Assembly (NCBI RefSeq): GCF_030684315.1
Contig: NC_081364.1
Span: 53,282,152-53,346,151 of the forward strand
Length of the DNA stretch: 64,000 bases
DNA from: Stegostoma tigrinum
Lineage: Eukaryota
Direction: 5' to 3'
A model generated the notes under the pieces. That model was not told the DNA's origin. It saw only the letters and a program-made list of their open reading frames with translations, and ran no database searches. Of this stretch, positions 1 to 64,000 are shown piece by piece (position 1 is the first letter of the stretch; the number at the start of each line of letters is the position of its first letter). The position numbers were made by a program, and so were the translations under genes.

Positions 1-144
1 AACTGATACTCTGTGCATTTTAATGTCCTAATGCAAGAAAGGAAACACTTTAAATGGAGGCAGCACAGTTCACTAGACGGACTCCTAGAATTATTAGGTA
101 ATCCTATTCATACAGAGATTAGATTGTGCCAAAACTGTCTGGAA

Positions 145-385
145 ATAAGAAGGAAAGGTGATCTCATTGCAGCGTATAAAATTCTGAGGGGGTTGACAAG
201 GTAAATACCTAAAAAGGTTGTTTCCCCTCAATAGGAAATCTAAAAGTGAGGGGCACAGCCTCAGAATAAAGGATCAACCATTTAGTACTCAGATGAGAAG
301 GAACTTCTTCGCTCAGACATCGTGAATCTTTGGCATTCTACACCCCAAAGGCCGGTGGATATTCAGTTGTTGAGTATTATTAAAG
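145..385 (+). mobile_element. CR1-clade LINE, 3' fragment
   Basis: RRKGDLIAAYKILRG remnant followed by CR1-type 3' sequence. Confidence 0.7.
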
Positions 386-2164
386 GGTGCCAGGTTAAAA
401 ATATAGAAAACACAAAACACATGAATTTCAAATTGGCAGCATTGTTCAACAGCTGTATATATTTAATCATATGTTGGACTGTAGAATTGTAGATTGCTTA
501 CTAATGGTCAGCAGCTGAGCAAAAGTAGAACTCAAGTGAACAAATGAATGGGGAGGAGAGGGAACTATGTTGCTTCATTTTGTCCAAACATATTGAAAGT
601 TGATATGTTACATATCCTTAACCCACCCAAGCCGTTTGTTAACAACATGGTGGAAAATAGGAGGAGAACTGCTATTAAAAATATGTTATATTGAGTATCA
701 GGTATTTCAAATCCACTAAGCCCGGATACACACAAAAAAATTTGCATGGGTTTGCATTCTAAAGTGGTTGAAGGATATTGAAACTGAATTGAAACTTAAA
801 AGGGATTAGAGAGCTTGAGAATTTTTAAGTTCACGTATGGTGTTATTTTAATATTATTGAGTGAAGTGATCTGTGAGTAATGAACTTGAAATAACAAACC
901 AAATTAACGAGCACAAGTCAGATTGTATTATTAAGACAGCATGCATAACAGAATACAGTGAATTTTAGAACAAGTTGTGGAAATAGATAAACTCAAAGAG
1001 AATGCGAATATAGACAACTGCAGCAACAATCACACTCAATGGTTAAGATATGAGTGAAAAAATAATTAAGATAAGCAAGAGCATGTCCTCTAAAAGCGTA
1101 AAATTTCAGTGAATTTTATGACTCACTTAAGCTGTAAATTACAGTTATAACTCTAAAATGATTGAATTTCATCAACAGTAAAATATGATTTAATACTGTT
1201 AATGACTTGTTTAATATTTAGGTTTACACCAGTGAAGTGACAGGGCAATTCACATTCCATTTAGTAAAGAGAAATAGTATGAAAATTTTTGGAAGTAGGA
1301 TGAGAATAAAATCTTTTGCATCAGCTTCAACCTTAAAAAAAGGTGAGATGGCTTGGAATCAGTCATCGAACTGGTAATTTGAATATAGTAAGGATGACGG
1401 TCCATGAGAAAACCAAACTTCCTTGTTAAACCAACTGAAAGCATGCCAGTAGAAGACATGTTGGGGAGTTAAAGTTGTAATTGCAGCTGCAGAACTGAGA
1501 GATAGTGTTTATTTTAACCTTGCAAGGTCAAAATAGACAGATGGTACTCCCAAGCTTGTCAAGTTTATAAATGGATTACAGTACGGTGATTGGTTAAATA
1601 TAACATAAATGTAATCAGAACTGATCTTACAGACTTTATAACAAATGTGTAGAAATTAGCATACTTTCTGACCTTTTGTATTAAGGTATAAGATTCCACA
1701 TAGTAAAATCAAATTAGGGAAAACAAACTTAGTCATAAGGAATGTCTGATTTGATGGGAACTTTTCTAATTAAGCTAGAATTGATATTGTTCAAAGACAT
1801 CAATCCAGCGTCCAGATTACATTGGCCTCCCTTTTCTCTTTAATGAAGCAAAGAATATTTGTCTGAATAATGTCACAATGACAATCTCAATGAAGAGGAT
1901 GGACCCATTGATAACTGACAAGGAGCCTGTCTGTAGACAGTGGAGTGAGGGTGTGACTTTGGTCAATGTCCATCACTTTTATATCATGTTTAGCTCAGGC
2001 CAATCAGAATGAAATTGATCATGCTGTGGGTGTTGCTTGAAAAGAGTTAAGTAGCAGTTTTCAGTGGCCAAGATGCATCAAGTGAGAAACTTTAAAGTCA
2101 TCCCACTTCCAGCTGGGAAAGGATAGTGTTTTGAGGTGTTGGACACTTTATTTGGCCTACTTTT

Positions 2165-2730
2165 GAGCATAGGAGTTAAGGCGTTGCGTTGACGTTGTAC
2201 AGGATGTTGGTGAGGCCTTTTCTGGAGCACTGTGTCCAGTACTGGTCACCCTGTTATAGAAGGATATCATTATGCTGCAGAGGGTTCAGAAGAAATTTAT
2301 CAGGATTTTGTGGAAATGGAATGTTGTGTGGGGAGGCTGTTTAGGCTGGGACTTTTTTCACTGTAGTGTAGGAAGTTGAGAGATGACCTTATAAAGTAAT
2401 GAGAGGTATAGATAAGGTGAATGGAAGGTATCTTTCCCATAGGGTAGGGATTTCAAAACTGGGGTGCATATTTTTAAGGTGAGAGGAGAAAGATTTTAAA
2501 GTTTGAGGGCCAATTTTTTTTTTTAAACAGAATGGTTCACATGTGGAATGAACTTCCAGAGGATATGGTGGGTACAGTTACAATGTTTAAAAGACATGTG
2601 GATACATACATGAATAAGAAATGTGTGGAGGGACGTCGGCCAAGCACGGGTAGGTGGGACTAGTTCAGTTTGGGATGATGGTTGGCATGGACTTCAGTTG
2701 AACTGGAGAGTCTGTTTCCGCGCTGTACGA
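2165..2730 (+). mobile_element. CR1-clade LINE, 3' fragment
   Basis: Degenerate match to the 3' part of the 8880-10950 element. Confidence 0.75.
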
Positions 2731-3845
2731 CAACACCTCAACTTAGGCATTTGCCATGTGACATCAGGAAGAACTGAAAGGGAAAATAATGTAAGTTTGT
2801 AGGTAACAGCAAGGCACATCCTGCAGCTAGGAAATGCATATGGTGATATATTTGAACTAATGCAATTGTGATTGGATAATACAATCATGTGTACTACTTG
2901 GAATGCAAGTTATGCAAATATGGTTTGTCAATGTTTAATTGGAAGGAAATACTTCTAGATATAGCTGAATAGAAGCTTATCAGTAAAAGTAGCGTAATAT
3001 CTTTGCTCATGATGATGATTTGAGTTATGTGCCAATTTTTTTTAAATGTGTACTTCTTCCATGCATGCATTAATAAACTTATTAGAAAGAAACCCAAGTC
3101 TTGTCTGGTCTTAAAGGAACGAAATGGTAGAATTCTCCGGTAATATTACATTGAAATCTGCTTTCCATAGTTTTGTCTGTTCTTAATCTGAATGATGATT
3201 TGTAATTCTATGCTTCCATCTACCCTGCACATGGACAGATACCAGCAAATTCATCTGTCTTCCTCTTTGATCATTTAAGTCATTAGGAAATATGGTAAAT
3301 ATTGGAGGCTCCAATACAGAGTCTCATAGGTCACAACTAATGGTACACAGCCTGCGAGATATAGTACTTGCCCATTAACCCTACCCAGTCTCTTGCTGCA
3401 GCCAATTTCTTATCAAATTTAATAATTTGTCTTCAGTGAGGGAGTCCTAGCATTTGGCTTCCAGAAAGTCACAGAAATAACATCTATACTTGGTCACTTT
3501 AAAAAAATGCATTGAGGTTTGTCAGGCAGGACAACATTTAAAAACTCTGATCAGTGGACCGTTTTTAAAGATGTTTAATCACTCTATTCCCTGGTATAAA
3601 CCCAGATGCTAATGTTGCTGGGAACACATGTTGCTTAGGGTTTCGGCTGCTTCAGCAGCAGTTTGATGCTCCAACATTCTGAAGATCTGTGATATGTTGC
3701 ATAGAATATTCTTTAAAGTTCCTTCGTTACTTTTGTTGTAATAATAATTATAATGCATTTTAATGATCAGAGATATTATACCGCAGCTGTTAAAATTTTT
3801 AAAAAATTTATTTATTAAAACTAAATTTCCACTCTAACACAGTAC

Positions 3846-5096
3846 CTGGAGTGTGGTTGATCTCTGCAAAACCTTTTCTTTGACTTTGGGATTCGTGGAA
3901 ATCTTCTCCAAAATCTCGGCGTGTAAAGGGTCCGAAACCAAAGCCTCACTTAGGGTCACATCTTGTTGACTCAACAGCCGGTACTTGGAGGCTCTGAAGA
4001 AAATCGAGAGGCCTTCGTGTTGCTTCTCCTTGATGCGAAACGCTCCCCGAAAGCCGAAAGCATCAAGGGCCGGGACCAAGCTGTCGGCGAACACGCTCTT
4101 ATCCACCTCCTGGAGACAGATGATGTCGGCGTTGTAGCCGCTGAGCTCCTTCTTGACGAGGTTCTGCCTGTAATCGAGCTCGAGTGCATAGGGCGGACAG
4201 TAGGGATATAGGGTATTTCTGGAGAGCTCGGTCTGAGCGTACACGTCGGCTAGAATGTTGTAAGAAACCACCCGGACCAGCGGTTCCTCCAGGGCCCGGC
4301 GGGTGAGCCACTGGCGGCTGTCAAAGGTACAAGCCCCCGGGCCGGCCTCCACCACGCCGGCACTCTCCAGCTCCACCGGCGCCCCGAAGCGCCGCTCGTC
4401 GCCCGGTTGGCATCTCAGCTTCAGCCTCAGGCCGACGTGGCCGTTGCTGGGCGTGAAGACCCGGCCGTTAGCCGCCGGCTCCCAGCCCCCCGCTGCCTCC
4501 TTCAGCCACCACTCGAACAAGGAGTGCGAGGCCTCCCCGAACTCCACTTCCACCTTGGGGCAAACCGGGAAGCCGGCCAAGATGGAGGTGGGCAACCGGA
4601 GCTGGGTCAGGGTGGGCGGGTTTCTCTCCACTCGGTACCTGGACTCGCCCACCTGTAAGATAGCTCCATCCTGCCAGGCCTCGGCGTTCCTTGTGTCCCC
4701 GGGAACCGGTTGGTCTCCCTGGTACAGGATCACTGGCGGGGCCGAGGCCTGTGGCGGGGCCGGGTCCGGGTCCGAGGCCGCGGCCTCCTTACGGCCTTTC
4801 CTGGGCTTCTTGGCCTGCGCTTTGACCAGATTGTGGGCGATGCGGCCGAGCGCCGTCTGCAGGCTCTCGCTCTGCTCCCGCTGCAGATGCCGCTGGCTTC
4901 CGCCCTCGGGCCCGAGCCGCAGCGAGATGGTCAGCTTGGCCTCGGTGGGGACGCAGCGGACAGTCGCGGTCTGCATGGCCGTCCGGCCCGGGCTCGGGCC
5001 CCGGCCCCGGCTCCGGCTCGAGGAAAAGCGGGCAGCCAGTCGCTGTAAAGCGGCCGAGGGCAGAGAGCGGACGGCGACAGCGACCAGGCCGCGCAT
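3846..5096 (-). CDS. PDE12: 2',5'-phosphodiesterase 12 (CCR4/nocturnin-family deadenylase), coding exon 1; downstream exons lie outside the window
   Basis: The ORF has an Arg/Ser-rich presequence, VRCVPTEAKLTISL, and EEP motifs RVVSYNILADVYA and YNADIICLQEVD. It ends RSTTLQ|gtactg (GT at 3845-3844, phase 0, 417 codons). Confidence 0.96.
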
Positions 5097-5720
5097 GGGG
5101 CCTGTCCGCCCGCTTCACGCGCACATCCCTCACCGCGGGTCCCCCCAACAGGAAAGATATCGGCTCCCGATTAAAGATACATCAAAATAGTAAACCCATC
5201 GTACGGAGGGAAATTATAAAACAGTGCGCGCGGCGCTGGCAGGCCGGTTATTGTTTAATTTATTTTAAAATGGTTAAGGAACTAGAAAGTCTTGTGCCTG
5301 CACATTCAGATGCCTCATCACTCAGTCTGTGTACTAAACCGACTGTGGGGATCACTCCGCCGCACATGGAGGTGAAGTTTAAAATAATTATTTCAGACTT
5401 CGACAAAGCACAAGCCAGATAAAGGTGGGGCCGGGCGGGGGTCTGGTGTTGGAGTGAACCCTAGACGCCGCAAACCAAATGCATGCCGAATTAGTGCTCA
5501 GGGAGAACAGTGTGAACTGCACAAACGCGAAATGGTGCAGCAGTATGAACGCGCCTCTCCAACCCAAGAGTGAAGTGTGAGGCTGTCGTGACGATGCTGG
5601 GGCAGGTTTGTTTTTAATTGCGAACTGATGTCCCCGCATTTTAAGCACAATAGTGGCCAAAAGGGGCAGCGTACGCCCTTTTGCTGACTGGAGAGAAGAC
5701 GTGCGAGAGCTGTGATGACC
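3950..5720. promoter_or_regulatory. CpG island over the PDE12 promoter and exon 1
   Basis: Dense CpG and high GC against CpG-depleted flanks; GC-rich element gggcgggg near 5434. Confidence 0.8.
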
Positions 5721-5806
5721 ACAATTGAAGCTGAGATAAGGGGCGCTGGAGAATCCGAGGTGGATGAACACAGCAGGCCAAGCAGCACCTCAGGAGCACA
5801 AAAGCT

Positions 5807-5834
5807 GACGTTTCGGGCCTAGACCCTTCTTCAG
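5807..5834 (-). ncRNA. Minimal hammerhead ribozyme motif
   Basis: Reverse complement reads ctgaagaagggtctaggcccgaaacgtc. Confidence 0.65.
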
Positions 5835-5887
5835 AAAATGTCAGTCATTTTGTCAGTCATTTGTTGACATCAAATGTCAGTTATTTT

Positions 5888-5915
5888 CTGATGAAGGGTC
5901 TAGGCCCGAAACGTC
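5888..5915 (+). ncRNA. Minimal hammerhead ribozyme motif
   Basis: ctgatgaagggtctaggcccgaaacgtc. Confidence 0.68.
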
Positions 5916-7136
5916 AGCTTTTGTGCTCCTAAGATGCTGCTTGGCCTGCTGTGTGCATCCAGCTCCACACGATTGAAGCTGGCCTTTATTTCGAAGTGAA
6001 TGGAGAAAAATAGGGAAGTCTTCCTAAAAGTATCCAAGGCAGTAGTTAGTCCACAGCTGAAGTACTGCGAACAGTTTCGCTTCCTCGTATCGAAGGAAAG
6101 AAACACTGACAGTGGAAGCAGTCCGGGGAAGGTTTCCTAGGTCAGGTTTTGTTTTAAAGAGAGAGGTTGAGTAGGTTCGGCTTGTGTTCCCTGGAATAAA
6201 AAAAGAATGAGGGACAAACTTATTGAAACATAAAATTTTTCTGGACTGAACAGACCCAATAGGCCCCATCCAGAATCCTGCCAGTTCTGTGTGTATATGA
6301 GTAGTGGGGAGTTTGCACGTGATGTAATGACGTAATGGGTCTGGAGTCATGTGCAAGCACAGTTCCAATGTCTGCAAACTCTACCTATTATGTTAGCTTT
6401 ACTAAAATGCAAGACTTCTTGCTGAGAATAAGTATCAGAAAATTTGTTCACTAAAACAACTAAAGAAACTACAGTGCTTATCACAGACATCAATGTAGTC
6501 TGAACTCAAGCATTTAAGAAGCTGTTTGACTGTCTAATCTTCCTGATGAATACTGATGTACAGTGGCAGCTATTAAAGTTGGGACAGACAACTTTTATAT
6601 GAGAATCTTCCAAAACAATAACACCATAATATCACATGGGAGGATGTTACACAACTCTTTTTCAAAGAGAATGTGCTTGCCTGATCTCATTACATGTAAA
6701 TATTATAAACATGAACCATACACATAACATGAATTGTCCCAGGGAAGTTCCTGGAGAAAAGAAATTCACAGCCATTCAGATCAAGAAGAAGTTGAGAAAT
6801 AAGGCTGCAACGACAAATCAGAAACTGAAATCTGATATTCACCCAGACTAACCTAAAAGATCTTTACTGAAATTTTGAAGGAGTTATCCAAAGAACGATG
6901 CCCTGAAACCAAACAACTTCATGTTGACGGTGAGATAGTAAGAACTTCCAGTGCTGGAGTCAGAGATAATACTGTGGATCTGGAGGAAAACAGCAGGTCA
7001 AGGAGCATCAGAGAAGTAGCAAAGCTGGCATTTCAAGTCAGGACCCTTCAGAAAGGGGGGAAGGAGTGGGAGCTCTGAAATAAATAGAGGAGGAGTGGGG
7101 CTGGGCAAGGTAGGTGGGATGGTGTTTGGTGAGTTC

Positions 7137-7425
7137 AGATAGGGTGCACAATCTAAAAATTAAGGCCACAACATTCAGGAGAGATGTTAGGAGGCACTTT
7201 AACACACATGGTGGTAGATATTTGGAACCCTCTTTCCACAAACAGCAGTTGACGCTAGATCAGTTGTTAATTTTAAATTTGAGATAGATAAATTTTTGAT
7301 CAGCAAAGATATTAAAGGATTATGGGCCAAAGACAAGTATATAGAGTTAGGTCACTATCAGCCATGATTTCACTGAATGGTGGAACAGATTTAAGGGGCT
7401 GAATAGCCTACTCCTGTTCCTATTT
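7137..7425 (+). mobile_element. CR1-clade LINE 3' end
   Basis: Typical tail ...ggggctgaatagcctactcctgttcctat. Confidence 0.7.
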
Positions 7426-8879
7426 CCAATGAAATTCAACAAGTAAGATGACTTGTGTCAGAATGATAAGATACACAAAGAAAAAATCTTTACCAGTGTG
7501 TTCTGTCACTGCAAATGATTTTGCAGATTGAGCTGCTGTTAAGAAGAGCTGCAGCTCATCTCAATAAACCACGATAACGATTGGAAGTACAAGATCCTCC
7601 AAACATAAGCAAAGAAATATTGTGTCTAAATGTATCCAGAGTGTTTGATGAAAAGGTTGTATGCTTTGAAGGCTGAGAAGAAACCAGTAATTCATCCCTA
7701 ATAGTTACAATAGAATTAAATGTAAATTTTGAAAGAGAGCTCCATGAGATGGAAAAGAATTCCTGTCGCCATAGAGCCCATCATCGGTTAAACCCCTTCC
7801 TGTGAGAGAAAAGCCAATGGTAACCATAAATTTGTCTGCATCCCAAAGATTTTTAGGTAGTGATATTTCAATACAATAATAAATTGAAGTGAAAATCGAA
7901 GGTCACCATAACCTCAGAACTAGTCCTGTGAACTGAATTCACACAGGTAGGACTGTAGCTGTGCAGTATCCTTGTTTCTAAGCTTCCCAGCCCCTCAGTT
8001 GAATTGATTAATGACTCCCCAGTGCTCTTTCATCTTATTAACCCTGGCGTGTTTCATGTAGCTTGGGAACATTGCTTGTTAGAGCCATAATTTGGGATTG
8101 AGTTCAATTAATTAGTTATTTAAATATTGAAGAAATTGACCCAGAATCTCTTCAAAGAGTTTCCCACTTCCTTTGGAACTGGGCCTGGTGAAATTGGGAA
8201 TTTGATAAGATCCCACCAGGTTGGATTTTTCAGAACTGAAATATAAATATACATTCTGGATGTGAGTTTGCTCACTGAGCTGGAAGGTTAGTTTTCAGAC
8301 GTTTCATCACCATTCTAGGTAACATCAAGAGTGAGCCTCCGATGAAGCTAAATATACATTCTTCCATCACTTTAGTTCTGTCTGATCTGCATTTGCATGT
8401 TTATTAAAGCTTTTGTGATAAAACGGGGTTCCATAATTTTATTATTCCGTTCTGTATTTACTTATTGTAGGGTAATTTCAAAGATTTATAGAGAAGTAAC
8501 AAAAACAAACAACATAAAACTGGAGCTACCAGTTCTGCAGAGCTGTTCTTAAAGACTTTAAACATCAAAATTAATGACACGGAAACACAAACATTGTGAA
8601 ATATTTTCTGCACCAGTTAGAGAACTACAGTTTAAAGCAGTTTCAAGAAGGTAGGCAAAGAACACTACAGATATTTTATTTTTCATGTTTACTTTATTCT
8701 AAAAAATAATTGAGTGATTGTACAAAGCAGAGTAGTTACAGACCAAATCAATAAATTAAAGTTGTACCATCATTTTTGAAACAAAGTAATTTATTTATAA
8801 GGAAATAATGCATAGACAAGAACTTAATAAGTATTCTGTTTGAATGTTAATTTGAACAAGTTACAGAACAGACGATGGA

Positions 8880-10950
8880 GTAGCCAGTGTTCAGACAGAT
8901 AGAACAAGCAGACAATCTGTGAGGAAGGATAAGCTGTTGATGGGGCAAAGTGGCAGTCAGTGCGACAGGTTGAGGTGTCTCTACTTCAATACAAGTGTCA
9001 GGAATAAAGGTGACAAGCTTACAGCATGGATCAGCAGTTGGAACTATGATGTGGCCATAACGGAGACTTGGATAATACAGGGGCTGGAATGGTTGTTGGA
9101 TGTTCCGGGGTATAGATGTTTCAAAAGAAATAGGGAGGGAGGTAAAAGAGGTGGGGGAGTGGCATTGCTAATCAGGGAAGGTATCACAGCTGCAGAAAGG
9201 CTTTCTATACTAATGTGAGGAACAAGAGGATAGCCAAGTAAAGGTAGGGCCAGTTAGGGATAGTGGAGGGAACTTGTCAGAGGAGGTAGGAGAGGTCCTT
9301 AATGAATACTTTGCTTCAGTATTCACCAGTGAGAGGTTCCTTGATGTTTGTGAGGATAACATGAAACAGGTAGATATGCTCGAACAGGTTGATGTCAGGA
9401 AGGAGGATGTGCTAGAAATTTTGAAAAACATGAGGATAGAAAAGTCCCTGGGCCAGATGGGCTATACCCAAGATTACTATGGGAAGCAAGGGAAGAGATT
9501 GCTGCCCCTTTGGCAATTATCTTTGCATTCTCACTGTCCACTGGAGTAATACCAGAAGATTGGAGGGTAGCATATGTTATCGCTATATTCAAGAAAGGGA
9601 ATAGGGATAATCCTGGAAACTACAGACCAGTCAGTCTTACTTCTGTGATGGGCAAATTACTGGAGAGGATGCTGAGAGATAGTATTTATGATTATTTGGA
9701 AAAGCACAGTTTGATTAGAAATAGTCAGCATGGCTTTGTGAGGGGCAGGTCATGCCTCACAAGCATTATTGAATTCTTTGAGGATATGGCAAAACACATT
9801 GATGAAGGTAGAGCAGTGGATGTGGTGTATATGTATTTTAGCAAGGCGTTTTATAATGTTTCCCATGGTAGGCTCATTCAGAAAGTAAAGAGCATGGGAT
9901 TCAGGGAAATTTGGCTGTCTGGATACAAAACTGGCTGTCTAATAGAAGACCGAGGGTGGTAGTAGATGGAAAGTATTCAGCCTGGAGCCTGGTGACCAGT
10001 GGTGTTCCACAGGGATCCGTTCTGGGACCTCTGCTCTTTGTGATCTTTATAAATGACATGGATGAGGAAGTGGAAGGATCGGCTAGTAAGTTTGCCGATG
10101 ACATGAAGGTTGGTGGAGTTGTGGACAGCATGGAGGGCTGTTGTGGGTTGCAATGGGACATCGACAGGAAGCAGAGCTGGGCAAAGAAGTGACAGATGGA
10201 ATTCAACCCAGAAAAGTATGAAGTGACTCATTTTGGAAGGTTGAATTTGAATGTAGAATACAGGGTTAATGGCAGGATTCTCGGCTGTGTGGAGGAACAG
10301 AGAGATCTTGGTGTACACGCCCATAGATCCCTCAAAGTTGCTACACAAATTGATAGGGTTGTAAAGAAGGCATATGCTGTGTTGGCTTTCATTGGCAGGG
10401 GAATTGAGTTTAAGAGCTGTGAGGTTATGCTGCAGCTCTGTAAAGCTCTGATGAGACCACACTTGGAATATTGTGTTCCATTCTGGTCACCTCATTGTAG
10501 GAAAGATGTGGAAGCTTTTGAGAGGGTGCAGAGGAGATTTACCAGGATGCTGCCTGGACTGGAGGGCAAGTCTTAACAAGGAAAGGTTGAGAGAGTTAAG
10601 GCTTTTTTCATTGGAGTGAAGAAGGATGATAGGTGACTTGATAGAGGTATACAAGATGATGAGAGGCATAGATAGACTGGATAGTCAGATTTTTTTCCCT
10701 GGGTGGAAATGACTATTATGAGGGGGCATATATTTAAGGAGATTGGAGGAAGGTACAAGGGAGATGTTAGAGGTAGGTTCTTCACACAGAGTGGTGGGCA
10801 TGTGGAATGCGCTGCCAGCAGTGGTAGTGAAGTCAGATACTTTAGAGACTTTTAAGTGACTCTTGGATAGGCACATGGAGGATAGTAACATGTAGGGGAT
10901 AATAGGCAGGCACAACATCGTGGGTCAAAGGGCCTGTATTGTGCTGTACT
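8880..10950 (+). mobile_element. CR1-clade LINE (HER1-like) ORF2 remnant with internal deletions
   Basis: Endonuclease DVAITETW..GGGVALL; RT PGNYRPVSLTS, GVPQGSVLGPLLF, KFADD; stops and frameshifts; short-repeat 3' tail. Confidence 0.93.
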
Positions 10951-12200
10951 CTTCTATGTTCTATGTTCAAATGTCCATTATCATGGTTGAAGTGATTCAG
11001 ATAAAGTGTTCTGGGAGGATGGGACATGTTTGGAAAACAATATCCCATGGAGAGGAAAAATGGGTTGGAGATGGTCTGTTTGTAGAATACAAGAATAAAG
11101 GATTGGTTTATATTTAGAAAGATGATGATAACAGATTTAAGGGAGAGACAACACAAGTGGAGACAATCGTTCAGAAATGGGCAGCTAATAGGAGTTAAGA
11201 AGGAACAAAATCAGAAATTGCTGGAAAAGCTCAGCAGCTTTCTCTCTACAGACGCTGCCAGATCTGTTAACATCTTCAACAGTTTCCAGCTTCCAGCATC
11301 CACAGTTATTGGCTAGGAAGAAAGTTTTGTGCAATCTTGTCATTGTTTTCTTTCTTCTTGGATTTTTTTTTATGAATGATAGGACCACAAAAGCAAGGAT
11401 TGCTGATCAACAATGTGAGAACCCTAAATTTGATGCCTGAAGTGATATTCCAAATTAATCTTTGCAGTAATTGAAAATGCTTTATCACAAATCTTCAATT
11501 ACATTTTGCTATTTTCAACCAAAAGAAATTGTCCTGGCTTATGCATTTAGTAAGTAATAAAGCAACAACAATTAGAGTTTGTTCCCGTCCTTGCCAAGTT
11601 GGCTTTCCTTGTTTCTTTGTGCATGGGCTACGTTAAACAAAAAATACTCAAGGTTTCTACTTCTAACTTCTAAGTAGTGAATTGGTGAAAAAAATCTCAT
11701 AGCCTGTTTGGTCTCTCTGTAGGGCTGTATTTGCCTCTCATCATGTTATACATGGTATTTATAACTGGGAAACTGTTTTGATGCCTGTGGTGGTGCTAAG
11801 GTAACATTACACATAGATTGACCCAAGGCTCATGGCAATCGAAGTATTAAAATGAAAAATATACCATTTTTTTATATTACACTGCCCATGCATGACCTTT
11901 AGCTTATTAACTGCTATCTAGCACCCACTTCTTTCGGCATGCTTTACATATCATACCATATATGCTAGAAATGATAGGAATTGATATGTTGGACTATATT
12001 AAGTAACATTCTTGCTTGCTTAAGGTGGATGCAAGAAAAAGTCTCAAGATATAAACCTAGCACATTTTGATGAGATGAAAGGTAATACAGGTGAGGAAAA
12101 TGAAGGCTAAAGAGATTGCAAATTTTGATGGAAGTCTTAGTGGAGATTATTCTGCATTATGTGCTTCTTCTGTCTTAGGGCTGTAAACAGTGCTTTTGCA

Positions 12201-12371
12201 TTAATTGTACTCTTCCATCCTTTTTAAATGGACCAACATATGCCCTGAATAAGCAAGGACTAGCACAAGAATGAGAGAAATTAGTAGGCCCATCAAGACA
12301 GCTGGTGTAAAGAATGAGGCACAGTCTCTTGCTGAAGCAAACTGTCCTGCTTTAATATTAAAGCCTTGAAT
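12201..12371 (-). CDS. ATP6AP1L: V-type proton ATPase subunit S1-like, last exon (TM helix and tail)
   Basis: ctgcag|IQGFNIKAGQFASARDCASFFTPAVLMGLLISLILVLVLAYSGHMLVHLKRMEEYN*; Ac45/VOA1 TM signature. The spliced CDS totals 1197 nt (398 aa). Confidence 0.95.
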   Translation of the reverse strand: MQGFNIKAGQFASARDCASFFTPAVLMGLLISLILVLVLAYSGHMLVHLKRMEEYN

Positions 12372-12432
12372 CTGCAGAGATACCAAAGAGGGAAAAATAT
12401 TACCTTTCTAAGCTAATACACTCACCATAAAA

Positions 12433-12905
12433 ATTGCAGTTGTTCACTAGTTTGCTGAGCTGGTTGTTCTGTGGTGTGCAGATGTTCTGTTACCCTTCTA
12501 GGCAACATCGTCAGTGTGACCTCTAATCGAAGCAGTGGTGTTCTGCTTCATTCTGGATTTATATGATCCTCTCGTGTGATGGTCTTGTCTCTTCCAGTTC
12601 TGTTGTTTTAGCTCCAGTCTGTATATGTGGTCTATTTCTATGTGTTTGTTAATGGAGTCCTGTGTTGAGAACCAGACCCTGTGTACAGACCGGTGCTAAA
12701 ACAACAGAACTGGAAGCGACAAGACCATCACACGAGACAATCATATAAATCCGGAAGGAGGTAGAACACCAACACTTTGATTACAGGTCACACTGATGAT
12801 GTTGCCTAGAAGGGCAACGAAATGCCTGCACACCAGAAAACAACTGACTTGGTGAGGAAACGAACAACTGCATCCACAAACCAAGCTACAAATTTTCATT
12901 AAGAC
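12433..12905. mobile_element. Inverted-repeat element from a second PLE family
   Basis: Arms of about 180 bp; centre encodes a PLE C-terminus-like peptide WFSTQDSINKHIEIDHIY (- strand); TSD ctcaccataaaa 12421-12432 / cttaccataaaa 12906-12917. Confidence 0.8.
12793..12826 (+). ncRNA. Hammerhead motif of the second PLE family, cleavage triplet mutated
   Basis: ctgatga-t-gttgcc-tagaag-ggcaac-gaaa-tg-cc; 6-bp helix II. Confidence 0.55.
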
Positions 12906-13277
12906 CTTACCATAAAACCTTGATCAGTTTTAAGTTACAATAATCATTATTGATCATTTTTGTTGATTAAATATAACTATAAAGTTAAAACTGTATGCGC
13001 ATTCTCAACATGGTGTTTAGCATAATACTACAATACCAATTATAGGAAGCTCAAATTCATCTATGTTTGAGTGGTGCAGATATACCAGATACCTCTACAA
13101 ACATGTATGTTCCTTGAGCACTAAGGTAAAACCGCTGAAAAAGAACCAGATTTGAAACAAATGCCTTTATTATTTACATACAAGGTTGTTCACTACTTTA
13201 GGAAGATACGTCTTTCTATAAAATTCAAGAACATCCCACTGGGTTGGGTAAAATAACAGCACTGAAACTACTATAAA

Positions 13278-14041
13278 GGTGGGGATTTCAAGAGCGAACT
13301 ATATGGTAAATGGAAAAGCCCTGGAGAAAATTGATGCACAGAGAGATCTGGGTGTTCAGGTCCATTGTACCCTGAAGATGGCAATGCAGGTGGAGAGAGT
13401 GGTCAAGAAGGCACACGGCATGTTTTCATTCATCGGATGGGGTATTGAGTACAAGAGTTAGCAGGTCATGTTACACTTGTATAGGACTTTGGTTCGACCA
13501 CATTTGGAATACTGGGCACAGTCCTAATCGCCACATTACCAAAAGGATGTGGATGCTTTGGAGAGGGTACAGAGGAGGTTCACCAGGATGTTGCCTGGTA
13601 TGGAGGGCGCTAGCTATGAAAAGAGGTTGAATAGATTAGGATTATTTACATTAGGAAGTTGAGGGGGTCCTGACTGAGGCCTACAAAATCATGAGAAATA
13701 CAGACAGGGTGGATTGCGAGAAGCCTTTTCCCCAGAGTGGGGGACTCAATTACCAGGGGTCATGATTTCAAGATGAGAGGGGAAAAGTTTAAGGGAGATA
13801 TGTGTGGAAAGTTCTTTTCGCAGAGGGTGGTGAATGCCTGGAACGTGTTGCCAGCGGAGGTGGTAAAGGGGGACACAATAGCATCATTTATGATGTATCT
13901 AGACAGATACATGAATGGGCAAGGAGCAGAGGGATATAGATCGATGGAAAATAGGCGACAGGTTTAGGTAGAGGATCTGGATCAGTGCAGGCTTGGAGGG
14001 CCGAAGGGCCTGTTCCTGTGCTGTAATTTTCTTTGTTCTTT
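13278..14041 (+). mobile_element. CR1-clade LINE, 3' fragment
   Basis: QRDLGVQVH..VVKKAHGM; FFSQRVVNAWN; tail ctttgttctttg. Confidence 0.88.
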
Positions 14042-14908
14042 GCTGAACAAACTTTGCTGACCACGTAGGATACTAACTCAAATGGATGGGAAAATAGCAG
14101 AACTTTGTTTTAAAACTGATTAAGAATTAATATCATTTTTGAGCTTTTATATAGATATTTTCATTAGTTCTGCATTATTGACGAGAATATAATCAAATTT
14201 TATGTGCCCCATAATCGGACAGCAGCCATTCCTATCCAATATTTAGGTAATGACTCTGTGATAATATTCTTATATTTAAAGGCTGACAAAGTATTTTTGT
14301 GTATTGCAGTCAGCTACCCTGTGCCTGTCAACCAGACGTGCGGATCACCTGCCACTATCGGCAGCTGTTCTGTCTGGTATCTCAGTACCACCACCTCTCC
14401 GTTTTCTTCTCCTCTAGGCCCATATTCTGAACACATTACCTAATATCTCCTTCTATGCTCAGCATCAATTTTTATGCCTTTGTGAAGACCTTGGGATATT
14501 TATGATGATATGTAAATACAAGTTGTTGAATATTCACTCTTTGGATGAAGATTAAGGCTCTAAACTAAACAGTTTACTTCAATATACAAGCAACAAACAG
14601 TATGAGGTATCAAACAGTGCAGATATTCCATCTTCAATACATTTAAAATAATCAATTTGCCACACACTCTTTCTGTGTATGGACTATAAAGCAGAAAGTC
14701 ACTTCATACTTGTGTAAAAATTTGCACTTTTGAACTGATCCAGTCGTCCAGTATACAAAATAAGAATTCATATAGAAACTCTAACTTAATGAAAAAAAAA
14801 ATCCCCAATCCTCAACTGAAGCAAGATCAATTTACAAGCCTTTTGTGGCTGGAATGGGAAAAACGGATTATTGAAAAAAGTGCTTGAAACCCAATATAAT
14901 TCTGACCA

Positions 14909-16910
14909 GAGAGATAATGGGAACTGCGGATGCTGGAGAATCCAAGGTAATAAAGTGTGAAGCTGGATGAACACGGATGTAGGTAGGGAGTTCAGATCTG
15001 GACTCCATTTTCTCCCCTTTCGTCCAGGAACTCCCTACCTACGTCCGTGACACCACCCACGCCCTCCACCTCCTTCAGAACTTCCAATTCCCTGGCCCCC
15101 AACACCTCATTTTCACCATGGACGTCCAGTCCCTATACACCTGTATTCCGCATGCAGATGGCCTTAAGGCCCTCCGCTTCTTCCTGTCCCGACCAGTCCC
15201 CCTCCACTGACACCCTCATCCACCTAGCTGAACTCGTCCTCACCCTCAACAACTTCTCTTTCGATTCCTCCCACTTCCTACAGACAAAGGGGGTGGCCAT
15301 GGGCACCCGCATGGGCCCCAGCTATGCCTGCCTCTTTGTAGGTTATGTGGAACAGTCCCTCTTCCGCACCTACACAGGCCCCAAACCCCACCTCTTCCTC
15401 CGTTACATTGATTACTCTATCGGCACCGCCTCTTGCTCCCCAGAGGAGCTCAAACAGTTCATCCACTTCACCAATACCTTCCACCCCAACCTCAAGTTCA
15501 CCTGGGCCATGTCCAACACATCTCTCACCTTCCTGGACCTCTCAGTCTCCATCTTAGGCAACCAGCTTGTAACTGATGTCCATTTCAAGCCCACCGACGC
15601 CCACAGCTACCTAGAATACACCTCTTCCCACCCACCCTTTTGCAAAAATTCCATCCCCTATTCCCAATTCCTCCACATCTGCTCCCAGGATGAGGCATTC
15701 CACTCCTGCACATCCCAGATGTCCAAGTTCTTCAAGGACCGCAACTTTCCCCCCACAGTGGTCGAGAACGCCCTTGACCGTGTCACCCGCATTTCCCGCA
15801 ACACATCCCTCACACCCCGCCCCTGCCACAACCGCCCAAAGAGGATCCCCCTCGTTCTCACACACCACCCCACCAACCTCCAGATACAACGCATCATCCT
15901 CCGACACTTCCGCCATCTACAATCCGACCCCACCACCCAAGACAATTTTCCAACCCCATCCTTGTCTGCTTTCCAGAGAGACCACTCTCTCCATGACTCC
16001 CTTGTCCGCTCCACACTGCCCTCCAACCCCACCACACCCGGCACCTTCCCCTGCAACCGCAGGAAGTGCTAGACTTGCCCCCACACCTCCTCCCTCACCC
16101 CTATCCCAGGCCACAAGATGACTTTCCATGTTAAGCAGAGGTTCACTTGCACATCTGCCAATGTGGTATACTGTATCCATTGTACCCGGTGTGGCTACCT
16201 CTACATTGGGGAAACCAAGCAGAGGCTTGGGGACCGCTTTGCAGAACACCTCCGCTCGGTTCGCAATAAACAACTGCACCTCCCAGTCGCGAACCATTTC
16301 AACTCCCCCTCCCATTCTTTAGATGACATGTCCATCATGGGCATCCTGCAGTGCCACAATGATGCCACCCGAAGGTTGCAGGAACAGCAACTCATATTCC
16401 ACTTGGGAACCCTGCAGCCCAATGGTATCAATGTGGACTTCACCAGCTTCAAAATCACCCCTTCCCCCACCGCATCCCAAAACCAGCCCAGTTCATCCCC
16501 TCCCTCCACTGCATCACACAACCAGCCCAGCTCATCCCCTCCCCCCACTGCATCCCAAAACCAGTCCAGCCTGTCTCTGCCTCCCTAACCTGTTCTTCCT
16601 CTCAACCATCCCTTCCTCCCACCCCAAGCCGCACCTCCATTTCCTACCTACTAACCTCATCCCACCTCCTTGACCTGTCCATCTTCCCTGGACTGACCTA
16701 TCCCCTCCCTACCTCCCCACCTATACTCTCCTCTCCACCTATCTTCCTTTCTCTCCATCTTCGGTCCGCTTCCCCCTCTCTCCCTATTTATTCCAGAACC
16801 CTCACCCCATCCCCGTCTCTGATGAAGGGTCTAGGCCCGAAACGTCAGCTTTTGTGCTCCTGAGATGCTGCTTGGCCTGCTGTGTTCATCCAGCTTCACA
16901 CTTTATTATC
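14909..16910 (+). mobile_element. Penelope-like element (RT + GIY-YIG endonuclease), 5'-truncated, with an inverted terminal fragment and TSD
   Basis: RT motifs QTKGVAMGTRMGPSYA and FLRYID; GIY-YIG NVVYCIHCTRCGYLYIGETKQRLGDRFAEH; TSD ataattctgacca 14896-14908 / ataatcctgacca 16911-16923. Confidence 0.93.
16819..16846 (+). ncRNA. Minimal type I hammerhead ribozyme motif at a PLE terminus
   Basis: CTGATGA-A-GGG TCTAGG CCC-GAAA-CG-TC. Helix I is weak (about 2 bp), so activity is unproven. Confidence 0.7.
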
Positions 16911-17789
16911 ATAATCCTGACCACAAGCCACTTGTTAGAAATAAGACCAATCAGTATCACTGTAGCCTACTTAAACGTCTAGACAAAGTTATCAGAACAA
17001 ACCAACTACTCCACAACAGTCTCTTGCAAGTTCTTTTGGGACTATCACTGTAGGAAGTAGAGATCCCAATCCAAAGTGGGATGCAGCCCAAGTGAATATA
17101 TAGTAGCACCAATTTGGGGAATTTGGAAACAGCGTGGGAATAGAACTGGTAATTTTTTTTTCTTTATCCATTTTAAAAGTTTAAAATTCAGTGGTGTAGT
17201 GAAAAGCTTAATAAGGTACCTGATTCAGCTGACTGGAATACAGATGTCAATTACCTGAAACTTGAATAGGTGCTAATTACTTAACTAGTGAGAGTCATTT
17301 CAGCTTGCCTCAGCTGTACTTAAGAGAGATAACAAGGTATAGAGTTGGATGAACACAGTAGGCCAAGCAGCATCAGATGAATAGTGAGGCTGATGTTTTG
17401 GGTCTAACCCTTCAGTTCCTGCTATCTTTGTACTTAAGAGAGGGTTGTTGAAAGTGCACAATCAGTAAACTTTGCATAGTCAGAAAGAAGAGAACATCTC
17501 TGGAGTAAGATACAGCCTGAGAGTGTGCACAGTTTGGGGATTTGGTGATGAGGTGCTTTTCACTTTTTTTTCTGACTCATAGTTTGTAATTTTTTTTTTC
17601 TGCACAAGATCAATTGAAGCCCAAGATAGGGGTTCAGCACAAGAGTGATAGGTAAACTGTAAGTTCATTGGTTGGTGGTAGCTACTAATTTTGACTATTA
17701 TAAGTTACTTTCAGAGTTAGGATAAATAGGGGAAATATTTACAGGCTGAAAACTAAAGGACCAGTACAATTTTTAAAAAAAACAGTAAA

Positions 17790-18425
17790 GTAAAAATGCT
17801 GGGCCATGTAATGTGTAACTGCATAATGTGAGATATGGTGGACCCCATTGTGGTTCATAGTGACCACATCTGAAGCAGGTTTTGATTGCTTGAAGAACTC
17901 CAGCTCAGCACTGATGAGCTAGAATCTGAGTTTCAAACGCTATGACACACCAGTGAGGAAGGCGCTGCATCCCTTAAATTAACCACTTCAGATAGTAGTG
18001 GTCAGTGGTCAGGCACAGAAAGGTGTGACCACAGGTGAGGTAGATAGAGGGTTCCAGGAAGATTGAAACTTACAGAAAAGGGGCTAGGATATGGTGGACA
18101 TGGAGAAGATATTTCCACTAGTAGGAGAGACTAGGACTTGAGGGTACAGCCTCAAAATGAAGAGACAACCCTTTAAAACTGGTGAGGAACAATTTCTTCA
18201 GCAAAAAGTCGTTAATCTGTGGAACCTATTGCTGCAGAGGGCTGCGGATGCTAAGTCATTAAATGTATTAAGACAGAAATAGATGGGTTCTTAACTGGTA
18301 AGGGGATCAAGGTTTACAGGGAGAAGGCAGGGGAATTGAGTTGCGAAAAGTATCAGCCATGATCGAATGGAAGAGCAGACTCAATGAGCCGAATGGCCTA
18401 ATTCTCCTCCTATGTATTATGTCTT
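17790..18425 (+). mobile_element. CR1-clade LINE fragments
   Basis: 3' end 18075-18425 matches other CR1 tails; ORF1-like remnant upstream. Confidence 0.6.
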
Positions 18426-18971
18426 TACACACTTTTTTGAAAAATTCATCCTCATCCCAAGACTAAAATTTGCTGTCAATAATATGAAAAAACAATCTTT
18501 GACAAAAACAAGAAATTAATTGAATGAGATGTCTCCAGCAATTTGAACAATTAAGAATTCTTTGAGGAAATAAACTGTTCTAACTCTTGACATGCTGTCT
18601 CCAGCTATAAAAAACTCATTCAAACACTTGAGCCCTCTCTGTGATTTTTTTTTCATTAGTTTTATTCTTTTACTTTTTTTTTGTGTATGGAGCTGTGGAT
18701 TGGAAATTGTTTGCTAAAGATGTCTTTTGGATTGTGAGAAATAGCTAGTGTTAAAAGGAAAACAGTTCAAACAAGCTTTTGTATATTTATGAGGCTACAC
18801 CTGAAAGTTAACTTTTTTTTGTTTAACTGCAAGCTGATTCTTGAAGAAGATTTTTTTGTGGATTGTTCATGGGTTCATGGGATGATGTACTGGGAACAGC
18901 ATTATGTTTAACAGATGGTCGTAGATTTTGGTTATTAATGCGGTCTGTACCTGGGAAATGGTTCCAACAAG

Positions 18972-19310
18972 TGACAGCATGATGGCTCAATGGTTAGCAC
19001 TGCTGCTTCACTGCTAGGGACCCAGGTTCAGTTCCACCTTAGGGTCACTGTCCGTGTGGAGTTTTTACATTCTCCCTGTGTCTGTGTGGGGTTCCCCGCC
19101 CCCCAGTCCATAAATGTGCAGATTAGGTGCATTGGCCATGCTAAGTTTTAGCTTGTAGTACCCAGGGATGTGTAGAATAGGTGGATTATCCCTGTAATTC
19201 TCAGCACTAGGGGTAGAGAGAGTTGGGACTGGGCACAATGCTCTTTGAAGGGTCGGGGTGGACTTGGTGTGCTGAATAACGTGTTTTCACACTAAAGGGA
19301 TTCTATGATT
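18972..19310 (+). mobile_element. HE1-type V-SINE, diverged
   Basis: tggctcaatggttagcactgctgc head plus core and tail. Confidence 0.82.
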
Positions 19311-19861
19311 AAATCTTGAGCTGCTCCTACTTGTAACATTTAATGTTCATTTGTATGGAGAAAAAAGATGGGAATAAAACTCCACCTTGATGAGAACTGA
19401 AGATGCACACCAGTGTCTTGAATCTGTTGCCCGTTAAACAACCTATACAATTTTATTACCCATTTGCAATCAATAGAAAGGGAAAATGAACAAGGTCTAT
19501 AATGGGTTGTCTGTGTGTGATCTTGCCATTTCCCCCAATATTATTCATTCCCCAGTCATTCTATGGAATGCTAAAGTGGTAGCTATCCTCCCAGATGGAG
19601 AAAGTAATGGCTATTAAAATCCAGCAGAACTTCCATTATGGATTATATGTTGATTCTCATGAGCTTTGGGATACAAAATGCTCAGCTTACCAATTTATCT
19701 ACACAGACTAAATGAAAATGTGATTTGTCTTACTACACAGTTGGCAGCAAGAATCGTCCAATTATAGAAAATAGCGATTAGTTTCAGAAGATCCTATAAC
19801 CACAGGATTTCACATAAATAAAACATCCCAAGGCATTGCACAGTTAGTGGGCAACTGTAAA

Positions 19862-20110
19862 TGTGGAGTTTACACATTCTCCCTATGTCTACGTGGGGTT
19901 CCTCTGGGTGCTCCAGTTTCAGCCCACAGTTCAAAGATGTGCAGGCTTGGCAAATTGGTCATACTAAATGCCCATAGTGTCCAAGGAAGTATAGGTTAGG
20001 TGGATTAGCCATACGATAGGGGCAGGTCTGGGTGAGATAATCTTTGGAGGATTGGTGTGGACTCAATGGGACGAATGGCCCACTTCCACACTAGGGATTT
20101 AATGATTCTA
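19862..20110 (+). mobile_element. HE1-type V-SINE, 5'-truncated
   Basis: Core and tail without the tRNA head. Confidence 0.8.
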
Positions 20111-21100
20111 AGTCTGGAAAAGATTTTATGTTCAAGCAGATGGCAGATGTTGAATGGTAACTCGGACCTGGTGGAGGAGATGGTCAGTTTGTCAGGAGTG
20201 GTCAGAGTTTGAATTGAATTTTGGACTGTGTTTTCTGGAATCAGGTTGCTGATGCTACAACATGAGGATCTGAAAGTTCCCTAGTGAATCTCCCATTAGC
20301 AGCTCTTGGAAGCTCAAAGAAAGAAAATGAAGTGAGAAATATTACTGCCTTTGTCTGAGTGAACTCTAAAGGTGACCACAATCAATATCTTGAGAACATC
20401 AGCCAAGAAACTATCATCAATGCTTGTGGAACAACGCATCATGAAAACTATTTAAGTAATCTGGCCAGTTTCACTATTCTCTTTTATTCATCCTTAGTTG
20501 TGCTAGTTTGTCATCCTTTATGTGAATAGACTAGAAACTGTTTTTTTTGGGTTTATAGTATAAGTCTATAAGATTACTTTGTTGTTTAATTTTGCTCTCC
20601 TGAGGTTAAATTGCTAAGTTTTTTCTTTAAGCTACAAACCAGTGTCAAGAATTGATCATTAGCAAAGTCTGCGACTGGATAGTCAGAAAAGTCTGAATGG
20701 AAACTTTGGGGTCAATTTTGAGGGTCTTTGAAGGTTTTAACATTACTTTTTTTTTCCATATATACCCAGAAGTGCCATCACACACAACTGAGCACCTTTG
20801 CTACCACAAAAATCACTGACTTTTTTTGTTTCTTTGTTTCCTCCTTAAGCACTAACCATCAGCAGTAGGGTAATGTTACTATGTTACAAATACATAGGTA
20901 AAGAGCTGATTTTATTTAGCTGTCTGTCTCTGTGTTGCAACACTATATTAAGTTTAACTTTGGCAAATGGTGAAGAAAGTGCTACAATTGATCAAAATAT
21001 AACATGCATTTCTATTGAAAGTCTTAAATTTGGAGATTTCCCCCACTGGAATAATCACAAATACTTTAAATATATTTCACTTTATTGAAATGAACCATAC

Positions 21101-21344
21101 CTGAAACTCCACAAAGGTAATATGCCACAATCTTGTCATGTCTCCTTGAGATCTGGACACGAGTAGCGCTTCATGTTTCTGCAGACTACTGATGTATTGA
21201 CAGTGATATGAATGTGTAACTGGAGCGTAAATTTCAGATGCATTGAACGCTGCTTGTAATGAATTGTTGTGGAAGATCTGCACAAAATCCAGGCTAAACC
21301 ACTTCTGAACAGAAGTTCTGTGATAATTATTTGACATTTCAAAC
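21101..21344 (-). CDS. ATP6AP1L: V-type proton ATPase subunit S1-like, exon 9 (luminal domain)
   Basis: atag|FEMSNNYHRTSVQKWFSLDFV...FNASEIYAPVTHSYHCQYISSL...WHITFVEFQ|gtatgg; 244 nt. Confidence 0.95.
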
Positions 21345-23276
21345 CTATAATTAGACAATAGAAGCACTGAAACTTTTATCTACAAAACATTTCATATGTT
21401 AAATTTTTGCATTTGCATTTGCGTTGTGTATCACAGTGTTTGGGCAAACAGGTATGTTTAATCAACCTGTCCAGGGATGTTATGATACACCTCTGAAGTA
21501 AGAGTGACTCAATCGCAGACCTCCTAGCTCTGACAATAGGAACACTACCCACTGTGCCACCGAACCCTAAGGGTTGGACAGATGTATATTCTATAATCAA
21601 ACTGTCAGAGATGTTATTTCACATAGCCGAAGCAAGTGGAATTTGAACACAAACCTCCTGTCTCAGACATTGAGATACTATAACTGTGCTGCAAGAGTTC
21701 CTACTGATAGGGAAATAAGTTGTGTTGATTTATGAACAACACCTGTCTTGCTTTGGTACAAGTTATCATATCTTAGTTAAATAACTAATATTTTGCAATG
21801 ATAATACTTAATACCTGTCTAAGGCAGTAAATTAAGGAATTCAGTTGACATTGATAGATAAATGTCCCTAATAATAGCTGCGGAATTGCCAGATATACCA
21901 TTGACCTAACTGGGTATTTCACTCTGTTTTGTTTGGTGTCTGATGTGTAGATTGTGCAGGTACATGATATGAAAGGATATTTATATAGAAAGATTAAAAT
22001 AATATTGTGGCATCCCTCACCCCTGTAACAGTGTTTCAACAAATACTACAATTGGGAGCCCTATAGATTAGGAATACGCTTGGATTGATCGTTGGATTGT
22101 GATGAATTTGGTGATCCGAGGGTCCTGATGGCAATTCTGCAACTGAGCTCAACAGTCCTGACTTACGAAAATGAAAAGCGTCTATATCCCTTTCAAGCAA
22201 CTTTAACTGTACTGCATCACCAGGGGACAAGATTGAGCTGAGCAATGTTTATTATATACATTAGCTACTGCCACCATTCATCATCAGGTATACTTATATA
22301 TGATGACTACTTGTCTAAAGTATTTACAGGATGATTAACATTGTGGACCTCAACAAAGTATTATCATGTTCAAGTGGTTCTGATGTCATTATTACAAATA
22401 TGCCAAGAACCAACTGGAACTTTAAAACTTAAGAGTATGTTATGGAGCCTTAGTGCCTCATAAATGGGATTGAATATTCACGGTATTTTGTCATTTGGCT
22501 TCAGGTATTCTAATGTGCAAGTGATTTTAAAGCTGAAATCTGCTTTGAACATTCTGTGTATTCCAACCTTTACAGTCTGCCATTGTATATAATGATCCTT
22601 GAACAAATAAACACACAAGAAAACACTGTAAGTGTTTTCCCCTGTCTTCTGTCAGTAATATGCCCAGAGCCAAGAATCAGATGTGTCTGCTACCCTGCAT
22701 TCAAACTAAAAGGCTGAGTAACATTGCTAATAAACACCAATGTGACTCATGAAATGTCCATGCTGGTTTTCTTCATTGAAATATCAAAAATTACCTCTCC
22801 AAAAATTAAGAATACTCTGTAGTTAAAAGAAATTGAAACCATTTTCCATTTACTCTTCAAGCTCTTTTATCTTGCTTAACTTGTTTTGATCAGTTACCCA
22901 GCCTACCATCCTAGCCACAAAGCTTTAATTAAGATATTCTTGAGATGTAATCAGGATTACGAGTAATTTAAAGAACATTATTATAATCTGTTGCTCTAAA
23001 CTGATCGTTTATTCTTTGGGTTTGACACAAATGAATCTTTCCCTTAAATCCTAAAATATATTTGTGCCTGTGATGTACCTTTATGTGTCAACAAGTTTCT
23101 AATCCACATCTGTCATTTGAAACAAGTGAAAATGCTAGAGTGCAATATACTACATCATATAATAGACTATAAATCAGTACAATCTTGCTTGAGCTCAGGT
23201 GCAATGTTAAGTATACAGTACTAAGCACCTAAGTAATTACCTAGGTAAGGAGAATTACTTAGGTAATATTCCTTAC

Positions 23277-23327
23277 CGAATGACAAGTTGCTTTAGATTT
23301 CCAACATCACCATAGTTCAAGGAAAGC
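23277..23327 (-). CDS. ATP6AP1L: V-type proton ATPase subunit S1-like, exon 8
   Basis: ttcag|(T)LSLNYGDVGNLKQLVI(R)|gtaagg; 51 nt, phase 2-2. Confidence 0.9.
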
Positions 23328-24563
23328 CTGAAGGTAACAAAGTAAAATTGTAAGCAGAAAGAACTGGTCCTGTATTTCATATTATATACATATTTTTAAA
23401 AAAGAGAATGAAGATTTATATTTAGAAAAGGTAAGTTATTGTGTTAATGATTATACCGGTTGTAAATAATTCTTAAGATGCATTTAAATGCATTTCAAAG
23501 TAAGGAATGAGACCCATGAACAATGCAACACTAATTTTAGGTATCTCTTTTCTGTCTCCTCCAAACATTTTCCACATCCCTTGCACTCTGTACTCTGTAC
23601 TACTTCATAGATGGATCAGTTTCTAATGATGTCTCTTCTCATAACATCACATTGTTTTGTCCATCTCTTATGATGTTCTCAATTTTTCGGGACAGCAATC
23701 CTGACGAAAGTCATTCTATTTCTTTCATAAATCACTCACAGTGTACTATTACCAGCTTCATGAAATTTTTATTTACTTGTGTCACATCCATGGAACTTTT
23801 CCTTGTTTTTCTGACTGCTTATCAGCAACCTCTAGCTTCTGAAATAGAAGACTGCATGCTGCTCCCAATGTCTTGCAATATTGAAACCAATACTTAACTC
23901 AGATTTGTGTATTCTTTTCCCATTTCAAATCAAAATAAATGCCTTCCTCAACTTTAAGGCAACATATTGCAAAAGCAAATCAAAGGTACTCAGCACAAAT
24001 TCAAGTACTGAAGACAAGACCATGACATAAAAATATGAAATTCGATCTGCTAAAATGTGAAGTCTATTTACACCAGAAATAATGTGTGCATTACAGAATA
24101 TACATGCCATTGAAATCAACAGCTACTTAATGTGAGGCCGTCTGAAATTTAAATACAGATACCAACTTAGGATCAAAAGACACAATTGAACATTAAAGGC
24201 AAAGAAACAAACAACAAAGATTTGTTTAGAATTACTTTTCCAGTTCTTTCATCTATATCCAAAATGAATCATATCCAAGATCTCACTGCCTGTAATTAAA
24301 ATGTAATCCTAAACTATAGTCTGCTTTGTGTTGTGGATTTGTTTCTTAAAACTCTCAACTCATTTCAGTCAACTAAATTAAGACATTTCTACTTCCATTA
24401 CCTGTACAATTCTCAGATATTGTAGTCCCCTCATAATAATAAACGAGTCAAATACTCAAATGTTCAATTGTTTCTAACTGATTTGCAACAATTTTTTTTA
24501 GAAAATCAATCTAATTCTAACGTAAAATGTCTAAATGAAAAATGCAATGTACCTAGGACTTAC

Positions 24564-24805
24564 GTAGCTTTATCTGCAGTACATGTTGAATCCCTGGTAT
24601 TAATTTTAGCAGTGCTCCCAAAAGTTCTGTTTGTCAAATCTATCTCAGGCTGGTCTCCAATTCGGAGTGTTACCTTCTTAGCTATGAAGAGAATGCAGGG
24701 GATTTCACCATCTGTGACATTTATGGGAGGATACTGGTTCCAGGTTGGGACTTGTAGGAGCTGTCTACCTGTATTCATTACATCATTGAAAGCAAGTCTA
24801 ATGAC
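24564..24805 (-). CDS. ATP6AP1L: V-type proton ATPase subunit S1-like, exon 7
   Basis: catag|VIRLAFNDVMNTGRQLLQ...PCILFIAKK...DLTNRTF...STCTADKA(T)|gtaagt; 242 nt. Confidence 0.93.
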
Positions 24806-27167
24806 CTATGAGAAAAGATATCAGAATATAATTCCTATTGACGTGTGTTGAGATAACTATTCAGTGAAACTTGTTTATTGTTTCAACATTAGAACTCAAA
24901 GACAAAAGAATGTTCTGCTGCTGCAATGAAAACAGCATAAGTATATCATGTATGGTTGAATACTGAAAGAAGAAAAATGTTTGAGAAATATTATTTTATT
25001 TGACAACGTTAGTCTCTTTCTCCCTATTATTTGAAGTCTACTAGAATAGATATTAAATTCACAACTTATTTTTCAAAAGGTAACCGATGCACCAGCAATG
25101 ATAGACATTGTGTATAATTACATAGAAATTACAACAGATTTTAATGAGCCTGTAATTATCCTCTGTATGAGCATGTTTCAATCCACTCTTCCTTTCCTAA
25201 ACCATGGTAACCTTTCTTTCTCTACATTATCTCCCTTGTTCTTAAATATTAACAGCTTCTGATAAAATCATGAATTGTGTTAGTGAAATCCACAGCCTCT
25301 CAACTCTTTGCATTATGTTGTTTTCCTGCTCTCTGTAATAAATATCTACATATAATCTTATAGCTGTGTCCCTTCATTCTAGATCCATTCCACCGGTGGG
25401 AGCTATATTGGGTAGCATTGAACTTCAGTGGCAAAGGTGGAGGTTGCATGACATTAGGTTGATTGCTCCTATGGAGTATAATATAACTCAGATGTTTTAG
25501 TCTGAATGGTCTGTTTTGTTTCAAACAGAAACTATCGAGATCAAAACACCAGAAACCATCTCCAATCACTCTGTTCTTAACCCATATTCCTTGTTATCAA
25601 CCTTTAAGTCCATTTTAAAAATAATTGTTCCTAATTTCCTCCAATTTTGTACACCTTAATCTTCAATAATATTCACATGCACTACTTTATCAAAGGGTTT
25701 CTAAAAGTGTACCTCTTACGATGGCTTCATATTAATAATTTTTGTGGACTTGAGTTTGAAAGATTGTGGATACCTAGATTTTTGTTTAGAAAGAAGTCAA
25801 TAAAAGAACATTGGAACGATTTCTTAACAAGGCATTTCTTGGTAGTCGTATCGTCACATCTCACTAGGTACTGTGTTGGAAATTGATTTGTGGAATCATG
25901 ACAAAGATCGAAATTCCCCAATTTCCTTGTCTTTTAAGCCCTAGATTAAAACAGAGCATGGACCCAGGTTTCTATACTTAACAGAAATTAAGTATAGATA
26001 AATAGATTCTAGGTACAGTAAACAACTAGGAAGTACTGACATATAACTCTCTTGATTAAACTAACTGCCTTTACAAAAATCCACACACGCACATACAAAA
26101 GACCAAAAAGTGACATTATGGGTGGGGGAGAAATTGGGATGGCAGCTCAGTGGTTCTTGTTCACGGGGTTCATTGGGATGATCTACTTGGCTTATCAGGA
26201 ATTGCTGTTCATCAATCTCTCTCATCTCCAGGTGTTGTTCACTTTCATGAAGGAGGTACAGAGGTATCTGAAGGTTATTGCGACTCAAGCAAGGATAATA
26301 GAGTCCCTCACGGTAACCTCAGTCAGTGTTGGAAGTGAACCCATGCTGTTACCCTAACCCTGCATTAAAAAAAAGCGGGCATTCAGCCAGCTTAGCTTAC
26401 TAACCCCTCATACCATAAGCAATGCTAAAACATACATTCTTTTCCAACATGAATAAAAAGGTCAGCTGTTCATAAAATTAATGGATAAATTAACTAAATA
26501 TTTTTCTGCAAAGGTATATTTACAGTAGTAAAGCAGAAGAATGCAACAAAACAACTTTCTATGTCCGTGTCTTTGACATCACAAATATTTTATCTTTGAG
26601 TTTCAGAACTTTTGCACTGAAGTAAATGTTGCAGATGCATTGCATTCAGCAAGGTTCCAACAATGGCATATCTATTAAATGATTAAATAAATTGCCAGTA
26701 ACGCTGTTCATTCAAAAAAACACCCATGAGATTTTTCATGTCACTTAAACAAGTAGATGGGTCTTATGGAAATAATTCAAGTATATATGGTTAAGGTGTA
26801 TTATGATCACATCAGATTTGAGCACATGGGAAGTGTAACTCTTCAAACGAACTTGGATTTTTACACTAAGTATTTTTAAGATTCAATATTTTCAAAAAAT
26901 GTTTCCAAATTGCTGCAATATTCAATGTTCCCAAGCTTCTGGGCCACCAGAATTGATTTTCTTGCATTTCTTCCTTTTGTGTAGAACTATCTAATGAGTC
27001 AGCAATTGCTTAGAAAAGATTAGTGGATTCATACTAGCCTGATTCAATACATAGGTTTGCATTTTACAGGTGAACCACGTAAGATTCAGTGTGCTGCTGT
27101 ATCCATTCTTATTTTGCTGAGGCTAAAACCCTATTTTTCATTTCCCTTTCTCTTCTGGTATCTTTTT

Positions 27168-27480
27168 CACGGCAACTCAGTGGTTAGCACTGCAGCCTCA
27201 TAGCGCCAGGGACCCGGGTTCGATTCCCACATCGGGCGACTGTCTGTGTGGAGTTTGCACATTCTCCCCGTGTCTGCGTGGGTTTCCTCCGGGTACTCCA
27301 GTTTCCTCCCACAGTCCAAAGATGTGCAGGTTAGGTGGATTGGCCATGCTAAATTGCCCGTAGTGTTCAAGGGTGTGTGGGTTATAAGGGGATGGGTCTG
27401 GGTGGGATGCTTCAAGGGGCGGTGTGGACTTGATGGGCCGAAGGGCCTGTTTCCACACTGTAGGGAGTCAAATCTAATCT
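27168..27480 (+). mobile_element. HE1-type tRNA-derived V-SINE
   Basis: A-box-like cagtggttagc and B box ggttcgattcc; core gtggagtttgcacattctccccgtgtctgcgtgggtttcctccggg; CR1-like tail. Confidence 0.9.
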
Positions 27481-27796
27481 ATGAGCTGCTCAAAATATTG
27501 AATGACTAACCTGTTATCAAACTTCAGCCAGTTCCATTCTAAAGACAACCACTAGGAGGTGTGGAGAAAAGGTCAGAAAATTTTATTTAATTCCTTTCTC
27601 CTAAGGGAGCACATAGCTGCTCTCATCTCAGCAGTTTGTCACAAATGTATAGCTAAATTGTAAATTTAGCAACATTGCAGGTATGAATAAGAACTATAAT
27701 TATCCATTTGCACTGCAAAATGTTTAGTAACCACATAATTACGAGCAACCAATTGTTTAATGAAAATAAGTTTGCAATGGCGTTAATATCTCATAC

Positions 27797-27879
27797 CTGT
27801 GAACTCCTGCCAGCTGTGAAAATAGCTGTGTAGGGAATACTGTTTGCTTTTAAGGCATTGATGACCAATTTAATGACAT
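27797..27879 (-). CDS. ATP6AP1L: V-type proton ATPase subunit S1-like, exon 6
   Basis: atag|(D)VIKLVINALKANSIPYTAIFTAGRSSQ|gtatga; resembles 'VPYTAALTA'; 83 nt. Confidence 0.92.
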
Positions 27880-29478
27880 CTATTTAAAAGTAAAGAAAAT
27901 ACTCTTTAGTAAATTTTGAGTTCTTTTTGCTCTTTCTAACATAATACTGACCACAATATCACAGCAAATTTTAATTCATAATTAAATCTGCAATTACATC
28001 CCACTTTACAACATATATAAAAAAAGACAATTAAGGATTAGCTGGTCTCAACTATTGTATGTTAGCATGATGTAACTTCTGCATTAACTCCTTCCTTGCA
28101 GCAAAATGCAAAGGGAGCCAAATGCTTACTACCTGCATTAAAGTTAAAATCCAACTTAGCCGCAGAGCTGCTGTATCGTTAGAAAGCAAAATGACTGGTG
28201 GTGGTTTAGCCTGAGAGTCAGTGCACCTCAGGTGATGGGAGAGGCTGAGAAGGAGACTCCTTTTGTGGTCACCTCAGCCAGTGTAGGAATTGAACCCATG
28301 CTGTTGGCATTACTCTGCATTGCTGACCAGCTATCCAGCTATCTATCCAACTGAGCCAATGAACCTTGTTTAATTATTTCAACCAGTATTGGTTATCATA
28401 TAAATCAGTGTTTAGGAATCAAATAATTATAAGTTTTATTTGATTTTATTTAATCTAATTCCAAATTATATACGTCAGGAAAAAACACTTATTGAGGTTT
28501 GTTGCATCAAAGAACGACCATCAACAATGAAAGTGAACCACACTCAGAATTACTTGGATAGATTTTGTCTACTTTAATGAAACAAGTCTACCTGAAAGTC
28601 TAAGTCCACTAACTCCAGCTGGAAAAATCCCATCGATGTCCCCTGCTAAAAACAGAATCAGCTCAGTTATAATCTGCCAGTATTAAGAAAGATTATAATC
28701 CACCCTTTTCTCTTCAGACATTTCATAAAGTCCACTTTAAACAATTTGTATTAACATTTGATTTAAAAGAGGAAGTGTAGTCAAAGTTATTATCTCTTTA
28801 GTAAATATTGTGATTCGAAAGACATATATGGCTCTCAAATTTTAAACTAAAACATTTGGACATTTGAAATCATATACCTTTCCATTTAAATTAGATGTCT
28901 CATGTATTGACGAATATTTCATTTGTGATGTGGAACAGAAATAGATAATGCATTTAAAAATCCAAATGTTTCAGTTTAATTTGTAAAGCTCATACAGTTA
29001 AGAAGGGCATTGAAGCTCCTTTGGTTGAATATTTTTAATATTTTTAAACTTGTGTTCAGTTAGTATATTCTGTAAATCACAAAACGTGAAAGCTATGACT
29101 ATCTGTTGAATCACAATATTTACTAAAGAGGTATGAACTTTTGATTTAAAAATCATACAATGACATCACACAGACTGACTGCAATTGCACTGGCAGCAGA
29201 CACAACCTTTTAAAATACCAGTTCTATAAACTTTTGTTTTTGGTACCATCTGTTGTCTAGGAGTGTAATTCAACTGATTTTAATCAAGACAGAGGCAAAA
29301 ATTGGGATTGCAACAATTAAACCAGTTTTTAGATTTTTTTTGGATCACTTCAAACTGAAGCACTAATCCATCCATGAGGTTGCTGTATTCCACAGTAAAA
29401 CTGAGTTCTTCCATCTAAAATTTTGGAATTCGTTAATCTTCACAACACTGAAAGGAGTGATACAGCCTGAAAGCTTAC

Positions 29479-29519
29479 CGTTATCAGTGAGGAATTTGGT
29501 GTCTGGTACCATTGCAGGT
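29479..29519 (-). CDS. ATP6AP1L: V-type proton ATPase subunit S1-like, exon 5
   Basis: tcacag|(R)PAMVPDTKFLTDN(D)|gtaagc; 41 nt, phase 2-1; resembles 'GLMAPREVLTGND'. Confidence 0.85.
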
Positions 29520-30204
29520 CTGTGAAAGGCAAGTATAGACTTGAGTATAAACCAACAATGTCTCACTAATGTTCACTTAGTATGATAATTAAACATATAA
29601 GCTAATTACATGTAAATTGTATTTGTGTCACATGTACGACAGTAGTGTGCAAACTTGACATGTTCCTAATGATCATGCAGGATTAATTGGTCCCGGGAGA
29701 ATCTTGCCGTCTCTATTCTCTATGAAAGCAAAGCCTACCTTGATTGAAAATATATGAGGGTAGTTCATTGTAGAAGTAGGCCTCAATGTTATCATATCTG
29801 GCTAATACTAACTGACATGTTTGGACCTTAAAGTCATTTTATCCTCCATCTGATTTTGTGTTATTGACAAATCAGGTGCATTAGGGGAAAATCTGATCCA
29901 AATTTTCTGTTTCCGTAAGAGGCCACATGTTTTCATTCTTTACATTGTAGGTTTCCTTTATTTGATTTTTGTTATTATCTGTCAAATATATACAATTTAC
30001 ATCTTAAAATAATTTTTTTCTTCTTCCTTTAAAATATAATTTTCTATCATTCTTCTTAAATTTTGGACATTTGACATTGAATTAGCTCCAAAGATAAATC
30101 AAGCAGAGATTGGGTGAAAAGCCAAGGCAGTTCAGAAATCTCAAAAGTTAATTATTCCTACAGCAAGTGATACTTAAAAAGTATCGTTCACCAGAGAACA
30201 ATGA

Positions 30205-30590
30205 ATTGCCATTTGTGGGTTTATTCTGACACCTGAGTCATAAGGCTCCATGTTCAAGTTCCAATCAAGGCTTGACTACAACAATCATGATTCTCCAGTA
30301 ATAGTACTGAGAGAGTGCTGCAATGTAAATGGTTTAATGGTAAACCATGTCCCCATGTTTAGATGACAATAAAAGATCTCAAGGCATCTGGAAGAACTGA
30401 AATGTTATGCTCAGTTTCTTGGCCACCATTTATCTTACAACCCACTGTACAAGAACAGGTGATCCGGTCTTTGCTGTTTGTGGGAGTCTCCCGTGTGCTT
30501 ATTGGCTGCCACATTTCCTAAATTACAATGATGACTACAAGAAGTATGTCCTTGGCTGTAAAGTGTTGTAGTCATAAAGAATGCTACGGG
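30205..30590 (+). mobile_element. Old tRNA-derived SINE (DeuSINE/SacSINE-like)
   Basis: Degenerate B box gttcaagttcc; tail attggctgccacatttcctaaattacaatgatgactaca. Related degenerate copy near 59200-59410. Confidence 0.5.
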
Positions 30591-32302
30591 AACGCATCTT
30601 TTTCTATGAGCAAACAAAATTGGAGGTCAAGAGTTGCTAATGGCACAACTGAAAAAAAGTTTGGCAAAGGTGGTAGGTTTTAAAGCACCATAAATGAGAA
30701 CAGAGAGATAATTATTTGGGGCTGTAAGTTACAAGCAACTAAAGGAGCCACTGCCAATCATGGATGAACAAACATCAGGGTTAGAGATGAACTGTGATCT
30801 CAGATGGGTGTAACACTGGAGGACGTTTTGGCTATAAGGAGGAGCAAAGCTGCAAAGTGATCTAAAATTAAGTTTGAAAACCTTATTAATAATAGACCAT
30901 TCTACCAACTCAGCAAAATATTGTTAAACCTTGTGTTGTGAAGATGCTATGTATTTACTATTGTATGGAGGGCTTTAGGTTTTGAAAGATTGTGAATAGA
31001 AGAAGTTATTTCAAATTTTCTGACCAAACCTAGACTGATTTTGTTAAACACAGTGCTTGAAAATTCACTGTTGACTTTGGAGGTTTTTTTTAATTTAAAG
31101 AAGGATTCCTAAAATCACATAATTGGTGATAACTACTTGCTTTGGGTGTAGATCCTGCTGGGCTGATCTTTGAGCAGTGTGTGATCAGGAGAGCTTCTTG
31201 TTTTATTCAGTTCGATTGTAGGAAAGCCTGACATGAATGAAGTTGGCTAAGAACAAGCTCAATGGGAGGAAAGCTTGCTATGATCAAGTCAATAAAATGT
31301 GAGGCTGGATGAACACAGCAGGCCAAGCAGCATCTCAGGAGCACAAAAGCTGACGTTTCGGGCCTGGACCCTTCATCATCAAGTCACCCAGGTTTTAACC
31401 ATTTTTGAACAGGAAACATGAAAACTTCGGTTCGGGGTAAAACCTATTTCTTATTTTGAAAGTGATTGAAAGAACATCGCACGATATTAATTTCTGGAGC
31501 AAGTTATATCTGCAAAACTTCAAAGACAGCCACACATGATTAGTCACTTGACGACAAGTATCAGAATCCTACTAAGTGTGTGCGTGCATTTGCATGTGTG
31601 TTTTTTGGGAATTTTCGAGAGATAATCAATTATATGCCTATGTTATTTACTGTGCATGTTCACCAGTTACTGCATCTTTATTGAAAATGTTTTGTTTAAT
31701 AGAAAACCCATTATTATGTTTATTAAGAAACCTGGCTGATAGAGATTTTTGTTTAAAACCCGATATTGTTATTTAGTCAGTCATCTTGGTACCTGAAAGA
31801 AATATTTTTATTTCATGTTGTGACCTGTAGAGTAATGGGACGAGAAATAACATGTGCTCCTCCAGCCTAAGGCATAGTATTTCTATGATAATGTAAAGCT
31901 GTTAATATTTGGAGGTTGAATAGACAATGAATTAAGAAATAAAAATGACGTTAGCTAAATTGATGATCAATTTATTTCAACAGTTTATCAAATGTGTTCA
32001 TCCCAAAAACCCTGTGGTCCTAAGGCTTTTCCAGTCCCATTGAGAAGTGGGAAACATATTCGAAAAGTTAGTCCTCTGAAAGTTGTCTAATGCCCTAGTT
32101 TAGTAAATATTCTTGGTGTTTTCTCTCCAGTCAATTTTCTCATTAGCTTTCACATCTGAAGATTTCCTGAAATCAGGATTAAGAACCTTTGTGAAGTCTG
32201 CTTGACTAATCATGAAGAACCAAGGCCAATTCTAGTGCCCTGACCATTGACCCAAATAAGACAGCTAATTTACATAAACAGAGATCCAAGATGGTACTTT
32301 AC

Positions 32303-32367
32303 CTGTTGTACAGCTTAACAATCAGGGGAGATGCCAAGAGTAAAAAAGCTTTACTTTCCATGAGCTT
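32303..32367 (-). CDS. ATP6AP1L: V-type proton ATPase subunit S1-like, exon 4 (short)
   Basis: ctag|KLMESKAFLLLASPLIVKLYN(R)|gtaaag; 65 nt, phase 0-2, which is what is needed to join exons 3 and 5; cctaac branch-like motif upstream. Confidence 0.6.
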
Positions 32368-33829
32368 CTAGTGTAAGTAGATCACAGTTAGGATATTTAG
32401 TTATCTTACTGAAAAATTTATTGCTCCATAATTTTCTCATTGGGCAAGATCTCAGTTATATTTAGAACGTTAATGAAACTCGCAGATTTTATATTTGATC
32501 TGTGCAAAATAAGCAGATCTGTACTTGGGTGATCAAAGGTATATACAATTGACCTCCACATTCCCAGGTTAAGGGGAGAACTATCATCCTTATTGAAGTC
32601 CTGCAAACCCTGCTGCATAGTGCATATTTCAGGAAACATTGATGTCTGTGTCAAGCTCAGCCGTGACGGTCTCAGTTAAAAGTCTGGGTAAGCCTACATT
32701 TATTGTCTCAAATCATTAACATAAAACCCTTGATCAAGGAATGGGAGGGCTGATGCTATTTGCAAAAGTACTCGAGCTTTGGTCCTTGGGGAAATGAGAA
32801 GAAAATTACTGGAAGATAAAATTTAGATTTGTGGTTTCCTTTCCAGTAAAACTACACATTTGTTACACTTATTTTGATTTCTTATGTGACTTCATGGAAA
32901 AGAAATTATACATTAGTTTCCTTTTAGTGCAAGTTAAGGTACCCAGTGCATTTGTGGCTATTATATTAAAGATCCTTGGGTAGCATCTTCCAAACTCATG
33001 ACCATTTCTATCTAGAAGGATAAGGACAGCAGATACGTGATAAAACCACCACCTGCAAGTTTCCCTCCAAGCTATTCACCATCGTGACTTGGAAATATAT
33101 TGTTGTTCCTTCACTGTTGCTGGGTCAAAATCCTGGAATTCCCCCCCAACTGGTATTGTGGGCTATGGACTGCAGTGGTTAAAGAAGGTAGTTCACCACT
33201 ACCTTCTCAAGTGCAACTAGGAAATGGCAATATATGTTAGCCAGACAGCAATGCCCATGTCTCACCAGAGAATATAAAACAAACATTCACGTGCAAGTTA
33301 ATTCTACCTGTGTTTTGATGATAACTTCACTATTAATAGAGATGATTTTGTGCTGTTCAGTTCTGGATTCCAAAATGGTAAGTAGTTCACAAGTATTGGG
33401 TTTTCTCCAAGTTTCTGTTGAAGATATCTTGGAAGCTGATTTGTCCAATGCTGGTTTACAGCTGGTAAGATAATGGACGATGGAGAGGAATCCAGGGCAT
33501 TCTACAGGCAATCAAAAATATCAAGGTGAGCTCACAAGATGACTCCTTTCATTTACATTCAGGAGGCAAAAAGTTCATAAAACTGATTTTACAAATGTCA
33601 AAGGTAGGGCATAGTGATGTTGTCAATGGTAATCCAGAATCTCAGACTAAAGCTATGGGGATATGTATTCAACTCCCAGCACTGCAGATGGTGAAACTGA
33701 ATCTATTTTTAAAAAAAGACATCGTCATTGCATGCCATCATTGCATAGTAAAACCGACAGCAAATTCTGGTAAGAGGAATTCTATGATCCATTCTAGTAC
33801 CTTGCCAGGTGCGTGGCTTAGCTATTCAG

Positions 33830-36800
33830 TGAAATAACTCCACAGAGACTGCTGTCCGATCACTAAGTCACCCTTTATTTACACATGGAATGTCCTTGAC
33901 ACTGGTCCAGCTCTCTCAGAGTTTCAGAGTGTCTGACATCCCTCTTTACCTGTAAGTCAGGCCTCCCTAATTGGGGCAGTTAATCTGGTCCAATCAGGGA
34001 ATTTATATTCCATGAGGTACCCTGACTGACCTTGTTTACAATCACTACATCCTTGGCCTCTGAGTGTGAGGACATAGGCATGTCCTTTTTCTTGTAGTGC
34101 CTCCTGGGGCGTTTAGCACTGGGTGAGGTTCCTGTGACTCTGTATCGGATACAGGGTTTCGGGGGGTGCGCAGGAACGTGTAATGCACAGGAACTCTCCT
34201 CTTGCACCCAGAGAGTCTCGGAAGAATTTCATTCCCTTCTTCTGGTGGAAAAGGAGCCTATGCGGCGTGATCCACTGTGTTTATCTCCGATTCAGAGGCC
34301 TCTTCAACGCTTGATGGCGAGGGAGAACACACAGGTTCTCACAACTTTTCCAAATGTTCTGAGGAGCAAGGCACGTTTTGCTGCCACACCATTTGTGAAT
34401 TTGTGGCTTTCATGTTGTCCACATGCTTGTTCAGGATCATCACACCTAACTGAACTTTATACATAAGTGGACATGTCCTTGCGTCAAACAAGACTCTTAC
34501 CTATGCAAGACTATTCCCGTGGTTCCTCCACCAAACTGTTCCCTGTAGTAAACTGTCTGTCTTACTTGGCGGAGTCTGGCGTCCAGCCCTGGAGTTCCTG
34601 ATGCTATTTCACCCTCACCCCTGTCCAGGTCTGGGAAGATCAGACTTAACCTGGTGTGAAGTCTTCTCCCCAACTCTGCTGGAGCTATTCCTGCAATTGC
34701 ATAAGGGATGATCCTATAATCCAGTAGGAACTGAGACAGTTTGGTATTTAGCGAAGCTGTAGGCTGTTTCTTCAAGCCCACCTTCAAAGTTTGACTTCTC
34801 TTTCTGCCAGACCATTGGATGTTGGATGGTATGGAGTTGTCTTTATATGCTGAATCCATTTGACTTTAGGAACTACCTAAATTCCTTGCTGGTAAACGAT
34901 GGCCCATTATCCATGACCAACCCTTTCGGGATTCTGTGTATTGCAGAAGATGCGTTCAGTTTTTCTATTGTTGTTCCTGTATTTGATGAATGAACCCGAT
35001 GCATGTGCAACCACTTTTGAGTGGGCATCAACAATGATGAAGAACATTTAGCTCATGAAAGGACCTGCACAGTTGACATGCAACCAAGTCCAGGGATTAC
35101 CCAGCCATGCCCATGAGGAGCTGGTGGTAATTTCCGTCCATGTCAACCCAGAGGATTGCTCCACCAACGCAGCTGTATCTGCATCCAATCCTGGCCACCA
35201 GACATAACTTCTCGCCAACATTTTCATTTTGAAGATGGCTGTATGACCCTGGTACAGTTCAGCAGTCTTGAATGTATACATTATTGGGTGTTGGTCTCCA
35301 CTAAACCACCTATGAGCTAATACTATCTCGATACTGTATGGGGAGGTACTGCATATCAATACAAGATCTCGCCTCAGAGCATAACTTTCAGAAAAGTTAA
35401 GAAACAGCTATGGCTTGGCTACGCAAGTATTTCCAAGGTTGACCCTTTTTGAGGAGTTGAAACGAAGGTGCCAGGATGGAGGCCAGAGATAATGGGAACT
35501 GCAGATGTTGGAGAATCCAAGATAACAAAGTGTGGAGCTGGATGAACACAGAAGCCAAGCAGCATCTTAGGAGCACAAAAGCTGACGTTTCGGGCCTAGA
35601 CTGTTCATCAGAAAAGGGGGATGGGGAGAGGGTTCTGAAATAAATAGGGAGAGAGGGGGAGGCAGACCGAAGATGGATAGAGGAGAAGATAGGTGGAGAG
35701 GTAGGGAGGGGATAGGTCAGCCTGGGGTGGACGGACAGGTCAAGGGGGCGCGATGAGGTTAGTAGGTAGGAAATGGAGGTGCGGCTTGAGGTGGGAAGAG
35801 GGGATAGGTGAGAGGAAGAACAAGTTAGGGAGGCAGGGACGAGCTGGGCTGGTTTTGGGATGCAGTGGGGGGAGGGGAGATTTTCAAGCTGGTGAAATCC
35901 ACCTTGATACCATTGGGCTGCAGGGTTCCCAAGCGGAATATGAGCTGCTGTTCCTGCAACCTTCGGGTGGCATCATTATGGCACTGCAGGTGGCCCAGGA
36001 TGGACATGTCATCTAAGGAATGGGAGGGGGTGTTAAAATGGTTTGTGACTCGGAGATGCAGTTGTTTATTGCGAACCGAGCGTAGGTGTTCTACAAAGCG
36101 GTCCTCAAGCCTCCGCTTGGTTTCCCCAATGTAGAGGAAGCCACAACGGGTACAGTATACCACATTGGCAGATGTGCAGGTGAATATCTTCTTGATGTGG
36201 AAAGTCATCTTGGGGCCTGGGATGGGGGTGAGGGAGGAGGTGTGGGGGCAAGTGTAGCACTTCCTGCGGTTGCAGGGTCAAGTGCCAGGTTTGGTGGGGT
36301 TGGAGGGCAGTGTGGAGCGAACAAGGGAGTCACGGAGAGAGTGATCTCTCCGGAAAGCAGACGGGGTGGGGATGGAAAAATGTCTTGGGTGGTGGGGTCG
36401 GATTGTAGATGGTGGAAGTGTCGGAGGATGATGCGTTGTATCTGGAGGTTGGTGGGATGGTATGTGAGGACTAGGGGGATTCTCTTTTGGCGGTTATTGT
36501 GGGGGCCGGGTGTGAGGTAAGAGTGGTGGGTAATATGGTCCAGGGCATTCTCGACCACTGCGGGGGTGGGGGGGGGGGGGTGTTGTTGTGGTCCTTGAAG
36601 AACGCAGACATCTGGGATGTGAGGGAGTGGAATGCCTCATCCAGGGAGCAGATGTGGCGGAGGTGAAGGAATTGGGAATGAGGGATGGAATTTTTGCAGG
36701 AAGATGGGTGGGAGGAGGTGTATTCTAGGTAGCTGTGGGAGTCAATGGGCTTGAAATGGACATCGGTTTCTAGGTGGTTGCCTGAGATGGAGACAGAGAG

Positions 36801-39220
36801 GTCCAGGAAGGTGAGGGATGTGTTGGAGATGGTCCAGGTGAAGAAGGTTATGTATGAACCTTACATAATAATTCACCATCCCGAGGAAAGACCTAAACTC
36901 CGGTACAGACGTGGGAGCTGGGGTACCTTTGATCGCCCTCACTTTATCTACCAACAGGTGTAACTTAGTTGTCAACTCTGTCACTTGAGGTGGCTGGAAC
37001 ACACTTTTCCGTTCTTAGGCTATTCCATGGAAGTAGACAGCCTTGCCAGCCTGACTGAACTAGGAGAACACAACTTGAGTGAAAATAAATATATAGCCAC
37101 ACCCAGGACTTATCCTGACCAGAGGGACTCAGGGGCAGTCTTACGTCTTCTTAGGCATATGCCTGCCTGGGAGGTCCAAGTTCTCTAAGTACTCCTTATT
37201 GGTCTTCCCTGTTTATTAGCATGTCATCTAGATAAATGGCGACCTGGGGTAGATCTTGCAAAATGTTCTCCATCATCTGCTGAAAACTTGCATAGGCTGA
37301 TAATACCTCAAATGGCAGTTTTGTATATTGGTACAAACTTGATGGTATTATTAGTGGCATACTTCTGGGAATCCTCCTCTCACTGCAACTGCAAGTACGC
37401 ATGGTTCATGTCCAGCTTCGCGAAGGACAACCCCCTGTCAGCTTTGCATATGAATCCTTTATGTGAGGCATTTGGTATTTACCCAGCTGTGAGAAACGGT
37501 TTACTGTTTGTTTAAAATCCGTACAAAAGCAAACTGACCCGTCAGGCTTCAAAATTGGTCCAATTGGTTCTGCTCATTCAGCAAACTGCCTTGATGGTTC
37601 CTTAGTTTTCCAGCCTCCTGATTTCTGTCTCTACTTTTGCACGTAAGGCAAATGTCACTGGGCGGGCCTTGTAGAAGCGTGGAATTACTTCCTGGTTAAC
37701 ATGCAAGATTGCTTTGTCTCCTTTGATAGTCCTTAGATCTTCCTGAAAGACTTCTGGTTTTTTAATTAGGACTTCACTCAGATAGTCATTTTCTAATCAA
37801 AATGTTGAGCCAATCTAGGTGAATATTTCTCAGTCAAATTCACTCTGTCAAGTTTGACCTGAGCCTTTTACTACAATCACTGATTACTGAACCAGCGGCT
37901 TCTCATAGAAGACTGGAACTGCAGTTATAGCCTTAATCTGTAAAGGTACCCAGGTATAGGTTCTCAGTCTAGCCAAGGTCTTGCACAAACTTAAGGGCTG
38001 GAGCCCAGAATGAATTGTGTTATAGACTGATCCTGTGGTTACCGAAACGGCCACTTCGGTGTCGACCTCCATTGGAACCAGATGGCCATTTAACCAGATG
38101 TTTATTTTGATGGTTCAGATTTGAATGTTACTAAGGAATTGACTTATTCCAAACCAGGTGTAGATGGACCCTCCTAGATACTGGACTATTAGTTCTCTTA
38201 TTCAGTTTAGGTCTAGTAGGACTCCTTTGCTGTCTTGGGTCCACATATCGGCAGCAACTACAATGGCTTGCTGGCCCAGAATCTCAAGCAAATTTTAGCC
38301 ATTTGGTTGAGGCTTGGCTTTGTTTTGGGTTTTGCTGCGGGCTGCCTGAGAGTCCCTCTGGTCAGGATATGTCCTGAGTGTGGCTATATAATTACTTTCG
38401 CTCAAGTGGCGTTCCCCTAGCTCTGTCCGGCTGGCAAGGCTGTTTACTTCCATGGAACAGCCGGCAACTCATGTGCTCCACTTGCCACACTTTCCAATGA
38501 TAAAGCCAATTGTAGTGCCTGTTTGAAGTCCAGTTGGGCTTCAGCTAGTGGGTACTTTTGCTTGGTTACATCATTAATCCCACATTCCAAATGGTCTCTC
38601 AGGATCTCAGTAAGGGTTAAACCAAAGTCACATGCCTCTGCCAGTTGACCTAAAAATCTCAATACAGATTCCACTGGTTCTCGAATTGCTGAGTAAAAGC
38701 TATAACATCTCAGAATTCGAAGAGGCTTAGGATTGTAATGTTCTCTACCTAAACCTAGACTCCTAATAACCAAAAATGCTGTGGGTCAACACATTGTCAG
38801 GAGACCTAATCATTGCTTTTCACCTGCCCTAAAGTCATTTACCTGGGAAAAAATAACACATTTTTCTACATACTGGGCCTGTCTTTGACGGTAGGGTCAA
38901 ATGAGTCAAGCTTCACGAAATAACGGTGTAATGTTTACGCCAACTCAAAGATGACGTTTGTGAGCGAGTTTCTTCAGGCATGTGCTTTAGTCTCATCACC
39001 AGTGAAATAATGCCACAGAGGCCAGTATTCCGTCATCAAGTCTCCCTTTATTTACACGCGTAAAGTCTCTGACACTGGTTCAGCTCCCTCAGAGCCAGCT
39101 CTCAGATTGGCAGAATGTCTGATACTCTGCCTTTTATCTGATTGGACCAGATTAACAGTTCCAATCAGGGAACTCATATTCAATGAGGTCCACCTGGCTG
39201 ACCTTGTTACAATCACTACA
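33830..39220 (-). mobile_element. Degenerate Gypsy/Ty3 (Mag-like) LTR retrotransposon
   Basis: TG...CA LTRs at 39003-39220 and 33830-34049; 5-bp TSD ttcag (33825-33829, 39221-39225); PBS-like tggtgatgag; protease MEVDTEVAVSV, RT IYLDDMLI, integrase KMKMLARSYVWWPGLD. Confidence 0.92.
35485..36840 (-). mobile_element. Penelope-like element nested in the Gypsy element
   Basis: GIY-YIG ORF 35825-36208 (VVYCTRCGFLYIGETKRRLEDRFVEH) and the same terminus as the other copies. Confidence 0.9.
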
Positions 39221-39985
39221 TTCAGCAATCAGGTAAGTGATTTCTGTGACATCCTGCTCCTCCACAGGCGACACATTCCAATCGCTTCCAGTGGAATCAA
39301 TACACAGTTGTTAACTGATGGCAATGGTGTGAACTTATGGCAAGTATCCACTATTATCCTATTAAAGACACATGAAAACATTGTGACTTTTGACAAACTA
39401 GGAAAGTTTTGGATCATGTTTTTAGCTACTTGTACATTAGATGATTTGCAAAACCATCCTTTCAATTCTCATGTCAATATCATGACCAAAATCTTTTCAT
39501 TTAACTTTCAACCTAATAAAAGGATTATAAACTTAGCAAAAATATAAAATTACATTTATATTATTATTAAAACTATTTTAAAAATTAATCCATCGAATTT
39601 AATAAAGTTTAAATGTATTGTTGGTTGGGAAGGATGAGAAAACAAACTCGTTGAAAAAATTCTCTATGATGGCTTAGAATCTGCCAAGCAAGTATAGTGT
39701 TATACAATGTCCTATTCACAGTTTCTTCTAATTATTTTGTCATTACTGTGAAATAATTCTGTATTTTCTATTTTTCTTCATTTGCCTTTTTTAGAAGTGA
39801 GTTAATGTTTCATTAGTTTTATAAGCTATCAGTTACGTTCTGAATATTGTTCATAATCTAAAGTAACACTTAAAATTCAATGACTAACTTTTTTGTACAA
39901 GACGTCTTAATTTGCTACTGCTTCCTTAGAATAAACAAAGCTATAATTTTGAAAAATGTGCTTATGAAATTAAGTTCCACCATAC

Positions 39986-40048
39986 CTGAATATTTGAAAA
40001 TGCGTGAGCCAACTTGCCATCCACAGTGATAATATCATGGATGTTCAG
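39986..40048 (-). CDS. ATP6AP1L: V-type proton ATPase subunit S1-like, exon 3
   Basis: ttcag|LNIHDIITVDGKLAHAFSNIQ|gtatgg; resembles 'LSIEDF...AFSNLE'; 63 nt, phase 0-0. Confidence 0.88.
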
Positions 40049-42028
40049 CTGAAGGTACAATCAAAATGTAGGGAAATGTAAGAACTATAATTTAAATAAA
40101 TGTGAGTTTCCATTAAATAAGACATTGGAATTAGACAAGCACAGATGGCTGAATGTTGTGGGAGTGGAAGGGATTACAGACATGAGAAGCAAGGTCACAG
40201 AGGGATTTGAAAATTTTGATAAGAATTTTCACATCAACCTATTGCTTGATTGGGAGCTGGCATACATCACAAGGACAGGGTTAAAAGATGAGCAGGACAG
40301 CAGCAAAATTTAGAATGATTTAAGTTTTACAGAAGATAAAATCTGAGAGGTTTACCAGGAGTCCATTTAGCTAGCCACATCTAGAGGTAACAAAGACATG
40401 GGTGACGATTTTTCATCGGATGAACTTACGCAAGTGTTAAATCACACAACTTATACGATTTTGGTGCTACAGTTACCTGATCAGAAGTACATCATGAGTT
40501 GAAATATGACACCAAGATAATTTGATCTCAGAATGTTGCCAGGAAAGGAATAGAGTCAGTAGCAAGAAAACAAAGTTTGCGGTAGAGAATAAAGACTTTG
40601 ATTTTTTCCAAAATTTCATTGAAGAAAATTTCTGTTTCTGCATTCACTATGTCAGATAGGCAGAATAATATTTTTTCAACAGCGGAAGAGTCTAGAGAAA
40701 TAGTATCATGGTAGAATTGGGGATTCTCAGAGCACATGTGAAATCTAAGACTGTCTTTTGATGTTGCTGAGAGGCATTGTGTGGATAAGAAATAGGAGGG
40801 CTAAGGGTAAATTCCTGGGAAACACTGACAGAGCAGGATCACAAAGAAAAGCCATTTCAAGTGCAGTTGTAAGAGTCGAACTAGGCAAGTGTAGTGCCAC
40901 CCAAGTGGATTGATAGTGGAGAAGAGTTGAGGAGAATGGCATGTCAAAGGTTGCAGATGAGCCCAGATGAATAAGGAAAGATAATTTACCTTTGTCACTG
41001 TCACATAGGATCTGGTTTGTAATTGGGTAAGTGATGTCTTGGTATTAAGATAAGGACAGAAGCCTGTCACAGGGATTCAAACAACAAGGCTGAGGAAAAC
41101 TTCAGCACAAATTTGGAAGTAGTCAACATTTTCAAGAGCTTCATTCTTGCAAACTACTGTTCCATATGCAAACTTCCCTTTCCTCCATGGAGACATCAAG
41201 ATTCTTTTTTAGGAGAGGGTGATGATTGCATATATAAAGGAGAGAAAGGTAATACTTGAAGTATATACTCCATATAAAACTCAATTATCTATAAACTCTA
41301 AACTCTTTACAATATTGCTGAACATGAGGTGAGAAGTTGAGTGTTCAGCAACTTAATGGGAATAGGAGCAAGGAAAGATCAAGACAAGGTGGGTTTCAGG
41401 GATGTTTGAATTCAGACCACAGATGAGGTAAGATAAAAGAGAAAGATAAAAGTTTCAGACGAGAGCCAGGAAGGTTAGTAAAGTAAATTTGACCAGATCA
41501 GCTAGTGTAAGGGATGAATGTGTCAGACGCAGCTGATGGGAGTGTATAAATCTTAGTGACAAAGATATCCATGAGTTTCTGACACAAGAACAGAACCGGA
41601 AAAAAACTGAGAACTGAAATTCTGAAGAAGGGTCACTGGACCCAAAATGTCAACTCTGCTTTTTTCTCCACAGATGCTGCCAGACCTGCTGAGTTTTTCC
41701 AGCAATTTCTGTTTTGTTTCTGGTTTCCAGAATCCACAGTTCTTTGCTTTTCTTTAGCTCCTGACACTTATGATATAGTTATATGGTTTTCAGTAGGGAA
41801 AAGAAGTCGGACTATCTTTGCATTCTGGGATGACTCCGGAATGATCATGAAATAATGAGCAGTTTTTAGCAGTCAACAGAGGGATTTCATAATAGATTTT
41901 CACATTTCAAGATTACACATTAGCATTTTGCTTTATTTGCAATTTAGTAAATATTGCAGTGATTTTATAGGAACATTATGCTGGTATTAGCTAGAAAAAA
42001 GATGGATAAAAATTAACGTGGAATATAA

Positions 42029-42342
42029 TGGGCAGCACGGTGGCTCAGTGGTCAGCGCTGCAGCCTCACAGTGCCAGGGATCCAGGTTTGATTCCAGCCT
42101 CGGGTGACTGTCTGTGTGGAGTTTGCACGTTCTCCCCATGTCTGCGTGGGTTTCCTCCGGGTGCTCTGGTTTCCTCCCACAGTCCAAAGATGCGCAGGCT
42201 CGGTGGATCAGCCATGCTAAATTGCCCATTGTGTTCAGGGGTGTGTGGGTTATAGGGGGATGGGTCTGGGTGGGATGCTTCAAGGGGTGGTGTGGACTTG
42301 TTGGGCCAAAGGGCCTGTTTCCACACTGTAGGGAACCTAATC
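42029..42342 (+). mobile_element. HE1-type V-SINE, full length
   Basis: Starts gggcagcacggtggctcagtgg; closely similar to the 27168 copy. Confidence 0.9.
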
Positions 42343-42498
42343 AATAATCTTTCCCAGATTCTGGGGCTAACCAAAAAAAAGTTTTTTTTTGCCCATTCTT
42401 ACACATTGCTTTTTAAGCTGCAGCATTCTGTTGAATTTTTAAAAAAGTTTAGAACCATTTAACTCATAGATTTATAGAAAGAATTTTGCCTGAATTAC

Positions 42499-42634
42499 CT
42501 TGTCTTGCCAGAGAAGTATTACATTCTTTGGACCTCTGTTGACTACAGGACTGAGGTACCTGAACAGCTCCAGGGTTTCTTTGTGTGATCCATTGTGCTC
42601 TTGATGTGGAATATTCACTGTTTTCCACAATGCC
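42499..42634 (-). CDS. ATP6AP1L: V-type proton ATPase subunit S1-like, exon 2
   Basis: acag|..ALWKTVNIPHQEHNGSHKETLELFRYLSPVVNRGPKNVILLWQDK|gtaatt; resembles ATP6AP1 'GPRNVLLFLQDK'; 136 nt. Confidence 0.9.
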
Positions 42635-42704
42635 CTGTGTTAAATTGAATGAAGTACTATATTTGTATTGATAGTGAAATAGAAACATCTACCTATTTGA
42701 TACG

Positions 42705-42890
42705 ACAGTGTGGAGCTGGAGGAACACAGCAGACCAGGCAGCATCAGAGGAGCAGGAAAGCTGATGTTTTGGGTTGGATCCTTCTTCAGAAAGGATCTGA
42801 AGGAGGGTCCCGACCCGAAATGTCAGCCTTCCTGCTCCTCTTATGCTGCCTGGCCTACTGTGTTCATCCAGCTCTACACCTTGGTATCTC
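42705..42890. mobile_element. Palindromic PLE-derived element, older copy
   Basis: Inverted arms with a spacer of about 7 nt; decayed hammerhead cores. Confidence 0.8.
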
Positions 42891-43194
42891 CACTGGGGAA
42901 ACTCAGCAGGTCTAGCAGCTTCTGCGGAGAGGCAAAGACATACTTAACTTTTGGAGTCCAACTATGTTCTTTTTCAAAACAGAGGTTTGACTCACCATTA
43001 ATGTACCAGACCTACTGGGCGTCTTCAGCACTTTCTGATTTATGTCAGATCTCCAGCATTCAAAGTACTTTAATTTTATTTAGTGAATATCCAACCAGTG
43101 GAATGTCTCATCACCTTTCAGTCTTTAACTGCCGCACAAAAACAGATTTGTTGGATTGTAATACATTGTTTTTTCAAGGGGGCGGTTTGAGATT

Positions 43195-43530
43195 AGTAGG
43201 TAGGAAATTGAGGTCTTCCTCTCACCTATCCCCTCCTCCCACCTCAAGCCACACCTCCATCTCTTACCTATTAACCTCATCCCGCCCTCTTGACCTCCGT
43301 TCTCCCCAGACTGACCTATCCCCTCTCTACCTCCCCACCTATACTCTCTTCTCCACCTATCTCCTCCTCTATCCATCATCAGTCTGCCTCCCCCTCTATC
43401 CCTATTTTTTTTCAGAACCCTCTCCCCATCCCCCTTTTCTGATGAAGTGGTCTGGGCCCGAAACGTCAGCTTTTGTGCTCCTGAGATGCTGCTTGACCTG
43501 CTGTGTTCATCCAGCTCCACACTTTGTTGG
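43195..43530 (+). mobile_element. PLE 3' terminal fragment
   Basis: Matches 16590-16910; short inverted piece at its 5' end (about 43178-43210). Confidence 0.8.
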
Positions 43531-45387
43531 ATTGTAGATAGCCAGCTCAGACGGAATCATGCCGTGAAAATCGGAGGACGAGAAACTCCCAGTTCATGCA
43601 CTCCCCAACATATGAACTTCGGTCAGTTGTATAGGACTCGTTCCCTTCAAGTTTACCGTGGCTCAAAAAATGTAGTTACATTTTTAGATATTTACGAAAG
43701 GATACAATAAACAACCAGAAAATATTTCGCAATACCACTGCCTTTGTGAACGGATGTGGGGCATCAAGAATTAAACAGCAAAGAAAGCTAATTATTTTTG
43801 AATGATATCTTCAAGTGTTGTTAGTGCAAGTGCACAGACTTTATAGGGTGTTTTCGTTACGAAGCTTTGTAAAAGCTCCGCAAGATATTTACCGAAATAT
43901 TTATCAGCATTTTGCCAGACAATAGGTGGCAGAAATATGAACAAACGTTGTCCAGTCAGGAACAAAACTTGGTTCTGGCAGACCTTGAGCATTATTCATT
44001 TGAGCGAAATATTTTCCGGAGCGGACGAAGATATGCAAATAGCCTCACGGTTCGATCATTTCTTCAACCTTATTCCTAGAACATTTTGGCTTCGGACAGT
44101 TTTTTTAAAATACGTATAAATGACACCATACGCGAACTATTGTAACGTTGCGTAATTTGGTGCTAGGAAGGTGAGCGCTGCCACTGAACTGAAAAAGGTG
44201 TCACAAAAGAGATGTTATGCAAAAAAAAGAGAACTGCGGACACTGGAAATCTGTAACAAAAACTCAGCAGGTCTGGCAGCATGTGTGGAGAGAAGACAGG
44301 GTTAACGTTTCTGAAGAAGGGTTACTGGACTCAAAACATTATCTCTGCTTTCTCTGCACAGGAGCTACCTGACCTGCCGGGTTTCTCCAGCGATTTCTGC
44401 TTTTTGTAATAAAAAGAAGCCAGAGCTCTTTAAAGTGTGGAATTTATACACTGGGGCATAATATATAGTATGTAAAAGATATTTTTCTGCGTGGTTGTCT
44501 TTCTCACGTATTGGGTATACTATTCCAGCATCACGGCTATCTGAACCTCATTTGTGTTGGTGAGAAATTATAAAATCGGAGAAGGCAATTCGGAACGTGG
44601 AATCGTTAACATTATCCGAGCACTGATTTATTGTTGGATCTCAGATTGTCTAATACGGATTAACGGAATCACATGCCCACATTGGCCGACATGATCGGTA
44701 AAGTGCCATCTGTGCAGTACAGCTAGACATTCAGATTAGATTCACCATTGGGAAATAAGTGCACCGTTTGATTAAAAACACATACATTTTAGTCTTATTC
44801 TCCACTCACAATAAACAATTAAATTATCTGTTGAGTTAAAGTCTGGCACAAGAAAAAGCAACCTGCACATTTTAGAACTCCGAAATTAAAAAATAAAAAT
44901 GCTAGTGATACCAAGAGGTTTCATTATTTGAAAATGTAAAAAAATCAACATTTAGTGGTAGATCAAATTACAGGGGCATTGCAATTGTTTTTCGTTTCGT
45001 GTAAAAATTGCTTCAAAGGGAATTGAAGAAATACAAAAACAAATTAGCGACTTAAATAGATAAGATGGTTAGGTTTATATAAAATGGCAGATAATAAATC
45101 ATTTGAAGTTTTAGCTGTTTATGAAATTGCCGTCGTATATGTAATACTCAGTAATAAATTGATAATGTCAGGAGTTAGTTCACAGTTAAGTTTACAATAT
45201 TCGCAAAAGGCTGGAATATTGTATTGGGCAATTCAAAGGTACATCATTAACGATGAACAGAATAGCATGTCCCCTATTTAGCCTTCATAACATTATTAAA
45301 ATTGATGTATACATACAGTACTAAACATTGAAGGTAAATTTTATTTCCACAAGTTAAACGACTTGTAACTTGAAAACTTTAACTTAC

Positions 45388-45488
45388 TTCGCTGACGACC
45401 ACATGATAACGGGCACGGTATGATCAGCCGTAACGGAAAATCTCATGAGGAGGGAAATTGTTAAGCACTGTATTTTATAGGTTTCCAT
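45388..45488 (-). CDS. ATP6AP1L: V-type proton ATPase subunit S1-like, coding exon 1 (signal peptide)
   Basis: METYKIQCLTISLLMRFSVTADHTVPVIMWSSA(K)|gtaagt; resembles the ATP6AP1 'VPLVLWSS' motif; 101 nt, ends in phase 2. Confidence 0.85.
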
Positions 45489-45895
45489 CGATAAATAACC
45501 AGCAGCGCGTCCGAAACAACGTTCGGCAATCCAGAGCCAAAGACAAGCTTCAGCCTGCGGCCACCAAGGGAGAGCAAACTCCTTCTGATTGACAGCTGTC
45601 ACTACCACTCAGCGCTTCGGCCCGCGTCAATAAGCCAATTCTGACCAGCAGGAGGCGGGATATCAGAATTCACACGTTTTAAGCAGACAAAACACATGAT
45701 TTCGTTAAATAAATATTTTCTTTGCAAATGGGGAAATTATTTCCGCTTAGACTTTCTGCAGTTGAATGTAAAGGGTGTATTTATTTGTACTTTACGGCAG
45801 GCGGTGAGAGGGCCGCTGGCTGGGGTCCTGTGTTTGGTAATAGAGGCGGCGCACGGTGGTCTCGGTCTTTTTGCTGTGAGGCTGAGTCCGTCACC
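45489..45895. promoter_or_regulatory. Bidirectional promoter shared by the ATP6AP1L-type gene and RPS23, with a 5'TOP-like tract
   Basis: The two start codons diverge about 410 bp apart. CCAAT near 45635, GC-box-like ggaggcggga at 45651, pyrimidine tract CTTTTT at 45867-45872 ahead of the RPS23 ATG, and a YY1-like ccgccatt near 46005. Confidence 0.75.
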
Positions 45896-45899
45896 ATGG
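45896..45899 (+). CDS. RPS23: 40S ribosomal protein S23 (uS12), coding part of exon 1
   Basis: accATGG|gtaagg; strong Kozak context; supplies Met and the first base of Gly2. Confidence 0.92.
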
Positions 45900-46901
45900 G
45901 TAAGGGAGTGAATGAGTGAGAGAACAACCGGTCTGACATGACGGTTCTCGCACCGAGTCCCCCTTTTTTAAAAAATTCCCACACGGATTTTGCACGGTTC
46001 ATATCCGCCATTGGAGCGCTGGCAATTTATTTCTTTCTGTTTTGTCAGTGGGAGAAGCGACCGCATGCGGGCTGCCACGCAATGGCTTCCTGATGCAAGG
46101 CTGTAGGCCTAGGCCTTGCTCCAGGCTATCGCTTTGCCTTCAGCATGTTCGGAAATAAAGTTTTTTTAAAAGTCCACTGAGAAAAACACAGTGCATATTA
46201 CCCAACTGTAGTAAAAGAATACTTAATTAGATGAGATAGTTTGTTGGAAAGCATCTGAGAACGTGCTGGACTTATTTTCGGATTTATTATTAGACACCTC
46301 TGGAGCAGGTAAAACTTGAATCCAGGCCTCCTGGCTCAGAGATAATGATACTACCACTGCACCACCAGACTTTTTTCAATTCTGTGGATTTAGTTCATCA
46401 CTTCGCTGGTGGGGAGTCTCTTCCCCGCCCCCCCGTGCCGCCGCAGCAAAGTCTGCGATGAAATGAGCAACCTAGATGTTCAGCCTTCGTTCTGAGCAAG
46501 GCCGTCACCAATCGGACAACGGGATTTTGATTGAGTGTCATATTATCGACTTTACCAAGTTACGTTTTTCTTTAGCAGGGCGACAAAAAAAATAGAAATT
46601 ATGTAGTCAATGTTACACTTAATTGTTACAATTTCTCCTTTGAAATATTTGAAAGTACATTCAATAGTGGCATTCTTGGGTATGGAAAAATCACAGCACT
46701 TTAGTGGTCTGTAATTTTGTTTTGCAGTAAATGTATTGCTAGAAATCGCTTCTATGTTATGGTAGATGATATCTTGAGCATCGGCAAACCATTTGGTTGA
46801 GTTTGACTACTGACTTCTTTGGGCAGATTACAGTTATTCCTAACAACTTACTCTTATTCCTCATACTAAAATAAACATTTGTAACCAGAAATGAATTTTA
46901 A

Positions 46902-47075
<174 letters not shown>

Positions 47076-47593
47076 TAAGTATTTTAAAATTGAGGATTTT
47101 GTTGACTATTACTGGCTACTGTAAGATTTTTATCCTTTCTGTAAAGTGTCCTCTGTACTACAGCTGCATGCTCATCATTTTACAAAAAAAGAACTTGGAA
47201 TGTGTAAAAGAATGGTTTTGGCGAATTGGTCATGCACTCTCTGGAAAAGTTGCTAGTTACTGTTTGGTACATAATTCTGATGGTATGGCTAATTATATGT
47301 AAGCAGTTGTGGCCTGGTGCCATGATACTTAGCTAGACCATGGTCTGTACCGTAGATCGAACATAATCTTAACGTTCAGATCAGTTACACAGTATAAGAG
47401 ATATGAGACTCATTTTACAAATTAACACAATAATACTGCATGTTAAATGGAATGTGATACGTATTTATATAATGCCTGTGTACAAAAATGCGTAATACTT
47501 TGATAATTAATTGATTTACTCTGACTTAATTGCATGTGTTAGTCATATCTTTTAGGCGAAAGGCATTGAGAATGTGAATTTAATTTTTTTTGA

Positions 47594-47737
<144 letters not shown>

Positions 47738-50385
47738 TAGCATACCTTATGGAATGGTTTAAAAGCAAAGTGTAAATGATTATCAACTGTCTTTGCCTCA
47801 CCTTCCCAGTTCCTTGTTAGTGGTCTGCACACTAGTGGTGATATCATTGCGCACAAATCACTGACATCATTGCATATGCACATCCTTCCTGCAGCCTGCC
47901 CTGTCATGGCAAAGTGACGTCAAGGGCAATGTCTGCACATGCATGGTGGCCATTTTGATATTGCAGATAACCACACTGATTTTTTTCAGTACCCTTTTAA
48001 GTCACTTGTTGAGGTTCTACCTAATTCTACCTTTAAAAATACTCAATGACCCTGCCTTCCAGTGCTATCAGGGGAAGAGAGATTTGTGACTTTCTCCTCA
48101 GTCTTAAATGGAAGACCCTTATTTTTAAATTCTGTGTATCCCAGTTCTGTCACCATAAAAGGAAATATCCTTTCAGCAGCTACCCTGCCAAGTCCTCTTG
48201 GCATCTTTGTTTAAATAATTTCACCTCCCATTCTTCTGAGTTTCAATGGATGTGAGTTCAACATGTTCAACGTTTCCTTATAACCATTTAATCCCAGGTA
48301 GCAGTTGAGTGAACCTTCTCTGCACTTTGTCTAACACCTTTAGGTAACCTAAACCGTACAAAACATTCTAGATGTGGGCACTGCAGTGCCTTGTGCAACT
48401 ACAGAAAAACATTTTAACTTTCATATTCCATTCCCCATGCAATAATAATTTAATAATTCACCTTCTTGCCTTTTTGTATACCACTTTTAAACCTGTTTTC
48501 TCCTATGAATGATCTCTTACGTTCTATTTCCACATTATTACTCCTTAACAAAGCAAGGTCGCTTGTAGCAGCTGAAGTAGGTGGGAATGAGGGAGACAGC
48601 TTGAGCAACACGTTAGATATAGCCAGCATGAAGGAAAATGTTTGCTGGAGACCAATCACAGATTATTCAAGAGACAGTAGCCACCCAACTGCTGTGACGT
48701 AATTGAAGGGGATGAGTGTCCAGTCTGATCGAAATGTCCTTGCCAGAAACCAGGAAGGAAAAAGCCAGTGAACCTTTGCTTAATTTGTCAAACTTCGTGG
48801 ATGTCAAAATAATGTTTAAATCTCAGTAGGATTAAGGTTGAAACTAAAGAATCAAATTTACAAAATTCCATCATTGTAATAATGGAGAAACTTGTCTTTT
48901 TGAAAATATTTCAAAGTGAAGTTTAGTAGAAATTGTGAACTTGGAACAATTTAAAAATCCACAATATCTGATTTTGGCAAAAAGTAGCTTCTCTCACAGC
49001 AAGACTAAATTAATGTTTTTGTCATTTTGAATAATTTTTTTATGGCTATAGAGACTGCTACACCCTGTGGGGTTATGTAGAATCATTGATAACGAAATGT
49101 GAAAATTCTGAATTTTCTATAAGACAACAGGAGAAAAGTTTAAGATGTGATGATAGTGGCCATCATTATTAGCTTACTGTCTAGCCAATGTATTTGAGTA
49201 CTTGATCTCTGCATTGCTGTGAAATGACTGCAGCAGAATAAATTGAGAAAACTAGTAAAGTAAATCAGCAGACACTTATTTTCTACATTACTGTTGTACC
49301 CACGTTAGTACATAATAAAGTAGTTGTAGAGTGGATTCTAGAAGGAAGAATTTCTGTATAGTTTCTTGGCCATATAGAATTTCCATACCAATCTGGGCCA
49401 ATCCCAGCATTTTACTTAATTGTGTAATAGATTTTGCACTCGTGTAGAAACCAAAGTGCACTCAAAATGCACAAATGTATTTGTGATTGTGGGTAGGATG
49501 ATAGAGAGCTTGGACCTACTGATTTTTGAATAAAAAATTTAAAATTGGCAAAAGCACAAGAAGGGTACAAGATACTTCCAGACATTTACTAGCATTTGAG
49601 ATTGCAGATTGGAGGTTAAAGTACTGAAGGGTCGTACGCTAGAAGGGTGCATGAGACACGATGTTTAAATTTCTTGTCACTGGCGCATTAATGCAAAACA
49701 TCCACTTGGTGCCACATTGTGCTCTTGTTAAAATTTTCAAGTAACATATCTATATGCGCTTTTCATGTTCCTACTTCCTCTCCTACTTCTGATTCATTCA
49801 CTCTTTCAAAAAGATCAATAGAAAAATTTCTGATTGGTACAGTGCATTAATGATTACAAATTCAAAATGTTATATCTTTTTCTTGCATTTTCCCACTTGT
49901 CATACTCATACTTCTGAGTTTGATCAGTTGTTTACTGATGATATTGGGTCTGTCTTTAGAATTGAATCATATCCTGACTATTTTTCACCTAGTACTCATC
50001 TTGACAATTTTCTTTGTTCTGCCTTATATGAAATTGCCCATGCATTTATTGCATGTCCAGCTCATTCACGTGTGCTTCACTTAAAAAGTAAAAGAATGTT
50101 TAAACAAAACTGATTTGAAAACCTTTGTTGTCATAGTCGAAGTATGATGATTCCAAAAAGCCTGCAGTTTGGTTCATACTCGGTTAACTCAGCATAATTT
50201 ATAGCTCTTCCCTAATTGATTAATGGTATTCACCGGGTTTTCTTTGATTCCAATGATAAACAGTTAAGAACTGTAACAACCATTGGTGGTCTTTCACCTC
50301 TTACCAACAATTAAAGACTGGATAGTTCCCAAGTTTGTACATGCTTTGAGCTATTTCATTTATAGTTTAACTTTCTTGTCTTTAG

Positions 50386-50532
<147 letters not shown>

Positions 50533-50560
50533 AATGTTCTGTATATTAACAAAGATGAAA

Positions 50561-50566
50561 AATAAA
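50561..50566 (+). terminator. Polyadenylation signal of RPS23
   Basis: AATAAA about 30 nt after the stop codon. Confidence 0.8.
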
Positions 50567-51521
50567 ACATTTTAAAATTAGATCATTGTCAGAGGTTATG
50601 ATATCCAAGTGGATTCAAACATTTTTTTATGTGCACCATTTCTGATGGAATGAGTCTGAGAAAATACGCTCCAGATTTTAGTACTTGAGGATTTTTATAT
50701 TTGTTTTGGCAAACACAAGTTCTTTGAATCATTAATCATTTTTTTTGGGAGGCATGGTATATTTTACCTGTATTGAACTGATAATCCACTCTGATATTGC
50801 TTGTTGCAGCAAATTTTAGTTATGGTGATAACATGAAAAAATACTTTAGCCAGCAGTAGGCAGTAAAATTGAAGTCATTGGGAATCTAGGAACTCCACTG
50901 GTTGGAGCCGCCAGGCACAAAGGAAGATGCTTATTTTTAGAGGCAAATCGCCTTTAGCCCCATCCCATCGCTGCTGGAATATCTTGGGGCAGAGATCTGG
51001 CCTAACTGTCTTTGATTCTGACGAGGCAAATGCTATTTACATTTCAAGAAGATCATTTCTTGTCCTTCTAAGCTTCAATATCTAGTGGATATTGCATCAT
51101 GAAGTAATTCAGTCTCACTAATGCCCTTACAATTAAAAGCAAAATATCTGTTATTGTACGCTATTCTCCAAGTGATAAATAACATTTGATTTGTCTTCCT
51201 AATCATTTGCTGAACCTGCAGTTAAACTTTGTGATTCATGTAGAATCACTTGAATTCTGTAGTGTCTTTCCATTTAATTTTTTATTCTACTCACAAAAAT
51301 GTAAAAGCTTATGTTTCACATGCTCAGCATGTCAAATTTTTGTTCAGTTACCAGAACAGATCAGATTGTGCTTGATATACAGAGTATTTTGTGCACGTAT
51401 GGAATGAGCTGCCAGAGGAAGTGGTAGGGGCTGGTACAATTACTATATTTGAAAGGCATCCGGATGGGGATGTGAATAAGAAGGATTTAGAGAGATAGGG
51501 GCCAAATACTGGCAATTGGGA

Positions 51522-51805
51522 CTACAGCACAGTGGCTCAGTGGTTAGCAGTGCTGCTTCACAGTACCAGGGAGCTGGGTTCAATTCCACCCTTGGGTGAC
51601 TGTCCGTGTGGAGTTTGCACATTCTCATGTCTGCGTGGGTTTCCTCCCACAGTCCAAAGATATGCAGGCTAGTTAAATTGCCTGTGGTGTTTTAGGGATG
51701 TGTAGATTTGGTGGGTTATAGGGGGATGAGTCTGGGCAGGATGCTTTGAGGGTCAGTGTGGACTTGTTGGGCTGAAGGGTGTTTCCACACTAGGGACTCT
51801 ATGAT
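51522..51805 (+). mobile_element. HE1-type V-SINE inserted in a CR1 tail
   Basis: cagcacagtggctcagtggttagc head, core and tail. Confidence 0.82.
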
Positions 51806-52039
51806 GATATTTGGTGTCGATGAGTTGGACTGAAGGGTCTGTTTCTGTACTGTACATCTCACTGTATGTATGGTAAGTCATTAGGAAAGCTACTATTGCA
51901 AAAAGGAATTGTATATAAAAATCAGGTTATGCTTGTTACACAGGGCACTGGTAAGATCATATTTGGAGTATTGTATACAGCATTGGTCAGTCTTAGTCAA
52001 GTGGAAATGCATCGGAAGCGGTTCAGAGACTTGCATAGC

Positions 52040-55000
52040 TACCTGGACTACTCCTCCTCTCACAGATACCCACAGCTACCCGGACTACACCTCCTCTTGC
52101 CCACCCTCCCACAAGAATATGATCCTATATTCCCAGTTTTTCTGCATCTGCTTCCAAGATAGGATGTTCTAATCCCAAACATCCCAGATGTCCTCCAATT
52201 TCAAGGACCGTAACATGCCCGCCTGCACGAACTCCAGTACTCAGAAATGCACTCAACAGCATCTCTTGCACTGCACTGCTGCCCTCAAACTCCCACCACC
52301 CCCAACAAAAATAAAGACTGAATACCCCTTGTCCTGACATATCACCCCACCAACAGCTGTATCCAATGTATCATTCTCTGCCACTTCCATCATCTACAAC
52401 TGACCCCACAACCAAAGAGATATTTCCCTCCTCACCCCTATCTGCCTTTCGTGGGGACCACTCTCTCTGCAACTCCCTTGTCTGCTCCACGCTCCCCACT
52501 AACCAGACCACCCCTAGCACCATTTCCTTGCACTACAGGAAGTGCTACACCTACCCCTGCACATCCCGGAACCCCCAGCACCCTCTTAAGGCACGAAACA
52601 AACCTTCCATATCAGGGTAACAAAGTGTGAAGCTGGATGAACACAGCAGGCCAAGCAGCATCTCAGGAGCACAAAAGCTGACATTTCGGGCCTAGACCCT
52701 TCATCAGAAAAGGGGGATGGGGAGAGGGTTCCGAAATAAATAGGGAGAGAGGGGGAGGTGGACCGAAGATGGATAGAGGAGAAGATAGGTGGGGAGGGAA
52801 TAGGTCAGTCCGGGGAGGACAGATGGGTCAAGGAGGTGGGATGAGGTTAGTAGGTGGGAAATGGAGGGATGGCTTGAAGTGGGAGGAGGGGATAGGTGAG
52901 AGGAAGAACAGGTTAGGGAGGTGGGGACGAGCTGGGCTGGTTTTGGGATGCAGTGGGGGAGGAGGAGATTTTGAAGCTTGTGAAGTCCACATTTATACCA
53001 TTGGGCTGCAGGGTTCCCAAGCGCAATATGAGTTGCTATTCCTGCAACCTTCGGGTGGCATCATTGTGGCACTGCAGGAGGCCCATAATGGACATGTCGT
53101 CTAAAGAATGGGAGGGGGAGTTGAAATGGTTCGCGACTGGGAGGTGCAGTTGTTTATTGCGAACCAAGCGGAGGTGTTCTGCAAAGCGGTCCCCAAGCCT
53201 CCGCTTGGTTTCCCCAGTGTAGAGGAAGCCACACGGGTACAGTGGATGCAGTATACCACATTGGCGGATGTGCAGGTGAACATCTGCTTAATGTGGAAAG
53301 TCATCTTGGGGCCTGGGATGGGGGTGAGGGAGGAGGTGTGGGGGCAAGTGTAGCATTCCCTGCGGTTGCAGGGGAAGGTGCCGGGCATGGTGGGGTTGGA
53401 GGGGATTGTGGAGCAGACAAGGGAGTCATGGAGAGAGTGGTCTCTCCGGAAGGCAGACAAGGGTGGGGATGGAAAAATGTCTTGGGTGGTGGGGTCGGAT
53501 TGTAGATGGCAGAAGTGTCAGAGGATGATGCGTTGTATCCGGAGGTTGGTGGGGTGGTATGTGAGGATGAGGGGGGTTCTCTTAAGGCGGTTCTTGCGGG
53601 AACGGGGTGTGAGGGATGAGTTGCGGGAAATGCGGGAGACATGGTCAAGAGCATTCTCAACCACTGCGGGGGGGAAGTTGCGGTCCTTGAAGAACTTGGA
53701 CATCTGGGATGTGTGGGAGTGGAATGCTTCATCCAGGGAGCAGATGCGGCGGAGGCGGAGGAATTGGGAATAGGGGATGGAATTTTTGCAGGGGAGTGGG
53801 TGGGAGGAGGTGTATTCTAGGTAGCTGTGGGAGTCGGTGGGCTTGAAATGGACATCAGTTTCTAGCTGGTTGCCTGAGATGGAGATAGAGAGGTCCAGGA
53901 AGGTGAGGGATGTGTTGGAGATGGCCCAGGTGAACTTGAGGTTGGGATGGAAGGTGTTGGTGAAGTGGATGAACTGTTCGAGCTCCTCTTGGGAGCAAGA
54001 GGCGGCGCCATTACAGTCATCAATGTAACAGAGGAAGAGGTGGGTTTGGGGCCAGTGTAGGTGCGGAAGAGGGACTGTTTCACCTAACCTACAAAGAAGC
54101 TGACATAGCTTGGGCCCATGCAGGTACCCATGGTCACTCCCTTTGTCTGTAGGAAGTGGGAGGAATCTAAAGAGAAGTTGTTGAGGGTGAGGATGGGTTC
54201 GGCTAGGCGGATGAGGGTGTTGGTGGAGGGGGACTGGTCGGGACAGGAAGAAGCGGAGGGCCTTGAGGCCATCTGCATGAGGAATGCAGGTGGAAAGGAC
54301 TGGACGTCCATGGTGAAAATTAGGTGTTGGGGACCAGGGAATTGGACGTTCTGGAGGAGGTGGAGGGCGTGGGTGGTGTTACGGATATAGGTGGGAACTT
54401 CCTGGACCAAAGGGGATAAAATGGAGTCCAGATAGGTGGAGATGAGTTCGGTGGGGCAGGAGCAGGTGGAGACAATAGGTCGGCCAGGGCAGGCGGGTTT
54501 GTGGATTTTGGGAAGAGATAGAAACGGGCGGTGTGGGGTTGGGGAACAGTGAGGTTGGAAGCTGTGGTGATGAGGTCATGGATGGTGTTGGAGATGATGG
54601 TTTGGTGCTCAGAAGTGGGGTCATGATCAAGGGGGCGGTAGGAGGTGGTGTCGGAGAGTTGGCGTTTGGCCTCAGTGATGTAGAGGTCAGTGTGCCATAC
54701 TACATCTGCGCCTCCCTTGTCTGCGGGTTTGATGGTGAGGTTGGGGTTGGAGCGGAGGGCTGCCCATTCTGCAGGGGAGAGGTTGGAGTGGGTGAGAGGG
54801 GTGGAGAGGTTGAGGCGATTAATGTCTCAACGGCAGTTGGAGATGAAGAGGTCAAGGGAGGGTGGGAGGCCTGGGGGTGGTGTCCAGGAGGAGGACTTGT
54901 GTTGGAGGCGGGTGAAGGGGTCAGTGGAAGGAGGATTAGGCTCCCGGTGAAAGAAGTAAGCGTGGAGGCGAAAGTGGCGGAAAAACTGCTCAATGTCCAA

Positions 55001-55715
55001 ATGTGACTGGTATTCGTTGATGTGTGGGTGGAGGGGGACAAAGGTGAGCCCCTTGCTTAGGACTGACTGTTCGTCCTCAGTCAGGGGGTGGTCTGGGGGG
55101 TTGGTGAAGATTCGGCAGGGCTTAGTGTGGCTGTCTTCTATGGGTTGCTGGCTGTGGAGGCTGTGGGAGGAGTGATGTAGGCGCTTCCATATCAGACTGG
55201 TTCACCTGCACGTGTTAACTTAGTCTGCTGTTCCCAATGTGGCCTCTTCTGCATCAGCGAGACCAAGCGTAGATTTGGAGGCCATTTTGTCGAGCATCTG
55301 TGCTCTGTTCACGACAAATGACAACACCTTCCAGTTGCCAACCATTGGCCTAAACATGGAATACACCTGTTTTAACATCTCCTACCCCCAGCCTCAATCC
55401 ACGTCCAACCCTCCCACACGTCCCTGCCTCGTTGACCTGACACAACCTGTCCATCTTCTCTCCCACCTATCTGTCCTACGTAACCCACTGATCAATTCCC
55501 TCCACACTCTACCTGCACTCATTTCTCACCATTCCACCTACCTTTCCCAGTCCCACCTCTCTATTTCCCAGCTTCCTTCCCCCTCCCTATTTCTGAGGAG
55601 GGTCCCAACCCAAAACATCAATTTTCCTGCTCCTCTGATGCTGCCTGGCCTTCTGTGTTCCTCCAGCTCCATACTGTGTCTTCTCTGACTCAGGCATCTG
55701 CAATTCTTGCTATCA
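52040..55715 (+). mobile_element. Older PLE copy (52040-52615 plus 55184-55715) split by the younger antisense PLE
   Basis: Diverged PLE sequence continues colinearly across the TSD; degenerate terminus at 55593-55715. Confidence 0.8.
52616..55183 (-). mobile_element. Penelope-like element, longest copy in the window, frameshifted
   Basis: Same RT and GIY-YIG sequence as 14909-16910; exact 12-bp TSD cttccatatcag at 52604-52615 and 55184-55195. Confidence 0.93.
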
Positions 55716-55794
55716 CTCAGTAGGACTGGGTGTGTTATGACAGAAGGTTTCCCAGATGGCTTAGATTAGCTGTAAGAGGTGACCTATAAAGATG

Positions 55795-57990
55795 CACTGC
55801 ACAGAAACAGACCCTCTGGTCTAACTCATCTATGCTAACCAGATATCCCAGATAAATCTAGTCTTATTTGCCAGCATTTGGTCCATATCCCTCTAAATCC
55901 TTTATATTCATACACCTATCCAGATGCCTTTCAAATACTGTTATCGGACCATACTCCACCACTTCCTCTGGCAGCTTATTCCATACACATACCACCTTCT
56001 GCATGAAAACGTTGCCCCTTAGGTCCTTTTTAAATCTTGTCCCCTCTCAAACTTATGCTCTCTAGTTTTAGATTCCCACCACCCGACCTCCATCCCAGGA
56101 AAAAGACCTTGTCTATTTACCCTATCCATGCCCCTCATGATTTTACAAACCTCACCCCTTCAGCCCTGGCAATATCCTACTAAATCTTTCCTGAGCCATT
56201 TCAAGTCCCACAACATACTTCCTATAGCCGGGAGACCTGAACTACATGGAGTATTCCAAAAGTGGCCTAACCAATGCTTGTACAGCCTCAATGTGGTGGT
56301 GTCAGTGTCAGATTGGGGTGAACAAGGTCAAAAACCACATGACACCAGGTAATAATCCAACAGGTTTATTTGAAGATGCAAGCTTTCAGAGTCTCACTCC
56401 TTCGGGTGTTAGTGAGAGAGGTGACATCGGACACAGAATTTATAAGCAAAAGATGAAAGGTTATATGCTGATGCGGTATTGAACAAACCTAAGATGGTTG
56501 TTAAATCTTTAATCTGTTAGAAAGGATTAAAGTGCAAATTCCCGAATTTCTTTCAAGTCACCTTACCGAGATACCTTGGGTACCCATGAGGACGGCCTCA
56601 TCCAGGATCTTGGGTTCATGTTGCACCCCATCTCAGTATACACACACACAGACACTCACTCAAGCGTACATGCACTCTCTCTCCCTCCCTCACCTGCACA
56701 CATGTACACGCTGTCTCCCCATCACACACAGGGCGTGCACACATATTCTTTCCCTTCCTCCCTCGTGCAAACACTCTCTCTCTCCTGCACACGTAAATCT
56801 ATGGGTTGATTTTGCATTTGCAGATTTATAATCACAGATAAATTCTATTTTGTTCAAAAAATACACATTTGTAGACAGTCAATGGGGCATTTTATAAATT
56901 CCTACTTTGGAAATAAAACCAGTCTGACTCCAACTTGATACACAGCCAGATTCCAAAGAAGGCCTCAGCCTAAAATGCATTATCTGACCTGGGATGTCCC
57001 CTCTGCTATACTGACAGAACTTATAAAATCATTAGTTATCTCAGGGCAGTGATTTGAAAGAAATTTAGGAATTTTCATATTAATCCTTTGTTACTGAATA
57101 AAGATTTAACAAACATCTTACGTTTGTTCAACACCAAATCAGTTCTATGACCCTTCGATTGTTAGCTTATAAATTCTGATGTTACATCCCTCACTGACAC
57201 TTAAAGGAGTGAGACTCAGAAAGCTTGTATCTTCAAATAAACCTCTTGGACCATAACCAGTCAACCTCTGGCATCTCACCTGTGGCTACTTATGATACAA
57301 ATACCTCAGCAAGGGACCCAGCAATCACTTCCCTACCTTTCCACATAGCTCTAGGGTACACCTGATCAGGTCCTGGGGATTTATCCACCTTTACACATTT
57401 TAAGCCATCCAGCACCTCCTTCTCTGTAATATGGACATTTTTCAAGGTGTCGTTATCTATTTCCCCACACTGTATATTTTCTATATCCTTCTCCACAGTA
57501 AACACTGATTTAAAATACTCATTTAGTCGACCCCCTATCATTGTGGTTCCATACACAGGAGGTCTTGCTAATCTTTATAGGTGTTCCTATTCTCTCCCAA
57601 GTTACCCTTTTATCCTTAATGTATTTATAAAATCCCTTTGGATTCTCCTTAACCCTATTTGTCAAAGCTATCTGATGACCCCTTTTCATCATCCTGATTT
57701 CCTTCCTAAGTATACTCCTACTGACTTTATACACTTCTAAGGATTCACTCGATCTCTGTTTTTTTCTTTTTCTTGATCAAAACCTCAATTTCGCTAGTCA
57801 TCCAGCATTCCCTATACCTACCAGCCTTTCCCTTCACCCTAACAGGCACACACTGGTCACTCGTTATCTCTTTTTTGAAGGCTTCCCATTTTCTAACTGC
57901 CCCTTTACCTGCAAACATCCACCCCAATCAACTTTTGAAAGTTCTTGCCTAATACCATGAAAATTGGCTTTCGTCCAATTTAGAACTTTA
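55795..57990 (-). mobile_element. CR1-clade LINE remnant interrupted by a PLE-derived inverted repeat
   Basis: LNEYFKSVFT, DKSPGPDQVYPR, KENPKGFYKYIK; 3' tail at about 55795-56290. Confidence 0.85.
56331..57262. mobile_element. Inverted-repeat element from another PLE family, with a CA/CT-rich centre
   Basis: Arms at about 56331-56520 and 57095-57262 are inverted; internal GTHEDGLIQDLGFMLH is PLE C-terminus-like. Confidence 0.72.
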
Positions 57991-59544
57991 ACAACTTCAT
58001 TGAAACATAAAAGATACAAGGGGGTTTGGAAGGTGGATATGAAAGGGATCTTTCTTCTTTTGGGACAATCTAGAACTAGAAATCAACATTTAAAATAAGA
58101 GGTTGCCTATTTAAGAGACATGGGAATTTTTTTTCCTCTCTTGAGGCTTGTAAGTCTTTCAAACTCCCTTACAAGGCGGTTACAGTGCAGTCTTGGATTT
58201 TTTTTTTAAAGCAGAGGTGGATAACTGTTGGTAAGCTTTAGGAGGTGTAGGGTTATCAAATGGGTGGGAGTGTTGAGTTCAGCTTACAAGATCATCATCC
58301 GGAACTTTATTAAATTGCAAAGCAGCCTCAAAAGATCAAACAAGTAACTACTGTTCTTAGCTCATACGTTCATTTTTCTTTCACTGACATTACCAGGCAG
58401 TTCTGACTATTTTAAATCCTATTTTATGTCGGGCCCCATTGCACTTACTACTTCGTACCTCTGATGGGTACACAGCTGCGTCCTCATAGCCATCTACGTT
58501 AACTTTTCTGAGAGAAAACAGATAAACCCAAAACACTATCTCTTTACAACCTATCCACGTGGCAGCAACACGCCCAGGATATCCCACATAGATATTTCAA
58601 GTAACTAACTTCAATTTTGAAACTTGAAATTTGACCTGGCAAGTACATAGATACTTTAAGAACCACTCTAATTTATCCTTTGCTTTCAATTTTCTGTTTG
58701 ATTTTTGCCTCACACGAAATGATTTTAAACTCTTATGAAGATATCTTGTAGACACTTTGTGTCTCTCAAGATTCAAAGGGCTTTTATTTTGTGTCTTCAT
58801 ATTTGTAAACCTGAATTTGTGAGCACACATGGAAGGATCTTGATGTTAAATATCTTGCACTATTTGGCAACTATTGAATTCTGGATTTTCACATGCCCTA
58901 CATTTACAAATGTCACCCAAACTATAGGTTACTTCTCTACAATATATGGATAAATTCGATATACTCATAATACCCCATCAACAAATGTGACATCACAAGA
59001 AGTGACTAGTCTGGCTAATGCATCACAAAGGGTCATAAGTATGAGCAACAATGTACTTTTATAAGCAAGACTTGTGAAACAGTCACAACATTAACAGTTC
59101 TAGGGTTGAAAATTATGATATACTGGTTAAATATGCTTAAAACAAGGCCAACTCATTGGTGTTTTATCAAAAGCATAATCACTTTTATTAATTCTGGTAA
59201 CATTTTGATAGTGGCAAATGAATGTGACCGGGGTAGGAGCAGTATGCAGTCCATAGGATTTTATACAGCGGAGTGGTCCATGAGAGAAAATGTTTCAAGA
59301 AGCACTGCTTTAAACCAGTACCACCAATAAGAAAATATTTTCATTTATCACGTCTGTGGGAACTCACTTGGCACAAATTTGCTGACTGATAGCATTTTGT
59401 TATATTACTGTTTGTCCCTCTTCCAAATCTGATGTCATCAAACTTGTGCTTAACAAAATTCTTGATTTCACATTCCTTGCAAATTACCACCCCATCTCCA
59501 AGTCTCCCTTTTCATTCCAAAGGCCTTGAATATGTTTCCTTCCA

Positions 59545-60200
59545 ATCAAGATGGTGGCAGAGTAGGACACTCCAACAGGAGCTATTCCACCCCTTCTGCT
59601 TCTTTCTCAGTTTCTCCCTTTGTTTTCTTTTTCTTTTCACCCCGCCTTTGGTGTATCAGTGGGTTTCAGCCTGGTCTCCTGGTGGCTCATTTTGGGTCCC
59701 GGCCTTGTCTCTCGGCAGCTCTCAGCCCAGTCTCAGGAGCTCGTGGCAAGTCCTGGTGGTCTCTCAGTGGCTCATGGTGGTGTCTCACCTCAGTGTACAA
59801 GTAGAACATGCCCCAGGCAGGATCCCGAGGCACAGGGGAGACCAGGCAGGTGGCAGTTTCAGCAGCAGTTACTGTGTCCGCAGCGGCATTGAGAACAGAC
59901 AGCAGAGCAAGGTAGGCAGAGGACTTGTGGAAGACTGTTGAATTTTTAACTTATTCCTTTATTTACCTAGTTTAAACTACCAAAGACTTTAATGTAAACT
60001 ATTATCTATTTCTTTATTTTTCTAATATTCTATGAAGTAATACTTAACTTTATAACTCTCGTTTTTCCTACCACTTTGTACCTATGCTTTTTTTTGTACC
60101 TAGGTACCTTGGTACCTAAGGTGTGCCATATGTGGCAACATTGTACACTTTTTACTGTATTCCTGTGCTTGAGTACACATGACAATAACATTTAAATCTA
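59545..60200 (+). mobile_element. Probable non-autonomous LINE derivative
   Basis: Starts with YY1-like caagatggtggc; GC-rich 5' part; LINE-like tail ttttactgtattcctgtgcttgagtacacatgacaataa; no intact ORF. Confidence 0.45.
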
Positions 60201-60569
60201 TCGTTCTCTGAACTCCATTTGGAATACCTCCAACAGGTCTTCATTTGGCTGTGATAACAAGACAACTCAAAGTCACAAATGGCATCTTTTGTGTCTCTGA
60301 CAAAGGTGAAATATCCTATATCATCTTAATTTGAAGCCTTTGGCATGGTCAATCACACATTTCACTTTTGACAGCTTTCCTTTACAATTCAGCTGAGTTA
60401 GTGTGTAATTGCCCGGGTCCAACTTTATCCATTCAATCATAGCTAGAAACACTCCTGAAATTAATTTTCAAACCATAATTGTAGCTTTACATTTTGTGTT
60501 CTACTAAGTTTTATCCTTTTTTGTTTCTCAACTATAAGCTGACCCTCAGCGACATTATAAGTCCATAAA

Positions 60570-61075
60570 GCAAAGTAGCAGAACTTGAGCATTCAGCCCA
60601 CTGAATCAACCATTCAACTGTGGCTAATATGATTAATCCTCAACACTTTCCTGCCTTTTCTCTAATAACCCTGATTCTGTTGGGAAAAAAACCTATCCCA
60701 GACTTGAGCATACTTAACAACCCAGCCTTGATAGACCTCTGTGGTAAAGAACTCCACAGACTTACTACCCTTAGAGAATAAATTTCTTCTCATTTCTGCT
60801 TTAAATGTGTGACCCTTTGTTCTGAGACTATGCCCTCTGATCCTCGAATCTCCACAAGGTGAAACAATCACTGCACATCTACCCTGTACAATTCTTCAAG
60901 AATCCTGTATGCTTCAATAAAGTCACCTCTCTTTTGAACTCCAGTGAGTGCAGATCCAATCTACTCAAACCCTCCTCATTAAATATTACTAAGATTAGTC
61001 ACGTGATCCTTCGCCAGATTGCATCCAAATCCAATACATCTTTCCTTAGGTAACGGGCCAGCCATGGGTCTCACC
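60570..61075 (-). mobile_element. CR1-clade LINE, 3' fragment
   Basis: GDSRIRGHSLRTKGHTFKAEMRRN remnant. Confidence 0.75.
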
Positions 61076-61439
61076 AGTTAGTGCCTTTTTTAACGAACTT
61101 ACTACGATCTCTAAACTGCACAACACTTGTCCGACATCGATTATTGAAGGCGCAGAACTCAGTTTCTGATACATATCAGAATGAAGTCACTTTTAAACGG
61201 GTGAATTTGCCATTCCTAGCGAACAAAACTTTTCTGCGAGAGTAAGACTGCCTTGATCTCCCAGCCATGTCACCAACTGTTTCAATTCGATGTAGAGAAA
61301 CCTTACCCAAAAATTTCCTCCAGGAAAAGCTGATGTAAAGTTAAACACGTTTACCTTGTACTTAAATGTGCAACCATGTTTTGAAACGGAGCAAACAAGA
61401 TGTAATGGGAATATAACTAAGAGCGCCCATTGCACAATT

Positions 61440-61690
61440 GAGGGAGCCACGTCTAACTGCCCATCGTCCGGAATCAGGCGAGACACGCGCCGTTTCCAGG
61501 CCGGAAGTAACTCGCGCAGCTCGGCCGGGCCGGAAATGCCGTCTCCATAGTAACCAGGTTGTTTGCGGCGACGCGGCGTGGCGGTGGAAACGGTGGCCGC
61601 AGACTGGGGTCCGCCGTGGACGACAGCAAACACACGCGCCGCCAAAGTGAGTCACCCTGCATGTGTGCAGCTATCCGCAGCGAGGGGTCT
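61440..61690 (+). promoter_or_regulatory. CpG-island promoter and probable non-coding exon 1 of an unidentified gene, with ETS sites and an RFX X-box
   Basis: CCGGAAGT 61501-61508, CCGGAAAT 61530-61537, GTCTCCATAGTAAC 61541-61554, splice donor aaa|gtgagt at 61647. Confidence 0.75.
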
Positions 61691-61905
61691 TTAAACTTTA
61701 GGGCTTTTAGGAGGAGAGGTTATAACTGCCTCACTCAATTTGAATTTCATCGGTTAAAGAAGTGGCTGTGTGTGAACCAGAATGAATCGTTTCTGCGTTC
61801 TAAGTGTCATTGTGTGTCTTTGCAAAGTGATATGTGCTAATAAGAGTGGCATTGATATTTATATAAAAAAGGACAACCGTTTTGATAGGGCTGCAGTTTT
61901 GATTT

Positions 61906-62149
61906 AACAAGGTGTAGAGCTGAATGAACACAGCAGGCCAAGCAGCATCAAGAGGACCAGGAAAGCTGACGTTTCGGGGTCTAGACCCTTCTTCAGAAAA
62001 AAAATTCTGAATTTCCATTTTGTCTGAAGAAGGGTCTAGACCCGAAACGTCAGTTTTCCTGCTCTTCGGCTGCTGCTTGGCTTGCTGTGTTCATCCAGCT
62101 CTACACCTTGTTATCACAGATTCTCCAGCATCGGCAGTTCCTACTTTCT
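61906..62149. mobile_element. Palindromic non-autonomous PLE-derived element
   Basis: Inverted arms; TSD-like ctgcagttttgattt 61891-61905 / ctgcagatttgatat 62150-62164. Confidence 0.85.
62024..62051 (+). ncRNA. Minimal hammerhead ribozyme motif
   Basis: ctgaaga-a-gggtctagaccc-gaaa-cg-tc with a fully palindromic helix II. Confidence 0.68.
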
Positions 62150-62440
62150 CTGCAGATTTGATATGATTTGATCGGACATTGATGCGACAATGCTTGGCAT
62201 CATTTCTGACTTCTCAGATACTTGAACAGTCTATATCACACAGTCTACTGACAGTGGTATATGTAGTGTTTTCATTGCAATTTATATAGCGAATGCAGCA
62301 AAGGGTTGAATATTTCCAGTAGTAGATTTATCTCGTAGCTGACGTGAAACGAACTTTAAATGGCATTTCCCGAAACTTAGTATTGGTCCTGTATTTATAT
62401 AGTGCCCTTAAAATCATACACATCCTAAGTTATTTTCCAG

Positions 62441-62700
62441 GAGCTTTTGCAAGCATGATTTGATGCCAAATCACATATTGAGGGCCGTGGCCAAAACAAG
62501 TAACTTGGTTTCGTTTTTTGAGCGGTTTAAAGAGGAAAGAGAGGCTCCGAGAATTAGAGAGCTTAGAGCCTGCGCAGCTGAAGATTCGACAACTGTTGGT
62601 AGAGCAAGGCAAATTCGTAATGGTCAAGAGTCAAGAATTGGGAATAGCGCAGGAATCTTCCAGCGTTGTGATGTTGAAAAAAGTTACAGAGTCACGAGAG
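62441..62700 (+). other. Putative exon 2 of the unidentified gene; reading frame unresolved
   Basis: ttttccag| acceptor and GAG|gtgagg donor. Two frames are open to the donor: ATG 62463 (MPNHILRAV...) and ATG 62620 (MVKSQELG...). Confidence 0.55.
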
Positions 62701-64000
62701 GTGAGGTAAAAGAGGAATTTGAAAACGAAAATCAGGAACCAGTGTATGTCACTGACTGGAGGAGTAATAGGACTTGGTGCAAACAATGACATTGGCACCA
62801 GAGTTTTGGATGACCTTAAGTTCACAAAGATGGATTTTTTTCCCCCATTGTTAGTGAGATTTTGGAACCATTGGCTAAACCAGCATTTATTGTACATGCT
62901 TAATTGCCCTTAAGAACTTGGTGGTGAGTCAGTCACCTTCTTGAAGCACTGCAGGTTATTGAGTGTTGGTATACTCAGTGCTATTAGGGAATGGGGTTCC
63001 AGTTTTTGAAATAGTAACAGTGCAGAAAAGGTAATATAGTGGCAAGTAAGGATAGTGTGTAGTTTAGACTGGTACTCACAGGGTATGGTTTCCCAGGCAT
63101 CTGCTGCACTTGTCTTTGTAAGTGATAGAAATCATAGATTTAGAAGGTGCTGTTGAAGAAGTTTTGGTAAATTGGTACTGTGGATCTTGTAGCAGTATAC
63201 ACTGCTGCCGCTGTGTGCCTGTAGTGGAGGGAGTGACATGGATTTTCTCACTATCTGAGGAATCAGAAATAGTGCTAAACATTGTCTGATTAACAGTGAA
63301 CATCCCATTTCTGACCTTGTGTTGGAGGAAAGGTCTTTACTGAAGCAGCTGAAGATGGTTAGGCCCAGAACACTACCCTGAGATATTTGGCTGTTGTGGT
63401 GCAGAGATCATATCTCTTCTTTTGGGCCAGAAAGTTTGGGTTCAAGTCCCACCTAGCTCCAGACGTGTATAATAATGCCACTAAACAGGTTCATCAGGAA
63501 ATGTCCAACAGATGCAACCACCTTCACTGGTGCTTGGAAGAACTCCAATCAATTGAGACTTTTCCATTAACATGTATTTTGACAGGACTCCTTGATGTCC
63601 CTTTCAGTCAAATGCTGCTTTGATATAAAGGGCAGTTACTCTTACCTAAGCTGTGGTGTTCAGCTCTTTTACTGATGTTTGGACTAAGGCTGCACTGAGG
63701 TCAGGAGCTGAGTGACCATTATGAAATCCAAACTATTAATGCTTAGGTTATTGCTGACTACATACTGCTTCAATGCACCATTGATTACCGCTTTCATCAT
63801 TTGACTAATGATCATGAGAAGACCGATAGGGTGGAGAATTCTGGAGGTGGTGGATTGGAATCTAATTTATTCAAGATGGAGTTTGGTATAGGATAGAATA
63901 TCAGTAGCAAAGTTTTGAATGATCTCATGCTTATGAAAGGGGGTCGCTAGGGTAACAGGAATATAAAAGCCTGGAGTGAAGAAGGGTGTTGGTTTTAAGA

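Follow-up and report, generated by a model that had tools for sequence, protein, structure and literature searches.

Insertions of EN+ PLEs are described as an inverted 5'-truncated copy with an optional tail of 30-40 bp, a target-site duplication (TSD) and a junction palindrome (PMC3846280, PMC8557442; here and below, papers are cited for the passages covered). The pLTR of Adineta Pen2a carries a putative TATA plus Inr (PMC3846280, PMC8557442). The protein of PAc has been reported to cut and extend both strands, with two internal start sites that bound the tail and a predicted dimer (PMC11167929). Dual minimal hammerheads lie on opposite strands, 100-700 bp apart, in Schistosoma (PMC4209133), and non-LTR retrozymes are present in one chondrichthyan (bioRxiv 10.64898/2026.07.22.740005). 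Both the origin of the inverted one-tailed PLE insertion and the cutting of minimal hammerheads in vivo are posed as open questions in the covered parts of this literature (PMC8557442, PMC11167929, PMC4209133). Here we analyse a palindrome at positions 5724-5981 of a 64,000-nt stretch of the Stegostoma tigrinum genome (hereafter the window), and compare it with its relatives genome-wide. It is a known insertion architecture in miniature, likely formed de novo, and not a new ribozyme element; it is the aggregate of such copies that carries a mechanistic signal.

A hammerhead-bearing palindrome and its parent element

The features of the element and of the related copies in the window are as follows (the C of CUGA is +1).

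5724..5733, plus strand: left TSD; extends to 5720 with one mismatch
5734..5838, minus strand: tail-bearing PLE arm; tail remnant at ~5734-5759, which lacks two small internal stretches; 5' end lies 4 nt upstream of CUGA
5807..5834, minus strand: core of a minimal type I hammerhead, predicted to cleave between 5807 and 5806
5839..5883, no strand: 45-nt fill at the junction, containing three units that resemble TGTCAGT and one short fold-back
5884..5970, plus strand: tail-less PLE arm, -4 to +83
5888..5915, plus strand: core of a minimal type I hammerhead, predicted to cleave between 5915 and 5916 (GUC^A)
5972..5981, plus strand: right TSD
14896..16923, plus strand: long parent-PLE insertion of the same layout; TSD 12/13
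16785..16818, plus strand: TATTTAT box and, after it, a pyrimidine-rich stretch resembling an initiator, both upstream of the parent's CUGA; putative pLTR promoter
35484..36860, minus strand: copy of the parent PLE, truncated at the 5' end but with a complete tail; CX4CxxC motif in the linker
42699..42890, no strand: third, old palindrome without adjacent TSD
52618..55200, minus strand: copy of the parent PLE, the longest one in the window; DKG, QxxGxxMG and YxDD recognised by eye as RT motifs; tail-less end
61891..62162, no strand: second mini palindrome, an older one; right arm tailed; TSD of 12/13 (61891-61903 / 62150-62162)

Without its TSDs, the element spans 5734-5971. An earlier sequence-only reading had described it as two inverted copies of a PLE terminus, each with a hammerhead core, within a perfect 10-bp TSD, and much of this stands. 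Both cores match the motif with 0 mismatches (0 chance matches expected) and have the CUGANGA...GAAA...UH core, helix II and palindromic helix III of a minimal type I hammerhead; an Rfam scan returned no hammerhead family, only weak microRNA-hairpin matches below the gathering score. The TSD, ATTGAAGCTG, is present at 5724-5733 and 5972-5981 and reaches 13/14 when extended (5720-5733 / 5968-5981). The arms are indeed inverted copies, identical at 77/82 aligned bases, but they are unequal, one of them carrying a tail of 35-40 nt. In this element the tail sits on the left arm, where the remnant was judged by eye against the tailed copy at 35484-35615; tail-less arms end at about +83 to +95. The arms differ at three diagnostic sites, one of which is next to the deletion. 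The core-to-core gap of 53 nt is the longest among 52 sampled minis (median 9), and the 45-nt fill is likely an end-joining fill-in, for which no exact 7-mer source was found in the right arm. The spacer (5815-5910) is crossed with zero differences by a single Logan contig (X2), which probably stems from the assembly's own sample.

The element lies ~600 bp upstream of a PDE12-like first exon (3834-5114, by Pfam) and downstream of an ATP6AP1-like gene (V-ATPase S1; exons 24563-24805, 21080-21379 and 12204-12407, by Pfam), both on the minus strand. Two of the three palindromes in the window are no more than ~250 bp from a CpG-rich stretch, namely 5001-5500, which is the PDE12-like promoter, and 61251-61750, near a putative gene at ~61.5 kb. 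The element itself is probably an ordinary, inert copy.

The mini arms correspond to the 3' end of the PLE copies at 14996-16910, 35484-36860 and 52618-55200, which supports the proposed PLE origin of the palindromes. The insertion at 14896-16923 consists of a TSD, an inverted tailed stub (14910-14977), a 5'-truncated RT and GIY-YIG body (1.9 kb), a tail-less end and the second TSD. Pfam identified a GIY-YIG domain (PF01541) at 16073-16585 (E=5.8e-5) and gave no RT match in the three PLE fragments scanned, the RT motifs being recognised by eye only. The parent has the organisation of an EN+ PLE: an RT followed by a C-terminal GIY-YIG endonuclease, a hammerhead-bearing pLTR at the 3' end that is repeated before the ORF, and an inverted 5'-truncated copy with a one-sided 30-40 bp tail and a TSD. 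The hammerhead-bearing end runs on into 5' element sequence at loci L163, L182, L184, L187 and L189. The linker CNRRKCYTC in the ORF at 35825-36277 fits the CX2-5CxxC motif that precedes GIY-YIG and marks the Neptune/Nematis clade (PMC8557442), and by this CX4CxxC linker the parent is classified as a Neptune-type PLE.

Two further copies had been proposed to share the layout. The one at 61906-62149 does so, with a TSD of 12/13 and a single tail on the right; the one at 42705-42890 is a palindrome, but has no TSD beside its arms (best 5 matches) and no tail by eye. Another PLE family in the window also bears a hammerhead (helix II GGGUC-ACUG-GACCC) and has palindromic minis of its own (41620-41715, 44258-44403 and 42890-43060). 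A 380-bp inverted repeat at 12463-12844, with 79% arm identity, is unrelated to this PLE end.

Abundance and composition of the palindromes genome-wide

The 3.2 Gb genome contains 137,446 strict hammerhead cores, with 11,241 head-to-head pairs at a gap of 0-60 bp (0 for a reversed-pattern control) and 802 more at 61-121 bp. Chance adjacency would yield 90-322 pairs, at assumed densities of 68,700-130,000 sites per strand. We characterised 52 minis, made up of the 50 pairs listed of the 11,241 and two pattern-matching window copies; sampling covered the first 51 Mb of one contig, for the most part its first 11 Mb, and 134 kb of the window's contig. A TSD with at least 10 matches flanks 41/52, compared with 18/2,652 mismatched-flank controls. 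The excess of TSD-flanked inverted pairs over chance, whose absence would have counted against the earlier reading, is present, and each palindrome appears to enter the genome as a single insertion with its own TSD, as had been suggested. Nearly all minis (47/52) combine one tailed with one tail-less arm, five have two tail-less arms, a class that takes in the 5724-5981 element with its partly deleted tail, and none has two tailed arms. The 3' ends cluster at ~+125 to +132 in tailed arms and at ~+90 to +95 in tail-less ones.

The spacers between the arms are short (median 9 nt) and varied, with 40 different ones in 52 minis. Eight simple types cover 20/52, and the recurrent spacers are plain joins of arm ends, carried with different subfamily variants (L011 vs L073). 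A complex 13-nt spacer seen twice in the sample has only two copies genome-wide. This supports the proposal that the palindromes form de novo at each insertion. The two copies with the 13-nt spacer (L069/L191 and L074/L192, at C1:5341064 and C1:6846765) lie 1.5 Mb apart and have different TSDs and the tail on the same side; they are possibly a rare secondary copy or a product of gene conversion. Pairs with longer gaps have the same structure with arms that extend further upstream, and the minis are the short end of a continuum. The palindrome probably does not copy itself as a ribozyme element but is a dead by-product.

Helix I of the cores has 2 bp, formed by -2/-1 with +30/+29 (C:G in 177, U:G in 49 and U:A in 9 of 262 cores). 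Changes in the helices are one-sided only (U12-G17/U12-A17; C:G/U:G/U:A in helix I), the search patterns having fixed the 5' stem side; double-sided covariation in helix II is likewise absent from the sample, but with patterns of this kind the test was blind to it. RNA dimerisation through helix II was considered (predicted homodimer -38.0 vs 2 x -11.4 kcal/mol) but is not claimed, as the palindromic CUAG loop is lost in older subfamilies.

Head-to-tail repeats that join the tail to the 5' part of the element were also observed, with a period of ~305-363 bp at the listed sites (C1:49657925-49658678, C1:104860940-104862285 and C1:99569697-99570089; also L175 and L190). In L175 and L190 the unit comprises the tail, the 5' part, a promoter block and the hammerhead, an internally deleted tandem arrangement, and units of this type resemble genuine non-LTR retrozymes, for which they are candidates. 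Of the 2,806 copies that continue beyond the tail, many return after 80-400 nt to the C-rich block upstream of the hammerhead, at varying points (L161-L190), a pattern suggestive of template jumps; in L171 and L174 the sequence picks up again precisely at the predicted cut.

Arm ends before CUGA and at the predicted cut

The 5' ends of the arms form a wall just before the hammerhead. For 114 strict cores (sites on contig C1 and in 134 kb around the window), 34 ends fall 0-6 nt upstream of CUGA and 0 at 7-57 nt, while the remainder are spread out to 2.6 kb at no more than 0.13 per nt. A downstream-anchored hand count of the 100 matches listed of 188,954 gave 56 long arms and 24 ends at -6 to +1, with inner ends at +2 to +16 (17), +17 to +28 (0) and +29 (3). 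A one-sided hard edge with an inner tail of this kind would fit run-off from an RNA end followed by trimming.

Of the promoter-bearing arms of the main subfamily, 96/105 have a TATTTAT whose first base lies 34 nt ahead of CUGA. The modal wall is at -4 (24/78), the next being -2 (15). A wall at -4 places the first T of the box at -30 and the start on CC+1TCTCT, in agreement with the human TCT motif YC+1TYTYY and the TATA window of -32 to -28 (PMC5580651), and the older CCCATTTC variant fits the Inr BBCA+1BW. Because it stands ~30 nt after the TATTTAT box and on a TCT/Inr-like motif, the wall is probably the start of pLTR transcription. TATTTAT is an imperfect TATAWR, and the promoter of D. virilis Penelope is internal and TATA-less (PMC2377424). 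In two small subfamilies whose box spacing is 35 instead of 34 nt, the wall showed no clear shift (its modes being -4 and -3, with n=15 and 16), and the data are thus matched just as well by a wall that depends on the ribozyme. A G precedes CTCT (position -5) in 19/23 non-C cases, as one derived from a cap might, but the partner arm or microhomology supplies many of these Gs. Two other sources of the wall were rejected. A splice acceptor, as in D. virilis (PMC4209133, in the part covered), would need an AG that is not found at -6/-5, and the spacers have no common upstream exon; a G-quadruplex would be expected to stall synthesis near -20 or further upstream, and no arm ends are seen in that region.

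A second junction peak coincides with the predicted ribozyme cut. Genome-wide, 727 perfect palindromes have as their centre the AGCT at +29 that directly follows GUC, compared with 148 on CTAG at +13 and 24 on GGCC at +56 at control sites. Among 16 AGCT-centred palindromes examined (17 loci given), 12/16 have a TSD of at least 10 matches and 15/16 a single tail. In hand counts of the 100 matches listed per search, starts at +29 comprised 33 palindromic (~2,200 of the 6,592 matches) and 21 other junctions (~1,400), compared with 21 starts at +28 (~640 of 3,026, partly chance spill from +29) and 21 at +30 (~560 of 2,682). On these listed matches +29 exceeds each neighbour ~2-fold without the palindromes and ~6-fold with them, with the caveat that AGCT is self-complementary, which favours joining, and that several of the non-palindromic junctions use AGC microhomology. 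A small downstream-anchored map, from a sample selected on intact cores rather than a genome-wide count of +34, has 5 starts at +33/+34 vs 2 true starts at +29. The starts at +33/+34 cluster inside the U-run after the cut site (L157, L091, L093, L135 and L082). We put the chance that ribozyme cleavage in vivo would be the cause of the +29 peak at about even. In two AGCT-centred palindromes (L227 and L204) the arms differ at a diagnostic site, and these differing arms point to possible reciprocal cleavage in RNA dimers.

Mechanism and comparison with known systems

To characterise the insertions beyond the minis, we compiled 48 two-armed insertions of all lengths (65 rows before duplicates were removed), which partly overlap the mini sample. 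One tail is present in 44, two in 3 and none in 1. The tailed arm reaches further upstream in 18, the tail-less arm in 18, and the two are equal in 8 (n=44), with differences that sometimes exceed 1 kb. The arm classes are coupled, with 20 mini-mini, 20 long-long and 8 mixed pairs vs 24 mixed expected (P=1.7e-6), and the lengths of long arms correlate (rho 0.61, n=18). Among the 34 young pairs of 52 that were compared at diagnostic sites, the arms disagree at 17/221 site-pairs, vs 65 under random pairing and a background mutation of 1.3%; identical arm haplotypes occur in 17/28 vs 6.4 when shuffled. The arms of L070 differ at 3 linked diagnostic sites. We infer that both cDNAs come mostly from one RNA or source, and in a minority of insertions (L070, 5724-5981) from two RNAs.

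We think it reasonably probable that these TSD-flanked insertions arise by two-ended priming. Both nicked target ends would prime reverse transcription at two internal sites of the RNA, the cDNAs would run off its 5' end, which is probably the transcription start just before the hammerhead, and the two would be end-joined anew at each site. The equal reach of tailed and tail-less arms accords with the reported action of the anole PLE protein on both strands (PMC11167929). Long arms would derive from read-through or circular RNA, and a minor class that starts at +29 from ribozyme-cut RNA. Against this model, 3/48 insertions have two tails; the arm concordance, the perfect junction palindromes and the length coupling also fit self-priming; and the in vitro PLE data, in the part covered, are from a Poseidon-clade element and not from the Neptune-type clade found here. 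The sequence-only reading had offered PLE template switching as one origin: the palindromes are a recurrent PLE by-product, but two separately primed cDNAs describe them more aptly.

In the self-priming alternative, a single cDNA folds back and copies itself into the inverted arm, or does so on an antisense template in a variant of the idea (PMC3846280, in the passages covered). It has real attractions, in that the arms agree far beyond random, share rare variants (L064, L074 and L062), often meet in perfect palindromes such as AGAGCTCT or AGCT, and are coupled in class and length. We nevertheless regard it as unlikely. The tail-less arm outreaches the tailed one in 18/44, sometimes by more than 1 kb, and this 18/18 symmetry disfavours the fold-back of one cDNA; linked differences separate the arms of L070 and of the window copy, the 17 discordant site-pairs are more than the few expected from mutation, and the concentration of tail-less ends at ~+90-95 resembles a second start site. 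Self-priming accounts for the coupling, not for the symmetry or the discordant pairs. The other alternative keeps two-ended priming and attributes the -4 wall to a hammerhead (folded, dimerised or bound by protein) whose 5' edge would stop reverse transcription. In position the wall matches the 5' strand of helix I, with its 2 bp, and it does not clearly track the TATA spacing, and the ribozyme is assisted by the PLE protein in the covered part of PMC11167929. However, the polymerase would unwind helix I (+29/+30) before it reached -4, ~56% of arms pass the point (among the 100 matches listed) and 0/114 stop in the next 50 nt, and TATA-like and initiator-like motifs stand at canonical spacing; we consider such a block distinctly improbable.

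The sequence-only reading had also offered a non-autonomous, retrozyme-like hairpin class that yields one ribozyme from either strand. Such a retrozyme- or MITE-like element would be transcribed, would cleave itself on either strand and would be copied as a unit. The copy number is high, the copies have their own TSDs, some simple spacers recur, and the 13-nt spacer shared over 1.5 Mb could be a rare secondary copy. Yet the 40 spacers in 52 minis, with the recurrent ones being simple arm-end joins on different subfamily variants, and the continuum with long two-armed PLE insertions contradict a hairpin class. The cores lie head-to-head and not as the tandem same-strand units, each with a hammerhead, of a retrozyme, and neither clonal families with a shared interior nor the symmetric fixed ends of a MITE were found, the ends being asymmetric. 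The idea of one ribozyme whichever strand is transcribed fares no better. The full unit is predicted to fold into a hairpin of -168.8 kcal/mol (z -19.5) vs -108.5 with the hammerhead forced on the right arm, a predicted cost of ~60 kcal/mol; the antisense arm is transcribed first on either strand; and an isolated arm is predicted to favour an inactive CUGAUG/CGUCAG pairing. For these reasons an either-strand ribozyme is unlikely, and the palindrome is predicted to bury its ribozyme in the hairpin. The upstream TATTTAT box is missing from the minis, which are likely dead on arrival, and read-through of a mini would give a long duplex rather than a ribozyme. We consider the hairpin-element reading very improbable and largely refuted.

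Returning to two-ended priming, the junctions, which number in the tens of thousands, may form a fossil map of three PLE RNA states, each insertion being the work of a two-headed RT-endonuclease with priming from both nicks at a fixed pair of sites. The capped uncut RNA would correspond to the -4 wall, the ribozyme-cut RNA to the +29 peak, and read-through or circular RNA to the long arms. This is a tentative idea about which we are somewhat doubtful; if true, it would provide genomic evidence that a minimal PLE hammerhead cleaves in vivo, and would explain the long-unexplained inverted-repeat-plus-tail structure. This family makes predictions at the level of single bases, namely an RNA start at -4, a cut at +28/+29, priming at ~+92 and ~+130, and a stagger of 11-16 bp. 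The more than 11,000 palindromes, if transcribed, would also be a source of long double-stranded RNA.

Twin priming of L1 offers a parallel outside PLEs, as there the second target end primes a cDNA and the inversion junction shows microhomology or fill. Twin-primed L1 arms cover non-overlapping parts of the RNA, whereas the two arms described here span one common stretch, with fixed starts at two sites ~36 nt apart. PAc, from an anole Poseidon element, likewise has a hammerhead in its pLTR, cuts and extends both strands from two internal starts and is a predicted dimer, but it belongs to a different clade than the element with the CX4CxxC linker described here; in the covered parts of the PAc paper, the two starts are not linked to the two arms of one insertion, and no RNA-seq ends are reported at the ribozyme cut, in contrast to the genomic junction peak found here (PMC11167929). 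The cores resemble the minimal hammerheads of metazoan PLEs in their CUGANGA core, the extra base before helix II and the palindromic ACGU that replaces helix III, and differ from the paired ones of Schistosoma in lying 2-53 bp apart with a helix I of only 2 bp; no shark is named among the hosts in the main text covered (PMC4209133). Like non-LTR retrozymes, the minis are small, non-coding, PLE-derived and hammerhead-bearing, but retrozymes are tandem same-strand repeats, whereas the minis are inverted pairs whose RNA is a predicted duplex (bioRxiv 10.64898/2026.07.22.740005, in the part covered).

In the main texts of the openly available literature searched, we found no description of the wall, the arm coupling, the cut-site peak or minis of this kind; shark families may be described in supplements, subscription papers or Repbase/Dfam. 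The inverted truncated copy, the one-sided tail, the TSD, the junction palindrome, minimal hammerheads and opposite-strand pairs of them are all known. The covered passages on EN+ PLEs favour self-priming, without breakpoint statistics such as these (PMC3846280, PMC8557442). As in those insertions, the unit here is inverted head-to-head, with a tail at one end, a single TSD and a junction palindrome; unlike in the published examples covered, both arms are only 85-135 bp long, there are more than 11,000 copies, and the arms share one sharp stop beside the ribozyme.
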